A stretch of 64,000 nt of DNA from Camelus ferus. Its lineage: Eukaryota. The DNA lies in the NCBI RefSeq assembly GCF_009834535.1, contig NC_045716.1, positions 19,592,001-19,656,000 of the forward strand. Direction: 5' to 3'. Below are positions 1 to 64,000 of this stretch, piece by piece. The position numbers and the translations under genes are program-made. The notes below the pieces were generated by a model. It had not been told where the DNA came from and did not search any database. It saw nothing but the letters and a program-made list of their open reading frames with translations. The stretch's first letter is position 1; each line of letters begins with the position of its first letter.

Positions 1-299
1 GCCTAACGATGTTGAAATACTTTATTTCTATTGTGAGGATGACTTGGTGTTTATTTTAACTTATTTTACTGGAATGAAACAACAATAAAATTACAAATGA
101 AAAAAGACTTCCTTATCCTGATAAAGGACACTCTTTAAAATCATGCAGCAGACCTAATAGTGATGTGTGAAAAGTAGTTCTTTTAAGATCAAGAACAAAA
201 CAAGATTAGTGGATAATAACAACTTCTAGTCAACACTTTATAGGAGGTACTACTGGCTATTGCAGCAGATAAGAAAAAAAAAAAGAAAACAAACAAACA

Positions 300-960
300 A
301 ACAAAAGACAAAACCAACAAAGAAGTTAAACTTATAAATGCTAGAAAAAAATTATAATTATTTTTAGATGACATTCTTATTTATATTGGGACATAGATAA
401 CCACAGATAAATTATTAGAATTAATATGGTTGACCAGCTTGCTAGATACTACTCTGTAAAAAAATTGTTATTATTGTATAACAATAATAATCATAAAATA
501 TAATTAAAGAGACAATAAAACACTTAACAAAAGATGTTCAAGACTTTTTTGGGAAATTCTGATAAATTTATATTTAAAGTCATTAAACAGCACTTTCATA
601 TAAATGATGAGATAAAACACATTCATGGATGGGATGTGAATATTAGAAAAATGTGTCTTCTCCTTGACTTGACCGAGTAATAAAATAAAATCTCATACAA
701 AATTCAAAAAGTGGTGTTCATGGAATTTGACCATCTTTCCCAAGGTCAAGAATAGCCATGACATTTAAGAAAAAGAAAGAGATTTTATGCGGCATATTAG
801 GGTGATTGGGGTTTCCACCAGGTATCAAGTGAGTCATACTTATAAAATAATTTAGTTATACTCAGTGGCCTATGAAGGTGACAATAATAGAAGAAATTAT
901 CATTTAAGCCTTGATTTATATGCTAAAGAATTATTTTGAATGTAACGCTTTTCTCTACTG
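300..960 (+). mobile_element. Old degraded L1 ORF2 fragments
   Basis: A-rich sequence with remnants of L1 ORF2 motifs (catggatgggatgtgaatattagaaaaatg, similar to SWIGRINIVKM). Boundaries approximate. Confidence 0.5.
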
Positions 961-3900
961 GCCTTTTAGAAACAGAACTAAAATGGGCCACGAGGGAGTG
1001 TATTATCCACATGAGAAGCTGAAAAATATTCAAAGTTTGGAATCCCAAACAGAAGCTTATAGGGGGCCTGCCTGTCACAGCTTATAGAAATTTCCACATC
1101 ATGCTCTGCTTAAAAATTGCCTAAAGAATGAAAAAAAAAAAAATTCTTTTTTAGATTCCTGCAAACTTGGACAGAAGGGAGGGAGAAAGTCAATGTGATT
1201 ATTGCTTTAGAAATTAAAAGCTGCTCTGAAGTTTTATAATTTTCCTTTAGGAAAACAAAATTTAAGCTCCTTGTGTGTGTAGGGGGATCAGATAAATCCA
1301 AAATGACTAACTACAAAGACAAGTTATGACCCCTTTTCGTACTGGGTATGCTTTCTGACATCCCAGACTCTACCATGTAATCTTTTATAGCTCATGACAA
1401 AGATGGAAGTTTATGTTTTATGTACATAATGAAAATGAACAGCAATGCAGTCCTGTTTCTTTCCCTCAATTCGTAGAAACAAAACAGCTGTGATCTGTGC
1501 TTACGGGGGTCTCCCAGGCAGAGTCAGCATTAATCTTATCAAAGGACTTTGCTTCAATTTGATAAGTATGCACAATTGTCTAGTTTCTAAGGGCTCATAA
1601 AGTTGTATTCTTATGTTTCTTCTATTAAAGATAATCAAGGGATTTATAAAAGAGTTTCTAAACGAATTTTGAGGTCCAAGTGATGGCTTTACAGTTTCCT
1701 TTCAATTATAGTTTACTTCCTTCTTAATAGGCTGGCTGTTCTGCTGTTTTTATTTTCCTTCCTCAAAAGGGGGCTTGGAAGGCATTTCCACTGTAATCAC
1801 TGCTCCCATCACGGTTTGTCAACGTTACCTCTGCCATCAACAAGTCCTATAAAGGGCACTGCCTTCCATTTCGGAGTGAGAGGGTACACGGTGGACATGG
1901 CTTTCTAAAAGCCTGTATTTGTTGATTGTTGAAGCCCACGTAAGAGAAAATTTATAGAAGAACATCTCTCAGTTCTACATTCACCTGAGATTTTTTTGCA
2001 AGATGAATACTTTCTGAGATAGGAAAAGAAATCTTTTCAGGGATCACAAGAAACGGAAGTAGTTTCAAAACATCAGAGTCAGAGAAATGTCATGTTTTCG
2101 GAGCCAGAGTCCAAGAGTCTGTGTTAAGAAGTCACTGGGGGTGGGGAGAGGGGTGGATGCTGAGGAAGGAGTGATAAAATAGCAAGCATTTGGGAAAAGA
2201 CTCTCCGAGCCCACCTGACAGAAGACAGACTTGGTCCCTATCCAAGTGCGCTCTCAGAAGCCTAGCCTACGCTTGATTCTCTTCTGCTCCTGGGGCTGTA
2301 GGTCTCTCCCTTGCCTGTGCCCCTCATGGCCTGAAACAGTCAAGGTTAGACCTGGGGATTCTGTCCCATGGGGCTAGAACCTGCTGAAGAGGAGAAAAGT
2401 CTCCTAGACCCAGTCTCCATCACCCACATATATCTGAGCCAAGCAAGACAAAAGCAGGGACTGAATGATGTGCAGTGGCTGGTACGTGATCTGGGGATCT
2501 GAACGGTGGGACCTACGATAAAGGATTTGAATACATAATATTTTGAAGTTAGAGAGTTGGTTTAGTGGAAAGATGACTTAAATAACTAGAACTTGGAATG
2601 TCCAATTTTAAGAATCATAAAGTATCAGGTTTAGAAGGAACTTTAAAGTTTACCTTGTACACTGTCTGCCCATGTGATACTTAAATTCACTCTACAAACA
2701 AGAGGTTGGCTAATGGCTACTTTGAAAATGTTAAGAGTCAGGAAGTCACCCTGTGTGCTGCCCCAGACCAGCTGTGTCCTGGCTTGGATGGAATAGAGTT
2801 TCTCAGAGAATCATTCATGACACAGGAACTGTAACTAAGAAGATCTAATGAGATATTGTATCAACACAGGAACAGCTGTATGTGAAAAGCTTCACCTAGA
2901 GAAAGCTGAAACAGGCTGTCAAATTAGGGGGGTTAAAGACACTTGGTGATGTAACAGCGTAAGATCTGAGGTCCTGAGTTGTCCTAAAATTATTCCATTT
3001 TCTAAGAACTCACTTGACTTACACATACAGTTAATGCCAAAAAAGCTAATTTTTTGAAAGATAAAACATTATCAGTAACAATTACCAATACATAAAAGAT
3101 CAAAATGTTTCTCAAATTTAATTCTTCTGAGTGAGTGAAAGTAATGATCAATTCTTCAATAGGGTTAGAGCAAGGGACGCAAGACAAAATGTGAGACTGC
3201 TAAGTTTATTTAGAGATATTAGGCTTGAGATGCCAAGAGGACAAAAAGGATGTGTTCAGATGCAGTTAAAAAGTATGACAAATTTAGTCTATAAAAAATT
3301 CAAGTATATTCAAGAAACATTAATTGAATTCACAATGTGATGCTTATTTTTCTAGGCATTGGTAGAGGGATATACAACAATAAAATGCTACATTTACTCT
3401 CAAAGATCTTACCAGTTTATGGGGAAGACAGACTCATTATCATGGTATTATAGTATGTTAAGTGGACACTGTAAACATTCTGAGGACATAGGAAAAGGAG
3501 TAAATAACATTTTCTGGGGGATTCAGGAAAGGCTTCACCAAAGAGCCAACATTTGACCTCATTTTGAAGGATGAGAAGCAGTGACCAGGTGGAGAAAAGA
3601 GGATGAGAGATAAACTGGAAGCAAATGGTTAGGAAGAGCAAAGGTACCAGATGCCAATCAAGCAAAGATTTCTGTTTTAGCATGTTTGTCCCCTGTAATT
3701 AGAGATGTGAGCATACAATTCCTTTAGAATAGAAGAGATTCAAGAAGAATGCCTTAAACACTAATTGCTTTGAATTAATTTACCATTTAAAAATATCAAA
3801 CACAGAAGTTAATTTCCATTACAAGACATTTGTGTTTGGGAGCCATGCTTGGATTTGGATGTGTGGTATGAGTTGAAGGGAGAGTACTGAGGTGGAGGCC

Positions 3901-4974
3901 AACTAATTTTTAAATAACTGTTAATTATTTTGATTAAACAATTGGTTTTTATTGAACACCTTTAATGTAACAGCCATTATGCCAAATATTAGGGTTGCAA
4001 AAATAAGTGAGAGACTGTAGCTTGTCAGTACTTGGTGGCTAGAATTTGGACAGTCCTCTCCAAATGCAGTGTGACCTACACAGGGTATGGTGTGACTGAC
4101 ACTGCCTAATATTTTTATGAATTTAAAATCACATTGTTTAGGGTTTTTGGTCGTTGTTGTGACGGTTTCCTTTTCTTTCTCTTTCTTTTCTTTTTGCACC
4201 TGCTTCACTTCGTGCTTGAGAACAATTAGAATGTCTGGTACTTTTTTTCTATGAAATATCACCAGCCCCACTGTATATTTCTCACCTATAATTGTCTTTT
4301 CTGAAAATGCAGGATTTACATGAATTGCCACTTTATCATGTCCATTTTTCAGTCTACATTCTCTCACCACTCATCTTTCTATCAGCAACATCCACAAGGC
4401 AAATTCACACCTTCATCTCTGAGCCTGAGGTTAGAAGAGTTAAGTATCAGTGATGTATTAAAAATCTGCATCTGATTATGTCATTGGGATAAGAGCCCAA
4501 ATCACTGGGCGAGCTTTTCCAGTTGCCTGACCACACAGAGGAACATACTCGAGGGCTTGCTCCCCTAAGAAGCCTTTCTCAGTCATCCTGGTCTGAGAAA
4601 CGGCCTCTTCCTTAGCACCCGAGTGCTCTGTACCTCACAGGATCAAGATAGAGCAGATTGTTGTGTCTGTTTCCCCAGGAGGTTGAACATTTTCTGGTGG
4701 CAGGGGTTATACCTTGTTTAATTCTGCATTCCTTATGTCTGGCACATGTGGATCTAATAAATGTTTACAGAGCTTAACTGAACAAGTAGAAAAGACTGGC
4801 CACTGAATTGATCTCATGGACAGAATTTGCCCTTTGAGACTTGACTGAAGGAAAAACGATGACCTACTGAGGGGGAATAGAATGCTTGGGGAAGGTGACA
4901 TACTAAAGAGAGAAAAAGCAGGGAGTTAGAGTGCATAAGGTCACATTCTGTTTCTGCGTCATGGTGTCTACATG

Positions 4975-5165
4975 AGATAGAAAAGCTTTATAATCTCTCT
5001 TTTCTCTCTGTTTCTAAATTTTATCTTCTGTAACATAGATACAACAAGTAGAATAATAATAGGTTCTTATCTCATTGGATGTGTGAAAATTAAGTAAAAT
5101 ATTGAATGCAAAACATTTGTAAAAATGCTCGCTGCATGGTGAGTGCTAAGAATTAGCTATTAGTA
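4975..5165 (+). mobile_element. MIR SINE fragment
   Basis: Degenerate MIR core and tail (ctctgtttct...atcttctgtaa...gagtgctaagaattagctattag). Confidence 0.5.
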
Positions 5166-5324
5166 TTTTTAGGGTAGTATAAATAGTAGAAGTAGGTAGT
5201 AGTAACTAAATTTCTGTCTTTGAATTAAAAAAAAAAACAGTAAAGAGAAATAAAGTTTTGAATTGAATTTTGCAGTTGCCTCAGTCCAGTTTTTTTCTGC
5301 TTTCCTTCCCCACCTCAGCCTCCC

Positions 5325-6278
5325 ATGGAGCCACACAACCATTCAAGCCTGGCTGAATTTGTGCTCCTCGGCTTCCCCAGCGTGGGGCATGCCAGGGGCT
5401 GGCTTTTTGTCCTGCTGCTGTTGGCCTACCTGTTCACTATCTGTGGCAACATGCTCATCTTCTTAGTCATAAGGCTGGACGCAGCCCTACACACACCCAT
5501 GTACCACTTTGTCAGTATTCTCTCCTTCCTGGAGCTGTGGTATACAGCCACCACCATCCCCAAGATGCTAGCTAATCTTCTCAGTGATAAGAAGACCATT
5601 TCTTTTTCAGGATGCCTCCTTCAGACCTACTTCTTCCACTCCCTAGGGGCCTCTGAATGCTACCTTCTTACAGCAATGGCCTATGACCGATACCTGGCCA
5701 TCTGCCGGCCCCTCCACTATCCTGCAATTATGACGCCCATGCTCTGTGCCAGGATGGCTGCTGGTTGTTGGACTTGTGGCTTCCTGTGTCCCATTTCTGA
5801 AGTCATCCTGGTGTCCCAGCTCCCTTTCTGTGGTTACAATGAAATCCAACACATCTTCTGTGACTTTCCACCACTTCTGAGCCTAGCCTGCAAGGACACA
5901 TCCACTAATGTCCTGGTGGACTTTGCCATCAATGCCTTCATCATCCTTGTCACCTTCCTCTTTATCATGGTGTCTTATGGGAGAATCATCGGGGCTGTAC
6001 TGAAGATAAAAACAACAGCAGGAAGAAAGAAGGCCTTCTCCACATGTGCCTCCCATCTTACTGTGGTCCTCATCTTCTTTGGGAGCATCATTTTCATGTA
6101 TGTGCGGCTAAAGAAGAGCTACTCACTGAACCTTGATCGGACGCTTGCTGTAGTCTACTCTGTACTAACACCACTGGTCAACCCAGTCATCTACAGTCTT
6201 CGTAACAAGGAACTCATTAAGGCCATTAAGAGAACCATCTTTCGGAAGGGAGAGAGAGCTAGCTCCACTCACCACTGA
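5325..6278 (+). CDS. OR6N2: Olfactory receptor 6N2, 317 aa, intact single coding exon
   Basis: OR motifs [38 protein letters not shown]. Closely matches recalled human OR6N2 (NHSSLAEF...[20 protein letters not shown]...KRTIF). Pyrimidine tract and CAG acceptor end at 5318. Confidence 0.95.
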
Positions 6279-6479
6279 CTTTCTACCAAGGTCCTTCCTC
6301 CATGTCAATGTTGATCTCATAAAAATTCTAGGTACCTTTGTCCTAATCTTGAATAATCTTCCCATCATCACACATGCGATGAATCCCATCTCCTCTTACC
6401 TTCTCAAAGACTTTATTTCTTTAGGTTTTCTTCTATTTCCTACATCTTTATGCATTTTTTTTTTTTACTTGAACAGTGC

Positions 6480-8010
6480 TTTCAGCATCTGAGAAAACTT
6501 TAGTATCTCCATTCTTAAAAACAAACATACACATTTCCGTGGTCACACATTTCCAGCCAGCTAGAGGTTTATTTCTCTGTTCCTTTTACATATCAAACTT
6601 CTCAATATGATTAATGGCACAATCTACTTCCTGTTCTTCACTTCCTACTCACTTTTTAATCCATCTGTCTGGCTTTGGCTCAGACCTTCCAACCAATATT
6701 TTGCCAATGTCATTAATGACTTCCATAGTGCCAAAACCACTAGACCCTTTTTGTCTTTCCTCTTTCTTGAACTCCTATCTCTTAATTTTTCTCTTATTTT
6801 TCTAATTGGTCTTTATTAGTCTTCTTTGTCCTGTAGCAGGATCTTCCTAGATGCTCAGAGTTATTCTTATGGATCTAAATTCCATTCCTACCTATGCCAA
6901 CAACTCTTGAATTTATATCTCCAAACCAGAACCCTTTTCTGAGCTTTAGAATTATACACCCAGATGCCTCTTCACAATCCTACCGGGGTGTATCCTAGGG
7001 ATTTAAAACTTAAGATGTCAAAAATGAAGATATATTTTCTTCCCAGGCCCTGCAAGAGTTCTTTTGAGGTTGTAATTTTCTGTTCTTTGAATGTTTGATA
7101 AAGCTCACAGTAAATCTGCAGTTTTCCTATCTTGAAAGCTTGATGCTTTTGGTTCCCTGTGCTTGAGCCAGAAAATTTCAAATAATTTACTTCACTTCTT
7201 GTTCTTCCACCCCTACGACTAATTCATTATTAACATGCCAATCCTTATTCAAAGTCTATTCTCAAATCTGTTTTTTCCTCTTTCCCTTTAGTGTTACTGT
7301 CTTGGTGTACATCTCCAACATTTCTCAATGGATAGATACATTAATATATATTCACTCTCTTTGCCTCTACTCTTGTTCCATTCTAATATACTTTTCACCT
7401 AAAACCAAAGTGATATATTTTTAAACTAAATTGAATGTGCCATCCTCTAAAAGCACGAAAGATTCCCAATTGCACTTAAGATGAAACCCAAAGCCACATC
7501 ACACCTTCCTCTCTAACGCTGACTCCCACCTTTCTCCATCAGCTCACTCTTGTCTAACCGCGTTATCGCTTTTTGAGTTCTCCCAATGCATTAAGATCTG
7601 TATTGAGATCTGTATGGCTCCAGGAACCTTGCATTGCTCCTCCCAACACCTGCAATAGTTCAGTTGGCTCACTCCTTCTCATTGGATGACTTTCTGTTCA
7701 AGTGTCACTTTCAAATGACATTATCTTTTAAAGGACTTCTGAATATCCAGACTACTTTATGCTACTTATTTTTTTCTTTTGAATTATTAGTTTTCTTTCA
7801 AAATGTGTATCAAAATTTATATGTGTATGCACATTTGTGTATATGTATGTATGGGTAGATATAGGTACAATCTGTCATTTTTTTCCTACTAGTCTATAAA
7901 ATATGTTTAGTCTAAAATCATGTCAGTTTTGTTACTTGATATATGTACCTCCAGAATCTGGCAAGTATCTAAACATGGTTACATTCAATAAAAATGTAAT
8001 AAATGAGAAA
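6480..8010 (+). mobile_element. L2 LINE fragment
   Basis: Pyrimidine-rich degenerate body ending in the L2-type terminus ...cattcaataaaaatgtaataaatga. Boundaries approximate. Confidence 0.6.
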
Positions 8011-8479
8011 ATACAATGAAGTTTACCCACTCTTATCACTGACGTATTTTGATCTTTAGTGATTCCGTCCTGATTGCAATCACTAGGGGAGCTCTCTGTC
8101 TTCCTATTTACTAATGGCTGAGAAAGGTAGCATCTTCCTTCTCTCTCTTACAGATCCTCCATTTAACATATTTAATGTAAATGTTCATTGGAAACAGGAA
8201 GCAAAAGGAGTTAGAAATTATAGAAGGAAAAACTCAACATTCTTTGAGCCTGATTTGTAGTTTAAAAACAAAACTATTTGATCCTGTAAAAAATCGACTA
8301 CACTCCAAGTAAATAATGTACTATGTGTGTGTGTGTGTCCTTGGCCCCATGATCCTTTTATTATGCAAAACCTACAACTGGGTAAAGGAATGCAAAATGT
8401 ACATGCTAGATGATAGACTGCCAATTTAATCGATTTTTAATACACACAGAGAATTATACAAAACATAAATGTACAACAC

Positions 8480-8683
8480 TCCCCACTGAATATTCTTCCT
8501 ACTTATTTTCACACCCCATATAACCAGCTTGCCAAAGAAACTCAGTGCAGCCATACATGAGTCTGCCCACTCCCCCCTTGAGAGGGTCCCATTACTTAAT
8601 AAATTCTCAACTACTTTCCTGATCTCTTTGTCTCATCCCTAAATTCTTTCTGCAATGAGACAAGAACCTACTCTCTGGTAACA
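8480..8683 (+). mobile_element. 3' part of an ERV LTR
   Basis: AATAAA followed by U5-like tgtctcatccctaaattctttc...caagaacc...ggtaaca ending in CA; family from pattern recall only. Confidence 0.5.
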
Positions 8684-11600
8684 TATGAAGGTTTAGAAAC
8701 CTGAATAAATCTACTCTGATTAAATAAATAAAATTCCTAGTTAAAAATCTATCCATAACAACCAAGGAATAAAATAACACTTAGAGTCAAAAATTAAATT
8801 ATCACTTAAAATCTACCCACAGTAAACAAGGAAAAAAATACTCTCACAACTCAGTTTCATAGAAAGGAAAATCTTCAAGGAATACATTAGGAGGGAGAGA
8901 AGGAAACATTTGTATCAACAATCTTGAAGGCATGAATGGGACTGGGAAAACGAAGAATTATTAAAGATTTTCAAAGGGGATATAATTTATAAACACATGT
9001 TTTGCATTCTCATCACATTTCATCATTGTTACGTTCCTATGAGGAAAGCAGTGTCTTCTTCATGCGAAACATGGGAACTCAAACACTCAGTTAGGTGGCC
9101 AATGTCAACAAATGGCTGGAGGAGCAGTTGGGATGGAAATCCAAGAGCCTGCGACCGGGCTCTTCTCAGAGCAGGATAACAAGAGAGTAAAGAGGAAGCT
9201 CTGTGTGGAAGGGAAACAAAACTGCCGTAGACACGAGCAGCAGGCAGGGTTAGGAGCCTCGACAGCATCTCGGTCCCCAGCCTGACTCTGTCCCAACTCT
9301 CTCAGGCTCCAGAAAGGCTAGTCACAGTTTAGAAACATGCTCTCATAACTGGAAGGTGTACGCTTTCTCCCAGGTCTCACAGGCTCAGGAACCCGTTTGA
9401 ACCTAGAGCTCCCACACCAGCTGTTTTTTGCTAAACGCAATCATTGCCCTGAGAGATGATCTGTCTTAATTTGGATTATAGTTATGACTGTAGTGAACTA
9501 ACGGGTGATGAAGGACCATTGGCTAAAGAACTTCTTGTATGAGAGCTTTCCGTCCTGAGAGAGCACTTTAACAACCCCAGGAGGTCTGCTCCGAGGCCCA
9601 GGGGCTTCTGTCTCTATAAGGACCCTATCAGGAACATAGGTCAGGGGAGAGGAATCTTGCATGGTTTGACTTACTCCCACAGGTTCCATCAAAGTACTGA
9701 ACTCCAAGTCTTCCAGGCCCCAGGAGTACGTGGATGTAACATAGTAAGTAAGATGTAGGAAGTGAGCAGAGAGTTTTTTCCCAAGTCCAGACTCTGAGCA
9801 GTGGCTGAGCTGTCAAAGTCAGGCCCTGCAGAGCCTTCCCACCATCAAGCTCTGGGTAAGAACTTCGTCAATAAGGCACTTCTATCATTATGTTACTTTT
9901 TAGTCTGAGCCCTGGGAAGAAACTTAGGGCATTCAGAAATAGGGAGAGGTGGAGAGTAATTGGGGTTCATAGGACATATTCAAAATGCAAAAAACTATTA
10001 AAACACACACATGGATATTCTGCTTTCCAAATGTTACAGGAAAGAGTCTGGGCTCAGAATTAACAAACTGGCTATGTTTTGATTTGTGTGATCTTGAGAA
10101 AGTCATCTTTCCTTTCTGGATTCCAGCTTTTTCCTTTGCAAAATGCAGACATAGAACAAGGTGATCTCTATAATTCATCGCCCTCCTAACTCCCAGCTCT
10201 TTGGTCCTATGCCTAAATACTTTGGGGCTATGGATAATGAAACTGTGGGAAAGAAAATAGAATGCAATGGATTTGTTCTAAAAGCTTTTTCTTTTTTTTT
10301 TTTTTTAGAGTAAGGGGAATAAAATATGATTGCAAAGGACTGAAGTAAGATAGATGCTAATTTATGCATGTGGTAGGTTTTGTAAGAGCTCTGACTCCAA
10401 CATCAGGAGACCAATTGGAGGGAATGAGTAACTGGGAAGCTAAGGAGCTGTACAGGTCTTCTTAATTATCATAATTTTTCATTAGCCACCACAGCTACGC
10501 TGCATCAGGCATTGTGCTGAGCACCTGGAGGACAGGGTATTATAGGAGATTTCTTTAATTTCAGAAATCTCACAGAGAGTTGCTTTGGGATGATAACATA
10601 TATGCATGAAAAACCATTGTAGACAGGACATAACTAGAGGAAAAGTGAGGAAGTACTACTGGGAATTTAGAGGCAGGAATGGTCGGTGTTCACCTGAATG
10701 GTCGAGGCAAAAAAGGAGGGGACTTGAGCCAGAAAATGATTTATGTATCTGTGGACTGACTTCGGATAAAGTGTATTCTAGAGAGGATGTACGCTGCCAA
10801 CAACAGAGTCAAGGATCTTTTGACAGTGATAAGTGACAACAAAAATAATGTTTAAAATTATGAATCTGTACTAGATAAATGGGGTTTTTCCATACAGCAA
10901 AACTAAGAATAGTGGGCGACACTCAGATTCCAGGTCAATGGAAGGAAGTTGTTTAACAAACTGAAGTATCTTAACAAAGGGAAGGAAGTGTGGTGCAGGG
11001 GCAGGGGCCTTCTGGCGCCCTCAGTCCAAGCAGAGGCTTGATGCCCACTGGTGGGGGTGGTGGTGCCCATGGCATGGACTCCTTCATGGATGGGAAGATC
11101 TGAGTTGTCATGGGTTTGAATCAAAATGAAAAACATAAGGACAATGTAAAGTTTGGTGCAGACTGTTTCTTTTTATTTTGACATTTCAGTTTTCCTTTTT
11201 TGGTCGTTGTTAAAAGAGCTTTCATTTTTATAAATTGATGGGGATCTCCAATATATTAAAAATATCCTTAGTAATCCAATGAAATCCAAAATTATGGAGG
11301 TCCCTAGAGGGGGTGGTAGTTCCTAATGCTTCTTCCAACACTGACTCAGCATGTCTCGGTGCTGGAAACTTAACTGCAATAATAATTTGAAATGATGAAA
11401 GGAAATGAACAACAACGTAAGGGGAAAAGCATGAGTGTTTTTTGCCTTACTGAGTGGGATGTGAAGGAAATGGTCACAATCTCTGAGAATTGTGAACTGG
11501 GGAGTTAAGAAAGTTCAGAGGTGCTAGTTTTCAGTGGGAAATAATGGTTGACCTGGTCATAGTGACTTTGATTTCCCAGGCAGAGGGTCTCCAGGGAGTG

Positions 11601-12519
11601 ATTAACAGCCTGTCATCCGTGGGCAATGACACGATGTATAACTCAAGAGTAAGTCTTTGAGTCACGTGGAAACCTTACCTTCCAAGAAAAGAAAGGACAA
11701 GATATTGGCTTCTGACATTCAGCCTTGAGGCCAGCCCCCTGTGTATATCTGAAAGTTGAGTTAAAGGTCTCTAGAAAACTCAACTGTGAGTGGGTTGGGA
11801 GACCAGGGATGGAGAGCGGCAGCTCCAGGAAGGGTGCTTTGTATTTATATTTAGAGAAGTATTGTAAAACATTTAGGGGAAAAAAGGATCTGAGTTGGAT
11901 AACAATTCTGAGGTAATCTTTTATAGGAGGCACACCTGCACCCAAGATTTCAGGGAGGTAGAAGGCAGAATTGGGCAGTGGACAAGCATAGATTTGAAAT
12001 GAGGAAAACAAAGTCAAAGGGGAAATCTCTGCTATTAAAATCATTCTGCTGAAGCACCACAGCATCACTGCTGAAGAGCTCCACCCAGAAGTAGTCCTTG
12101 AGCATCTTAGTAGAGAAGCAGCCTATGTTAATTCTTGGAATGAGAAAGATTTTGATATGAGGTGGTCATGCTGCCTGGGTTTAGACAAAAGTGTAGCTGA
12201 AACAGGCAGAGTAAATACTATTAATTTGGATGGAATTAGAGGGGCCTGAGAGGGAAGAAATTATAAGAAGTTTGAAGGGCAGAATGAAGAGACTGTGGAT
12301 GCCTTTTATAACACTTTGCTTTTACACAAATATTCCCTTGTGCCTAGAATACTTGTTTTTACTTCTTCTGCCTCAAAAATTCTGGTACTTTTTTTTTCAC
12401 TTCAAATAAAAATTATGTCTTCTGTGTCTTCCTGATCTCCACTTCCAGCCCATGGCTCATTTACTGCTCTTCTAACTCCTACCATGTGTGCAAATTAGCA
12501 TTTACCTTACTGAATTTGC

Positions 12520-13860
12520 TTATTCATTTGACAGATATTTATTGAATTGTTATCATGCTCCAGACACAACCGTTGGGACTTGAAATACATCAGTGAACCA
12601 AACTATAATAAAAAAGTTCCCTGCTCTCATGGAGTTTACATTCTCACAGAGGAGAGAAACAATAAATAATTGGGATAATAAATAAGTGCATTATTTTATA
12701 ATGTGTTAAAAGATGATAAATAGCATGGAAATTTTATAAGTAGAGTAAGGGAAGGTGATGTCAGTGTAGGATGCGGATGTGGGGAAGGAGGCAGACTGCA
12801 GCCCTATTTAGGGTGGTCCAGGAAGGGCCAGCTGGGACAGAGAGATCTGAGCAAAAGCTTGGAATAAATGAAAGAGATATCCAAGTGTGTATTTGGTGGG
12901 AAAAAAATTCTAGGAAAAGATAACAATGGCAAGAAAGGCTGCAAAATGTCAAGTTGCTGAGGAGGTTTGAGCAGTGGGAAAGCAAGACCTGATTTAATAA
13001 TTTAAAAGGAAAGTTCTGGTTGCTGCATCAAGATTAGGCTATTGATGGACAAATACAAGGAAGAAGATCTCTTAGGAGTCAATTACAGTAACAGAGGTGA
13101 GAGAAAACAGTGGCTTGAACCAAGTGAAAAATGGGTCCTGAATATATGAGGGAAAGGTAGACACAATGATGACTGTGAGGATTTTGACCCATCAGCTGAA
13201 GGATTATAACGGCCATCTTTTGAGATGGGGAAGACTACAGGTAGTGCCCACAGGAGTTCTGTTTGAGATGGTTACCAGATGCCCAAAAGGAGATGTGAAT
13301 AGGCAGCCGAATACATAAGTCTGGAGGCAGGGAGAGAAATGTGGGTTGGAAATTCATTCAGAAGTCTTCAGTGCATACATGGTGTTCTAAGCCATTGCGC
13401 TGGATGACATTAACAAAGCAGCGAGTGTGCAAAGAAAGGAGAGAAGAACGAACACTGACCTCTGTGAACTGTGACGTTAAAAAGGAAGGGCAAAGAGGAA
13501 AAGAAAAAAACTGCCACTAAGGTAGAAGAAATCTGAAGTATAGCACCCTGAGGACCAAGTGAAGAAAAGGGTGTCTAGAGACAGGAAAAGTCACCTGTGT
13601 CGAGAACTACTGATGGTCCAAGTAAGCGAAGGGGCGAGAGAGGACAACTGGATTTAGCAAACCTTAGATAGTGGGTGGCTATGAGGAGGGAAGTTTTGAT
13701 GGAGAGGTATGTGTGAAGGTCTAATCAGAATGGGTTTAAGAGGGAACAGGAGGGATTCACAGCAACGACTAGAGGCAGCTCTGGGGGGGGGGAGTTTCAT
13801 TGCTAGGACTGAGACGGAAATGGAGCAGCGCCTGTGTGATGAGTGAATCAAGGGAAAGAA
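12520..13860 (-). mobile_element. L2 LINE fragment (antisense)
   Basis: Begins attcatttgacagatatttattga...ccagacac (reverse complement of the L2 3' end) and continues as purine-rich L2 body. Confidence 0.65.
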
Positions 13861-14863
13861 TTTTGGAGGCTTGTTTTTGAGAATAATAGCATATGACTAT
13901 GATGATGGACTGTTCCGATGAAGATCTGTATCACAATTAGTTGCTTCTCTATTTTCTCTACTAGAATATTAGTCTCTTGACTTCAGCTGCCGTATCTTAT
14001 GTATTGTTTTAGCCCTTGCTCTAGGTATAATGCTTGTAAGAGAGAAAATGCTCAATAAACTTTTGTTACATTGACCTCAACACAATGGAATATAAATATT
14101 TACCATCTGTGAAGCAATCATTCAGAAAAGCGCACTTGAGGTTGGTGGAGGAGGAATGTGGCCACAGTTTGGAGTAGAAATGCAGAGAGATAGACTTGGC
14201 TCCTGGTTTCCTGTGGCTCTTTTATTTACCTAAACCCCCTTTAGCCTTCACTGGGATTCTCACCAGTGTCAAAAGAAGTGAAACTCTGATCTACACGCCC
14301 CTGAAAGATGCTGTTAGATCTGTGTCTCCGTAAGGAAATGGGAGGGAGCCAAGAGTGAAAGGATTGAGTCTTTGATATCCAGAAAGTTGAAAAAGAAAAT
14401 AAATTAAAATTAGAAATAAAAAAATATGTAGTTCAAATGATGTAATCTTGGTCCAGGTACACTACCAATATTTTATCAGCTATAAATGATAATTTATATC
14501 TTAGATAAAGAATATACATGAATGATAATATAGAACTTGAGTGAGGAATATTCACATTTCTAAAACCTATATAGATTCCACTAAGCAAGATAAATTGGTT
14601 ACAGGGTGGGGGTTAAAAACAGGTAGTGTCATCAGAGAAGACGTTTTAAGCCTAATGATAAGAGTGGATGCTCTGAAGGAGGCTGGTGACAGTGACTGTG
14701 GGGAAGGATTGACTTCTTAATGCATATACTGAGAGAGCTTTACTCTGGAGGTGGAGCAGTGGGTCAAAAGTACTTTGAGGGTTGCCTTCTTCTTAGGATT
14801 CCTTTGTCTCGATTGTCTTTCTCATCCTTCCATACTTACGTTCCAGGATATGAATGGTGAGCA

Positions 14864-15802
14864 ATGAACCCCGGGAATTGGAGCCAGGTAACAGAGTTCA
14901 TTATCTTGGGCTTTCCCCATCTTCAGGGTGTTCAGGCTTATCTCTTTCTCTTGCTACTTCTAATCTACCTCACTACTGTCCTGGGGAACCTGCTGATATT
15001 CCTGCTGGTCTGCCTGGACTCCCGACTCCACACACCCATGTACCGCTTCATCAGCATTCTCTCCTTCCTGGAGCTTGGCTACACAGCTGCCACCATCCCC
15101 AAGATGCTGTGGAACTTGCTCAGTGAGAAGAAGACCATTTCTTTCTCTGGATGCCTTCTGCAGATCTATTTCTTTCACTCTCTTGGGGCTACAGAGTGCT
15201 ATCTCCTCACAGCTATGGCTTACGACAGGTACTTAGCCATCTGCCAGCCTCTCCGCTACCCTACTCGCATGACGCCGGCACTCTGTGTCAAGATTGCTAT
15301 TGGCTGTTGGTTAGGAGGCTTGGCTGGACCAGTGGCTGAAATTTCCTTGGTCTCCCGCCTCCCTTTCTGTGGCCCCAATTGCATTCAGCACATCTTTTGT
15401 GATTTCCCTCCTGTGCTGAGCTTAGCTTGTACTGACACCTCTGTCAATGTCCTAGTGGACTTTGTCATCAACTCCTGCAAGATCCTGGCCACCTTTCTGT
15501 TGGTCTTTAGCTCCTATGTGCAGATCATCTGCACAGTGCTCAGAATTCCTTCAGCTGCAGGTAAGAGGAAGGCCGTCTCCACGTGTGCCTCCCACCTCAC
15601 TGTGGTTCTCATCTTCTATGGGAGCATCCTCTTCATGTATGTGCGGCTAAAGAAGAGCTACTCGCTGGACCACGACCGGGCCCTGGCGGTGGTCTACTCA
15701 GTGCTCACACCCTTCCTAAACCCCTTTATCTACAGCTTGCGCAACAAGGATATCAAAGAGGCTGTGAGGAGGCAGTTGAAGAGGACAGGAATCCTGGAGT
15801 GA
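14864..15802 (+). CDS. OR6N1: Olfactory receptor 6N1, 312 aa, intact
   Basis: OR motifs present. N-terminus [21 protein letters not shown] and C-terminus [12 protein letters not shown] match recalled human OR6N1. Adjacent to OR6N2 as in human. CAG acceptor ends at 14846. Confidence 0.95.
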
Positions 15803-17033
15803 AGGGGGAGGAGGCAGGCCAAGTGCGCGGCTGAGGATACGGTGACCTTGGGGATCTTCAGTAGCCACTGCTGAAGTGTCAAGCATTCAGGGCTTTTCTA
15901 CACTGGATACTGAACTGGGGCAAATGCTACCTAGTTTTCAGTGTTAATGCAACCATTATACTATCTGCTGCAGCCACGTGCAACTTGAAACCGGAGACAG
16001 GAAAAGCACACTTTCTCTCCAGCAATACGATGCAGTGCAGCGATTTTCAAATCTCGGACGTTTGTATATCATATTTAGAATTTTGGTCAAAGCTATGTCT
16101 TACCTACAATATATAATTTTTTCAAATTTACTCAGTTTAATACAAATACATTTATTCATGTTGCAAATAATAATACTTGCTAAATAAATTTTACAACCAA
16201 AAATGAATGTTTTTTCATGTACCGTTTACAATCATTTCATGTAGACTGATCATTTATGTATTAAAATGGAGAACTCGGATAAAATAGAGAAAAGCATGCT
16301 TTTGACATCATGTAGATCTGGGTTTAAATCCTAGTTCACTTAGTCACTTGTGAATTACATGATCTCTGTGAAGCGTTTGGACTTTCTTAATTGATCAATC
16401 AATTTCATCATGTGTTAAAAATATATTCTCAAAGGTTGTTTTGAGAATTAGTGATGACATGTGTGAACCACAGTACAAAGAGTTTGGCAAATCATTGATA
16501 GTAAAAAAAAGGGTTACATTGATTTTTATTTCTTTTACTTTGCCTAGAACTCTCATCATTACTCTGAGCATTAGAACAATATCCAGGAAAATATAATTAA
16601 GCAAAAACACTCCCCAGATAATTTTCTAAAGAGAAAGAAGTAAACTGACTAGAGGGAGTACTTGTGAGATGCGTTGGTCTTCATATCTTAGTGGTCTTAA
16701 AATCTATTCCCAGTATAAAGTGTGAAGGGCAGAGGGCGAGTCAATGGCAGAAAATAGGATTACTTTTTATGTTGGACTACTTCTTTATTTCACTTTAAGC
16801 TAATTATTTCCTTAAATATATAAAAAATAAGTGAAAATAATGCTATAGTTTAGCATATGAGAAATGTGAGGGTTTAATTATTAGTTGGTGTTAGAGATTA
16901 TTAATGCATCTAAATATCTACTGTTAATAGATGATCAAGTGTTGATTATAAAGAAACTTTTAATTCTATACAGAATTACATAGATCTACATAATAAGATC
17001 CCACAGAAGTTGTATTTCTGCCATCTAATAGAT

Positions 17034-17064
17034 ATCCATCCATCCATCCATCCATCTATCCATT
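17034..17064. repeat. (TCCA)n tetranucleotide repeat
   Basis: tccatccatccatccatccatctatccatt. Confidence 0.85.
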
Positions 17065-17829
17065 CAGTCAGTTCAGCACATGTTTATTTAGGTCTTACTG
17101 TATATCAGATGCTGTGCTAAGCCCTACATAAAATGGTGAGCCAGACAGATACTAGAAACAAATTTTAAAATATTAAAAAAAATATATATATAAATAAAAA
17201 AAGAAAAAAAATTTTAAAGAAAAAAACCAGATACTCTCCTATTTTTTTAAGTTCCTGTGCTTAGGATGTTTTAAAAGAGTTGAGAATTATAGACATTAAA
17301 ATTGCTATTAATTTATAATTAATTATAATTAATAATTTAAAATGTGGCAACTAGTAGGAAAATACACATAGACTCTCTACTCGAGTAAGTTATATTTAAA
17401 CTGAAAACTACAGGATAAATCATAACTGGCCATTTTTATGAAAACAATAATTGCAATAATGAGATTTATTTTACAAAATTGGAAATTTAGACCTAGATAG
17501 ATAAAACACTTGCCAAAGATGTAGAGCGAGTCAGAATCAGGGAATCTGCATATGAAAACAAAGTTTTCAGCCTTCCAGGATATGTCCCTGTAGTCTTCAA
17601 AAGGTCCAAGGAAGTAAGGGAAAAGGAGAAAGAGATGAAAGTAACAGTAAAAAGCATGATAACTAGGCTATGGGTCTGGAAACAAACAGGCAATGGCAGC
17701 CAGGAGGTTGGCTCCTGAGGACTTGCAGAGACAGGTGTGAAAAGTGAGTCCCACCTTCAAGAAAGTGAAAGGACAACCCACAGAAGAGGAAAAAAAAAAT
17801 TGCAAATCATTTATCTGATAAGGAACATA

Positions 17830-18140
17830 TATCCAGAGAAAAATAAAATTCAAAAAGACACATGCACCACAATAGCAGCACTATTTATGATAGTCAAGAC
17901 TTGGAAACAACCCAAATGTCCATCAACAGATGGCTGGATAAAGAAGATGTGGTACATATATACAATGGAACACTACTCAGACAATAAAAAAGAATAAAAT
18001 AATGCCATTTGCAGCAATATGGATGGACCTGAAGATTGTCATTCTAAGTGAAGTGGGCCAGAAAGAGAAAGAAAAATGCCATACTGACATCACTTATATG
18101 AGGAATCTAAAAATAATAATAATAATAAGAACAAAAATGA
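17830..18140 (+). mobile_element. L1 3' fragment (ORF2 C-terminus and 3'UTR)
   Basis: Translates KDTCT..IAALF.IVKTWKQPKCPSTDGWIKKMWYIYTMEHY; gaagattgtcattctaagtgaag 3'UTR motif. Confidence 0.85.
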
Positions 18141-18789
18141 ACTACTTATCATTTATAACTAAGATTGATTTCTTGAATATGTATAAGCACATCTGTCCTT
18201 TATGACTTGGATCACCACATTCTGTTGATTCTTATTTTGTAGTTGGCTTTATTCCTTTGATAACTATGTAAGTTTAAAAAGCCAAAGATCTAATCTGTTC
18301 TTAGAAATAATAATTAGTACATATATGAAAACTAAAAAAAGTATACTGTATATGTGTATTTACATGCAATATAGTGTGTATGTGCAGTCGGACTGTAATA
18401 ATTCTACCTAATAAAACTGAAAAAGGAGGAAAAAAATTAAAAAATTAAAAAAATAAAAAGAAAGTACCAAGCATTTTAACTTTAAAGAAATACAAATCAC
18501 TTTTCCAAGTTTTCAAAAGAACATTATTTTGTGTTCTGTAACCTATCACATCTCAAGAGTTTAATTATAAGCACAATCACCACTAATTGAAAAAAAAAAG
18601 AATTTTAACATAAATTTGGCATTCTAGCAGGTCAATTATCTTACATAATGCAAATACATAAAATACTAAACATATATGAATTGCTTAGTGCAAAATATAA
18701 ATAATAAATTTTGATTCTATTAAACATTTCTATAGTTAGCTGTAAAACATTGCTGAATTTAAAAGGCACTAGCCCCCTACTTATATGAC

Positions 18790-19490
18790 CTATCTCTTTA
18801 TTCATGTAGCACCTGTAAGGGTACTATGCCAGGCACTATTTCAGTTGCCTGTGATACAACTGAAAGAAATTCCCTGCCCTTATGTAGTTTACACCGTGAT
18901 AAGGGGAGATATTAAAAATACACACTAAAATAAGAAAAAAATAACAAATTATATGAAATTGTGTTCTGTTTAAAATAGAAAAAATATCTTTGCAGGATAA
19001 GAGGGTCTGGTGTGAGTAGGGAGATCATAATTTTAAATAAATGGTCATAAATGGACCTCATTAGAAGGTCACATTTGAACAAAGACTTGAAGAAAATGGA
19101 GGAGTTAGTCAAGTGGATATATGGAGAGAGAATAACGAATAATCCAGGCAGCAGTAAAAGCTAGTGAAAATGTGACTCAGAAGGAGTGATGGATGAGTCC
19201 TGAAAGCCACATGAATAAAATACATCAAGGAAGAAGAAGTGATCGACTTTGTCAAATCCTGCAAGTAGTCAAGTAAGATAAGGACTGAAAATTGACTTTG
19301 GATTTAGACACTTGGAGGTCATTGTTAAATGTAGTAAGAGAAGTATGCAAGAACTAGTGGAAGTAAGAGCTTGACTTGAGTAGTTGAATAGAGAAGAATC
19401 AAAGAAAAATAAGAAGTTTCAGGTACAGACAACTCTTTCATGGAGTTTTATTACCAATGAAAGCAGAGAAATGAGGTAATAAGAAGCAAG
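18790..19490 (-). mobile_element. L2 LINE fragment (antisense)
   Basis: tactatgccaggcactatt...ccctgcccttatgtagtttaca followed by purine-rich L2 body. Confidence 0.55.
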
Positions 19491-20419
19491 TGGGAACATA
19501 CCTTTTGTTAACTGTGATTCACAATGTATTTTAAATCATAATATAGGACACATATATACATAAATTTACATATTCATAACCATATTTATAACTAAAATGA
19601 TATTTTTATAAAACAATGTTTATACTTGGTCCATTGGTGCTTCTTTTTTCTTTTTTTCCCCCTCTATTCTGTTTTGTTAAAAATGTTCTTGACTGATTTC
19701 ACCGCTTCCTAATCGTTTGGCCCTCATTTGAAAAACAAAGTGAATTTAGGTCTTTAACTCTGATTACCTTTGGATCCACATTTAATAGGTGGTTTCTATT
19801 TTAACTCATATTAATCTATAGTTTTCCAATTTGTTTATAATAAAATGTTATTAAAAACCAAGTTTTACTTTTAAAAATGATGACAATTTAAATGTGATGA
19901 AGAAAATAAATATATACTCTCAGGGTACTGACAGGATGTCAAAATGGTATATAATCTTTTCTAGGGCAATTTAGCAATATGCATCAAAATAATTAATAAG
20001 CATAGATATCTATTTAGAAGGAGGGGCAGAGAAAGCTTCTTTGATCAAGTAGCATTTAAGCTGACACTTGAAGACTGAGAAGGAATAAGCCAGGAAATTA
20101 TATAAGATAAATCAATTGTGCAAACATCTTGAAGTTAGAAAACCTGGGTTCCTAGGAAACCCATTATAGGAACAAAATGCATTTGTGCAGGCAGAACACA
20201 GTAAGAGTCCTGGAGATGAAGGCTAGAGGCAAAATATGCAGAAACTTACAGGCTGTGTTATGAGCTATTGGAATTTAATCCAATTGCCAAATGAAGACAC
20301 TGAAAAGATTGAAGTAAGATATCACATTCGTAGAATAACATCCCTATTGTTGTATGAATACAGACTGGACGGGAGCAAATGTGGAAAAGATGACTTGAGA
20401 CACTTCTGCTACAAAACAG

Positions 20420-20800
20420 ACTGCTCCCAAAATTACAGCTTAAAACAGAAGCTATCTGTTTATCTCATAAATTTGCAGATGAATTTTGGCTGGAATCAGA
20501 TAGGTGAATCTTCAAGTCCTGGTTCACTCAAGCATCCAGGGTCAGCACCTCTTTGGCTAGAGCTGGCTGGATTCAGACCATCACCACTAAGACAGTTGCA
20601 CTCTCGCCCATACTTTTCATCGCAGAAGACTAGCTAGTCTCTGTTGTTCACGTAATGGCTGATTGGAGTGTTGACATAGAGCCTAAGTGCACGGGTTTCT
20701 TGAGATGAGGCTCAGAACTGACACACAATGTTTTTTTCTTGCAATCTATAGCCAAATCACGTCATGAGGGGGACTCAGAGGAGGGAAAGATCTGCCACAT
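20420..20800. mobile_element. MaLR (MLT1-type) LTR
   Basis: gaggctcagaactgacacac...tatagccaaatcacgtca pattern typical of MLT1; recognised from memory. Confidence 0.45.
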
Positions 20801-22239
20801 TACCTTGCAAAGGGCACGGATACTGGGAACAGCTAAGATCGTGCCATTTTCTTTGCCATATAGAGATTATTGGTATCCCCACATTATGCTAAAATCTTCA
20901 TTGGAACTACTGGAACGAATTCTGTATGTGTGGGCTCAGATTGCGGGGCAGTGGTCTATAGTTAGAGCTTGTGGTAAAGGAGTGTCTTCAGCAAAGTAAA
21001 CACATTTATCATAGCATGGTGTCTCACAGCCAACAGTGTCATCATGATGGGTATTGTTATCTTTCTCAGGGAAACTCAGCAAGCCTTGAAAAGTGCCGTC
21101 ATCCTTGCAGAGGGTAGTGAAGTTCAAAAAAAATCCCTAATCCTATCAAAAACAATTCTTCATAAGAATGTGTATTCATACATACTGATTCTGGGCAAAT
21201 CTATCAAAAGAGGCCCATATTTTAGGAAGATTCTTGGAGTTCCTAACACAAAGGAGAACTAATGAGAAAAGATCAGAGGAGGAGGTTTCCACTAATTAAC
21301 CCACGGGGAGATAGAATTCCTCCCGTCATCAGGGGAAATCCTCCACTAGAGAAATCTTCCCAAGAAGGCTTTAGAAACAGGTATAACAGTTTTTCCTGAG
21401 ATATTGAAAGGACTTGAACTGCATAAATGCTGGAAGGGGAATGGATCTCCCTGTCTCTGCCAGAGGTAAGAGGAGAATGCACATGGGTCCCAGATGCAGG
21501 TTTGTCCGAGGTCAAGAAGAAAGTAAATGGAAGGATAGGACACATCTCCTTCTGTTGACTTAAACACCAATATTTGGGGGTATATTTGAGACTGCATGAA
21601 TGGCTAAATGGAATTCAGCTCAGAGGGGAAGAGATATGCCTACAGGATTAAAAATCAGTGATAATGTTGTTTCACCTGAGGCATGATGGATTGAATAATA
21701 AAGAAGTTTTCCCTAGTGATGATAATGTTCCTCTGTTTTTACACCTTCAGTTTCTAAATTAATTTTGACCCAGGAGGACATCATTTTACACACTGGTCTC
21801 TGTTTCCAGTCAAATAAATATAAATCAAATGACAATTTGAGTAAAGAGAGGTTGAGGATGTCAGGAGCCTATTACCAAAAGTCAAATCCCAGTGTACTGG
21901 CTCAAGTTGAACAGTCCATACCCTCAGATCAGTTTTTTATGCACATCTTCCTTTCACCAGTGGGACTGGGTCAGTTCACTTCTCTTCTCCCAGTCTCCAA
22001 CGGATAAACTTCCTATTACATTCTCTAGAATATAACACTGATTGTACTAAAACACAAGCACCTAGACTTTACTAAAAGGATTAACCCCAGTCACTTAGGG
22101 GAAAAGAGGTGCTGGAAGCACAGAAAGCCCACAGCCATGACTGATTTAGAGGTCCAAAATGTCTCAGTTCTAAGGAATTCGTAGTAGCCATCTCTACACT
22201 GATGTGTAAATGAAGATAGTATAAATCTTCCTTGCCCTT

Positions 22240-22388
22240 TTTCTGTTTTTAAAAAGTTTTACTTATGTTTTTAATTTTCGGGGGTTAATTAGATTTGTTT
22301 ATTTATTTTTAGAGGAGGTACTGGGGATTGAACCCAGGACCTCATGCATGCTAAGCATGCACCTTACCACTTGAGCTATTCCCTCCCC
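22240..22388 (-). mobile_element. tRNA-derived SINE, camelid Vic-1 type
   Basis: Minus strand reads GGGGAGGGAATAGCTCAAGTGGTAAGG...GCTTAGCATGCATGAGGTCCTGGGTTCAATCCCCAGTACCTCC, with A and B boxes and an A-rich tail. Imperfect flanking repeat (c)ctgcccttt. Confidence 0.85.
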
Positions 22389-25300
22389 TCCTGCCCTTTC
22401 TCACGTGTCAGAGGAGTGGATTAAAGCAACAATTGAAACAAATGAAAGTGACAGTGAAGCTTGGAACCATTTACGGTGGTCCTGTGACTAGAGACAGTGT
22501 GGCTCCCCATGCCGCCCTCACCATTTCATATCTCCCATGAAACTGAGCACCAATCAAAGTTGGCTGGATCAGCACAGACATGGAGGTCATTTCACTGTTG
22601 AAGGATCTCTGAACAAAAGGCTCCAATGTTTCATGGACCCTGAAATAGAGGGAAGGACAAGGAGTGGACTAAGTCAGGGTGGGGAAAATTGTCTTCAAGG
22701 TTTTTCCTTCTCCTCCCATAAGGAGGCCTGAGGAGGACCTTGGACCAAGGCTTCGGCTAAACAGACCTAGGAATGAAGATGCTGGGGTGAATGTAAACGT
22801 GCAAAGAGCACGACTGGCCAGGGGAGCCTGAGTCTTTGCAAATCCTAACAGAGACTGTGATGTACTTACTGGCTGTGCACCAAATCTGGAGTAGAGAGGA
22901 CAGCTTTTCCCTGGGAGGCCGGCCTGGGAAAGACCTTGTAATTGCCTATGATCAGACCTGAAAAATCACACAGGTTTTTCACCAGGGGCCAGATTCCTCA
23001 GGGTGTATGTATTTTTGAGGTGGAGGGTAGGGTAAGAGGGATCTTTTACTCCCTTGTTATTTTATTCTTTCTTATGCATCAAACTCTTAAATCCACTTCT
23101 TTTATTCGAAACTACTACATAACCAAAATCTCTTCCCTTTTTCTTTCAGTCAAGTGTCAACCATAATTCTTTCCTTTCTGATTCTTTCTCTTTGGATGTT
23201 GGGCCAGTCTAATGGTTCTGTGAATTTGATGTCAATCCTATTTCTCACCTTCTTTCTTGGTTTTTTCCAAGCCCTTCTATTCACCTCTTCTAAGCTTTGC
23301 AGGGTCCAGAAGATCAAGAAGGGTAAGTCTATTTCATTGGACTTCTGCAGGCTTGCACGACTCTCCTTTTCTACTTGGTGTTGGATTTTGGAAGGGTGAT
23401 GAGTCAACGTTATGTTGATAGTCTTCCTAAGATGTGGGTCACTACAACATTTTATTTACCTGGAGCTGAGGTTCTATTAGGCACAAAGTACTTTCTCTTA
23501 GATGTTGTACTTGGAAGTTTGAGCAAAGACTTGTTAATTAAGCTACCAATGAGAAACACCCTCTATCCTGGGAAGTTACCATCCCAACCAAGATGGAAAT
23601 ATCTTTAAACTGGATTTCCAGGTGGCATTTGGACATCTTTTTCAGTCCTAACATATTTGGCCATTTTCTAACATAATAGCTTTTGTCATTTGTCATCCCA
23701 ATATAGCTCTGTTCTTATTAATCCCAACTAATATTATTCCTGCCTATTTTTTTCCTAGGGATCTCCAACAACATTTTTCCTTTGGCAAATAACCTTCTCT
23801 GTGTCTATAATGATTCTTTATTTCCTTCCTTAGTTGAAATCAATCTCTCTTCCTAAAAAAAAAAAAACTTGTTTAGAGGAAAGTTGCCTCTTCTTCCACT
23901 TCCCATGTGCCTCTGGGCTGAGAAAAGGTCCAGGGATCATGTTTTATTAGTATTCTCTTTTTCTTTATATTTCTGTAACCTAAAAAATATTTCTTTGTTA
24001 TCTTGTTTGATACCTTCAACTCTAATTGGCTCATCCAAAGACATTATAGTCTATAGGAATGACTCATCTAACAACTTTTCTTATAAACTTCTACAAAATG
24101 ACCTTGAATTCATATCACCAATTTTCTACCATATTTAGACTTTACAAATATAGTAAGTATTCCATTTTAAATATTTTAAACTCTAATATATTGCTTTCTA
24201 AGAATGTGGTATTTCCTTTCAGCTCATTAATTAGGTTATTTCTGTTACAATTCTCTAGTCTCATTGAAATTTGACCTCTATTTTATTTAGCACAATGGTC
24301 TTCACATTCTTATCCGTCAATCTTAAACCCCCAAATCCATACATCTAAACATCTTATCCCATTATCTTTGATTTTCTTTACTCTTTTGGACAAAAATCTT
24401 CCTTGCCCTATCAAATGCCTTTTGGATGCCACTGTTTAACATTTTAGACACTACAACTAGACTCTTGAATGCTGCTGAAGGGAAAGACAAAGGCATGATC
24501 TCCAGCGTCAGGAAGGTCATGGGTATATCATGGAAATCATTGAATATATTAATTTGCTCATTTTTCTCTTGAGGCATTTCAGCCATTTCCCCTAAGTCTT
24601 TAATTTTTTAGATTCTTATTCTCAAAATTACCTCCTCTGTAATTCAATTGAGAAACTTGAATAGGGAGACTTAGATATTAATTAAGAATCTCTGCTTCTT
24701 TTCAATATTTTGAATGGATTGATACTTTAGGAGCCTGGCTGAAAAAATTTTGAGAGCCAAATTCCAAAGAAAGAACTCATAGTTCATCTACTGAGCCTTC
24801 TTCAAGCTTCCAAAATCTTCTACTGTTCAGTTTCTCACAAGTCCTGTCTTTCTGTGATGGCCAATTTCTGCTAGTTTTATCTTTTCTGCTTCTGGGACTA
24901 CAGTTTCCTACCAAGGCTTCATGTTGTTACGTATCCCTGAAAACCTTATCCTCTTTAACCACACTCAAAGCAGCTCTGTGGTCTGATAAAGGAGCAGAAT
25001 TTTAGAAACTGGGGATGTTCCAGAAAATGCAAAATATAAATTTACAATAATTATACATATGAAGCAAAGAATCAAAATTTTGATTGTCTAATCTATAGCC
25101 AAGAATCATTGGAGAATTTATCTGGCATGTGATTAAAAAATGACTTGGGGAATTCTTACAAAATTTGGTTATTATTAGTACCCATAAAATCCTACTTTGT
25201 TTTAGTTAATATAAATTATAAACCCAACATTATTAATATCTTATTTGCTTATTACTTGTCTCCTTCATTAGAATATAAGCTTCATGAAACTATTTTCTTC

Positions 25301-25514
25301 ACTACTGAGTTCAACAAACCTATAGTTGTGCTTAGAACATAGTAGGTTTTAAATGAATGTTTGTTTAATGAATCCAAGAATGATAGACTTAAATTATCTA
25401 CTTAAAGCATTTCTTTCTTTGATTCTTATATGAGCCAATAGATCTGATTCTTCACATTTCATCGAGGGAGTGATCTGTGTCTTTCTACCCATAACAATTA
25501 AGGCTGCTGAGATC

Positions 25515-26465
25515 ATGGTGAGAAGTAACCAGTCTTCTACAGTGACAGAGTTTCTCTTCTCTGGATTTCCCCAGTTTGAAGATGGTAGCCTCCTCTTCTT
25601 TATTCCTTTGTTCTTCATCTACGTGTTCATTGTTGTTGGGAATCTCATTGTATTTTTTGCAGTCAGGATGGATGCTCGTCTTCACAACCCCATGTATAAC
25701 TTCATTAGCATTTTCTCATTTCTGGAGATCTGGTACACCACAGCCACCATTCCCAAAATGCTCTCCAATCTCATCAGTAAGAAGAGGACCATCTCCATAA
25801 TTGGTTGCCTCTTGCAGATGTACTTCTTCCACTCACTGGGAAATTCCGAGGGGATTTTGTTGACCACCATGGCCATTGACAGGTATGTTGCCATCTGTAA
25901 CCCTCTCCGCTACCCGACCATTATGACCCCCCGGCTGTGTGCTCAGATCNNNNNNNNNNNNNNNNNNNNNNNNNNNNNNNNNNNNNNNNNNNNNNNNNNN
26001 NNNNNNNNNNNNNNNNNNNNNNNNNNNNNNNNNNNNNNNNNNNNNNNNNNNNNNNNNNNNNNNNNNNNNNNNNNNNNNNNNNNNNNNNNNNNNNNNNTGA
26101 TTCTGATTGAGGACGTGATCCATGCTGTTGCCATCCTCTTCTCTGTCCTGGTTATTGCCTTGTCGTATATCAGAATCATCACTGTGATCCTGAGGATTCC
26201 CTCTGCTGAAGGCCGCCGGAAGGCCTTTTCTACCTGTGCATCTCATCTCAGTGTCTTTCTGATGTTCTATGGTAGCGTAGCCCTTATGTACCTGCGTTTC
26301 TCTGCCACTTTCCCACCGATTTTGGACACAGTCATTGCCCTGATGTTTGCAGTTCTTGCTCCCTTTTTCAACCCTATTATCTATAGCTTGAGAAATAAGG
26401 ATATGAAGATTGCAATTAAGAAGCTTCTCTGTCTTCAGAAGGTGTTTAATGCATCTGCAAGTTAA
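25515..26465 (+). CDS. Olfactory receptor family 6K (OR6K3-like), 316 aa, middle 148 nt unresolved (N)
   Basis: ATG at 25515 (MVRSNQSSTVTEF). Motifs [38 protein letters not shown]. The N-run 25950-26097 keeps the frame and matches the 50 codons of the paralog at 35380. Confidence 0.88.
   Translation: MVRSNQSSTVTEFLFSGFPQFEDGSLLFFIPLFFIYVFIVVGNLIVFFAVRMDARLHNPMYNFISIFSFLEIWYTTATIPKMLSNLISKKRTISIIGCLLQMYFFHSLGNSEGILLTTMAIDRYVAICNPLRYPTIMTPRLCAQIXXXXXXXXXXXXXXXXXXXXXXXXXXXXXXXXXXXXXXXXXXXXXXXXXXILIEDVIHAVAILFSVLVIALSYIRIITVILRIPSAEGRRKAFSTCASHLSVFLMFYGSVALMYLRFSATFPPILDTVIALMFAVLAPFFNPIIYSLRNKDMKIAIKKLLCLQKVFNASAS
25950..26097. other. Unresolved bases (148 N) inside an OR CDS
   Basis: Seen directly. 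Confidence 0.99.
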
Positions 26466-26814
26466 TGTTAGTTCATAGGCACCTCTCACTCTGGATGTTA
26501 CTCTAACATACTAGACCATAAAATTAACTTACAACTCATTTATTATCACACTGATGTTTTCTGTTTACTTATTCCTGTTCTTGTCACCATGTACATGTTT
26601 ATTCCTTTTTTCATATTCAATTAAGATATCAATAGCTACCTGATTAGACTTGTAAGATGGATAAATAATAGAAAGGAAATAGGATGTTTAAGCCATCAAA
26701 ATATATTTGAGCATTAATTTTTATTGTTTTTGTTTTATTGAACATTAACTTTATTGTTAAGTATAAGCTTTAAAAGTATCATTGTATAAGCATTAGTAAC
26801 AACCGAAGATTGCA

Positions 26815-27085
26815 AAATATAGTGGTTAAAAGCATAAGATCTATAGAAGAGGCTGAGGTTCATGTTTCACTGGTTCCACATATTAGCTTTGTGACCTTGA
26901 ACAAGTTATGAAGTAATTGCTCTGCATCTTAGTTTCATCATCTGTGAAATGGATGTAAAAGTAATAGATATTAAAAGTAGAACTTCATATAGTTATTATA
27001 AAAATTGAGTTACTCCACACAAGTATTTAGAATATTGCATAACATTAGCAACTGCAAACATAAGTGTCAGCTATTATTATTTGCA
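26815..27085 (+). mobile_element. MIR SINE
   Basis: agtggttaaaagcat...tgtgaccttgaacaagtta...agtttcatcatctgtgaaatgga...gtcagctattattatt. Confidence 0.7.
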
Positions 27086-28007
27086 AATAATTACTAGCAT
27101 TTGTTATGGATGCTTTAAAGAATGCTATAGTCAAGAGTGATCTATTAAAAAAAATTCCATTTGACTGACTTAGACTATTTGGTTGAAAGTAATTTGAAAC
27201 ATACTCTGCAGTGATGGGTAAATAGATGACAGAGAATGACAGATGGCCATAGATAAAGATGTAGACGTTTTTGAGCTACTTCTCTTGCTTTCGTTTTTGT
27301 TCCCTTTGAAATGTGTTCTGTGCATTATTCCCACCAGAAATTACCTTTCTAAATGAAAGTTTATTTCTGTCTTAATATGGCAGTTTTAAATTTTCCTTAT
27401 TTTCATGTTTAAATTTTCTTTCACCAAAAATTCTATAGAACTAAACAAAGTTGAGACTAGGTAAATTGTTAGATGCCCTAAGCACTGAAAAATATGAAGA
27501 ATATAATAATAAAGATTATGTGTATACAGTTGCCAAGACATTCATGATGGTTATTTTAATACCTTGAAATACCGTATATCACATTCCTTTCAAAAAATAA
27601 GGAATAATGTGTTTTATTGGCTAAAGTATCTAAAGCACCAGTTGAGCCTGTCTGTTGGGTAGTCCAGAAATTATCAGAGATGTACATTCAAAAACTAGCA
27701 GCAATATCAGGACATACAAAAGGCAAAATAGAATAAAACCAAAATATTATAAGTACTGGAAATAAGAGTGCTCTCAATTGATCCCCAGACTTGACTATTT
27801 CCTCATATGCATGCATATGAAATCCAGCTGAAGACAATACATATCTGCCAGACACTGGACAAGGAAACAGAATAAAATAACCTAAGGATTAAATGGATGT
27901 AATGCTACGTATAAGCTTTGGAAAAATAGTCATAGTTTAGAAAAGCAGATGCTGAGAAACCACAATCCACTTGGGAACTCTGGATGGAGGAAATAAATCA
28001 GTGGAAT

Positions 28008-28454
28008 TGTGAAGGAGAAGCTGGGCTGGGCTAACAAGCTAACTCACAAATCTAAGTGTAACAAGTGTTGGATTGCTGATCTGAGTTCTGCTGGGCTAAC
28101 TCGTAAATCTAAGTTAATTAGTGTTGGTTTGCTGATTCCCTGTTCATGTTTTTTTTTTTTTGCTAACCAGTTGGATTTTCAAAGAGACATATCTGGCCTT
28201 GAAATGTTGGTTTGCTGCCTCCCTGCCTCTACTTTTGTGATAATGATGCTGCTAAAGCTGTTCCATGCCTATTGGCTGAATACCCCAAGCTTGTAATTAA
28301 CCCTATAAAACCTCATGCACACGTCTTGGAGGTGCTCAGAGCTTCGGAGCAGAAGCCCCTCTGAGCCCGCCGGCCAGCGTAATAAATCTGAGCACTCCAA
28401 CCCTCTGAGTGGTGCTTGTTTCTTGTCCTGTTCTGGCCTGTCATTTCCGTAACA
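28008..28454 (+). mobile_element. Solo LTR, probably ERV1 class
   Basis: TG...CA termini and a 4-bp TSD GAAT (28004-07 and 28455-58). Contains a ~50-bp U3 direct repeat, a TATAAAA box near 28305 and AATAAA near 28381. Confidence 0.8.
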
Positions 28455-28989
28455 GAATCACAGTGGAGCTGTCCCTTGAGCTGTGTTCAGGGAAGTGCAT
28501 GAAAAGCAAATCTGAAATACACAAGCTAGAGAAGTGATGAAATACCCAGGTAACCCCAGGCTACTAAAGTACCACTTCTTGGCAAAACAGCGATCACCTA
28601 GAGCTGATATTAGACTTACGGAAGATGCCTCCATATTCCCTCTGAGCAATTAGATCACGGACACATTCCTCTGTAGTCAGTTTTTGTATCCATAAATGTA
28701 GCCTCTTTCTCTCACACACACAATGTCTTTTTTTTAAATACACTTTAGTCTTCCCCTACAATGTGTGCTTTAAGACCATTAACTGTGCTTAATTCATGTC
28801 CCCCAAATAACTTGAAGAGTTACTATAATTAAAGAGAGACAGAGTTAGAGAGATTTGGGGATTGGAAGCAAATGCTCTTTCATGAAACAGACTAACTCTA
28901 ATTAAAAAAAAATAATTAAAATATTTCTTATTTAAATGTTCAACAAGATTTGTGAAGATAGTGTCTCTTAGTAAAAATACTGGCAAATA

Positions 28990-29365
28990 AGAAATACAAA
29001 AATAAAATAAATGGAAACATTGAAGCTAGATTGAATACTGCAGAAAATGAAAATAATGACTTGGAAGAAAGCCTGGAGGAAATATCCCAGAAAAAAAGGA
29101 GTCACATGAAAAAACAAAGATTAAATGAAAAGAAAGAAATATATAGCGAATATATTCACTTATTCTACAAACCATATATGTGATTACAGAAATTCCAGAA
29201 AGAAACAAAGCAGAGGAAAACCATAATTAAAGGAAAATTATTCCTGTGATAAGGGATACTTGAATCATCAGATCAAAAGAAACTGTTTCACATAAGACCT
29301 GTAACTAAAACTCCTAGAAGAAAACAGAGGGAAATCTTCTTGACATTGGTTTTGGCAATGACTCC
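28990..29365 (+). mobile_element. Old L1 ORF1/ORF2 fragments
   Basis: aaactcctagaagaaaacagagggaaatcttcttgacattggttttggcaatga is an ORF2 remnant. Boundaries approximate. Confidence 0.5.
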
Positions 29366-30689
29366 TTGCATGTAACATCCAAAGCACAGGTGTACAGTAG
29401 CCTCCCCAGGAAATCTGTATTCTTGTCCCCCTGGCAACCAGAATTCAAAACTGGTATGTTAGCATTCCTGTTTTCAGCAGCACGTGTTGGAAAAGAAAAT
29501 GGACCACAGGAGCAGAAGAATCCACCAAGAGTTCATGGAGTATGCGTAATACATAAAGTTATGCTACCCCAGCCCCCCAAAATTTGCTATTATCAGTTAG
29601 GTATTATACAACTTTTCAAACTAAAGGAAAACAAAAAGTTAAATATGATTCTATCTAATCTACAAGTGTATTGATTTCTACAAGTGTCGCAATGGATTTG
29701 ATATAGTGCAACTGTTTCTACTTTTATTGTGCATTTTTAAAAAAAGAAACAGGCAGAAGAAACTTTTTCTTACTTCCGAAAGCAATGAATTTACTGGAAT
29801 TAGAGAATAAACAGATTGTGCAAGTATGTCCTTCCACGCCACTGTCACTGATGCCCACCTGCCAACCATTTACTTGAGTTTCACTGTGGCAATTCTCTTC
29901 AGGATTCAAGTCCACAGTTAAAACTAGTCTGCAGGGTTAACAAAAGGGGGCACTGTCGTCATTCAAACCTTCATATCTCTAGATTTCCTAACACCTGGAT
30001 AAGGACAAATACAGGTTAATTAATTAAGTATTTCTTTTTCTAACAGCAAATTATCACTCTCCCTCCTTTTAATTTATGCTTTTCTTATAGAAATAATTTT
30101 ATTTCTAGAAATAGTGAACAGATGAACAAGAATGTCTGAAAAATAAACTTACCAAATGTTGCTGATCCTAAAAAGATTAGTTATCATAGAATAAAAACAG
30201 ATAATCTAGATTAAATTGCATACTCAAAGGAACATATAAATTGTTTTTTAGTATTGAATTCCTGTTATAGTAGTACATTCAAGAGAAACATTAAGGAAAA
30301 AATCTTCATTATTTTCAATGGTTTTCCTCTCTGCTGAGCTAATTTGGTTTTATACAAGCGGATACATTTCCACACACTGACAGGTCTCTCCATAGTCTGG
30401 TCTTGGAGTTTTATGTGAACCTACTGTGTAGACACATGACAAGAAAGCCATTAATGGTCAAGCCATTCATCTGCCCATCTGATATCTTCCATTTGGCAGG
30501 CCTCTCCCCCAAGAAGATGTTTTTTGATGAGTCATATTCTGTAGCATAAATCTATGTGGTAAAGGAGAAATTCCATTCACATATGATTATATAGGCATAT
30601 CGTGACATAGTGCTTCGCACTATGTATCACAATTACTTTGACTTCCAGGAACTACGTCAGTTATTACAAAATAATGGGTCTTTGAGTCA

Positions 30690-31095
30690 GCTGGAGATTG
30701 TCATTCTAAGTGAAGTAAGCTAGAAAGAGAAAGAATAATGCCATATAACATCACTCATATGTGGAGTCTGAAAAAAAAGGACAGTATGAACTCATCTACA
30801 AAACAGAAACAGACTCACAGATGTAAACAATCTTATGGTTACCGGGAGAAAAGGGGTGGGAAGGGATAAATTTGGGAGTTTGAGATTTGCAAATATCAAT
30901 CACTATATAAAAAATAGATAAAAAACGGATTTCTATTGTATAGCATAGGGAACTATAGTCAATATATTTTAATAATCTTCCATGAAAAAGAATATTAAAA
31001 TGAATATATGTATATATATGCATGACCAGGACATTATGCTGTACACCAGAAATTGACACATTGTAACTGACTATACTTCAATTAAAAAAAAAATG
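30690..31095 (+). mobile_element. L1 3' end with poly(A)
   Basis: ctggagattgtcattctaagtgaagtaagc...ttgtaactgactatacttcaattaaaaaaaaaa is a typical cetartiodactyl L1 3'UTR. Confidence 0.85.
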
Positions 31096-31999
31096 CCACA
31101 AAAAAACCAATGGGCCAACAGTGAAATCAAAGACAAAATCAGAAAATACCTCGAGACAAAGATTGTTCAGTTAGAATGAACATGGGAGAACAACCAGGCA
31201 AATTCCTTAAAAGAAGAATAATAAAGGAGGACTTGCCTTACTACATACAGAAAGGAATGGTAAAGCTACAATAATTTAAAAAGAGTGGTGGTGGCATAGG
31301 AATGAGACTGCACAGTACAGAAATAGACCAAAATAAGAGGGGAATGTAGAATTTAATAAGGAGGGCATTTCTAATTCATTGCCAAAAAACCCTCATAAAT
31401 ATTCAATAAAAATTGTTTACATAAAAAAAGAAATAGAGTTAGTTGGTTTACAATATATTAATTTCTGGTGTACAGCATAGTGTTTCAGGTATACATACTC
31501 CTTTTCATATTCTTTTTCATTATAGGCTATTACAAGTTATTAAATATAGTTCCCTGTGCTTGACTGTGAACCTGTTGTTTATCTATTGTATATTTAATAG
31601 TATCTGCACATCTTGAGCTCCCAATTTATCCCTCCACCCCCTACCCTTTCCCTCCTGGTAACCATGAGTTTGTTTTTTCTATGTCTGTGAGTCTGTTTCT
31701 GCTTTGTAAAGAAGTTCATTTGTGTCATCTGTTTAGATTCCACATATAAGTGACATCATATGGTATCTGTATTTCTTCCTGGCTTACTTCATATAGTATG
31801 ATAAGCTCTAGGTCCATCTGTGTTGCTGCAAATGGCATTATTTTATTCTTTCTTGTGGCTGAGTAGTATTCCATTGTGTGTGTGCCACAACTTTTCATCT
31901 AATATTCTGTTGATGGACATTTAGGTTGCTTCCATGTCTTGGCTATTGTAAAAAGTGCTGCTATGAACACTGGGGTGCATGTATCTTTTCACATTAGTT

Positions 32000-32309
32000 N
32001 NNNNNNNNNNNNNNNNNNNNNNNNNNNNNNNNNNNNNNNNNNNNNNNNNNNNNNNNNNNNNNNNNNNNNNNNNNNNNNNNNNNNNNNNNNNNNNNNNNNN
32101 NNNNNNNNNNNNNNNNNNNNNNNNNNNNNNNNNNNNNNNNNNNNNNNNNNNNNNNNNNNNNNNNNNNTNNNNNNNNNNNNNNNNNNNNNNNNNNNNNNNN
32201 NNNNNNNNNNNNNNNNNNNNNNNNNNNNNNNNNNNNNNNNNNNNNNNNNNNNNNNNNNNNNNNNNNNNNNNNNNNNNNNNNNNNNNNNNNNNNNNNNNNN
32301 NNNNNNNNN
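32000..32309. other. Unresolved bases (310 nt, with one called T at 32168)
   Basis: Seen directly. Confidence 0.99.
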
Positions 32310-32813
32310 CGTATTTGTTTAGGTTTTCTGCCCATTTTTGGATTTTTTTGTTTGTTTGTTTGTTATTGAGTTGTATGAGCTGTTAGTATATTCTGGAAAT
32401 TAATCCCTTGTCAGTTGCATTACTTGCAAATATTTTTTCCCACTCTGTAGGTTTTCTCTTCATTTCATTTATGGTTTCTTTTGCTGTGCAAAACCTTATA
32501 AATTTAATTAGGTTCCATTTGTTTATTTTTGCTTTTATTTATATTGCCTTGGCAGATTACCCTCGGAGAACATTGCTAAGATTTATGTCAGAGAATGTTT
32601 TGCCTATGTTTTCTTCTAGGAGGGTTCATTCTAGGGACACAAGGATGGTTCAACATACACAAATCAATGAAGGTGATACACCACACAACAAAAGAAAGGA
32701 CAAAAATCACATAATGATCTCAATAGATGCAGAAAAGTATCTGATAAAATTTAACATCCATTCATGATTAAAAAAAAAAACTGTTACCAAGATGGGTATA
32801 GAGGGAATATATC

Positions 32814-32944
32814 NNNNNNNNNNNNNNNNNNNNNNNNNNNNNNNNNNNNNNNNNNNNNNNNNNNNNNNNNNNNNNNNNNNNNNNNNNNNNNNNNNNNNNN
32901 NNNNNNNNNNNNNNNNNNNNNNNNNNNNNNNNNNNNNNNNNNNN
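32814..32944. other. Unresolved bases (131 N) inside L1 RT sequence
   Basis: Seen directly. Confidence 0.99.
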
Positions 32945-34217
32945 TTTGGAAGTCCTAGTCATAGCAATCAGGCTAGAAGAAGAAAGAAAGGGATTCAAAT
33001 TGGAAGAGAAGAGGTAAAACTCTTACTATATGTAGATGACATGATACTATATGTAGAAAACCCTAAAGGCTCCACGCAAAAACTGCTAGAGCTGATAACA
33101 AATCTTTGACATATTTTGCAGTAAAATGGGAAATTTAAAGAGTTCAGCAGCATCAACAGAAACAATTTGAAGGAAAACCCTATGTATGTTGTTGGAGAAA
33201 AAGACTTGGCATTCTTCCACCTTCTTTAGTATGACACACTTCTAAATTACATGTTTTCATAGAAATTATTCTATTTACTATTCATTAATTTATTCACAGT
33301 ATTTAACATGCCAGTAAATTGCCTTCAGTATTGTCCAATTTCTTGTGTCTTTGTAAGGATGAGGACCTATTAAGGTTCTTTTTTATATGGCATACTTTCA
33401 GTTCCATAGCTTAAATGGAGACTGTCTGATTAAATCATAATGATGACAAGAAAGGGGCCACCAGAATCTGTAAGTCTTCCATGGAGCACTGATTCCTCTT
33501 TGCTGTGGAGATCTAATGAGAAAAAAAAATGCAGAGATGCTCTGCTAATTGACCTCATGGGGGAAAAGATTGCTTTCTTTTTATTACCAAGGGATGAAGC
33601 CTCAGTGGCACTCATTTCCCCCTTAGCATTTTTCTTAAGATGGCTATGACAACCCTTCCAGAGAAGTTGACAGAACATTTCAGAATGCAGAGACCCAGGG
33701 AAAAGGAAGAGCTCTTCTGCATCTGGCAGAGGCGAGCTGAGGGTCACTGAGGTCTGGGGAGAAAGTATTCATTTCCTCTGTTTGGGATGAGACCCACTCT
33801 AAAGATTCAATTCATGAAGATTTAAGGAGGCTTGAATTTTGGCATTGGACTAGAAGTGCATGAGAAAGCTCCATCTTTGGAGCTCTGGGCTCTGGATATG
33901 TGCAATAAGAAATAGCCAGTTATTCAGACTTTACAACTGTCTAAGACATAAATGTTTATTTACACATTTCCTTCCTGCCAGTGTTACTTCTGGATTTTTC
34001 TGGCTTTAATTATATTTGTAAGTCTGATCCAAATCTACTTGTTAAAAAATAAGCTACTTTCAGGTGCTTAATACATGCCAGGGGTTGTGAAAAACTGAAG
34101 GTTGATCTTGCCTTAATAGAAGCTCATAATTTAGTGAAGTTAAACAAGTCACAGTAAGATATAGTCAGGGTTAGAGTAGAAGCCCTCTGTAGCACACTAG
34201 GGGGGCATAAACCCAGA

Positions 34218-34252
34218 TGTGTGTGTGTGTGTGTGTGTGTGTGTTGTGTGTG
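34218..34252. repeat. (TG)n microsatellite
   Basis: About 13 perfect TG units plus 4 after a one-base interruption. Confidence 0.95.
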
Positions 34253-35379
34253 AATGCAGGAGAGGAGAGGAGACCACAGCAACAATTGTAGGGCTGGGGG
34301 TAAGAGGCAATGGCTGAGCTGAAGCTTAAAGAAAGCCTAGGAGTCACTTAAGTGAAGAAGAGTACGAAGGCCCTCTAAGAAGAAGGTTAACATTCAAAAA
34401 GCAATGATCCAGGAGAAGTCACAGTGAACTCTGACAATGGCCACCGTGCAGCCTGACAGTGTGGCAGATGGGGACTGTTGGCTATGTGCATCTGAAGTTC
34501 AGGAAACATAACGTGTTCTGGAGATAGATATTTGGAAGACCTGAAAACTATGGAGACTGTGCGTTCATCAGCAATAAGAAAGGCGTGATCTTAGGGACCA
34601 CAGCAGGAACTTGGAGTACACAGCCATCTGAAGAACGGGTAAAGAGGATGAGGTTAGAGCACATAAATAGGAAAAGAGTGTTATAACAAAGCACCTTCCG
34701 TTCAGGAAGGAGGCCAACCTGGAGAGGGTGGTTTCATGACAGCCGAGGGAGAAAATCTTCAAGTCATAGTACTCAATAGTTCCTGATGCAAAAGTGTAGT
34801 CATAACATAATACCAAGCTTTCCCATTGTTTCCCAGTTATCATGCCACTGACACGTAGGACAGATGGCTTCTGTACGGTAGTAGAGAAAGAAGTCACACA
34901 GCAAGTGACCTGAAGAGCAAATAAGATAAGTGAGATGTTAGTATTATTCTTTCAGGAAGCTGTTCAAATAGGAAATAGCTAACATATTGAGCATTATTAT
35001 TAATACTAGGGACTTTGATACATTAATTCCTTTAATACTCATAACTCTGCACTGATATTTTTCAATTACAGAAGGAGATTCTGAGACTCAGAGACATTAT
35101 GTAACTTGCCTCTTTACTCAACTAATAAGTGGCAGAATGAGAATTCAGGCTCAGAATGTTTGATTTGAACCCACACTGCTAATCATCATGCTATCTTGTC
35201 TCCCAGATAAAAAGAAAATTAGAGATATAGGCAAATTGTTGGTTATTTTGGATCTGGGAATTGTCAAAACACAAAAACACCGGTAACCAAAGTACCATTT
35301 GCATTTATAGTGCATTGATTTCTTTCTCTGTTGGTTGAGCGTGCCCCCTTCCTCACTCACAGGTAGCTGTTCTGGGGAT

Positions 35380-36327
35380 ATGGAGAGTGAAAATCTGTCT
35401 GCAGTGACTGGGTTTATCTTCATTGGCTTCCCCCGACCCCGGGAAGGTGGCCTCCTGTACTTTTTCCCCTTACTTTTCATCTACACCTTTATTGTGATTG
35501 GGAACCTGATGATCTTCTTTGCTGTAAGGTTGGACACTCGTCTTCACAATCCCATGTACAATTTCATCAGTATCTTCTCATTCCTTGAGATGTGGTACAC
35601 CACAGCCACCATTCCTAAGATGCTCTCCAATCTGATCAGCAGTCAAAAGACCATCTCCTTCACTGGCTGCCTCCTGCAGATGTACTTCTTCCATTCACTT
35701 GGAAACACTGAAGGAGCCTTGCTGACTGTCATGGCCATTGACAGGTATATTGCCATCTGCAACCCCCTCCACTACCCGATCACCATGACTCCCCAACTAT
35801 GCACTCAGCTCTCTGCAGGCTCTTGTATCTATGGTTTCCTCATCTTCTTACCTGAGATTGTGTGGATTTCTACTCTGCCCTTCTGTGGTCCCAACCAAAT
35901 CCATCAGATCTTCTGCGATTTCACTCCCTTACTAAATTTAGCTTGTACCGATACATCTGTGATCTTGGTGCAAGATGTGGTTCATGCTCTCGGTATTCTA
36001 ATAACTGGTCTCATTATTTCTCTTTCTTACATCAGAATCATTGTTGTTATCCTGGGCATCCCTTCAGCTGAGGGTCGTAAAAAGGCCTTTTCCACCTGTG
36101 CTGCCCACATTGCTGTCTTCCTGCTGTTTTTTGGCAGTGTGGCCCTCATGTATCTTAGATTCTCTGCTACTTATACACCATTCTGGGACAACACCATTGC
36201 CCTAACGTTCTCTGTGCTCGCTCCCTTTTTCAATCCCATTATATATAGCCTGAGAAATAAGGATATGAAAGATGCTATTAAGAAGCTCCTTTGCTCCCCA
36301 AAGGTGTTTAATATATTTAGCATGTAA
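35380..36327 (+). CDS. OR6K3: Olfactory receptor 6K3-like, 315 aa, intact
   Basis: ATG at 35380 (MESENLSAVTGF), with acceptor ctcactcacag ending at 35362. All OR motifs intact. Upstream residues PSSLTGS resemble the recalled human OR6K3 5' extension, and the gene lies next to OR6K2. Orthology versus the 25515 paralog is uncertain. Confidence 0.85.
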   Translation: MESENLSAVTGFIFIGFPRPREGGLLYFFPLLFIYTFIVIGNLMIFFAVRLDTRLHNPMYNFISIFSFLEMWYTTATIPKMLSNLISSQKTISFTGCLLQMYFFHSLGNTEGALLTVMAIDRYIAICNPLHYPITMTPQLCTQLSAGSCIYGFLIFLPEIVWISTLPFCGPNQIHQIFCDFTPLLNLACTDTSVILVQDVVHALGILITGLIISLSYIRIIVVILGIPSAEGRKKAFSTCAAHIAVFLLFFGSVALMYLRFSATYTPFWDNTIALTFSVLAPFFNPIIYSLRNKDMKDAIKKLLCSPKVFNIFSM

Positions 36328-37384
36328 TTTAGGCTGCAGTCCTCTATACAAATGGAACTTCTTCATAAAATATTGACCCCAAAGAGACTAGAATTTCAAA
36401 AAACTATACAATTAGCCCAACTTGCTTCCTCATGAGCTGGTGAACAGACTGGTAAGGAAAGTTTTCTGAGGTTTCACACAGATGACCAAAATAACAATGC
36501 TGCTGCTTCCTTTCAAGATCAGCAGAATGGTTTTTATTTTTTCCCTGAATCTATAGTTTTGCTTAATTGATTTTAATTTACTCTTTCACTTAAAAATGGT
36601 TAATTGTACAAACATTAATTATGCTAATAGCTATCACCTTTACTACTCAATGTTTTTCTTTGCTATCTAATCTGTCTTTACTATACTCTTAGTGTCCTTA
36701 CAAAGCCCATGCAGTTCACTGAGAGGACGTGCTAACTCTCCATGACTAAGGGGGTTTCTCCAAGCCCTTTCAGTAAGCTAACTGCACATGAAGAAGAAGC
36801 AAGAATTCCTGGCACCCAGGCCATAGGCTTTACCTCCCTATTTTTGTTTCTTTTCCAGTCAGCCTTGCTGACATTTTAAGACACGTACTGGCGTGGTCGG
36901 CAAGTACTGCTGTTATGAACAGGGACATCATGGACTGTATTTGCTATTGTGTCAACTTCTATAAAGAGCAGTTGAGAAGACCTGATTCCTACCCATGGAA
37001 ACTTGCTATCATACATAGAATCAATGTAAAAGAGTGTTAAGATGCAATAAATGCATATATGTACGTCTATAGCCAATCAAATTTAGTAACAATTTAACCC
37101 ATCTCTTTAAAAAATTGTCTATTTTCCCTTCCATATTACTGCTAAAAATATATAGAATTTGTATAATAGTTTCAACATAATACATGTGTAATTTGATAAA
37201 TACGTTAAAACTCAAAATTGTGTACTAAACTTTATTCATGTTTCTGCAATGAATTTATAATCATCAGTTTAATTATGATAAAATATTTCACTGGTTGGAT
37301 GTACAAATTATTTCTCCATTTTATTTCTGTATATTGTTCTTTAAATTTTTATTTTATTTATATTTGTTTTTTTAATTTCAGAGG

Positions 37385-37950
37385 TTTTTTTTTAGTTGAA
37401 GTATAGTCAGTTTACAATGTTATGCCAATTTCTGGTATATTGGTATAATGTTTCAGTCATACATATACATACATATATTCCTTTTCATATTCTTTTCCAT
37501 TTTTATTACAGGTTACTGTAAGATATCGAACATAGTTCCCTGTGCTATACAGTATGAACTTGTTGTTTATCTATTTTATATATAGTAGTTAGTATCTGCA
37601 AATCTCGGACTCCCTTTCCACTCCCTTCCTCCCCTGATAACCGTAAGTTTGTCTTCTATGTCTTTGAGTCTGTTTGTTTTCTATGTCTGTGAGTTTGTCT
37701 CTGTTTTGTAAATAAGTTCATTTGTGGGTTTTTTTTTTTTAAAAATTCCACATATTATTGATATCATATGGTATTTTTCTTTCTCCTTCTGGCTTACTTC
37801 ACTTAGAATGACAATCTCCAGGTTCATGACGTTGCTACAAATGGCATTATTTTATACTTTTTTATGGCTGCATATACACAAACACATACATACCACAATG
37901 TCTTTATCCAGTCATCTGTCAATGGACATTTAGGTTGTTTTTTGACTATC
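37385..37950 (-). mobile_element. L1 3' end (antisense)
   Basis: Starts with ttttttttagttgaagtatagtcagtttacaatg. The minus strand encodes KQPKCPLTDDWIK. Confidence 0.85.
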
Positions 37951-38054
37951 ATCATTCTCATAATTATGGCAATTATCATATTCTTGCATAAAGTCTTTTC
38001 CATTTTTAAAAACTTCTGTTTCAATATAAATTTCAAGAAGCTGACTTATTAAAA

Positions 38055-38290
38055 GAAAATGTGCAGTGGGAAGGGATAGACTGGGATTTCAAAATTGTAG
38101 AATAGATAAACAAGATTATACTCTAAAGCACAGGGGAATATACACAAGATCTTATGGTAGCTCACAGAGAAAAAAACGTGACAATGAATGTATATATGTT
38201 CATATATAACTGAATAATTGTGCTCTACACTGGAATTTGACACACCATTGTAAAATGATTATAAATCAATAAAAAATGTTAAAAAAAGCA
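38055..38290 (+). mobile_element. L1 3' terminal fragment with A tail
   Basis: gtgggaagggatagactgggatttcaaaattgtag...ttgtaaaatgattataaatcaataaaaaatgttaaaaaaa. Confidence 0.75.
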
Positions 38291-38599
38291 AATGTGCAAA
38301 TATGTTTATAGCTCTTTGTAAAAATATTTCTTTTTAAATGGTTGCACAAATAATGAATTAATGGAACACTTTCAGTACAACTTCAATAGCATGGCAACTG
38401 ATGTGTAGATTAAATTAAAAGTCTAGTTATTCTGTGTAGCATATCATATTCTATCACTGGCAAGTTGAAATTATGACAACTGTCTGTAATAAGGGACTGT
38501 AATAAATTGAGCGGTTGGTCCCAGTTCACATCTCTGTAACAGATTAACAAATCTATAACTTTGCAATGAGCGGATTCATGGTTAGTAGTATATGCTTTC

Positions 38600-38940
38600 C
38601 TGCCCCACAAATTTGGATTGGCCTTTTCCTTTAATTCACTATTGGGATATCAGTAGATATTGTAGATATTGAATATGTGCCTTTGTAGTTGGGTTTGCCA
38701 CAGGTAGCTGCTTCCTTATCAGCATTGGACCCGTAAGAGGCCATGGCCCTGGGAGTCACTGGTTCAGAGAATGAGAGACATGTGGAGCTGACTTGAACCC
38801 AATCTGCCTGAAGCCTGGTGCCTGGAGATTGGAACCCAGAGTCCAGAGCCTGAAGTCAAGCCTAGCTCATCCTGTGTAGCTTACTAATAGACTCATGAGT
38901 CTGAGGATAAATGATTACTGTTTTAATACCCATGTGTGAA
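38600..38940 (+). mobile_element. MaLR (MLT1-type) LTR fragment
   Basis: gagagacatgtggagctgacttgaaccca...agactcatgag...ataaatgattactgttttaa resembles an MLT1 3' end. Confidence 0.5.
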
Positions 38941-40169
38941 GCACTTAATAAGTCACTATGCTCTGCTGTGTGTGGGCTTTGTCTGACATTGTACTATCTT
39001 GAGATACAAGGAATTTAATAACTAGTGCTAATTATCTGAATCTCAAGGTATTCTTTTGGGTTATAAATATTTCAGAATTGTATTATTAATTATGTTTCAA
39101 AATAATTCTATCATTTCCAGGAAGATTACTTACATCAAACGTGTAGTTATTTAACCATGCTGCTTGTTCTTTTGCATGTTAAAGAACTTTTACACATTAA
39201 AGGGATTTGAGATCATTTAGAAATAGGGCAGGGGCTGAGTAGTGGAAAGTAAAGAGATGCAAGGGAGTCATTCTTTGGAAGTTACATTCTCCTTCCTACT
39301 CTTTTTCTTCATTGTGTTTGTGGCTTAGAGTCAGCTTGCACTTAATCTGTGCTTGAAAATAAAGTTAAGGAATTAAAAATATTTCAAAGTAAAATTAAAG
39401 CTAAATACAAAATCTCTTCAAACCAGGTGGAAGTAAGAAATATGCACGATAAATTAAAGAATTGGAGACTATTCTACTTTCTTATTCTTGTTTGCTTGTC
39501 ATATGAACATAAGCACAATGTTTTAGATTAGTCTAAATGTGGTACAAAATTTATACTGATTCTGTATGATAGTCTCTGACTGGAAACTGCTGTTTCAGGA
39601 AAATCGGTGAGTATATCTTTGTCCAAAATTATTATACCATTTCTTATTATATTTATTTAGCTTATTTTGAGTAAAAAAAGTCATCATATTTAAAGAAATG
39701 GAATGAAGAAAATGAATTACATTTTATTAATTTTTTTATTCTCAGAAATTTTAGTGTATAAATGAAAGAAAATGGAAACAATCTTGATAAAAATAACATA
39801 CAAAACTATTAATTTGCTTTAACCTTTGAGACACTGTTCTGCCTGCCATTTCTCTTTCCTGAACTCTATGCTCAGAAAAAAAAAAAAAAAAGGCAAAACA
39901 GGGAGAGAAATCAACATCATTAACTAAAACACTGGCTCCAAATTTCAATGTGGAACTAGTAGTTGGAGCATATGGAAGGTCAATTGTTTTTCCTAAATTT
40001 GGCTGAATGGATAGAAATAAGTAAGCAAGATGTAAGACCAGATCCCTCTTTTTATTTTTCCATTAATCTTCCCTCTATTGCATTATCATTCTTCAAATCT
40101 GACTCTTGGAATTTCAGCTTTTTGATTCATTTAATTGATAATCAACCTGTACTGAAAAAGACAATGAAA

Positions 40170-40262
40170 ACGAATATGTGTGTGTATATGTAGGACTGAA
40201 ACACTATGCTGTACACCAGAAACTGACACATTGTAACTGACTATGCTTCAATTAAAAAAACA
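40170..40262 (+). mobile_element. Short 5'-truncated L1 tail
   Basis: ctatgctgtacaccagaaactgacacattgtaactgactatgcttcaattaaaaaaa, near-identical to the tail at 31035-31090. Confidence 0.75.
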
Positions 40263-41181
40263 AAAAGCTAATCCAACCAGAAATGCCACAAAAAAGGAGG
40301 TGAAAAAATACATTTATTCCAATGCCTCAAGCTCCAGGATGATGTCATTTGTCCTGGGTTAGAGTTACCTGGGATTGAAGTTCCCCTAATTACCAGCCTA
40401 AACTTTTTTCCTAATTGGAACCATTATAAGAATGATTTTTTTCCTACTTATCTCAATTCACCTGTGTAGAATTCCCAAGAGAGACCATCTCCCCATTCTA
40501 GCTATGCTTAGGAAAAGATACACATGTACACACAAAGTGGTGGGGGAGAGGGAGAGAGCTCTACAGGGAGTCAGATCTACGTATCAATGACTGATGAAGG
40601 AAGTAGACTTTAAATGGAGAACTCAGGGTAGGAATATAGCAGAAGAGCAAAGGAAGCTCGTCTCAGTAGCTCCGTAAGGTTGTCCACATCAGGGTAGGGA
40701 CAGATAGAGTCTTTACCCATGTTTATTCAAACTTTGGAACCCAACAGCAGCAAGGTCAGTGAATTACCTAATTTGGGAGAATAGGAGATATCCAGAGAAA
40801 GAAAAACACTCACGTGTAACAACAGATAGCCCCAGTGTGCATGTGAATACTGTGAGTAACTGTTGGGGAGGTTGGACAAGGAGGAATTAGGAAAGATTGT
40901 TATAGGGCAAGTTAGTGCAAAGCATAAAGGTTTCGGTTATTAAATTTCCCAGGAAATGAGTGAGATACAAATGAGGCCAAAGCTCATGGGATCGCTTTAA
41001 AATAACAAATGAGAATTGTGATTGATTTCTAAAATGTTCCAGAAATCACTGTTTCAAGAATCAAGGGAGATTTCCAGTTCCCTATCGGCATTAGTGTCAT
41101 TGACATTTGCACCAGACTTAATATTACTAAGTTTTGAATAAAGGCAGAGGGGTGTTTGATGGGGAAACATCAAACCTGGAG

Positions 41182-42150
41182 ATGGAGAGCCCCAATCAAA
41201 CCACTGCTCAGGAGTTTATCTTCTCTGCTTTTCCTTATTCCTGGGGATATTCTGTCATCTGTTTTGTTCCACTGCTCTTCGTTTATACTTTCATTGTTGT
41301 TGGAAACCTGGTCATCATCACAGTGGTCCAGTTGAATATTCACCTCCACACTCCCATGTACTTTTTCATCAGTGCCCTTTCTTTCCTGGAGATCTGGTAT
41401 ACCACAGCTACCATACCAAAGATGCTCTCTTGCCTGCTTGGTGAGAAGAGTATTTCCTTAAATGGTTGTCTCCTGCAGATGTATGTCTTCCATTCCACAG
41501 GCATCAGTGAGGTATGTCTCTTGACAGCTATGGCCTTTGACTGCTACCTGGCCATCTGCAGCCCTCTTCATTATCCCACTATCATGACCCCCAAGCTATG
41601 TGTCCAACTGACTTTAAGTTGCTGTGTTTGTGGCTTTTTCACGCCCCTCCCTGAGATTGCCTGGATTTCCACACTGCCATTTTGCTGCTCTAATCACCTT
41701 GAGCATATCTTTTGTGACTTCCTCCCAGTGCTCCGCCTGGCCTGCACAGACACACACGCCATCGTCATGATTCAGGTGGTGGACGCTGTCCACGCAGTGA
41801 AGATTATGACAGCTGTGGTGCTCATTTTCATGTCCTACTTTGGTATCGTGGCTGTGATTCTACGCATTCGTTCAGCTGAAGGCTGTCGGAAGGCATTTTC
41901 CACGTGTGTTTCCCACCTCACAGTCTTTCTGCTCTTCTTTGGCAGCTTGGCTCTAATGTACCTACGCTTCTCAGCCACCTACTCCTTATTCTGGGATACA
42001 GCCATCGCTCTGGCCTTTGCAGCTTTGTCCCCCTTCTTCAACCCCATTATCTATAGTCTAAGGAATAAAGAGATAAAGGAAGCTATAAAAAAGCACATGG
42101 GGCAAGCTAGTCTTTTTTTGGTAAGACCAGGGTCCTCACGTAAGATCTAA
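41182..42150 (+). CDS. OR6K2: Olfactory receptor 6K2, 322 aa, open frame with atypical MAFDCY motif
   Basis: MESPNQTTAQEFIFSAFPYSW...AIKKHMGQA matches recalled human OR6K2. It is the OR closest to the SPTA1 5' end, as in human. Confidence 0.92.
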   Translation: MESPNQTTAQEFIFSAFPYSWGYSVICFVPLLFVYTFIVVGNLVIITVVQLNIHLHTPMYFFISALSFLEIWYTTATIPKMLSCLLGEKSISLNGCLLQMYVFHSTGISEVCLLTAMAFDCYLAICSPLHYPTIMTPKLCVQLTLSCCVCGFFTPLPEIAWISTLPFCCSNHLEHIFCDFLPVLRLACTDTHAIVMIQVVDAVHAVKIMTAVVLIFMSYFGIVAVILRIRSAEGCRKAFSTCVSHLTVFLLFFGSLALMYLRFSATYSLFWDTAIALAFAALSPFFNPIIYSLRNKEIKEAIKKHMGQASLFLVRPGSSRKI

Positions 42151-45100
42151 TAGTTGGAAGTCTATATAGATGTTGGTGCCTTTTCATCCTCAACTTTACT
42201 CTATGCAAACTGTCTTTCCCCATCAGCCTTTTAGCCTGCTAAAGGTCATCAATAAAAAAAAAATACACCAATAACCAAATTCAATAGTTTCTTTCAGTCT
42301 TTATCCAATTTGATATACTTTTGGATCTGACTTTGTTGGTTAAGTTTTCCACTCAATTTATTCAAGATAAACTTAATTTGTGGAAATAATCTGGGTAAAC
42401 ACTTACTTCGACTTTAACACAGTCAAAACATCTGTTTGTAAGATACGGTAATTGAAAAATCATCTTCGTAAGACTGACTTCTCTCCATGGTACTTCCCAT
42501 GGATATGGCTGGGGGTTAACTATGATTTCTAATTGAGTACTCATGTATTGATAAACAGAAATCTAGTCATAGTTCAGCATGTTCTATTATGAATCCCTTG
42601 TACAGTTCATATCTTGGCAATACTGCAGAATATTAATTTCTTGACTGGATGGGGCTAAGGCCTGCATCCAACTGTAATGAGTCTGTACGTGTCAAGTTAG
42701 TGGAGGCTGTTGTGCTGAACACCAAATCAACTTTATTAATACCAGTGATCACTAGAACCTAGGAGAATGGATAGGCCTGTGTAAAATCGACAGAGATGAA
42801 AAGCTCATAAAGGAGTTGGTTGCAGCTGCATGGTCGTTAAAAACCATGGCAAAGAATCTCAGGTCAAGGAAGTCATTGAAGAATATTTTGAATGCAATGA
42901 ATGAACAAACAAAAACCTTGACTCTAAAAAAAGTGAAGAAAATGTCTGACTTGAAGTGATTGAAATATACGTGGTTGGCATTATTCACGTAAGTTAATGA
43001 TAACAATTCTTTTGTGTGTGTATTTAAATACAAATTGCTTTTTAATCAATTGCCTAAGTTAAGTCATATAACAATTCCCTGGAATAGGTAGATTAGTCAT
43101 TATTATCCCCATTATATACTGAATAAAATTTAAGCAAATTTCCAGTGCTCATCTCATTATTAAATGGTAACATCAAGCCTTCAGTTTAGATGATTTAGTT
43201 TCAAATCCAGTAAAGTTTCCATTATCCCAAGCTCTTTTCCAATTTTCATTACATAGTTAACTGTATAAAGAAAATCACATGGGTTTCATCTTTTCTTTAT
43301 TTAGTGCAGTAATAATAAATAAATAAAACAAAAATAGTAAAATAAATAAGGAAGAGTGAGAGAACATAATGGTAAGGGAAAAAATTTATTTTTTATTATT
43401 TTCCTAATAGCGTTAAGGGACAAATAACTTTAGAGGATCTGAAGTGATAAGAGTTAAAGTGGATACAGTTCACTGCCAAAAAGTCTTTCTATTTTTTTTA
43501 AATGATAATACTTAGTATTTTAACTCATTTAGGAGAAATAAATTGGGGATGTTTTAAAATGAGAACTAATTCTGGAGAAACAAAAATAAAAATGTAAAAA
43601 TAATAAAATAATGTTGACCTCTATGCTATGGGTAAAATTAATTTTACATTAAAGGTAGCATATTTTTCCTTGTTGGTAAATGAGCCGAGAGAGTTGAACT
43701 CCAAAAAAATTCACAGTAAGAATATGAATTTGAGTGTTGCAAATTGGGAAGACTTTAGAATTTTTGAATATAAAGCATCTCTTGGAGCTTCTGAGTCCAG
43801 GAAGAGAAGATCTGATAACTGAGAAGAGACTCAGGCAAGCTGGGCAGGGCTGATTAAACTAGTGTGTGAAGAACAGATCTGCCCAGAGCTGATAAACACG
43901 ATCAGACACAGCAGCTCTCCAAAGTACTCCCGCCCTTGTCAAACTGAGTATGAGTTTCTCTTTAATGAAGCTGTCTGTGATGAACTCAAGCTTTCCCAGC
44001 AGCTTTGCCCTGTAACCTCTCAGCACTCATTTACATACAGGGCTACATGGAGTTTAAAGGCTGCACATGGTTCTAAACCTCCGTGGTCTCTGTCACACAT
44101 TCTTAACCTGAGTCACCTGTAATCAGGGCCTCTTTGCCATCAGAATCAATAAGCATTCTTGGTAAACTATGATAGTGGCAAGAAGGTCAGAGGTCCAAGT
44201 GTTAAACTACGAGGGTTTCAGGGTTTCTCATCATGCCCTTCCATCAATCCCAAGGAGGCACCCTGATACGTGTGTGAATAATAGCTAACATGCTCAGAGA
44301 CTGGAGAGACTCAATCTAAAGGGAGTGAGAGATAGGGTGGGACTGAACTTAAAGTCATCAGTGACCAGAGTAACAGCCAAGGTGCTGTCATGGAAACTGC
44401 TACCATGAATCTCTCCCGGCTGCGATGACTGAAAACCCAATGGACACTTCTTCTGTTTTGATGAATACATCCTCTTCCCCGACTGTCTCCTGTGCGCTTC
44501 AGATCGCTACCTGCTCTAAAGACTGTTGCTCTTGCTCACTGTTATTTCATGATGAACAGTCCTGCTAATGGGGCCCAATTGTTTCTTTGAGTACAAGGTT
44601 ATCACATGGTTGGCAGGTTGGCACTCTTGGTGAGGAGATCCTGGAAAAGGACAACCAGAAATATTGATGAACTAAGAGAAGACTGACTTAAATAGATGAG
44701 GAGCAGAGTGCCATGATGGTCATACATGTATGATTTTTACCCTTTTTAAAAATACTTACAAACCAAACATCCATGGGATGAGACCAGCTTTGTTTTCTCA
44801 AACAAAAATGAGGATGATAATGCCTGCTACACAGAATCTTTCAAAGATTAGAAATTGATGTAAATTAATCATGTCAATATCTAAATTAAGATATGGTAGG
44901 TTCTAATTAAGGCTGGATTTCATCTCTTGGATAAAGATTTTTAAAATATTCCCTCCCGACTCAACTCCTGTCAGAGGTTCCTTGGTGAATGTGATATAAT
45001 GCCTTCTCTAAGATGTGTGTTTTCGTGCCTTTAGCAACCAAATTTGAATATAATGAAACTATATGAAAAACTATATTATACTTTCAAGAAAGTAATTTAA

Positions 45101-45864
45101 AGCTCTTTCCGTTTCTTTGGGTGAGATGATCCTGGAAGAAGAGAAACTGGAAATGTAAAACCTTCATCTACTCCGGTAGACCACGAAAGCTAGATGGTTC
45201 AAGTTGTATTTATACTGAATGAAGTTTGGCGTGGATAGACCCACCGCTTTGTGGGAGGGTCTGAAAAACGTCCCACTATTTTCTTTTGGTTTGTTTCTTT
45301 CATTTTTTGTAAATTTGTCTAAAAGAACTATATGTTTAGAGAAGAACTTCTGCTTATTTTCTCTCCATAAAATAGGATGACTTTTATCCCACAACTTAGA
45401 ATTCTGTCCCATTTTCATATGTTTTGTGGCTTCATTAGTTTATCCAATGAGGTAGCATATTTTTTTGTTTCATGAAATACAAGTAAACACACATATATCA
45501 ATTGCTTTGTTCTTTCCATTTTAAATGATTAAGTGTAAGTCAGATTTTAAAAACCCAATCTGTGAGGCCAGGAATAAAATTTCTTTCCTCCTCTGACAAA
45601 GGCTTTACAGCAAGAATTAGAATATCTCATTGACTTAAAGGCTGTTAAAAATCTGTAGCTTGGATTTTGATGAAGTTGTTGAATTGTTTTTCCTAGAGAT
45701 ACATTGGAACAAGAACCTATGGATGCCCTGAGTTGTAATTCTTCTTGTAATTCTAGATAGAGAACAAAGAATGGGCAACTCAGAATTCCTTCCTAATTTA
45801 CAATTCTCAGACATAAAATCTAAAGCTAATCAAAGAAACAAAGCAAAGTTTTAACACAGCCTCT

Positions 45865-46044
45865 TTATCTTATATCTATAACCGTGTTTTTCCTTTCTAA
45901 GTTTTCATCTAAAAACCTTGCTTTTATTTTTTATGAAGTCATATTGAGAAAATTTGAGAGCCATTGTTTCCCTAAATCGCTGAGTCACCCACCATCTGTG
46001 AAAAGTTAGCAGCTGCCTCAGCTGGTTCTGTCTTCTGAAGATAA
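45865..46044 (+). promoter_or_regulatory. SPTA1: Erythroid promoter of SPTA1 (NF-E2/MARE site, CACCC box, E-boxes, GATA sites)
   Basis: cGCTGAGTCAc at 45978-45988 overlaps CACCC. CAGCTG at 46010-15 and 46019-24, AGATAA at 46039-44, TTATCT at 45865-70. The human alpha-spectrin promoter is known to depend on GATA1 and NF-E2. Confidence 0.75.
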
Positions 46045-46045
46045 C
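46000..46045 (+). other. SPTA1: SPTA1 non-coding exon 1' (start approximate)
   Basis: Perfect donor AAC|GTAAGT at 46045/46046 downstream of the NF-E2 site. Intron 46046-46210 contains opposed GATA sites (ctatct 46144-49, ggataa 46160-65) and ends in tttcaccag. This matches the exon 1'/intron 1' layout described for human SPTA1. Confidence 0.6.
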
Positions 46046-46210
46046 GTAAGTTGTAGCTGGCGGGATTCTGGCCCAAGTAAGATGCTATTTTTTTTTTTTT
46101 TTTTTTTTTTGTCTTTGCCACAAATGTAACCCTTCTTTCATCTCTATCTGAATTAGACTGGATAATTCCATGTGAGTTGTCTCTCTTTCGGATACATTTT
46201 GTTTCACCAG

Positions 46211-46254
46211 ATTCCTCACTTCTGGGAAACGTGGAACCATTTCCAAAGGAAGCT
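46211..46254 (+). other. SPTA1: SPTA1 exon 1; ancestral coding part 46231-46254 begins with GTG rather than ATG
   Basis: GTG GAA CCA TTT CCA AAG GAA GCT|gtgagt = VEPFPKEA versus human MEQFPKET. Phase-0 donor and CAG acceptor at 46208-46210. Confidence 0.85.
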
Positions 46255-47469
46255 GTGAGTACAGAATTCTTTACAGTACAGTTGATCACCAATATAATTA
46301 GGCAGGCTGTCTCCTCTGAACTTTCTGTACTATCTTTGACCGAATCAGCAAGAACTGTTCTTGGTTTTTAAGAAGGAGAGATGTTTAATTTTAACTGTCT
46401 TTTTTATCAATGTCTCACTTTAATCGGCAGCCTTGAGGTTGTGGCTGTGCGGCACCAAAATCCAGCAAACACTGACTTATTTGGGTTCGCCTGGAGACCA
46501 GTTGGGTAACGTGGAGCAAAATAACACACACTGAAGATTTAATTCTGTAGCCACAGAATGATTTAATTCTATAGCTGAACCAGTACAGACCATCCACAGA
46601 GTAGCAATTATATACAGGAGAAGAAGACTAAAATTTGAACTGTATATTAAATGTTTTGGATGAGATAAGGTAGGAAAAACTGCGCTTATATCCAGATGAG
46701 TGAAGGTGGACCCAGTGGAAATTTTGCTGGATGTTGTCACAAATAGGTTGGATTCCACTGTATGAAAATAATATTTTGTGTTGTTAGAGAGTATAATGTT
46801 TTACATTGCAAAAGCCGATTACTGAGATGCTAATAATTCGATATTTGTGATAATTGGGTAGCAGATGTGCTGAACTTTTGATTTGTAATGTTTATGAATA
46901 AAGCAAATAAAAGAGTAAACAATATGTTATATTTTTAAGTTAGAAGGAAATCTTTTCAAACTTCTCGGTGTATCATTCATCTAATTAATTGAAAGTGATT
47001 TTTATTTATTCATTAAGTGAAATTCGCCATGCTCGGCACATGTTAATGCCTTTTGGGCCTTTGAAAGCAACACAATTATACATCTTCTTTATCTGTCTGA
47101 AACTCTGTGATTTTATAAATTTCAACTTGTTTTCCATTATTAGTCCAAATTAATTCTGTTTACGGAAATTAATACATGTTGGCACAAATTTATGTGAAAA
47201 GTTGGAAATGTATTTTGAATGACCAAGAATTATTAGCCTAAGCTGTAGCTGCATACGGTTAAATTTTTAGCATATGTGCTGCCGAAGTGAGCACTGTATA
47301 TGGTTAAAATTATATAAATATATTATAGCCTTTCTAACAACAGGCTTTTATAAGCTTAAAGATATGTGAACATAAGTCCAACATGAGTAAGTGCCTTGGG
47401 ACGTGTAAAAGGACAGTGTGCTAGAGATTTGAGAACCTGCATAGATAGAAGCCTTTTAACTTGCAGGCT

Positions 47470-47706
47470 ATGGACAGTGATTGGCCAAAGGTGCTGGAAA
47501 CAGCAGAAGAGATCCAAGAGAGGCGTCAGGAGGTGTTGACTCGGTACCAGAGGTTCAAGGAACAGGTTGCTGAGAGGTCTCAGAAGCTTAAAGACCAGTT
47601 TTACTACAACGTTTTCAGACGGGATGCAGATGACCTGGAGAAATGGATCTTGGAGAAACTCAAGATTGTAGGCGATAAAAGCTATGAAGATTCAGCTAAC
47701 AAACAG
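47470..47706 (+). CDS. SPTA1: Spectrin alpha chain, erythrocytic 1, exon 2 (exon starts 47467; first ATG at 47470)
   Basis: [26 protein letters not shown]...[11 protein letters not shown] covers the alpha0 helix and the start of repeat 1. 240-nt exon, cag acceptor, GT donor. Confidence 0.95.
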
Positions 47707-48780
47707 GTCACTCAACTCCACTGACTTCCCCAGAGTAGACTCTAAGATCTCTAGGGAGGGAAACATTCTAATAATGTAAGTGTACATCTGATTAACCATA
47801 GAAGGATGATGTAACAGAAAGATCAGAATTTAGGGACTGTAATTCTGTCTCTAAATTGCCCATGGCTTCATCTCCCTAAGCCTCAGTATCTTATTTACAA
47901 AGGAAACTCACTCTAGATAACATTCTATAAATGTAACATTGATTTGAAGTCAAGCTATGGGCAAAACTCTGAGAATTCAATGAATTTATGATACACTATG
48001 TGATTTCGATATTCTGTGACATTAAGGATGAAACTGGGGTGAAGAGACATTAACACTTCTGAAATAACTGGTCTTTACTTTCCTCAGAAAGATTTGAGTT
48101 AACCAGCATTTTTCCCAAATGGGTATTCAGGCCTCTTCTTAAGTTCAAATGAGAGGTCTCAGGCAGACAGGGCTGCTGGGAACTCCCACTTCTGCTTGCG
48201 GAAATTATAGTCGTGATCAGAAGAGAGGGTGGCAAGCCCAAAAGGTGCAGTCGATATTGGAGGAGAAGCGCCTGGAGCAAGAACAAAGCATTATTACATG
48301 GATCAGTTTATATAAGACAACAAGAGCATAATCTGGCATAAGAAAACCTCTCAATTAAAAAAAAAAGCCATTATTGTAGTGATCAGCTTCCTTATTGTGC
48401 TCTACTTTCAATAGCACTTGGCTTCTTTCTTCTGAAGAGGAAAAACTCTGTGTTACATGATTTCATTCCCACAGAAGGCAATTTAGACTTTAAAATAATA
48501 TTTACTGGAAATTCCAAAGGCAATGGAAACTGGGAAAAATTTCCTCTTTGGCCCCTGACTTTGAACATGGGACCCTTTGAAAACCTATGTGTGGTAGTCT
48601 GCCAAGACCACTTCTTTTAGGATATGACTTCTCCAGCTATAGTCATAAATTATCACTATCCCCATCTAAGTCGGGAAATAAGTAGTTTTGCCTGAAAGAA
48701 AGAAGAGGAACAAAAGGACCTTCTTATGGTCCAGGGAGACTAGGCTTCGTTAGCCATAAACTCTGATTTCTAAACTTCAG

Positions 48781-48906
48781 GAGGAATATGAGAAGCATAA
48801 ATCCTTCAAAGCAGATGTGCAAGCAAAATCAGAGGTCCTTCCTGAGCTGGGAAATATCTGGAAAGTCCACATTGCTGAGGGGCATTTTGCCCATGAGGAC
48901 ACCAAG
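48781..48906 (+). CDS. SPTA1: SPTA1 exon 3
   Basis: 126 nt, AG/GT bounded; EEYEKHKSFKADVQAKSEVLPELGNIWKVHIAEGHFAHEDTK. Confidence 0.9.
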
Positions 48907-49519
48907 GTAAAAGTATGGTGGGGCTCTGTCAGAGATGGTTCTAAATTGTTGATTATGTTATCAAAGTTTTAATTGGTTATACCAGGTGCAAACCTTGACG
49001 TAACTGGCTTGGAACCATGGTTCTGCCTCTTATCTTCTACTTGGGTTGGGGCAGGAAAAAAGGATGGGATGTTCTAGTGTTCCTTGGAGTAGGGAGAAGG
49101 GCTAGATGATACAAAACTGTCATTAGATAGCACATTCCTCCTTATGTCACTGCAGGATAACTTGGCTCAAGATCAAGCCCACTTCAGCCTAGTTCCACAT
49201 TTCCCATATGAATTGGGTTTCCCAAATGTCCTTTCTAATGAATTCTTCTAACCTCAGGGTCCTTGTTGCTTAAACTCTCTAAACAAAGGATGCTCTTTCT
49301 TTGAATCTTCTCTGAAATCTTTCTCCCTTTGTCTATGAAGCATCTCTCTCTCTTCATAGCCTACATGCTATGACTATTACTGTAGTTCTCCAAACCCTCT
49401 CTTCTGTTCATTTTAGGGGAAAAAAAAAATCTCCCAAAATCCGCTTGTCTTCCCTGAGCCTTGAAGACTGAAGATCACTACCACTATGGAACCATTATTA
49501 ATGTATCAGCTTTTTCTAA

Positions 49520-49662
49520 CTTTTATTTTTTTTATTTTTTTGGTGGGGATAGGTAATTAAGGTTATTTATTTATTTCTAGAGGAGGTACCGGGGATTGAA
49601 CCCAAGACCTTGTGCATGCTAAGCATGCACTCTACTGCTTAAGCTATACCACCCCCTCCCCG
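49520..49662 (-). mobile_element. tRNA-derived SINE, camelid Vic-1 type, in SPTA1 intron 3
   Basis: Same family sequence. Perfect 12-bp target-site duplication AGCTTTTTCTAA at 49508-49519 and 49663-49674. Confidence 0.9.
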
Positions 49663-50703
49663 AGCTTTTTCTAAATTAATTCATATACTCTCCCAACATG
49701 TTTGTGTTGATACAGTCAATTCACATTCCTTTCTGTACAAGCAATTTTTTTTTTTTACTGTTTAAGTATTTTTAAAACTGTCAAGACAAATTTGTGTTAC
49801 ATATTTAAAAATTGGGACTTTCTTTTCATATTTAGTATGCAAATGCTAGCTTGTTTTACTGTCAACAAAACATGGTCAGGGGATACAGAATTTAACCAGA
49901 ATAAACCTTATTAGAAAAAAGACTCTGTAAAAAGAAAATCTCAAAAAACTTATTTATTGTTATAAAATAGAAGTCATACTTGTGTTATTTACAGCTTTGT
50001 GTGCCATCAATCCCTCTACAGTAATTAAAATATTTGAGAAAAGTTCGAAACATCTTTACATCTCTCAGCATCACTGGGGCTATGTCAGACGGTACCACGA
50101 CAGGATTTAGAGAGAAATGTGGTCTGCATCCTCCATGCTACCTTGAGACATGAAGCAGTTGAAAAATACAAGATTCTTGAAGACATAATACAGATGCTAC
50201 CCAATTCTACAATATATATAAAACCTGCTCTTCTAAGTTAACCCTCAACTATATAGTCTCAAAATTCTCTTATTGCTTTGATGCCACTAATTTTCTTTAC
50301 AAGTCAGAAAAATTGCATCTCATCCTTTCTAACAGTCCTCGCTAAGTTTTTGCCAGTGCTTTGAACACCCTCTGCCCATCATCTACCTGTCAGTATTCTG
50401 TCCCTCAGGGCCCAATTCAAATGAGCAGTCTTTCAAGAATCCTTATTCCATATTGTCTTATTATCTGTAATCATTTCATCCTGTAAAATCTGAAAGCATT
50501 ATTAATTTTTTTTTCTCTGGCTTGGTTTAATAGCTGTTCCCATACATACCCTATTTTCTCCTTTCCATATTTGTTGAACAATTAATGCATGAGTGATTGG
50601 GAGGAGGAAATATTACCCAGGTCCATCTCTGCGCAGTTCTCTGGGTCTTCACCTGCTCCACGGCAGGCGTTGTGCCTGAGTGGCTTTGCCTCTCCTCCCA
50701 AAG

Positions 50704-50844
50704 GGCCGTCTGGAAGAGCTGTACGTCCTGTGGGACGAGCTGCTAAGGCTGACCTGGGAGAAGAGCGCTCAGCTGCAGCAAGCCCTGAAGCTTCAGCAGT
50801 ACTCACAGGACTGCGCTGACCTCTTGGAGTGGATCAGAGACAAG
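50704..50844 (+). CDS. SPTA1: SPTA1 exon 4
   Basis: 141 nt, AG/GT bounded; [47 protein letters not shown]. Confidence 0.92.
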
Positions 50845-51617
50845 GTATAGGACAAAACTGTATGCGTATTGGACTTTGCGTCCCTCTGCCCTGGACATCC
50901 CATAGCAGTTTAATGCAGGCCATCCATAAAGAAGTCTGGGTATCTGTTCCTGGGCTTGGTTCCTTGGAAGAAAGAGGAACGTTGGCAAAGATTTAGGGGT
51001 ATTCTGGAGGGTGCTGGGGGATAAGTCTAAATGTATGAATCTCAATATGAAGAAGGTGAGACTTACACAAAAAGTGTGCATTGGAAGATGATCTAGGCTG
51101 GTTCCCCTTCTGCCTTCCATGAGCCTTCACTCTTCCCAGATTTTTGCTCTTACTCTGGGTTCAGGCTGAGAGCACTGCCAGCTCCTTCCCTAATCCAACA
51201 ACTGTGGAGAATTCTATTTTTCTAAATACTTAAAGAATAATCATATGGTTAGGACTGAAAATTTACACAAGCAAGTGCTTAGCACAATGCTTTCGTAAAC
51301 ACTCAGTATGTTGAAATGAGTAGAACCAAGATGGATTTATTTTCTATGCTCCAAAACACAAAAAGATGCCTGCAGAAGCTTTTGCTAACAATGTGTCTGG
51401 TCTCTCTGAAGAATTACCCCGAAGACCATTGTCTCTTGGGCCAGGGTGCTACATCAGGAAATTCAGTCCTGCTTCTGAACCCCTGAAGGGGTTCGCCCAG
51501 GTTCCACCAGTATCTCCTCCTGAGTTATCCTGGGAATGTGAAAAGGTTTGGGGGCATTTGACCTGCGGGGGTTCCTAAACATTTGCTGGTGACTTACTAG
51601 ATTTTCTGTGCCTACAG

Positions 51618-51761
51618 ATTGCTATAGTGACATCAGAGAAGCCAGATAAGGAATGGGAGCACACAGAGGTTCTGCATAAGTTTGAAGAGTTCCAGGTGGA
51701 TCTGGAAGCTAGAAAGAAGAGAGTGGATGGAGTGAACCAGTATGCCAATGAGTGTGCCAAG
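51618..51761 (+). CDS. SPTA1: SPTA1 exon 5 (one codon shorter than human)
   Basis: 144 nt, AG/GT bounded; IAIVTSEKPDKEWEHTEVLHKFEEFQVDLEARKKRVDGVNQYANECAK. Confidence 0.92.
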
Positions 51762-52619
51762 GTGAGGTGGGGAGCAACAGAGCCAGTCCAGGGCAAGCTG
51801 CTCTGATCTTCAAGAAGAACATCTAGCCGTTAGTAGGTGGGACGGGAAAAAGATAGGACCTTGCCAGAAAACAGAGGTGTGCCTGTGCCTGGAATAACAT
51901 TCCCAGAGAAGTTTCTTCTTTCTGAATTTATCCCTTGCCACTCCATGGAAATGGAGGTGTGCGTGAGTGTGTCTGTGTGTGTATGTGTGTATGCAAAGGA
52001 ATTAAGTCCACAATGAGATTATTCTTGCACTGTGCAGTACCTGGAGTTCTCAAGTTTCTGAAGCACTCTTTCTTCATGAGGAAGAACCTGAATAAAGTAG
52101 CAAAGAATATAAAATAATGGTGAGCTTTCATAATACACATGAAATCATTAAACTGAATCTTTCCACGTGTGGGGGAAGGGAAAAAGAGGCAGATTTACCT
52201 TCACTTACTTACAAAAATGCTTGAATAAGTGTTTAATATCTGAGCAGATAAGCGCTCATTGTGTGAATAAACAATCCCTAGCATATGTAAGAACTGGGAA
52301 GTCAGTCTGATTTTATATGCACATGAAGGAACTAGAAACTCCAACAGTTGGCTATTAGAATTTCCATTTAAGGGTTCATTATCACTGCAGCTCTATAATG
52401 GGAATGATATTTCTGTGTTAACAGAACCAAGATTTCAGGATGAATGGATCCTAGAGTAGGGAAAAATAACTTATTTCTCAATTTTTTTCCAGGACACATT
52501 TCCACCAGTCCCTAAATTCTTTCCCTCTACCATCTTTTTCTCATTGTGGAGATTTTTCAGTTATCTCTTACCACCTACCAAACTACCACAAAAATTAAGA
52601 CAACAGATGTCTTGTGTTT

Positions 52620-52960
52620 TTCATGATTCAGTGAGTTAGATTCACTGATTCATGATTTAGTGATTCAGCTGCTCACCTGGGCTGTTCTCCTGACCCTACC
52701 TGGTATTCTTAAGTGGCTGCAGTTATCCGGTGGCTCAGTTGGGGTGGAAGATCTAGAATGACTTTGCCCCCACGTCCGGGGTTTTGGCAAAGACAATGAA
52801 GGCTTCCTCCGTACGATCTCTCATCTTTCAGTCAATCATGCTTTCTTATGTGTTACTATTCCAAGAAGGTAAGAGCAGAAGCTGAAAGGCCTTTCGGGGC
52901 CTGGGTACTGGAGCTCAGAGAATATCATTTCTACTCATAAGCAAGGAAGGAGAAGTGGAC
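52620..52960. mobile_element. MaLR (MLT1-type) LTR fragment in SPTA1 intron 5
   Basis: ccaagaaggtaagagcagaagctgaaaggcc...ggagctcagagaatatcatttctactc; recognised from memory. Confidence 0.45.
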
Positions 52961-53613
52961 AATTTTGTCTGAACAGGCTTCAAAATGGGAATAAACAGGG
53001 GATGGGGGGATTAGGGAGACATGGGCTTTGGGGAACTACTCAGAATTGCCAAGTATCAAAATGGGCTGGTGCTGCTAGCTTAATCTAATATTTGTAAACT
53101 TCATTGCTTTGGACAGTTAGAAAAATTGTATGAAATTTTCTGCAAAATTAAATTTATCTGTGTGTATGTATAATTCTGGGAAGAGGGAAATAGCTCTCAT
53201 AAGAATATCGAAAGTGTCAGGACCCCCAAAGTGCTAAGAATCACACTATTGAAGTTTTGAAGAATGTAGCCATATTTTGCAAAGGGAATTTCCTCTCCTT
53301 TTCCTTGGTTTCCGGGATTTCTCAAGGGTATTGAGCAGGCGTCAACGTGGTGGAGTTCTGAACATAACGTGTTTGGGCAACCTGTGTTCATAGGCTAGTC
53401 CATTGCTGTGGGTAAAAGATAGACTATCTGGCAGGTTTTTTTCCCCCTAGATTTGGGTAATGTGGATCAAGTAAGAGTCAGGGAGCAGAGCTAAGTGAAG
53501 TGTAGTATCTGGCTAAGTGGCTGTTCTCCACTTCTGGGAAAATATGAACCAGTATGAAACAAGAAATGTTTAAATGATTTTTGCCGAAGTCCAGCACTGG
53601 TTTCCTCCCACAG

Positions 53614-53747
53614 GAAAAGCATCCTGAGCTGCCCTCAATTCAGTCAAAGCAGAATGAAGTGAATACAGCCTGGGAGCATCTCCAGAGTCTGGTTCTCCAG
53701 CGACAGGAAACACTGTCCAGGGCTGCAGACCTCTACCGATTCAAAAG
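53614..53747 (+). CDS. SPTA1: SPTA1 exon 6
   Basis: 134 nt, AG/GT bounded; [44 protein letters not shown](R). Confidence 0.93.
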
Positions 53748-54297
53748 GTAGGAGTCTGCCCACTGAATTACAGGAAACTCCGCAGTAGCACCATGTTTGT
53801 TATTTGTGTTAGCCTCTGCCTGCCCTTAGCAGTTAGTGACCAGTACCTCAAACCAAAGAAAATCATGTGCTCACCTTAGAGACAACAAGGGAGAGAGTAG
53901 TTATGAGAATTGTGACCCACTCCCTAGCCAAGTTTGTGTCCAATGTCACGTAAGGCAATAAAAATGGCACCGGTGAGTTAGCGAAGGAAGCTCTGCAGGG
54001 GCGAGGAAAGCAGATTAAGAACTGGAAGAGGGAGGAAGGTGATGCTGAGAGGGACGTTCGTAAGAGCTGACTCCAATGTGAGAAGTGTATCTGGAGGCTC
54101 AGTTGTCAGGATGCCCAGGTCTCTACATCTCAATGAAAATCGTTCAAAGCAAGAACTCTTTACTTTACTTTCTCGCTAGAGCGTGGGATGGTAGGGTAAC
54201 TGCTGGCTGGGCGAACTAGGGTGGTCTTTGCTGTGTGCTCTTTGCCCTGGAATACCCGCCTTCTTCCTTCGTTGGAGTTCATGTGGATGTCTGGCAG

Positions 54298-54442
54298 GGA
54301 TGTGACCGAAATCATCCAGTGGATTACGGAGAAGGAGCCTCAGCTCACCTCTGAGGATTATGGCGAAAACCTTGCTAGCTCTGAGGCGCTGTTGCACAGT
54401 CACAAAGGGCTTGAGGGGAACCTTAAAGGCATGCATGACAAG
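54298..54442 (+). CDS. SPTA1: SPTA1 exon 7
   Basis: 145 nt, AG/GT bounded; [48 protein letters not shown]. Confidence 0.93.
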
Positions 54443-54839
54443 GTAAGCCTGTTGAAGCAACGGCTAACCTCTTGAGCTAGAAGAGTCATTTGGTGTTCAA
54501 ATTCTGTGGCCCTTGAATATATCTCCCCTTATAACTTGTATGTGAATATTGATATCCCTTAATTTTACCTAAATTGTTTTAATTTAAATATATGTATATG
54601 TTTTATGTAGCCTCATGCTTTTTGTAATATATTAAAAAAAAAAAAGATAGCTTCAAGAATGGTTTCCTAATCTTACTCAGTAGCCTGTGGCCAGAGAGTC
54701 TTTTCATTTATCTAACCATGCTTTCTGCTGTTGTGGCTGAATCTTTCTTTTCTTTTTGCTCTTTATGTATTTATTGCAAGTCTTGTTCAAAGGAGAGGTT
54801 GAAACAGTAACTTCTTATTCAATCTTTTTTTCTATTTAA

Positions 54840-55420
54840 TAATTTTTTGAAACAATAAAAATTTACAAAAAAAAAAGTGGAAAGATGCTACAAAGAATGG
54901 TGTGCGGATACATGTTCAACAGTTGGTTCTCCAGGGCAAAAAAGGTCTGAATTGTAACATTTGTTAATTTCTGTGGTATAAATACTCCCATCACAGTCAA
55001 TTTCAAGATGTTACTGAATGCAGAGTTGGACAGATATAAGCACAATGAACTCCGTCACACCACTCACAGCTTTTTTTCCTGAACCATTTGAGAATAAATT
55101 GCCAGTCTGATGCACCACCCTCAAATACTAAGTATGTATTTCCCATAAATGCAGACATGTCCTCATATAACCACATTAAAACCATAAAAGTCAGGAAATG
55201 AACATCTAATCCAGAGACCCCATGCAAATTTCACCAACTGTCCCAACAGTGACGTTTGTACCAAAAAAGATCCAATTCAGAATCACAAGTTGCATTTAGA
55301 TATCAAGTCTCTTTAGACTCCTTAAACCTGGAAAAGTTCCTCAGTTTTTCCTTGATTTTAATGATCTTGACATTTTTAAAGATTACAGGCCATTTATTTT
55401 TTAGAATATCCTTTGGTATG
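54840..55420 (-). mobile_element. Old L1M 3' fragment (antisense) in SPTA1 intron 7, possibly with a nested element
   Basis: tcaccaactgtcccaaca...ttgcatttag...gttcctcagtttttccttg...ttacaggcc resembles an L1M 3'UTR; recognised from memory. Confidence 0.5.
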
Positions 55421-56129
55421 GATTTGACTGATTGAGTCTTGTTTCTTTTTGTCCTTCACTCAGTAGAAAAGGAAAGACTTTTCTTCTTTCCCCTTTTTAA
55501 TAAACTCAGACACTTAAAGCACATTATTAAACCCACCTTTGAGTTTTCTTCTGGGAGCTGGAAAATCGCAGTTTCTATCCCTATGGTAGACATAGGCATA
55601 CTAGAACTTTGAGCAAGCCTGTGTTTTTGAACGACTCCCGCCCTTACTTCTTCCCCTCACAACTTGACCCATAACTTAAACCAGTCACTCCTGCATATGC
55701 AGCGGAGTCAGCCCACAGGGAGATTCCCACTTGCTCGGCTGTAATCATCACTCTGCCCCTGTGTCAACTTTCTGAAAACTGCCTCACCATTCTGCTTCTT
55801 TTGTTCTTGCTTATTTTTTGCCCTTGGTCTTTTTTTTTTTTTCCCTAATAATGAATAATAAAATATCATGATTTGATGAATAATGATAATAAAATGTCAA
55901 ATCCTAGATAATATCTAATTATAGTTGAGTACGACTGAAAGACTAACAACAGCATGTGGAATTTGCCCCAGGAACCCCACTCCTCAGGAATTGTGCTCAG
56001 AATGATCTGGCATTACTGGAGTTGTCCTGGCAGAAATTTTCCTGAGCAGAAATGTCTTTCTGATTCCCACAACCATATTTATGGAAATAGTATAGAGCGT
56101 AATGAAGGACAGGTGATGTCTAAACCTGG

Positions 56130-56320
56130 CTTCTGACCATGTCTAGCTGAGTGACCTTGAGCAAATAAAACATTCTACCTCTCAGTTTTCTCATAAAAGG
56201 GGAATGAGAATAGTTTCTGCCTCCTAGTAATATTAAAAGAAGAGTATAAAACAAGAAAATTCGTGTGACATGCTTAGCACAATGAGAGACAAAAAGTGGT
56301 CAGTAATTATTGTTAATATT
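56130..56320 (+). mobile_element. MIR SINE in SPTA1 intron 7
   Basis: ctagctgagtgaccttgagcaaa...cctctcagttttctcataaaagggga...atgcttagcacaat. Confidence 0.65.
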
Positions 56321-56605
56321 GTTACATGAATATGTTAATATAAATAGATCAACATAAATGCACTAATAAATTATTCTTATTCACATGATTATTTTGTTAC
56401 ATCGCTCCCATAAAACTTTGTTGGGAAGACCAGAGTGGGCCTGGATTTCCCACTAGGTTTTTTTTTTTTTCTTTTTTCTTCTTAAATTATAGAAATTGCC
56501 GGTGTACAGCATTATAATTAGACATCTGTGCATACAACAAAGTTGCCACTCGTCACCAGCCAGTTAACCCACCTTCATCCACTAGGTTTCTTTTTCATCC
56601 CAAAG

Positions 56606-56760
56606 GTGGAGAAGTTACGTGAGAAAGCAGACAGCCTGAAGCTTTCCCATCCTTCAGATGCAGCTCAGATCCAGCAGATAAAAGAGGATCTGGTCTCCAA
56701 CTGGGAGCACTTCTGCACCTTGGCTGCCAGCAGATATGAAAAGCTACAGGCTTCTTATCG
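56606..56760 (+). CDS. SPTA1: SPTA1 exon 8
   Basis: 155 nt, AG/GT bounded; [51 protein letters not shown](R). Confidence 0.93.
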
Positions 56761-57272
56761 GTGAGAAACCCTTCTTCTCTCTTGCTTTATCGCTCTCTAT
56801 GGGATTCAGGAATAATATCGAAAGCAGAGGTAAGAGGGAAAGGAGTAAGATAATGAGTGAGCCGGCCCTCCTCCCTGCTCAGCAGAGGCAAGAGAAGTTT
56901 TAATTTGCCAGCAGAAGTCCTTTGCAGGCTGATATAACACTCAGCATGACGCCGTCTTTCGCCTGTACTGTTTCTGTCTTCCTCTATTTGTATAGTTGTA
57001 GGAAGCTACGAAGTGGCCCACAGAGCTGAAAAGTAGCTGAAGAAACATGTCAAAATCCTGGCCCTGGCTAAGGAACTGGAATTAGTTTCCAAGTTGAAGT
57101 GCATAAAATAAATCTAGAATTATTTCCTGAATGTAGGTTAGCTTACAAAAAGGACTTGAGCATCAATTCCGCAATTGATTTTTCTGATATTCAATCACCA
57201 GAAAATAGTATTTACCTTCTTGTTATGATTTAAAATCAAATGGTGAGCTTCTAATTTTTTCAAATAGGTAAC

Positions 57273-57277
<5 letters not shown>

Positions 57278-57314
<37 letters not shown>
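57278..57314. repeat. (TG)n microsatellite in SPTA1 intron 8
   Basis: About 18 uninterrupted TG units. Confidence 0.95.
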
Positions 57315-57317
<3 letters not shown>

Positions 57318-57736
57318 GTTTGTTTGTTTTTTTACTGCTGTGGTTAAGGGTGAGCTAATATACACAAGCTCTCCTAACCCTAACGCTAGTCGCTCCTTCT
57401 CACAAGGTGTCTCCTGTTCTTCATGTTGTGTGCTTCTTTATTGGCTTCCTTGGGAGTACTTTACTCCACTTGGGGCAGGTCTGACTTTGTGATTTTGGAG
57501 AGGTAATGCCCAAGTGCCTTATCCCACAATGACACATCTACCCTGGGAGTATTCAACCTGGCGTGAAGGACTCACAGCCTGCAGCCCTAAAGGAACAGGA
57601 AGCACATCAGAGGAAGGGGAGGTGGAGGGTTAGAGCTAGAAGCATGTTGCACATCTTAGCCCAACCCAAGCTCTTTGTTCAAAGTCCATTTGCACCTGGT
57701 TTCTCCTTCTAGCCTTTTCCCTTATCTTTTCCACAG

Positions 57737-57872
57737 GTACCAGCGGTTCTTATCCGACTATGATGAGCTCTTACGCTGGATGAAGGAGAAGATTGCTCTG
57801 ATCAGTGCCGATGAGCTGCCCATAGATGTCACGGGTGCAGAAGCCCTGCTGGACAAGCACCAGCAACATAAG
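57737..57872 (+). CDS. SPTA1: SPTA1 exon 9
   Basis: 136 nt, AG/GT bounded; [45 protein letters not shown]. Confidence 0.93.
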
Positions 57873-57953
57873 GTTAGAGAGGGACGAGGGAGGTGCCAAG
57901 ACTGCCACAAAGTTTCTAGCTGCACTTTAAGACATTTTGTCTTGTGGCCACAG

Positions 57954-58055
57954 AATAACATTGACTCTTACCATAACCGACGTCAGTTGGTTGATGAGAC
58001 TGGAAAAGCCCTGCTGGATGCCCATCATGAAGCCTCTGATGAAATTCGGGAAAAG
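57954..58055 (+). CDS. SPTA1: SPTA1 exon 10
   Basis: 102 nt, AG/GT bounded; [34 protein letters not shown]. Confidence 0.92.
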
Positions 58056-59495
58056 GTAATCTCGTTTAACAGTCTGTGAAATTTCTCTATTTATTTAGCC
58101 TTCACTTAATCTCATACTAATATGATCATCTCTGAATGGGAAGAGGATAGAAGGCTTATTAACATCTTAATATGGGCCCAAATTTCACACTGCTTCCTTC
58201 ACATGTTGCTTTAGCAGAACTGAGCCAATTGAAAAACCATTCTTCACCGCTGAGACTTTACTTCACCAACCTAATTTCATCAACCTACCTTCTCCCTAAT
58301 TTGAAACCTGCATCCCATCTTGCCTTGTCGCATGTGCTCTGTTGTATCCCTTTCACACGCTCATCCCCAGGTTGTGAATTCTTTGAGGACTGTAGCCATC
58401 TTGGATTCTTTAAGGTACCTAGCATGGTGCCTAACATATGGCTATCTTTCTTCTCTCTTCTATACTGCCTCAAATCAAACTGATTTTCCTATATCTGTTT
58501 CTCCATCTATATTAAACAACAGGAGAGCTTTAAACACTCAGAATTACACTGAATGAAGAAGCAGGTTTGACATCGTCCTAACCGCTTGGATCCCAGGGGC
58601 TCACTTCAACCCCCTGACCCCTGAGAAATTTTGCTTCAGTCACAGACACCACAGACAGGAATTCGTTGGAATGGTAACTGAAATAAGATTTGCAGGCTCT
58701 TTGCATCTCATTAGATTCCAAGCACAGTCCCCAGTGCTATATGGCGAAGGTTGAGATGACCATATTTTGAATTTGCCAAAAACTCTATGGGAACATTATA
58801 ATATGGATTTTTATTTTTAACAATTTTATGCCAAAAGAATAGCAGGACCCAAATCCTTGGAAGCTTACCTATTATCCTGGGATGCTGATAATTTGTGCTT
58901 TTTTGGATAAAGTTAACACAGCAACTGTTTTGATAAGCTGGAGTTTCTTGGGCAAATTCTTGGGCAGAAACAAAGGTTTTTAAGTTTCAGAATGTCACTT
59001 TTCTCTTTCCTCATCTGCTTTTGGAGTAGAGTGCAAACTTCTCAATCTGATAATTTAAGTGCTCTATGAACTTGAATTTCATGAAACGTCTACCATTTTC
59101 AGACACCGCCCTTTTCTCCGGAGCACGTTGCATGATCTAATGATTACTTGGAGGAATTACTTGCTTGTGAAGTTATGTCCTCCTACAATCTTGATTCCTC
59201 ACTGCCCTGCTCTTTGAATCTCTGTTTGATACAATACTTTCCACACTTCTACTCCCTGGTTCATCAAATCAGAATTAATCTTTTCTTCTTTATTTATACA
59301 TATCAAGTGTGTTGTACTTCTGTTACAGTATTTATCTCGTTTGACCTATACTACAGTTACTCACTTAGATGATAGAGCCTTAGGAGAAAAGCCTGTTGCC
59401 TATTCATTTTTGGATCCTTCAAGAGGCTTTGCATGTATTAGATGCTCAGTAAATGTAGGATAAAATAAATGAAGTATCTTCCGGTACATTCTTTC

Positions 59496-59875
59496 TCTTT
59501 TTAGAATTGAAGTATAGCTGATTTACAATATTGTGTTGCTTTCTGCTGCAGAACATAGTGATTCAGTTACATATACATATATACATATATTGTTTTTCAT
59601 TATAGGTTATTATAAGCTATTGAATATAGTGCTATACAGTAGGACCTTGTTGTTTGCAGATTTTATATATAGTAGTTTGTGTCTGCTAATCCCAAACTCC
59701 CAGTTTAGCCCTCTCCACCTTTCCCCCTTTCCCCTTTGGTAGCCATAAGTTTGTTTTCTACATCTGTGAGTCTCTTTCTGTTTTGTAAATAAGTTCACTT
59801 GTGTCATTGTTTTTAGATTCCACTTATAAGTGGTATCATACCATTTGTGTCTTTGTCTGACTTACATCACTTAGT
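59496..59875 (-). mobile_element. 5'-truncated L1 3' end (antisense) in SPTA1 intron 10, abutting the exon 11 acceptor
   Basis: tttttagaattgaagtatagctgatttacaat...tctgacttacatcacttagt. Flanking duplication cYggtacatt.t.tc at 59481-59495 and 59876-59890. Confidence 0.85.
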
Positions 59876-59903
59876 CTGGTACATTATCTCCTCCTTTCAA
59901 AAG

Positions 59904-60041
59904 ATGGCAACACTCGACCACACCTGGTCCACCCTGCTGGAACTGTGGGACAGGCGTCAGAATCAGTACGAGCAGTGCTTGGAGCTGCACATCTTCTACC
60001 GTGACAGTGAGCAAGTGGACAGCTGGATGAGTAGACAGGAG
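59904..60041 (+). CDS. SPTA1: SPTA1 exon 11
   Basis: 138 nt, AG/GT bounded; [46 protein letters not shown]. Confidence 0.93.
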
Positions 60042-60645
60042 GTAACAAGGGGTGGGGGGCTCAGCAAGTGTCTGGAAGCCACTTGTCCCACTCCTCATTT
60101 ACTACTGTCAGCACCTTCACAACCCCTTCTGTTCACCTGGGAATGGAGGGTGAGCCTCAAGAAGGAGAAAAGATTGGCACTGTCTATGAGGCTCTTGCAA
60201 TTCCCTCATGGACAAATGCACAGAAAAATACCTGAATACAAAGCAGAGAAGTTTGAAGCCCAAATGAACATGAGACAAAAATGAATATCCAATTGTCAAG
60301 GGGTCAGGAAGAGAAAATGGGATGAGTGAGGCAGGGTTAACCAGAGATTTCCTGGAGGAGATGAGTGAGTGGTCCTCTTGAGGCAGCTTTGTGATCTCAG
60401 AATAGTGTCTAGATGGGCTGGGACAGACACAGAGACAAAGGTGATGAAGTTGTGTAGAGGATTGGGAAGGGAGTCTGGAGCTCCTGCTGTTTAAGTTAGT
60501 CTCTACCCCCTCTCCTCCTCTGTGCTAATTCCCACCTTGCCTCCATCCCCTCACCTCCTTCCTCACTCCTTTCTCAGAAGTATTCCAAAGGGAATGTTTC
60601 TTACCAATGAGGCACAGCTAAGATGTAGCTTTCTGTCTACTATAG

Positions 60646-60756
60646 GCCTTCCTGAAAAATGAGGACCTGGGAGACTCCCTGGGCAGCGTAAAAGCCCTTC
60701 TTCAGAGCCACGGTGACTTTGAGGAAGCCTTTACCGCCCAGGAGGAGAAGATCACA
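60646..60756 (+). CDS. SPTA1: SPTA1 exon 12
   Basis: 111 nt, AG/GT bounded; [37 protein letters not shown]. Confidence 0.93.
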
Positions 60757-62055
60757 GTAAGCAATGGGCCCTGGTTCGGGCTCAGGCTTCATGTTTGTGT
60801 ATATCATCCCATACAACGCCAATCTTCAAAACCACTCATAACTGTCAGACGGAATATGAAGGTTGTTCTTAAAAGAGAAAATACCCAGAAAAATAATCAT
60901 ACCCATTTTTATCAACACATTTCTCACCCTGCAAAGCAAATTTAGAAAGTTTTTAAAGATTTCAAGTCATTTATATTTCTGATGAAGTGCACGATTGTCT
61001 TCTTTTTTCTGCAGTATAAGGAGAGACGATTGGATCCATGTCCAACATAGAATCATCACTTAAAAGTTTGAAATGTATTATTTACTTTTTGAGTTTTTCT
61101 CCTCTCCAGTAATATCGCCCTTTAGTTTTCTGGATTCGTATCTAGATATCTAAGTAGTATCTATTTCTCCCTGTGTCTTTTCATCTATGTGTTTCTCATT
61201 TAATGCTACTATGGTTTTTCTATGAACTTTAAGTTACAATGTCACAGAAACTGGTCAGTATATAAGCAAGAAGTATGAGGACTGGACTTTATTTGCCCAA
61301 TATATTGTATATCCTTGGCCATCTCCTAGGATGGGGCTGGTTTTAAATGCACACACGTGTATTTATACCACAACCACCACCACCACCAACAGTAACAACA
61401 AAATTCCAAGTCTTCTCTGTTAATCTTCAGTCAGTATGGCACGTAATATGGTCCCTTACAAATCCATATGCTTATTCTGTTGGTTCTCATTGGTAAAATC
61501 TAACAGCATGAAGTAAATTAGGATTTGTAAAAGGCTATCATTTATTTCAGGTCATTTTCCTATTCTCAATCAATTAATCCATCCTGGGCTCTAGCGATTT
61601 TGGGAGTTCATGAATGAATTATGAGTAAAAATTCACATCTGTGATTTCTCACTTCATTCCTCATGTAGTTAGAGATTAGATGTAGATATAAGTTTATATG
61701 ACAGACTATGGATGGATAGATAGATAGACAAATAGAGCCTGGACATGGCTATATCAATAGTAATTCCTCTTAAAAATTAAAGAATAGGTCAGATATTCAC
61801 TTGGTAGTGACATCAGCATTCGCTGACTGTAACCTAGATTTATAAAACATTGTGGCATAGAGAGGGTAATTAACTTGCCTGAAATATACATTTTGAAATG
61901 TAATTTATAAAATAAATCAGAAGTGGGACCTAGGTCTGACTTTGGAACTTGTCTTTTCCCCACATTGTCATGTTTCCTCTTTAAACTAGTCAAACTGTGG
62001 CCACTTACTCATGACCACTGAGGGGAAAGCACTCCTTTTTTTTTTTTTTCCCCAG

Positions 62056-62133
62056 ACCTTAGACAAGACTGCAACCAAACTGATTGACAACAACCACTAT
62101 GATTCAGAGAACATCGCTGCTATCCGGGATAAG
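62056..62133 (+). CDS. SPTA1: SPTA1 exon 13
   Basis: 78 nt, AG/GT bounded; TLDKTATKLIDNNHYDSENIAAIRDK. Confidence 0.93.
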
Positions 62134-62279
62134 GTATTTTCAAGGTCCCAGATGTGCCTCCACCTGCCTGTGCACTGGGGTCAGGGGAGGTGTTGGAGCG
62201 TGATGACTGTGGTGGGCGGTGAATCTCATGTATCCATGTTTGATTTTGCTGACAGTGAGTCTGTGTATGGTTTTTGCAG

Positions 62280-62438
62280 CTGTTGGCCCGACAGCGTGCT
62301 TTACGTGAAAGGGCTGCCACTCGACGCAAGTTGCTGGAAAATTCATTGCTTCTGCAGAAACTGTTTCGGGACATAGATGACCTAAAGAACTGGATCAACA
62401 AGAAGAAAAAACTGGCAGATGATGATAAAGATTGCAAG
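62280..62438 (+). CDS. SPTA1: SPTA1 exon 14 (one codon longer than human)
   Basis: 159 nt, AG/GT bounded; [53 protein letters not shown]. Confidence 0.93.
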
Positions 62439-63803
62439 GTAGGCAGGATTTGCAGACCCTGGACACACCCTTTGGGACTGAATTTCATGGAATTAGAGTC
62501 TTGGAACTGGAAGGACAGTGACGTTCAGCTGGCAAACCTCACTTTGTAGATGAGAAGACAGAGTCTCAGAGCAGGGCAATGACTCCTCCAGGACTATATA
62601 TCTAGCGAAGAATCTAGTTTCCAGTTTTCCTGTACCCTGTTGCCCATCACCCCTTTTCTCTGGCACAATTTCCAGTGGTCCTGAACAGAATGGGGGAAAG
62701 GAGGAACTGCTCCTTATTTAGTTGCTTATGCCCCCTTCTGCTTCCCTCTCCACCCTTAACAGTAGGAAAATATTGGGTCTAATCATAATGTACATTCAAG
62801 CTATTTGGAACTCAAAAGTAATCCAAGGTTTTGGTATAACGTAGACTGACACAGTTTTGTAGCTGGAGAGGAACACGTTTTTATTTTATAGATGGGGAAA
62901 CCAGGGATCTGAACTGTGAAGTGAGTTGCCCAAGGTCGGCCAAGTATTTAGGAAGCAGGTTAACCTAAGGGTTAGAAGCATGAATTCTTTCTGGAGAAGG
63001 TAAAAACTGGGCTTAAATTCTCTCCCTGTCCTGTTTTAGTTTGTGTGACGTTGAAAAATTCCAGAATTATCTCTGAGCCATAGGTTTCTTTGCCTTGGGG
63101 TTGTGTAAAACACGTATCTTTCACTCACAAAATAAACTATGATACATGCACACACACCTACAGACTCACAAATTTTCACATTTACAGTCAGGGCTAGAAT
63201 TAGTCTCTTGATTTCTAGGCCAATATCTATTCCCAGTACTCACCTTTCTAGACATAATTTAGTCTTAAATGTATACCTCTGATCCTTTTGTTCTTACGTT
63301 TTTATAGAACTTTGAGCATCTTACCAATGCCTTTCACTCTGTAAAACTCAGCATTACATGCTTGTGTTGTCTAGAGGAGTTATGGTTCCAGTGTATGTAG
63401 GGTAAACAGATCTTCTCTATATGGGGCAGAAGGATGGATGCTTCGTATACTAGGATAGGAATGAAAGGTAATCTTCATCCTTTATGACAGCTCTGATTGG
63501 TTATTAATGCTTGCATGGAGTGTCATATTTTAAATGATCTTCCGACCATACCCAGACTCAGTAGAAACAAATTCAGGGATTGATTAGCCATGTCTGCCAC
63601 TTGTGTGGAAGGAGGGATTGGTTGCATAGTCTCCTAAACATCCTCTGGCTCTATGCTTGGACTAGGACAGTCCTCCCTTACATCCTCTTCGCAGTTCAGT
63701 TAGATTTGTGGTGAAAAGAAATCCTCGTCCTCAAAATGTACGCCCCTTTATTCGTCAAGTAATGGTTTGTTTTGTTTTGTTCTGTTTTTCCATTTTGTCT
63801 CAG

Positions 63804-64000
63804 GATATACAGACCTTGAGGATCCAGGTTCAAAAGCAGCAAGTCTTTGAAGAGGAATTGGTAGCTAAGAAGATCCTGCTCAATGATCTAAAGAAAACTG
63901 GTCAGGAGATGATTGAGAGCAATCACTATGCCTCTGAAAGTGCGGCTGCTCGTCTGAGGGAGGTTGACAGACTCTGGAAGGAGTTGCTGGAGGCTACAGA
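63804..64000 (+). CDS. SPTA1: SPTA1 exon 15 (truncated by window end)
   Basis: cag acceptor ends at 63803; [65 protein letters not shown]. Confidence 0.93.

What the first reader, a model, noticed from the sequence alone, without database searches (positions are those of the whole stretch)
46211..47472. SPTA1 ancestral start codon is GTG; translation must start at a strong ATG in exon 2 or at a near-cognate GUG
Seen: exon 1 reads aaacGTGgaaccatttccaaaggaagct|gt (VEPFPKEA versus human MEQFPKET). There is no ATG in predicted exon 1' or exon 1, and no in-frame ATG back to the TAA at 46078-80. The first ATG is codon 2 of exon 2 (gctATGg, G at -3 and +4), giving [19 protein letters not shown]. This start position matches non-erythroid alphaII-spectrin (MDPSGVKVLETAEDIQERR, recalled). 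The GTG itself has an optimal context (A at -3, G at +4). Inference: the protein is about 9 residues shorter just before the tetramerisation helix, or two N-terminal isoforms arise by leaky GUG initiation. A new Trp (G14W) also sits here.
Basis: partly seen in the sequence, partly recalled or inferred. Interest (0 to 1): 0.75.

Follow-up and report, generated by a model that had tools for sequence, protein, structure and literature searches.

The report
Camel spectrin start codon is ordinary
Camelid red-cell alpha-spectrin does lack the human-type start codon in exon 1 and must start at the ATG in exon 2, but the other even-toed ungulates sampled, carnivores, bats and marsupials do the same, so only a nearby glycine-to-tryptophan change is specific to camelids.

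Summary
The sequence is as described. Exon 1 (46211-46254) has GTG at 46231-33 where lemur has ATG. It holds no ATG. Exon 2 (47467-47706) opens cag|GCT ATG G. Two other camelid assemblies, one 3.5% diverged, carry the same GTG, ATG and TGG, so this is not a consensus error. The raw-read check failed.

Of 109 mammalian SPTA1 protein clusters, 58 are annotated from the exon-2 Met. These include deer, buffalo, whales, hippo, carnivores, bats, shrews, pangolin and marsupials. Exon-1 DNA reads GCA-TAA in buffalo, GCG-TAA in porpoise and GCG-TGA in hippo, an in-frame stop in each. Flying fox has an 8-nt deletion and bear has GTG. Pig, mink and a perissodactyl-like transcript also have a non-ATG codon there.

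A cattle paper equates bovine E91K with human E100K, a 9-residue offset. AlphaII-spectrin and hagfish spectrin start at the same Met. Exon 1 is therefore an old non-coding leader, and the exon-2 AUG is the normal start.

The evidence gives no support for GUG initiation but cannot exclude a trace.

G14W is real and camelid-unique (Gly in 105 of 109). It sits among other camelid-unique changes (G46S, E50K, S52Q, Y53F, Q56N). That cluster is the only lead left.

The parts
45979..45987 (+). GCTGAGTCA, a match to the NF-E2/AP-1-type consensus in the putative SPTA1 erythroid promoter
   Evidence: Read. The motif is invariant in all 9 aligned species. Its function is only recalled from work on the human promoter and was not tested here.
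46039..46044 (+). AGATAA, a match to the GATA consensus in the putative promoter or 5' leader
   Evidence: Read. AGATA(A/G) is conserved in all 9 aligned species. Its function was not tested.
46211..46254 (+). SPTA1 exon 1, a non-coding 5' leader exon in camelids with no ATG
   Evidence: CAG acceptor and GTGAGT donor are conserved in 9 species. The exon is 44 nt long, as in buffalo, porpoise, hippo, bear and lemur.
46231..46233 (+). GTG codon homologous to the ATG start of primates
   Evidence: it aligns to the lemur ATG. The same GTG is present in two other camelid assemblies and in black bear. Flying fox has GTA. Buffalo, porpoise and hippo have GCA or GCG.
46255..47466 (+). Intron 1 (GT...AG)
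   Evidence: Splice sites are conserved. The exon 1-exon 2 junction is seen spliced in transcripts of two other laurasiatherians.
47467..47706 (+). SPTA1 exon 2, the first coding exon: unstructured tail, helix C' of the tetramerisation site and the start of repeat alpha1
   Evidence: One search gives the translation; 115 bits to residues 9-87 of pig SPTA1 (8IAH) and 111 bits to human 1OWA and 3LBX.
47470..47472 (+). Functional start codon ATG, with G at -3 and G at +4
   Evidence: cag|GCTATGG is identical in 3 camelids, buffalo, porpoise, hippo, bear, flying fox and rhino. The window's own protein P0241 (2411 aa) and the seven other camelid models of about 2,400 aa start here. Two longer fused models read through it.
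47482..47484 (+). TGG, Trp at human position 14 (residue 5 of the camelid protein), a camelid-specific replacement of a near-invariant Gly
   Evidence: Trp is present in all 10 full-length camelid models and in 3 assemblies; among 109 clusters the residue is Gly in 105, Arg in 3 and Trp in 1.

Best explanation
This is the 5' end of camelid erythroid alpha-spectrin (SPTA1). Exon 1 is an untranslated leader exon. Translation starts at the AUG that is codon 2 of exon 2 and gives [14 protein letters not shown]... This is not a camelid novelty. The exon-2 Met is the start shared with alphaII-spectrin, hagfish spectrin, monotremes and marsupials. It is the only available AUG in every laurasiatherian lineage sampled at DNA or transcript level. 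The human-type MEQFPKET extension comes from an exon-1 ATG that is seen only in Euarchontoglires, Xenarthra and part of Afrotheria. In Laurasiatheria that codon has G at its first base (GTG in camelids and carnivores, GTA in a bat, GCN in pig, ruminants, whales, hippo and a perissodactyl-like transcript). Camelids therefore simply keep an old GTG. Shown here: sequence, homology, splice-site conservation, in-frame stops in relatives, and transcripts of two other laurasiatherians. Inferred: that camelid ribosomes use the exon-2 AUG, since no camelid RNA or protein data could be obtained.
For:: 58 of 109 mammalian SPTA1 clusters start at the exon-2 Met. These are all cetartiodactyl RefSeq-type models, Carnivora, bats, Eulipotyphla, rhino, pangolin, marsupials, elephant and some hystricognaths. 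32 clusters have the exon-1 Met extension. Read-through models show a non-Met residue at position 1: pig AEHFPKETAMDSGG, polar bear and mink VKHFPKETAMES, guinea pig V and chinchilla I. One search gives exon 1 in frame: buffalo GKA*RFPKET, porpoise GKA*HFPKET, hippo GKA*HFPKET, flying fox with an 8-nt deletion and a stop, bear KVKHFPKET and camelids NVEPFPKEA; cag|GCTATGG is identical in 9 laurasiatherians; full-length RNA contigs show exon 1 without an ATG spliced onto GCT ATG. One is 92% identical to the donkey model and the other 90% identical to the Sorex model. (PMC13229389): bovine E91K is equated with human E100K, so bovine numbering starts 9 residues later; the eight camelid models of about 2,400 aa start MDSDWPK.
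Against: There is no camelid transcript, ribosome-profiling or N-terminal peptide evidence, because read laying failed and no camelid RNA fragments were found. In camelids the frame from GTG into exon 2 is open and the GTG has a good context (A at -3, G at +4). A minor extended form therefore cannot be excluded. The position of the transcription start and the boundary of exon 1' are unknown.
Confidence: 0.9

Rival explanations
1. Leaky initiation at the in-frame GUG (46231) gives a second proteoform in camelids, extended by 9 residues (M/V-EPFPKEAA-MDSDW...), alongside the AUG-initiated one.
For:: the GUG has A at -3 and G at +4, is in frame, and has no stop before the exon-2 AUG; exon 1 is 44/44 identical between two camelid lineages. 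Near-cognate initiation is an established phenomenon (general knowledge).
Against:: the homologous extension is closed by TAA or TGA in buffalo, porpoise and hippo and disrupted by an 8-nt deletion in flying fox, and the codon is GCN in pig and a perissodactyl-like transcript. Neither the GUG nor the extension is under selection in Laurasiatheria. The 44/44 identity is not significant at 96.45% background identity (0.9645^44 is about 0.2). The TTTCCAAAGGAAAC block is equally conserved in species where it lies behind a stop, so its conservation is not coding. Near-cognate GUG is usually a few percent of AUG at best (general knowledge).
Confidence: 0.08
2. The GTG is an assembly or consensus error, and the real camelid base at 46231 is A.
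For: No raw reads could be laid.
Against:: the same GTG is present in three camelid assemblies, one of them 3.5% diverged. G at this base is found in all 8 laurasiatherian genomes aligned, plus the pig, bear and mink models and a perissodactyl-like transcript; the stretch is held at 0.96-0.99 of sampled words by 15 DNA runs of two camelid species. This shows the stretch is present, not the identity of that one base.
Confidence: 0.01
3. Camelid erythroid transcripts use another upstream or intronic first exon that supplies an in-frame ATG. Some pig models suggest this (MNAGNWSQ-AMDSGG, the sequence deposited with 8IAH).
For:: pig models P0191 and P0194 and the Nannospalax model P0248 carry alternative N-termini joined to AMDS/AMES. 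No camelid RNA was examined.
Against:: P0194 and P0248 end in ...FNLQ-AM, which is simply the 3' end of intron 1 (ttttaacttgcag) read through. These are annotation fills, not exons; the eight camelid models of about 2,400 aa start at MDSDW. The two longer camelid models (2,723 and 2,510 aa) are fusions with the neighbouring olfactory-receptor gene; real transcripts of two laurasiatherians show exon 1 joined to exon 2.
Confidence: 0.03

Closest known systems
Bovine and other cetartiodactyl SPTA1 (buffalo P0153, red deer/wapiti P0001, porpoise P0154, hippo P0180; bovine cDNAs of PMC13229389)
   Same: Exon 1 has the same 44-nt length and the same splice sites, and holds no ATG. The acceptor and start, cag|GCTATGG, are identical. 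The protein is about 2,411 aa and is numbered from the exon-2 Met, as shown by bovine E91 equalling human E100.
   Different: Ruminants, whales and hippo have GCA or GCG followed by an in-frame stop in exon 1. Camelids keep GTG-GAA with an open frame. Camelids have Trp where these species have Gly at human position 14.
Human SPTA1 (PDB 1OWA, 3LBX)
   Same: It is the same gene, exon 2 is homologous, and helix C' of the tetramerisation site is the same (111 bits).
   Different: Human starts at an exon-1 ATG (MEQFPKET...) and has Val instead of Met at the exon-2 position. Its N-terminal tail is 9 residues longer.
Pig SPTA1 in the red-cell membrane-skeleton cryo-EM entry 8IAH
   Same: It reads [15 protein letters not shown] at residues 9-23. 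The exon-2 Met is present and Gln is at human position 41, as in camelids.
   Different: The deposited pig sequence carries a different 8-residue N-terminus (MNAGNWSQ) taken from a gene model. The pig read-through model shows Ala (AEHFPKETA) at the position of the human Met1.
Non-erythroid alphaII-spectrin SPTAN1 (PDB 3F31; hagfish P0152)
   Same: Its start Met is at the position of the camelid exon-2 Met, followed by Gly and then KVLETA(E/D)(E/D)IQERR.
   Different: It is a paralogue with higher-affinity tetramerisation. It has Gly, not Trp, at the position of camelid W5.

Membership tests
Erythroid alpha-spectrin (SPTA1) orthologue | N-terminal partial repeat (helix C', [15 protein letters not shown]...RFK) followed by spectrin repeat alpha1 | tested here: met
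   the exon-2 translation hits pig SPTA1 (8IAH, E 1.8e-72 over the whole chain; 115 bits for residues 9-87). It hits human 1OWA and 3LBX at 111 bits, better than alphaII 3F31 at 84 bits.
Erythroid alpha-spectrin (SPTA1) orthologue | Full-length architecture of about 2,400 aa with spectrin repeats, an SH3 domain and C-terminal EF-hands | tested here: met
   the window's own protein P0241 is 2,411 aa with precomputed Pfam hits PF00435, PF00018/PF14604, PF13499 and PF08726. Only the first exons lie inside this window.
Erythroid alpha-spectrin (SPTA1) orthologue | Conserved position and phase of the exon 1 and exon 2 splice sites | tested here: met
   the CAG acceptor, GTGAGT donor, 44-nt exon 1 and cag|GCT acceptor of exon 2 are shared with 8 other mammals.
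Laurasiatherian-type SPTA1 start (exon 1 non-coding, start at exon-2 Met) | No ATG at the primate start position in exon 1 | tested here: met
   GTG in 3 camelid assemblies and in bear, GTA in flying fox, and GCA or GCG in buffalo, porpoise and hippo.
Laurasiatherian-type SPTA1 start (exon 1 non-coding, start at exon-2 Met) | ATG as codon 2 of exon 2 in the context G at -3 and G at +4 | tested here: met
   GCTATGG is present in all 9 laurasiatherian genomes.
Laurasiatherian-type SPTA1 start (exon 1 non-coding, start at exon-2 Met) | mRNA joins exon 1 to exon 2 and the protein N-terminus is the exon-2 Met | not testable with these tools
   For camelids, read laying failed and no camelid RNA-derived fragment was found. 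The spliced form was seen only in transcripts of two other laurasiatherians. There are no protein data.
Near-cognate (GUG) initiated N-terminal extension | Conservation of the near-cognate codon and of an open extension frame among relatives | tested here: not met
   the codon varies (GTG, GTA, GCA, GCG). Three lineages have an in-frame stop and one has a frameshifting deletion.

The most novel reading that the evidence does not exclude
The camelid-specific Gly14-to-Trp change is functional. It sits in the short unstructured tail that precedes helix C'. It acts together with the other camelid-unique changes at near-invariant sites of the alpha0-alpha1 linker (G46S, E50K, S52Q, Y53F, Q56N). Together these shift spectrin dimer-tetramer self-association and contribute to the rigid elliptical camelid red cell, alongside the known 4.1R isoform. 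The tail is not inert: a human construct of residues 19-163 does not bind beta16-17, whereas residues 2-163 do (PMC9082959, data not shown there).
Probability: 0.15. Interest if true: 0.55.

Novelty: already known. Interest (0 to 1): 0.15.

Why it matters
The start-codon part matters little. It is the normal state of most mammals and is already built into the public gene models for camelids, ruminants, whales and carnivores, and into the residue numbering of bovine spectrin papers.

Two useful by-products remain. First, human residue numbers for elliptocytosis mutations must be shifted by 9 when applied to camelid, bovine, canine or other laurasiatherian SPTA1. Gene models that pad the N-terminus, such as the pig MNAGNWSQ or ...FNLQ models, should be treated with caution. 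Second, the camelid tetramerisation region carries more lineage-unique changes at conserved sites than any other mammal sampled (5, against at most 3). This is a testable lead for red-cell shape, but it belongs to another finding on this window.

Tried and rejected
A second try beside that stretch was stopped by the cap. There is therefore no read-level base check and no camelid splice evidence.
- Camelid RNA-derived protein fragments: a search with the 80-aa exon-2 translation found nothing above 81% identity, so no camelid transcript contig could be fetched.
- Rhino exon 1 lies in a 1,560-N gap, which I left alone.
- A literature search for the alpha-spectrin promoter and exon 1' found nothing in the held library. 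The promoter motifs and exon 1' therefore rest on recall only.
- Exon 1 conservation between camelid lineages (44/44) was considered as evidence of coding. I rejected it, because it is expected about 20% of the time at 96.45% background identity.
- I considered that the exon-2 Met was new in camelids. I rejected this, because Met is at this position in 83 of 109 clusters.

Full report
**What is in the sequence.**
The stretch 46211-47472 is the 5' end of erythroid alpha-spectrin (SPTA1).
- Exon 1 runs from 46211 to 46254. It is preceded by AG at 46209-10 and followed by gtgagt.
- Exon 1 reads ...gggaaacGTGgaaccatttccaaaggaagct, with GTG at 46231-33. It contains no ATG.
- Read back in frame on unspliced DNA, the next stop is TAA at 46078-80, with no ATG between.
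- Exon 2 runs from 47467 to 47706. It opens gct ATG gac agt gat tgg and encodes [33 protein letters not shown]....
- The exon-2 translation hits pig SPTA1 (PDB 8IAH), human SPTA1 (1OWA, 3LBX) and, more weakly, alphaII-spectrin (3F31).

**Is the GTG real?**

As a substitute I fetched the locus from two other camelid assemblies through their annotated proteins.
- GCA_009834535.1 is identical to the window over 431 nt.
- GCA_048564905.1 differs by 15 substitutions in 422 nt.
- Both have the identical 44-nt exon 1 with GTG and the identical exon-2 start with ATG and TGG.

G at the first base of this codon is also present in every other laurasiatherian aligned. A consensus error is very unlikely.

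**Is it special to camelids?**
It is not. I used a full-length SPTA1 found by the representative search to collect about 110 mammalian SPTA1 clusters, and then read their N-termini.

58 of 109 clusters start exactly at the exon-2 Met, as M(E/D)(S/T)[11 protein letters not shown]. They include:
- wapiti and Yarkand deer, water buffalo, vaquita, beluga and hippopotamus;
- most pig models;
- bears, cats, dogs, seals, hyena and meerkat;
- many bats, plus mole, hedgehog and shrew;
- white rhino and pangolin;
- three marsupials;
- elephant, golden mole and some hystricognath rodents.

Echidna (MMQTSGVK) carries one extra Met ahead of that position.

32 clusters carry the human-type ME(Q/H/N)xxKET extension. 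All of them are Euarchontoglires, Xenarthra or Afrotheria.

Models that read exon 1 through without a start codon show what stands at the position of human Met1:
- pig: AEHFPKETAMDSGG;
- polar bear and mink: VKHFPKETAMES;
- guinea pig: V;
- chinchilla: I.

The window's own protein (P0241, 2,411 aa) and the seven other camelid models of about 2,400 aa start MDSDWPK.

**DNA and transcript evidence.**
I fetched the genomic locus for buffalo, vaquita, hippo, black bear, flying fox, rhino and ring-tailed lemur and aligned the exon-1 region. The acceptor CAG, the 44-nt length and the donor GTGAGT are conserved. Read in the phase of the donor, exon 1 gives:

| Species | Codon at the Met1 position and what follows | In-frame reading |
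|---|---|---|
| Lemur | ATG-GAG-CAC-TTT-CCA-AAG-GAA-ACT | MEHFPKET |
| Camelids (3 assemblies) | GTG-GAA-CCA | VEPFPKEA, open |
| Black bear | GTG-AAA-CAC | open |
| Flying fox | GTA, then an 8-nt deletion | stop |
| Buffalo | GCA-TAA | stop |
| Vaquita | GCG-TAA | stop |
| Hippo | GCG-TGA | stop |

In ruminants, whales and hippo the extension therefore cannot be translated at all. Rhino exon 1 lies in an assembly gap.

The exon-2 acceptor and start, cag|GCTATGG, are identical in all nine laurasiatherian genomes.

Two full-length RNA contigs show a leader without a usable ATG spliced directly onto GCT ATG.
- One encodes a protein 92% identical to the donkey model. Its leader reads GCA GAA CAC TTT CCA AAG GAA ACT | GCT ATG.
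- The other encodes a protein 90% identical to the Sorex model.

A cattle paper equates bovine E91K with human E100K (PMC13229389). Published bovine numbering therefore already starts nine residues after the human start.

**Polarity.**
The exon-2 Met is also the start of alphaII-spectrin and of hagfish spectrin. 3F31 aligns from its residue 3 to query residue 2, and hagfish P0152 starts MDSVGVKILETADD. It is also the annotated start in marsupials, and echidna has only one extra Met ahead of it. It is therefore the ancestral alpha-spectrin start.

The exon-1 ATG occurs in Euarchontoglires, Xenarthra and several afrotherians. By parsimony it was present early in placentals and was lost (A to G) before the laurasiatherian orders sampled here diverged. 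This is an inference. On the usual tree GTG is the older laurasiatherian state, being kept by camelids, carnivores and, as GTA, a bat. GCN arose later in pigs plus cetruminants, and separately in perissodactyls. Camelids thus retain an old GTG rather than having acquired one.

**How it works.**
The best reading is that exon 1 is an untranslated leader. Scanning ribosomes meet no AUG in exon 1 or in the sequence from 45989 to 46075, which could be exon 1'. They initiate at the AUG at 47470, which has G at -3 and G at +4. The product begins Met-Asp.

Shown here: the anatomy, the homology, the stops in relatives and the spliced transcripts in other orders. Inferred: the use of this AUG in camelids, since I have no camelid RNA or protein data.

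**GUG initiation.**
The frame from GTG to the AUG is open in camelids and the context is good, so a trace of extended protein cannot be excluded. Nothing supports it, however.
- The codon and the frame are not conserved in relatives.
- The block TTTCCAAAGGAAAC is equally conserved where it lies behind a stop, so its conservation is not due to coding.
- The 44/44 identity between camelid lineages is expected about one time in five at 96.45% background identity.

**What is camelid-specific.**
The Trp is. At human position 14 the 109 clusters have Gly 105 times, Arg 3 times and Trp once, in camelids. All ten full-length camelid models and three assemblies have TGG, where relatives have GGG, GGA or GGC.

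In the same exon, camelids are the only cluster with S46, K50, Q52, F53 and N56. The majority residue at those sites is held by 103-108 of 109 clusters.

After collapsing near-identical sequences, camelids have 5 lineage-unique residues at sites at least 90% conserved within positions 10-100. This is the highest count among 52 representatives, and the next highest is 3. E50K falls just under that cut-off, so it is not among the five.

Q41, listed in a neighbouring note as an elliptocytosis position, is not unique. Position 41 is Leu in 65 clusters, Arg in 30 and Gln in 13, including pig.

Relevant literature:
- A published analysis found the base of Camelidae among the branches with most adaptive change in SPTA1 (PMC5634635).
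- The elliptical camelid red cell has been attributed to a 4.1R isoform (PMC9926112).
- A human alpha0-alpha1 construct starting at residue 19 did not bind beta16-17, whereas residues 2-163 did (PMC9082959, data not shown there). The tail that holds W14 may therefore matter.

**Verdict.**
The inferred start at the exon-2 ATG is right. The arrangement is the ordinary state of the other artiodactyls sampled and of most mammals, and it is already encoded in public annotation. The only residue of interest is G14W together with the neighbouring camelid-unique substitutions, which another note on this window already covers.

Noticed in passing
window 47578-47610 (exon 2, human residues 46-56): Camelids alone among 109 mammalian SPTA1 clusters have S46, K50, Q52, F53 and N56, at sites where the majority residue is held by 103-108 of 109 clusters. 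Counting only sites at least 90% conserved in residues 10-100, camelids have 5 lineage-unique residues (W14, S46, Q52, F53, N56), the most of 52 representatives; the next highest count is 3. Q41 is not unique: 13 clusters have it, including pig, and Leu is the commonest residue.
   Followed up: partly
window 45979-45987 and 46039-46044: GCTGAGTCA (NF-E2/AP-1-type) and AGATAA (GATA-type) consensus matches lie about 230 and 170 nt upstream of exon 1. Both are conserved in all 9 aligned mammals. This looks like the erythroid core promoter recalled from work on human SPTA1.
   Followed up: no
A second candidate donor (cccaa|GTAAGA, starting at 46076) is kept in both camelids and is GC- or GT-type in most other species. 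The exon 1' boundary is therefore uncertain without RNA.
   Followed up: no
window 46170-46175; L010 40-45: A minimal upstream ORF, ATG-TGA, lies in the sequence just upstream of exon 1. In the perissodactyl-like transcript L010 the homologous stretch is part of the mRNA leader, where the exon-1 acceptor CAG reads CAC. The leader structure therefore differs between orders.
   Followed up: no
proteins P0155-P0252: There is reciprocal turnover of the two start codons. Among the 32 clusters with the exon-1 Met, the exon-2 Met is kept in only 9 and is replaced by V, L, I, A or P in 23. Among species without an exon-1 ATG it is always Met. Some phyllostomid and emballonurid bats start MAM(D/E)SS, with a new ATG one codon upstream.
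   Followed up: partly
proteins P0268, P0271 (camelid models); loci L001 and L002 about 62.7 kb: Two camelid gene models (2,723 and 2,510 aa, one named Camelus ferus EPY85721.1) fuse an upstream olfactory-receptor ORF onto SPTA1 exon 2 (...GQASLFLAMDSDW). This is an annotation artefact. 7tm_4 olfactory-receptor genes flank SPTA1.
   Followed up: no
whole protein P0241 against other orders: Camelid SPTA1 is only about 77-79% identical to its nearest non-camelid relatives. A perissodactyl-like and a shrew-like SPTA1 are 83-85% identical to other orders. This fits the reported burst of change at the base of Camelidae.
   Followed up: no
window 46086-46110: The poly-T run in the putative intron 1' is 7 nt shorter in the diverged camelid assembly and varies in length across species.
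   Followed up: no

What the first reader, a model, noticed from the sequence alone, without database searches (positions are those of the whole stretch)
47521..47610. Camelid alpha-spectrin has substitutions at elliptocytosis positions in the tetramerisation site (R41Q, G46S) and a rewritten alpha0-alpha1 linker
Seen: exon 2 encodes ...[34 protein letters not shown], with Q at human position 41 (47563-65) and S at position 46 (47578-80). The linker reads KDQFYYN where human has EDSYHLQ and mouse EESYHYQ (recalled). Established: the alpha0 helix pairs with beta-spectrin repeat 17 to form tetramers, and missense changes at R28, R34, R41 (Tunis), R45, G46 (Culoz), K48 and L49 cause human hereditary elliptocytosis. 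R28, R34, R45, K48 and L49 are retained here. Camelids have naturally elliptical, poorly deformable red cells, and the SINEs place this DNA in Camelidae. Inference: the lineage may have fixed a retuned tetramer interface, possibly with compensating SPTB changes, that contributes to the ellipsoidal red cell.
Basis: partly seen in the sequence, partly recalled or inferred. Interest (0 to 1): 0.85.

Follow-up and report, generated by a model that had tools for sequence, protein, structure and literature searches.

The report
Camelid alpha-spectrin tetramer-site junction rewritten
Camels and llamas share an altered hinge next to the site where red-cell alpha-spectrin joins head to head; it is real and conserved within camelids, but it belongs to an already published gene-wide burst of change and no link to their oval red cells has been shown.

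Summary
The sequence is as reported. Window 47467-47706 (+) is an intact SPTA1 exon 2 of an Old World camel, with Q41, S46 and the linker KDQFYYN.

The "R41Q" part fails. Across 89 other mammalian sequences, position 41 is L (57), R (29), Q (pig) or M, so L is the majority state.

The rest holds. G46, S52 and Y53 are invariant in all 89, and Q56 in 88. Camelids alone carry S46, K50, Q52, F53 and N56. These residues are identical in Camelus and in a locus 4.3% diverged in DNA, which I take to be the llama tribe. The core interface residues are unchanged.

This is not a local oddity:
- Camelids carry 92 private changes at conserved SPTA1 sites, against 8-11 in pig, ruminants and whales.
- Stem dN/dS is 0.59 against 0.30 on other artiodactyl branches, then 0.21 within camelids.
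- Codons 1-160 show no amino-acid change since the two tribes split.

Ebel et al. 2017 already named the Camelidae stem as the top SPTA1 branch and suggested a link to cell shape. Chen et al. 2023 explain the ellipsoid cells through protein 4.1R.

The direction of any affinity change is unknown, and I could not obtain camelid SPTB. The scan's two neighbouring notes on this window agree with these results.

The parts
46231..46254 (+). SPTA1 exon 1 coding-equivalent: GTG GAA CCA TTT CCA AAG GAA GCT (VEPFPKEA), followed by the donor gtgagt. GTG stands where other mammals have the ATG start.
   Evidence: It aligns with MEQFPKET of human and afrotherian proteins.
47467..47706 (+). SPTA1 exon 2 (80 codons, human residues 9-88). 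It encodes the alpha0 helix, the junction and the start of repeat 1. The annotated camelid start ATG is at 47470-47472.
   Evidence: AG/GT splice sites are present. The Pfam Spectrin repeat is matched. P0266 matches all window exons 667/667.
47503..47577 (+). alpha0 helix C' (human residues 21-45), which packs against beta-spectrin repeat 17. I24, R28, V31, R34 and R45 are unchanged.
   Evidence: The helix limits are from the 1OWA literature (recalled) and are reproduced by the bear AF2 model, helix 12-36 = human 21-45.
47563..47565 (+). Codon 41, CAG = Q. This position is variable in mammals (L 57, R 29, Q 2 pig sequences, M 1).
47578..47580 (+). Codon 46, TCT = S. It is GGT = G in every other taxon examined, so two nucleotide changes separate them.
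   Evidence: G in 89/89 non-camelid sequences.
47578..47610 (+). Junction and linker, codons 46-56: [11 protein letters not shown] against the consensus GQKLE[DE]SY[HY]YQ. There are 11 nucleotide differences in 33 nt from the codons shared by Cervus, Bubalus and Ursus, including TCC->CAG at codon 52 and CAG->AAC at codon 56.
   Evidence: The segment is identical in Camelus (L002, window) and in the diverged camelid locus L001.
48778..63998 (+). Further SPTA1 coding exons (residues ~88-676, repeats 1-6) at about 48778-48903, 50701-50844, 51618-51761, 53614-53745, 54296-54439, 56603-56758, 57735-57872, 57954-58052, 59901-60041, 60646-60756, 62056-62133, 62280-62438 and 63804-63998. The gene runs off the window.
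   Evidence: (exact 7-mer mapping of P0251, so block ends are approximate where a codon is split by an intron).

Best explanation
This is exon 2 of the erythroid alpha-spectrin gene (SPTA1) of an Old World camel. It is intact and correctly spliced.

Shown:
- The alpha0 helix keeps every core contact residue.
- The 7-11 residues that join it to repeat 1 (the 'junction', 46-56) carry five replacements found in no other mammal examined: G46S, E50K, S52Q, Y53F and Q56N.
- Several of these need two or three nucleotide changes.
- All are identical in both camelid groups, so they predate the crown group and have been held unchanged since.
- They are one of the densest patches in a gene-wide burst of replacements on the camelid stem. 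The dN/dS ratio there is about double the artiodactyl background, and it is followed by a return to strong purifying selection.

Inferred: the junction is the segment that goes from disordered to helical when beta-spectrin binds. Residue 46 is a known in-vitro tuning point for tetramer affinity. So the camelid version most likely shifts the dimer-tetramer equilibrium, or the stiffness of the hinge at the tetramer midpoint. If so, it would be one component of a remodelled membrane skeleton, alongside 4.1R exon 14 and abundant band 3.

The direction of the shift and any contribution to the elliptical shape are not established. Q41 is not part of the story.
For: - Identity and integrity.
- Private and invariant sites: G46, S52 and Y53 are 89/89, Q56 is 88/89 and E50 is 84/89 in other mammals.
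- Fixation: ten camelid proteins fall into two groups that share the segment. L001 is 95.7% identical in DNA to the window, which I read as the other tribe. The codons are identical in both.
- Gene-wide burst: 92 camelid-private changes at >=95% conserved columns, against 8-11 in pig, ruminants, whales and hippo.
- Rates: stem dN 0.077, dS 0.130, omega 0.59 [0.48-0.72]. Other artiodactyl branches give 0.30 [0.27-0.34] and the camelid tip branches 0.21 [0.14-0.29]. For codons 1-160 the stem omega is 1.20 [0.61-3.1], with zero replacements on the tip branches.
- Protein tree: the camelid stem is 0.21 substitutions per site, twice the whole pig branch.
- Hot-spot rank: 46-56 is the second densest 11-codon window for camelid-private nucleotide changes, and 5 of the top 7 windows lie in residues 46-188.
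- No intragenic donor for a conversion event.
- Literature: PMC5634635 text and its S11 table list Camelidae as the top branch. PMC8456306 shows that tetramer affinity sets deformability. PMC9926112 shows that the ellipsoid shape resides in the Triton shell, which contains spectrin.
- Weak hint: single-sequence AF2 breaks the bear helix exactly at 46-52 but runs the camel helix straight through.
Against: - The 46-56 cluster is not significant as a gene-wide maximum: permutation P=0.31 for nucleotides and P=0.44 for 4 hits in 11 residues.
- The N domain (1-55) is not enriched for adaptive codons mammal-wide.
- Stem omega is below 1 gene-wide and not significantly above 1 in the N-terminus.
- As I recall Kang et al. 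2010 (not held here), G46A binds like wild type, so a small side chain at 46 may be nearly neutral.
- The camel AF2 model has low confidence (pLDDT 53), so that contrast carries little weight.
- High-affinity alphaII knock-in mice keep discocytes, so an affinity change alone does not give ellipses.
- A separate, tested explanation exists: the 4.1R e14 cassette.
- No binding data and no camelid SPTB sequence were obtained.
Confidence: 0.55

Rival explanations
1. One reading: the camelid junction acts like a mild hereditary-elliptocytosis allele. It weakens alpha0-beta17 binding, so that shear remodels the skeleton permanently into an ellipse, with compensating changes elsewhere preventing fragmentation.
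For: Codon 46 is the site of the human elliptocytosis allele Spectrin Culoz (cited). G46 is invariant elsewhere. Alpaca cells become elliptical only as reticulocytes mature in the circulation, and the shape is held by the skeleton. [quoted passage not shown]
Against: S is not the disease residue V. Q41 is shared with pig, and L41 is the majority state. All core contact residues are kept. Camelid membranes are hyperstable and poorly deformable, not fragile. By my own sum on the recalled Pace-Scholtz scale, the junction's helix propensity rises to the alphaII level, which points towards tighter rather than weaker binding.
Confidence: 0.15
2. Near-neutral passengers: the junction changes have little effect on tetramerisation. 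They accumulated during a period of relaxed or shifted constraint on the whole of SPTA1, for example once 4.1R exon 14 and extra band 3 had made the skeleton rigid, and were then frozen in place.
For: Replacements are spread over all repeats. The junction cluster is not significant after gene-wide permutation. Stem omega is 0.59, below 1. G46A is near wild type in vitro (recalled). Other elliptocytosis codons also vary naturally: Q34 in 10 sequences (the murid rodents and Dipodomys) and K45 in 4 phyllostomid bat sequences.
Against: G46, S52 and Y53 are invariant over about 180 My of mammalian history, and the junction QKLEDS is shared with alphaII. Three codons needed 2-3 nucleotide changes each. 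Camelids show zero replacements in 147 N-terminal codons since the tribes split, so the derived state is under constraint.
Confidence: 0.3
3. Parasite-driven change: the N-terminal changes were selected by a red-cell parasite (a piroplasm or haemosporidian) that used alpha-spectrin repeat 0-1. Any effect on cell mechanics would be a by-product.
For: Ebel et al. find SPTA1 among the most adaptive Plasmodium-interacting proteins, with repeat 1 enriched for adaptive codons. Human variants in the first SPTA1 domains impair P. falciparum growth.
Against: The burst is confined to the stem and then stops (tip-branch omega 0.21, N-terminus 0), unlike a continuing arms race. The authors themselves set the camel signal apart and relate it to cell shape. 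No camelid parasite is known to bind this segment.
Confidence: 0.1
4. Artefact: an assembly or annotation error, or a decaying gene copy.
For: None found.
Against: The same codons occur in three independent sources: the window, L002 and L001. The gene has 51 coding blocks, a 2408-2411 aa open frame and, at every boundary that does not split a codon, canonical splice sites. Purifying selection acts within camelids. Spectrin protein is present in alpaca ghosts.
Confidence: 0.01

Closest known systems
Human hereditary elliptocytosis alleles Spectrin Culoz (G46V) and Spectrin Tunis (R41W)
   Same: Same gene, same exon and same codons (46 and 41), next to or in the alpha0 helix that forms the tetramer contact.
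   Different: Different residues (S rather than V, Q rather than W). Position 41 is naturally L, R, Q or M in healthy mammals. The camelid state is fixed and conserved, not a rare allele. No binding defect has been shown.
alphaII-spectrin (SPTAN1) junction and the engineered alphaI variants G46A/R/E (Kang, Song, Sevinc, Fung 2010; cited; content recalled)
   Same: The Gly at the head of the junction is lost. The junction is the segment thought to set the roughly 10-fold affinity difference between alphaI and alphaII.
   Different: alphaII has R there and keeps QKLEDS. Camelids have S and also change E50, S52, Y53 and Q56, positions that alphaI and alphaII otherwise share. No affinity has been measured.
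alphaII R0-R1 knock-in mouse (Hale et al. 2021, PMC8456306)
   Same: It alters the same exons (2-4). It shows that tetramer-site affinity controls deformability, thermostability and tumbling versus tank-treading, traits that resemble camelid cells.
   Different: It is an engineered paralogue swap, and the cells remain biconcave discs. The camelid changes are natural, fewer, and of unknown sign.
Camelidae-stem adaptive burst in SPTA1 (Ebel et al. 2017, PMC5634635)
   Same: Same gene and same branch. That study lists 99 adaptive codons (MEME p<=0.01) on the Camelidae stem, the top of the 85-species tree, and suggests a link to the unusual red-cell shape. My rate estimates agree.
   Different: That paper does not single out codon 46 or the junction, and its N domain (1-55) was not enriched mammal-wide.
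Camelid protein 4.1R with the exon-14 cassette (Chen et al. 2023, PMC9926112)
   Same: A camelid-specific change in a membrane-skeleton protein, offered as the cause of rigid ellipsoid cells.
   Different: It is a different protein and a different site (the junctional complex, not the tetramer midpoint). It has biochemical support from viscometry and SPR, whereas the spectrin junction has none.

Membership tests
SPTA1 (erythroid alpha-spectrin) orthologue | An N-terminal partial repeat (alpha0 helix C') followed by spectrin repeat 1 | tested here: met
   phmmer against PDB: pig SPTA1 8iah_8 1.8e-72, human 1owa 6.6e-32, 3lbx_A 7.2e-32. Pfam Spectrin repeat is matched.
SPTA1 (erythroid alpha-spectrin) orthologue | Closer to alphaI than to alphaII, and located in the SPTA1 genomic neighbourhood | tested here: met
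   alphaII 3f31 scores lower, 2.7e-23. Window exons match camelid proteins that cluster with 'spectrin alpha 1-like [Camelus ferus]'. Four olfactory-receptor genes lie upstream. That this matches the human SPTA1 locus is from memory.
SPTA1 (erythroid alpha-spectrin) orthologue | Intact full-length reading frame with working splice sites | tested here: met
   51 coding blocks, 2408-2411 aa, in L001 and L002. Boundaries are canonical except where a codon is split by the intron. Exon 2 has AG/GT.
SPTA1 (erythroid alpha-spectrin) orthologue | Expressed as the alpha chain of the red-cell skeleton | not testable with these tools
   Spectrin is immunodetected in alpaca ghosts and Triton shells (PMC9926112), but the isoform was not sequenced there.
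Hereditary-elliptocytosis-type tetramer-site variant | The same amino-acid replacement as a disease allele | tested here: not met
   Camelids have Q41 and S46. The disease alleles are W41 and V46 (named in the reference list; the residues are established knowledge).
Hereditary-elliptocytosis-type tetramer-site variant | The replaced residue is otherwise conserved in mammals | tested here: inconclusive
   Met for 46 (G 89/89). Not met for 41 (L 57, R 29, Q 2, M 1).
Hereditary-elliptocytosis-type tetramer-site variant | Reduced alpha0-beta17 binding or an excess of spectrin dimers | not testable with these tools
   No binding data for camelid spectrin were found in the library.
Lineage-specific episodic (adaptive) evolution | dN/dS raised on the focal branch relative to the background | tested here: met
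   Stem 0.59 [0.48-0.72] against 0.30 [0.27-0.34]. No bootstrap replicate had stem <= background.
Lineage-specific episodic (adaptive) evolution | dN/dS above 1 at the sites in question | tested here: inconclusive
   Codons 1-160 give a stem omega of 1.20 with a 95% interval of 0.61-3.1. No site-level branch-site test was possible. MEME results are published only as counts per branch.
Lineage-specific episodic (adaptive) evolution | The derived state is conserved afterwards | tested here: met
   Camelid tip-branch omega is 0.21. There are no replacements in 147 N-terminal codons in either tribe, and the codons are identical.
Co-evolved alpha0/beta17 interface | Matching camelid-specific changes in SPTB repeat 17 | not tested
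   Two searches for camelid SPTB returned fish SPTB, SPTBN1 isoforms and a few mammalian fragments, but no camelid sequence.

The most novel reading that the evidence does not exclude
Camelids have re-tuned the alpha0-repeat 1 junction of erythroid alpha-spectrin (S46, K50, Q52, F53, N56), a segment otherwise frozen across mammals and shared with alphaII. The re-tuning would change the make-and-break kinetics or the hinge stiffness of the spectrin tetramer. Together with 4.1R exon 14, this would be needed for the rigid, permanently ellipsoid red cell. It would be a natural exception to the claim that mammalian alphaI tetramer affinity sits at a single optimum.
Probability: 0.2. Interest if true: 0.65.

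Novelty: new variant of a known kind. Interest (0 to 1): 0.45.

Why it matters
Hale et al. 2021 argue that mammalian red cells tolerate neither higher nor lower spectrin tetramer affinity. They also state that the alphaI interface has been conserved since the human-platypus ancestor.

Camelids are the only mammals with elliptical, barely deformable red cells. They are also the only ones in this sample that have rewritten the junction flanking that interface, including G46, a known elliptocytosis codon and in-vitro affinity switch. This turns a general published remark ("many adaptive SPTA1 codons at the base of Camelidae") into a five-residue hypothesis. It can be tested with two recombinant peptides and a calorimeter.

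If the junction proves neutral, that is also useful. It would show how much the segment can vary without disease, which helps in interpreting human SPTA1 variants at codons 34, 41, 45 and 46.

Tried and rejected
1. SPTB co-substitution. I spent the two remaining protein searches on a fish SPTB query and a lungfish SPTB query, using a length-restricted part. No camelid SPTB was recovered, so the test was not done.

Instead I fitted pairwise Nei-Gojobori dN and dS to a fixed 8-taxon tree by non-negative least squares. I also counted camelid-private differences at columns that are invariant in the other taxa.

3. The bootstrap for exon 2 alone failed because of saturated small samples.

4. Gene conversion from another spectrin repeat as the source of the 11-nt cluster: blastn-short of the segment against the window, L001 and L002 found only chance 11-16 nt matches. 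Rejected.

5. Local clustering as evidence in itself: gene-wide permutations are not significant, so I do not claim it.

6. AF2 single-sequence models of camel and bear residues 1-150. The bear model reproduces the known break at 46-52 and the camel model is one continuous helix. The camel model is poor (pLDDT 53, pTM 0.27), so I treat this as a hint only.

7. The key biochemical papers are not held in the library: Gaetani 2008, Ipsaro 2010, Kang 2010, Long 2007 and Morle 1990. What I say about them is recalled and marked as such.

8. Literature searches for camelid spectrin dimer-tetramer data found nothing.

Full report
**What is there.** Window 47467-47706 (+) is a clean exon. It has the acceptor cttgcag|GCT and the donor CAG|gtcact, with 80 in-frame codons. 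Its translation matches the N-terminus of erythroid alpha-spectrin in solved structures: pig 8iah_8 at E=1.8e-72 for the whole chain, and human 1owa and 3lbx_A at about 7e-32. AlphaII-spectrin (3f31) scores lower, at 2.7e-23. The linker reads KDQFYYN. The recalled comparators are also right: human EDSYHLQ and mouse EESYHYQ.

The window carries coding exons for residues up to about 676 and then runs off the end. One stored camelid protein (P0266) matches all 667 window-encoded residues, and the named Camelus ferus protein differs at one. The DNA is therefore from an Old World camel.

**Comparison across mammals.** A search seeded with a deer SPTA1 N-terminus returned named SPTA1 proteins from about 80 species, monotreme to human. 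I aligned the first 115 residues and counted residues in 89 non-camelid sequences.

| Position | Other mammals | Camelids |
|---|---|---|
| 41 | L 57, R 29, Q 2 (both pig), M 1 | Q |
| 46 | G 89/89 | S |
| 50 | E 84, Q 4, D 1 | K |
| 52 | S 89/89 | Q |
| 53 | Y 89/89 | F |
| 54 | H 67, Y 17, others 5 | Y |
| 55 | Y 84 (L only in anthropoids) | Y |
| 56 | Q 88, R 1 | N |

L41 is also the residue in alphaII-spectrin and in echidna and marsupials. So "R41Q" is a comparison with a derived human state, not a camelid hit on a conserved site. Pig, which has round cells, has the same Q. H54Y and Y55 are not camelid novelties. I24, R28, V31, R34, R45, K48 and L49 are unchanged.

**Fixation.** The 90% cluster of the window's protein holds ten full-length camelid sequences. 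They fall into two groups about 50 residues apart, and all have the same alpha0 and linker. The genomic locus of one protein from the minority group (L001) is 95.7% identical to window 46970-64000. That is far more divergence than the few amino-acid differences within the Camelus group would suggest. Codons 36-60 are identical in the two groups apart from one synonymous difference at codon 37.

**Nucleotide detail.** Codon by codon:
- 46: GGT to TCT (two changes)
- 50: GAA to AAA
- 51: GAT to GAC (silent)
- 52: TCC to CAG (three changes)
- 53: TAT to TTT
- 54: CAC to TAC
- 56: CAG to AAC (two changes)

That makes 11 differences in 33 nt, while the flanking codons are almost untouched. Against the stem's synonymous rate of 0.13 this is an excess (binomial P about 0.002), but the window was chosen after looking. 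I found no donor elsewhere in the gene that could have supplied the segment by conversion.

**The local cluster is part of a gene-wide event.** On a 66-sequence full-length alignment, camelids share 92 private replacements at columns that are at least 95% conserved elsewhere. The comparable counts are 8 in pig, 11 in ruminants, 8 in whales, 11 in hippo, 1 in perissodactyls and 68 in echidna. The replacements occur in nearly every repeat, with modest excesses in repeats 1, 3 and 21. Four hits in 11 residues occurs at five places, and a permutation gives P=0.44 for such a maximum.

At the nucleotide level, 46-56 is the second densest 11-codon window in the gene. Only 1174-1184 is denser. Five of the seven densest windows lie between residues 46 and 188, yet the gene-wide permutation is again not significant (P=0.31). 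On a protein tree the camelid stem is 0.21 substitutions per site, twice the entire pig branch.

**Selection.** I fetched the SPTA1 loci of eight species, mapped every codon, and masked split codons. I then fitted Nei-Gojobori dN and dS to the accepted tree.

| Region | Camelid stem omega | Other artiodactyl branches | Camelid tip branches |
|---|---|---|---|
| Whole gene | 0.59 [0.48-0.72] | 0.30 [0.27-0.34] | 0.21 [0.14-0.29] |
| Codons 1-160 | 1.20 [0.61-3.1] | 0.44 | 0 (no replacement in either tribe) |

The pattern is a burst followed by renewed constraint. That argues against simple decay, but it does not by itself prove positive selection.

**What is already published.** Ebel et al. 2017 (PMC5634635) ran MEME on 85 mammals. 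They list the base of Camelidae as the top branch, with 99 adaptive codons (20 in the enriched domains). They state that the high density in camels may relate to the unusual red-cell shape. Their N domain (1-55) was not enriched mammal-wide.

Chen et al. 2023 (PMC9926112) show that camelid 4.1R includes exon 14 and forms a hyperstable spectrin-actin-4.1R complex. The ellipsoid shape persists in the Triton shell, and cells become elliptical as reticulocytes mature. They did not examine the spectrin sequence.

Hale et al. 2021 (PMC8456306) replaced mouse exons 2-4 with the alphaII versions. The resulting cells had high-affinity tetramers, were less deformable and tumbled under shear, but remained discocytes. 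The authors state that the alphaI interface has been conserved since the human-platypus ancestor. The camelid data agree for the core contacts and add an exception at the junction.

**Likely mechanism (inferred).** The junction 46-52 (GQKLEDS) is disordered in free alphaI and helical in alphaII (RQKLEDS). As I recall the Fung laboratory's work (Kang et al. 2010, cited but not held), G46R raises affinity about 10-fold, G46E lowers it about 16-fold and G46A is neutral.

The camelid SQKLKDQ changes three of these seven residues. On the Pace-Scholtz helix-propensity scale (recalled values, my own sum) the penalties are:
- alphaI consensus: 3.45 kcal/mol
- camelid: 2.70 kcal/mol
- alphaII: 2.66 kcal/mol

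In single-sequence AF2 models, the bear helix breaks exactly at 46-52, as in the NMR structure, whereas the camel helix is continuous. The camel model is of low confidence.

These hints favour a stiffer, more alphaII-like junction and tighter or slower-exchanging tetramers, which would fit the rigid camelid cell. The G46A result and the discoid knock-in mouse warn that the effect may be small and cannot alone give an ellipse.

**Verdict.** At the gene level this is known. At the site level it is a new and easily tested variant of a well-studied interface.

Noticed in passing
window 46231-46254: The SPTA1 exon 1 equivalent reads GTG GAA CCA TTT CCA AAG GAA GCT|gtgagt (VEPFPKEA), with GTG where other mammals have the ATG start. 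Annotated camelid proteins start at the exon 2 ATG (47470). Many laurasiatherian entries also start at that Met, and a mink entry begins VKHFPKETA, so the loss may be older than camelids.
   Followed up: partly
window 5325-6278, 14864-15802, 35335-36327, 41134-42150 (all +): Four intact olfactory-receptor genes (Pfam 7tm_4, E 1e-51 to 1e-63) lie upstream of SPTA1. A fifth open frame at 25470-26465 overlaps a run of N and was not examined.
   Followed up: partly
window 25950-26097, 32000-32167, 32169-32309, 32814-32944: Four runs of N, left as they are.
   Followed up: no
L002 (Camelus SPTA1 locus), residues about 1174-1184 in human-like numbering: This is the densest patch of camelid-private nucleotide changes in the whole gene (10 in 11 codons: L1178E, S1181K, A1182N, H1183R). 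Like 46-56, it sits at a junction between two spectrin repeats (11 and 12).
   Followed up: no
L002, residues about 2184-2238 (repeat 21): Ten camelid-private replacements at conserved sites, mostly charge changes (G2184R, G2191E, A2199E, K2201I, K2205E, Q2208E, M2210R, K2216T, G2221R, G2238E). This is in the region that, from memory, nucleates alpha-beta dimer assembly.
   Followed up: no
P0238 (Manis javanica SPTA1): The pangolin has the longest terminal branch among the therian mammals in the protein tree (0.25 substitutions per site) and 53 private changes at conserved sites. I did not separate real acceleration from annotation error.
   Followed up: no
alignment, positions 34 and 45: Other human elliptocytosis codons vary naturally in healthy species: Q34 in 10 sequences (the murid rodents and the kangaroo rats, Dipodomys) and K45 in 4 phyllostomid bat sequences. 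This may help in judging human variants at these codons.
   Followed up: partly
window 47707-47724: Read-through of the exon 2 donor gives VTQLH and then a stop. A 95-aa database entry from another mammal (P0006) is the same kind of intron read-through artefact.
   Followed up: no
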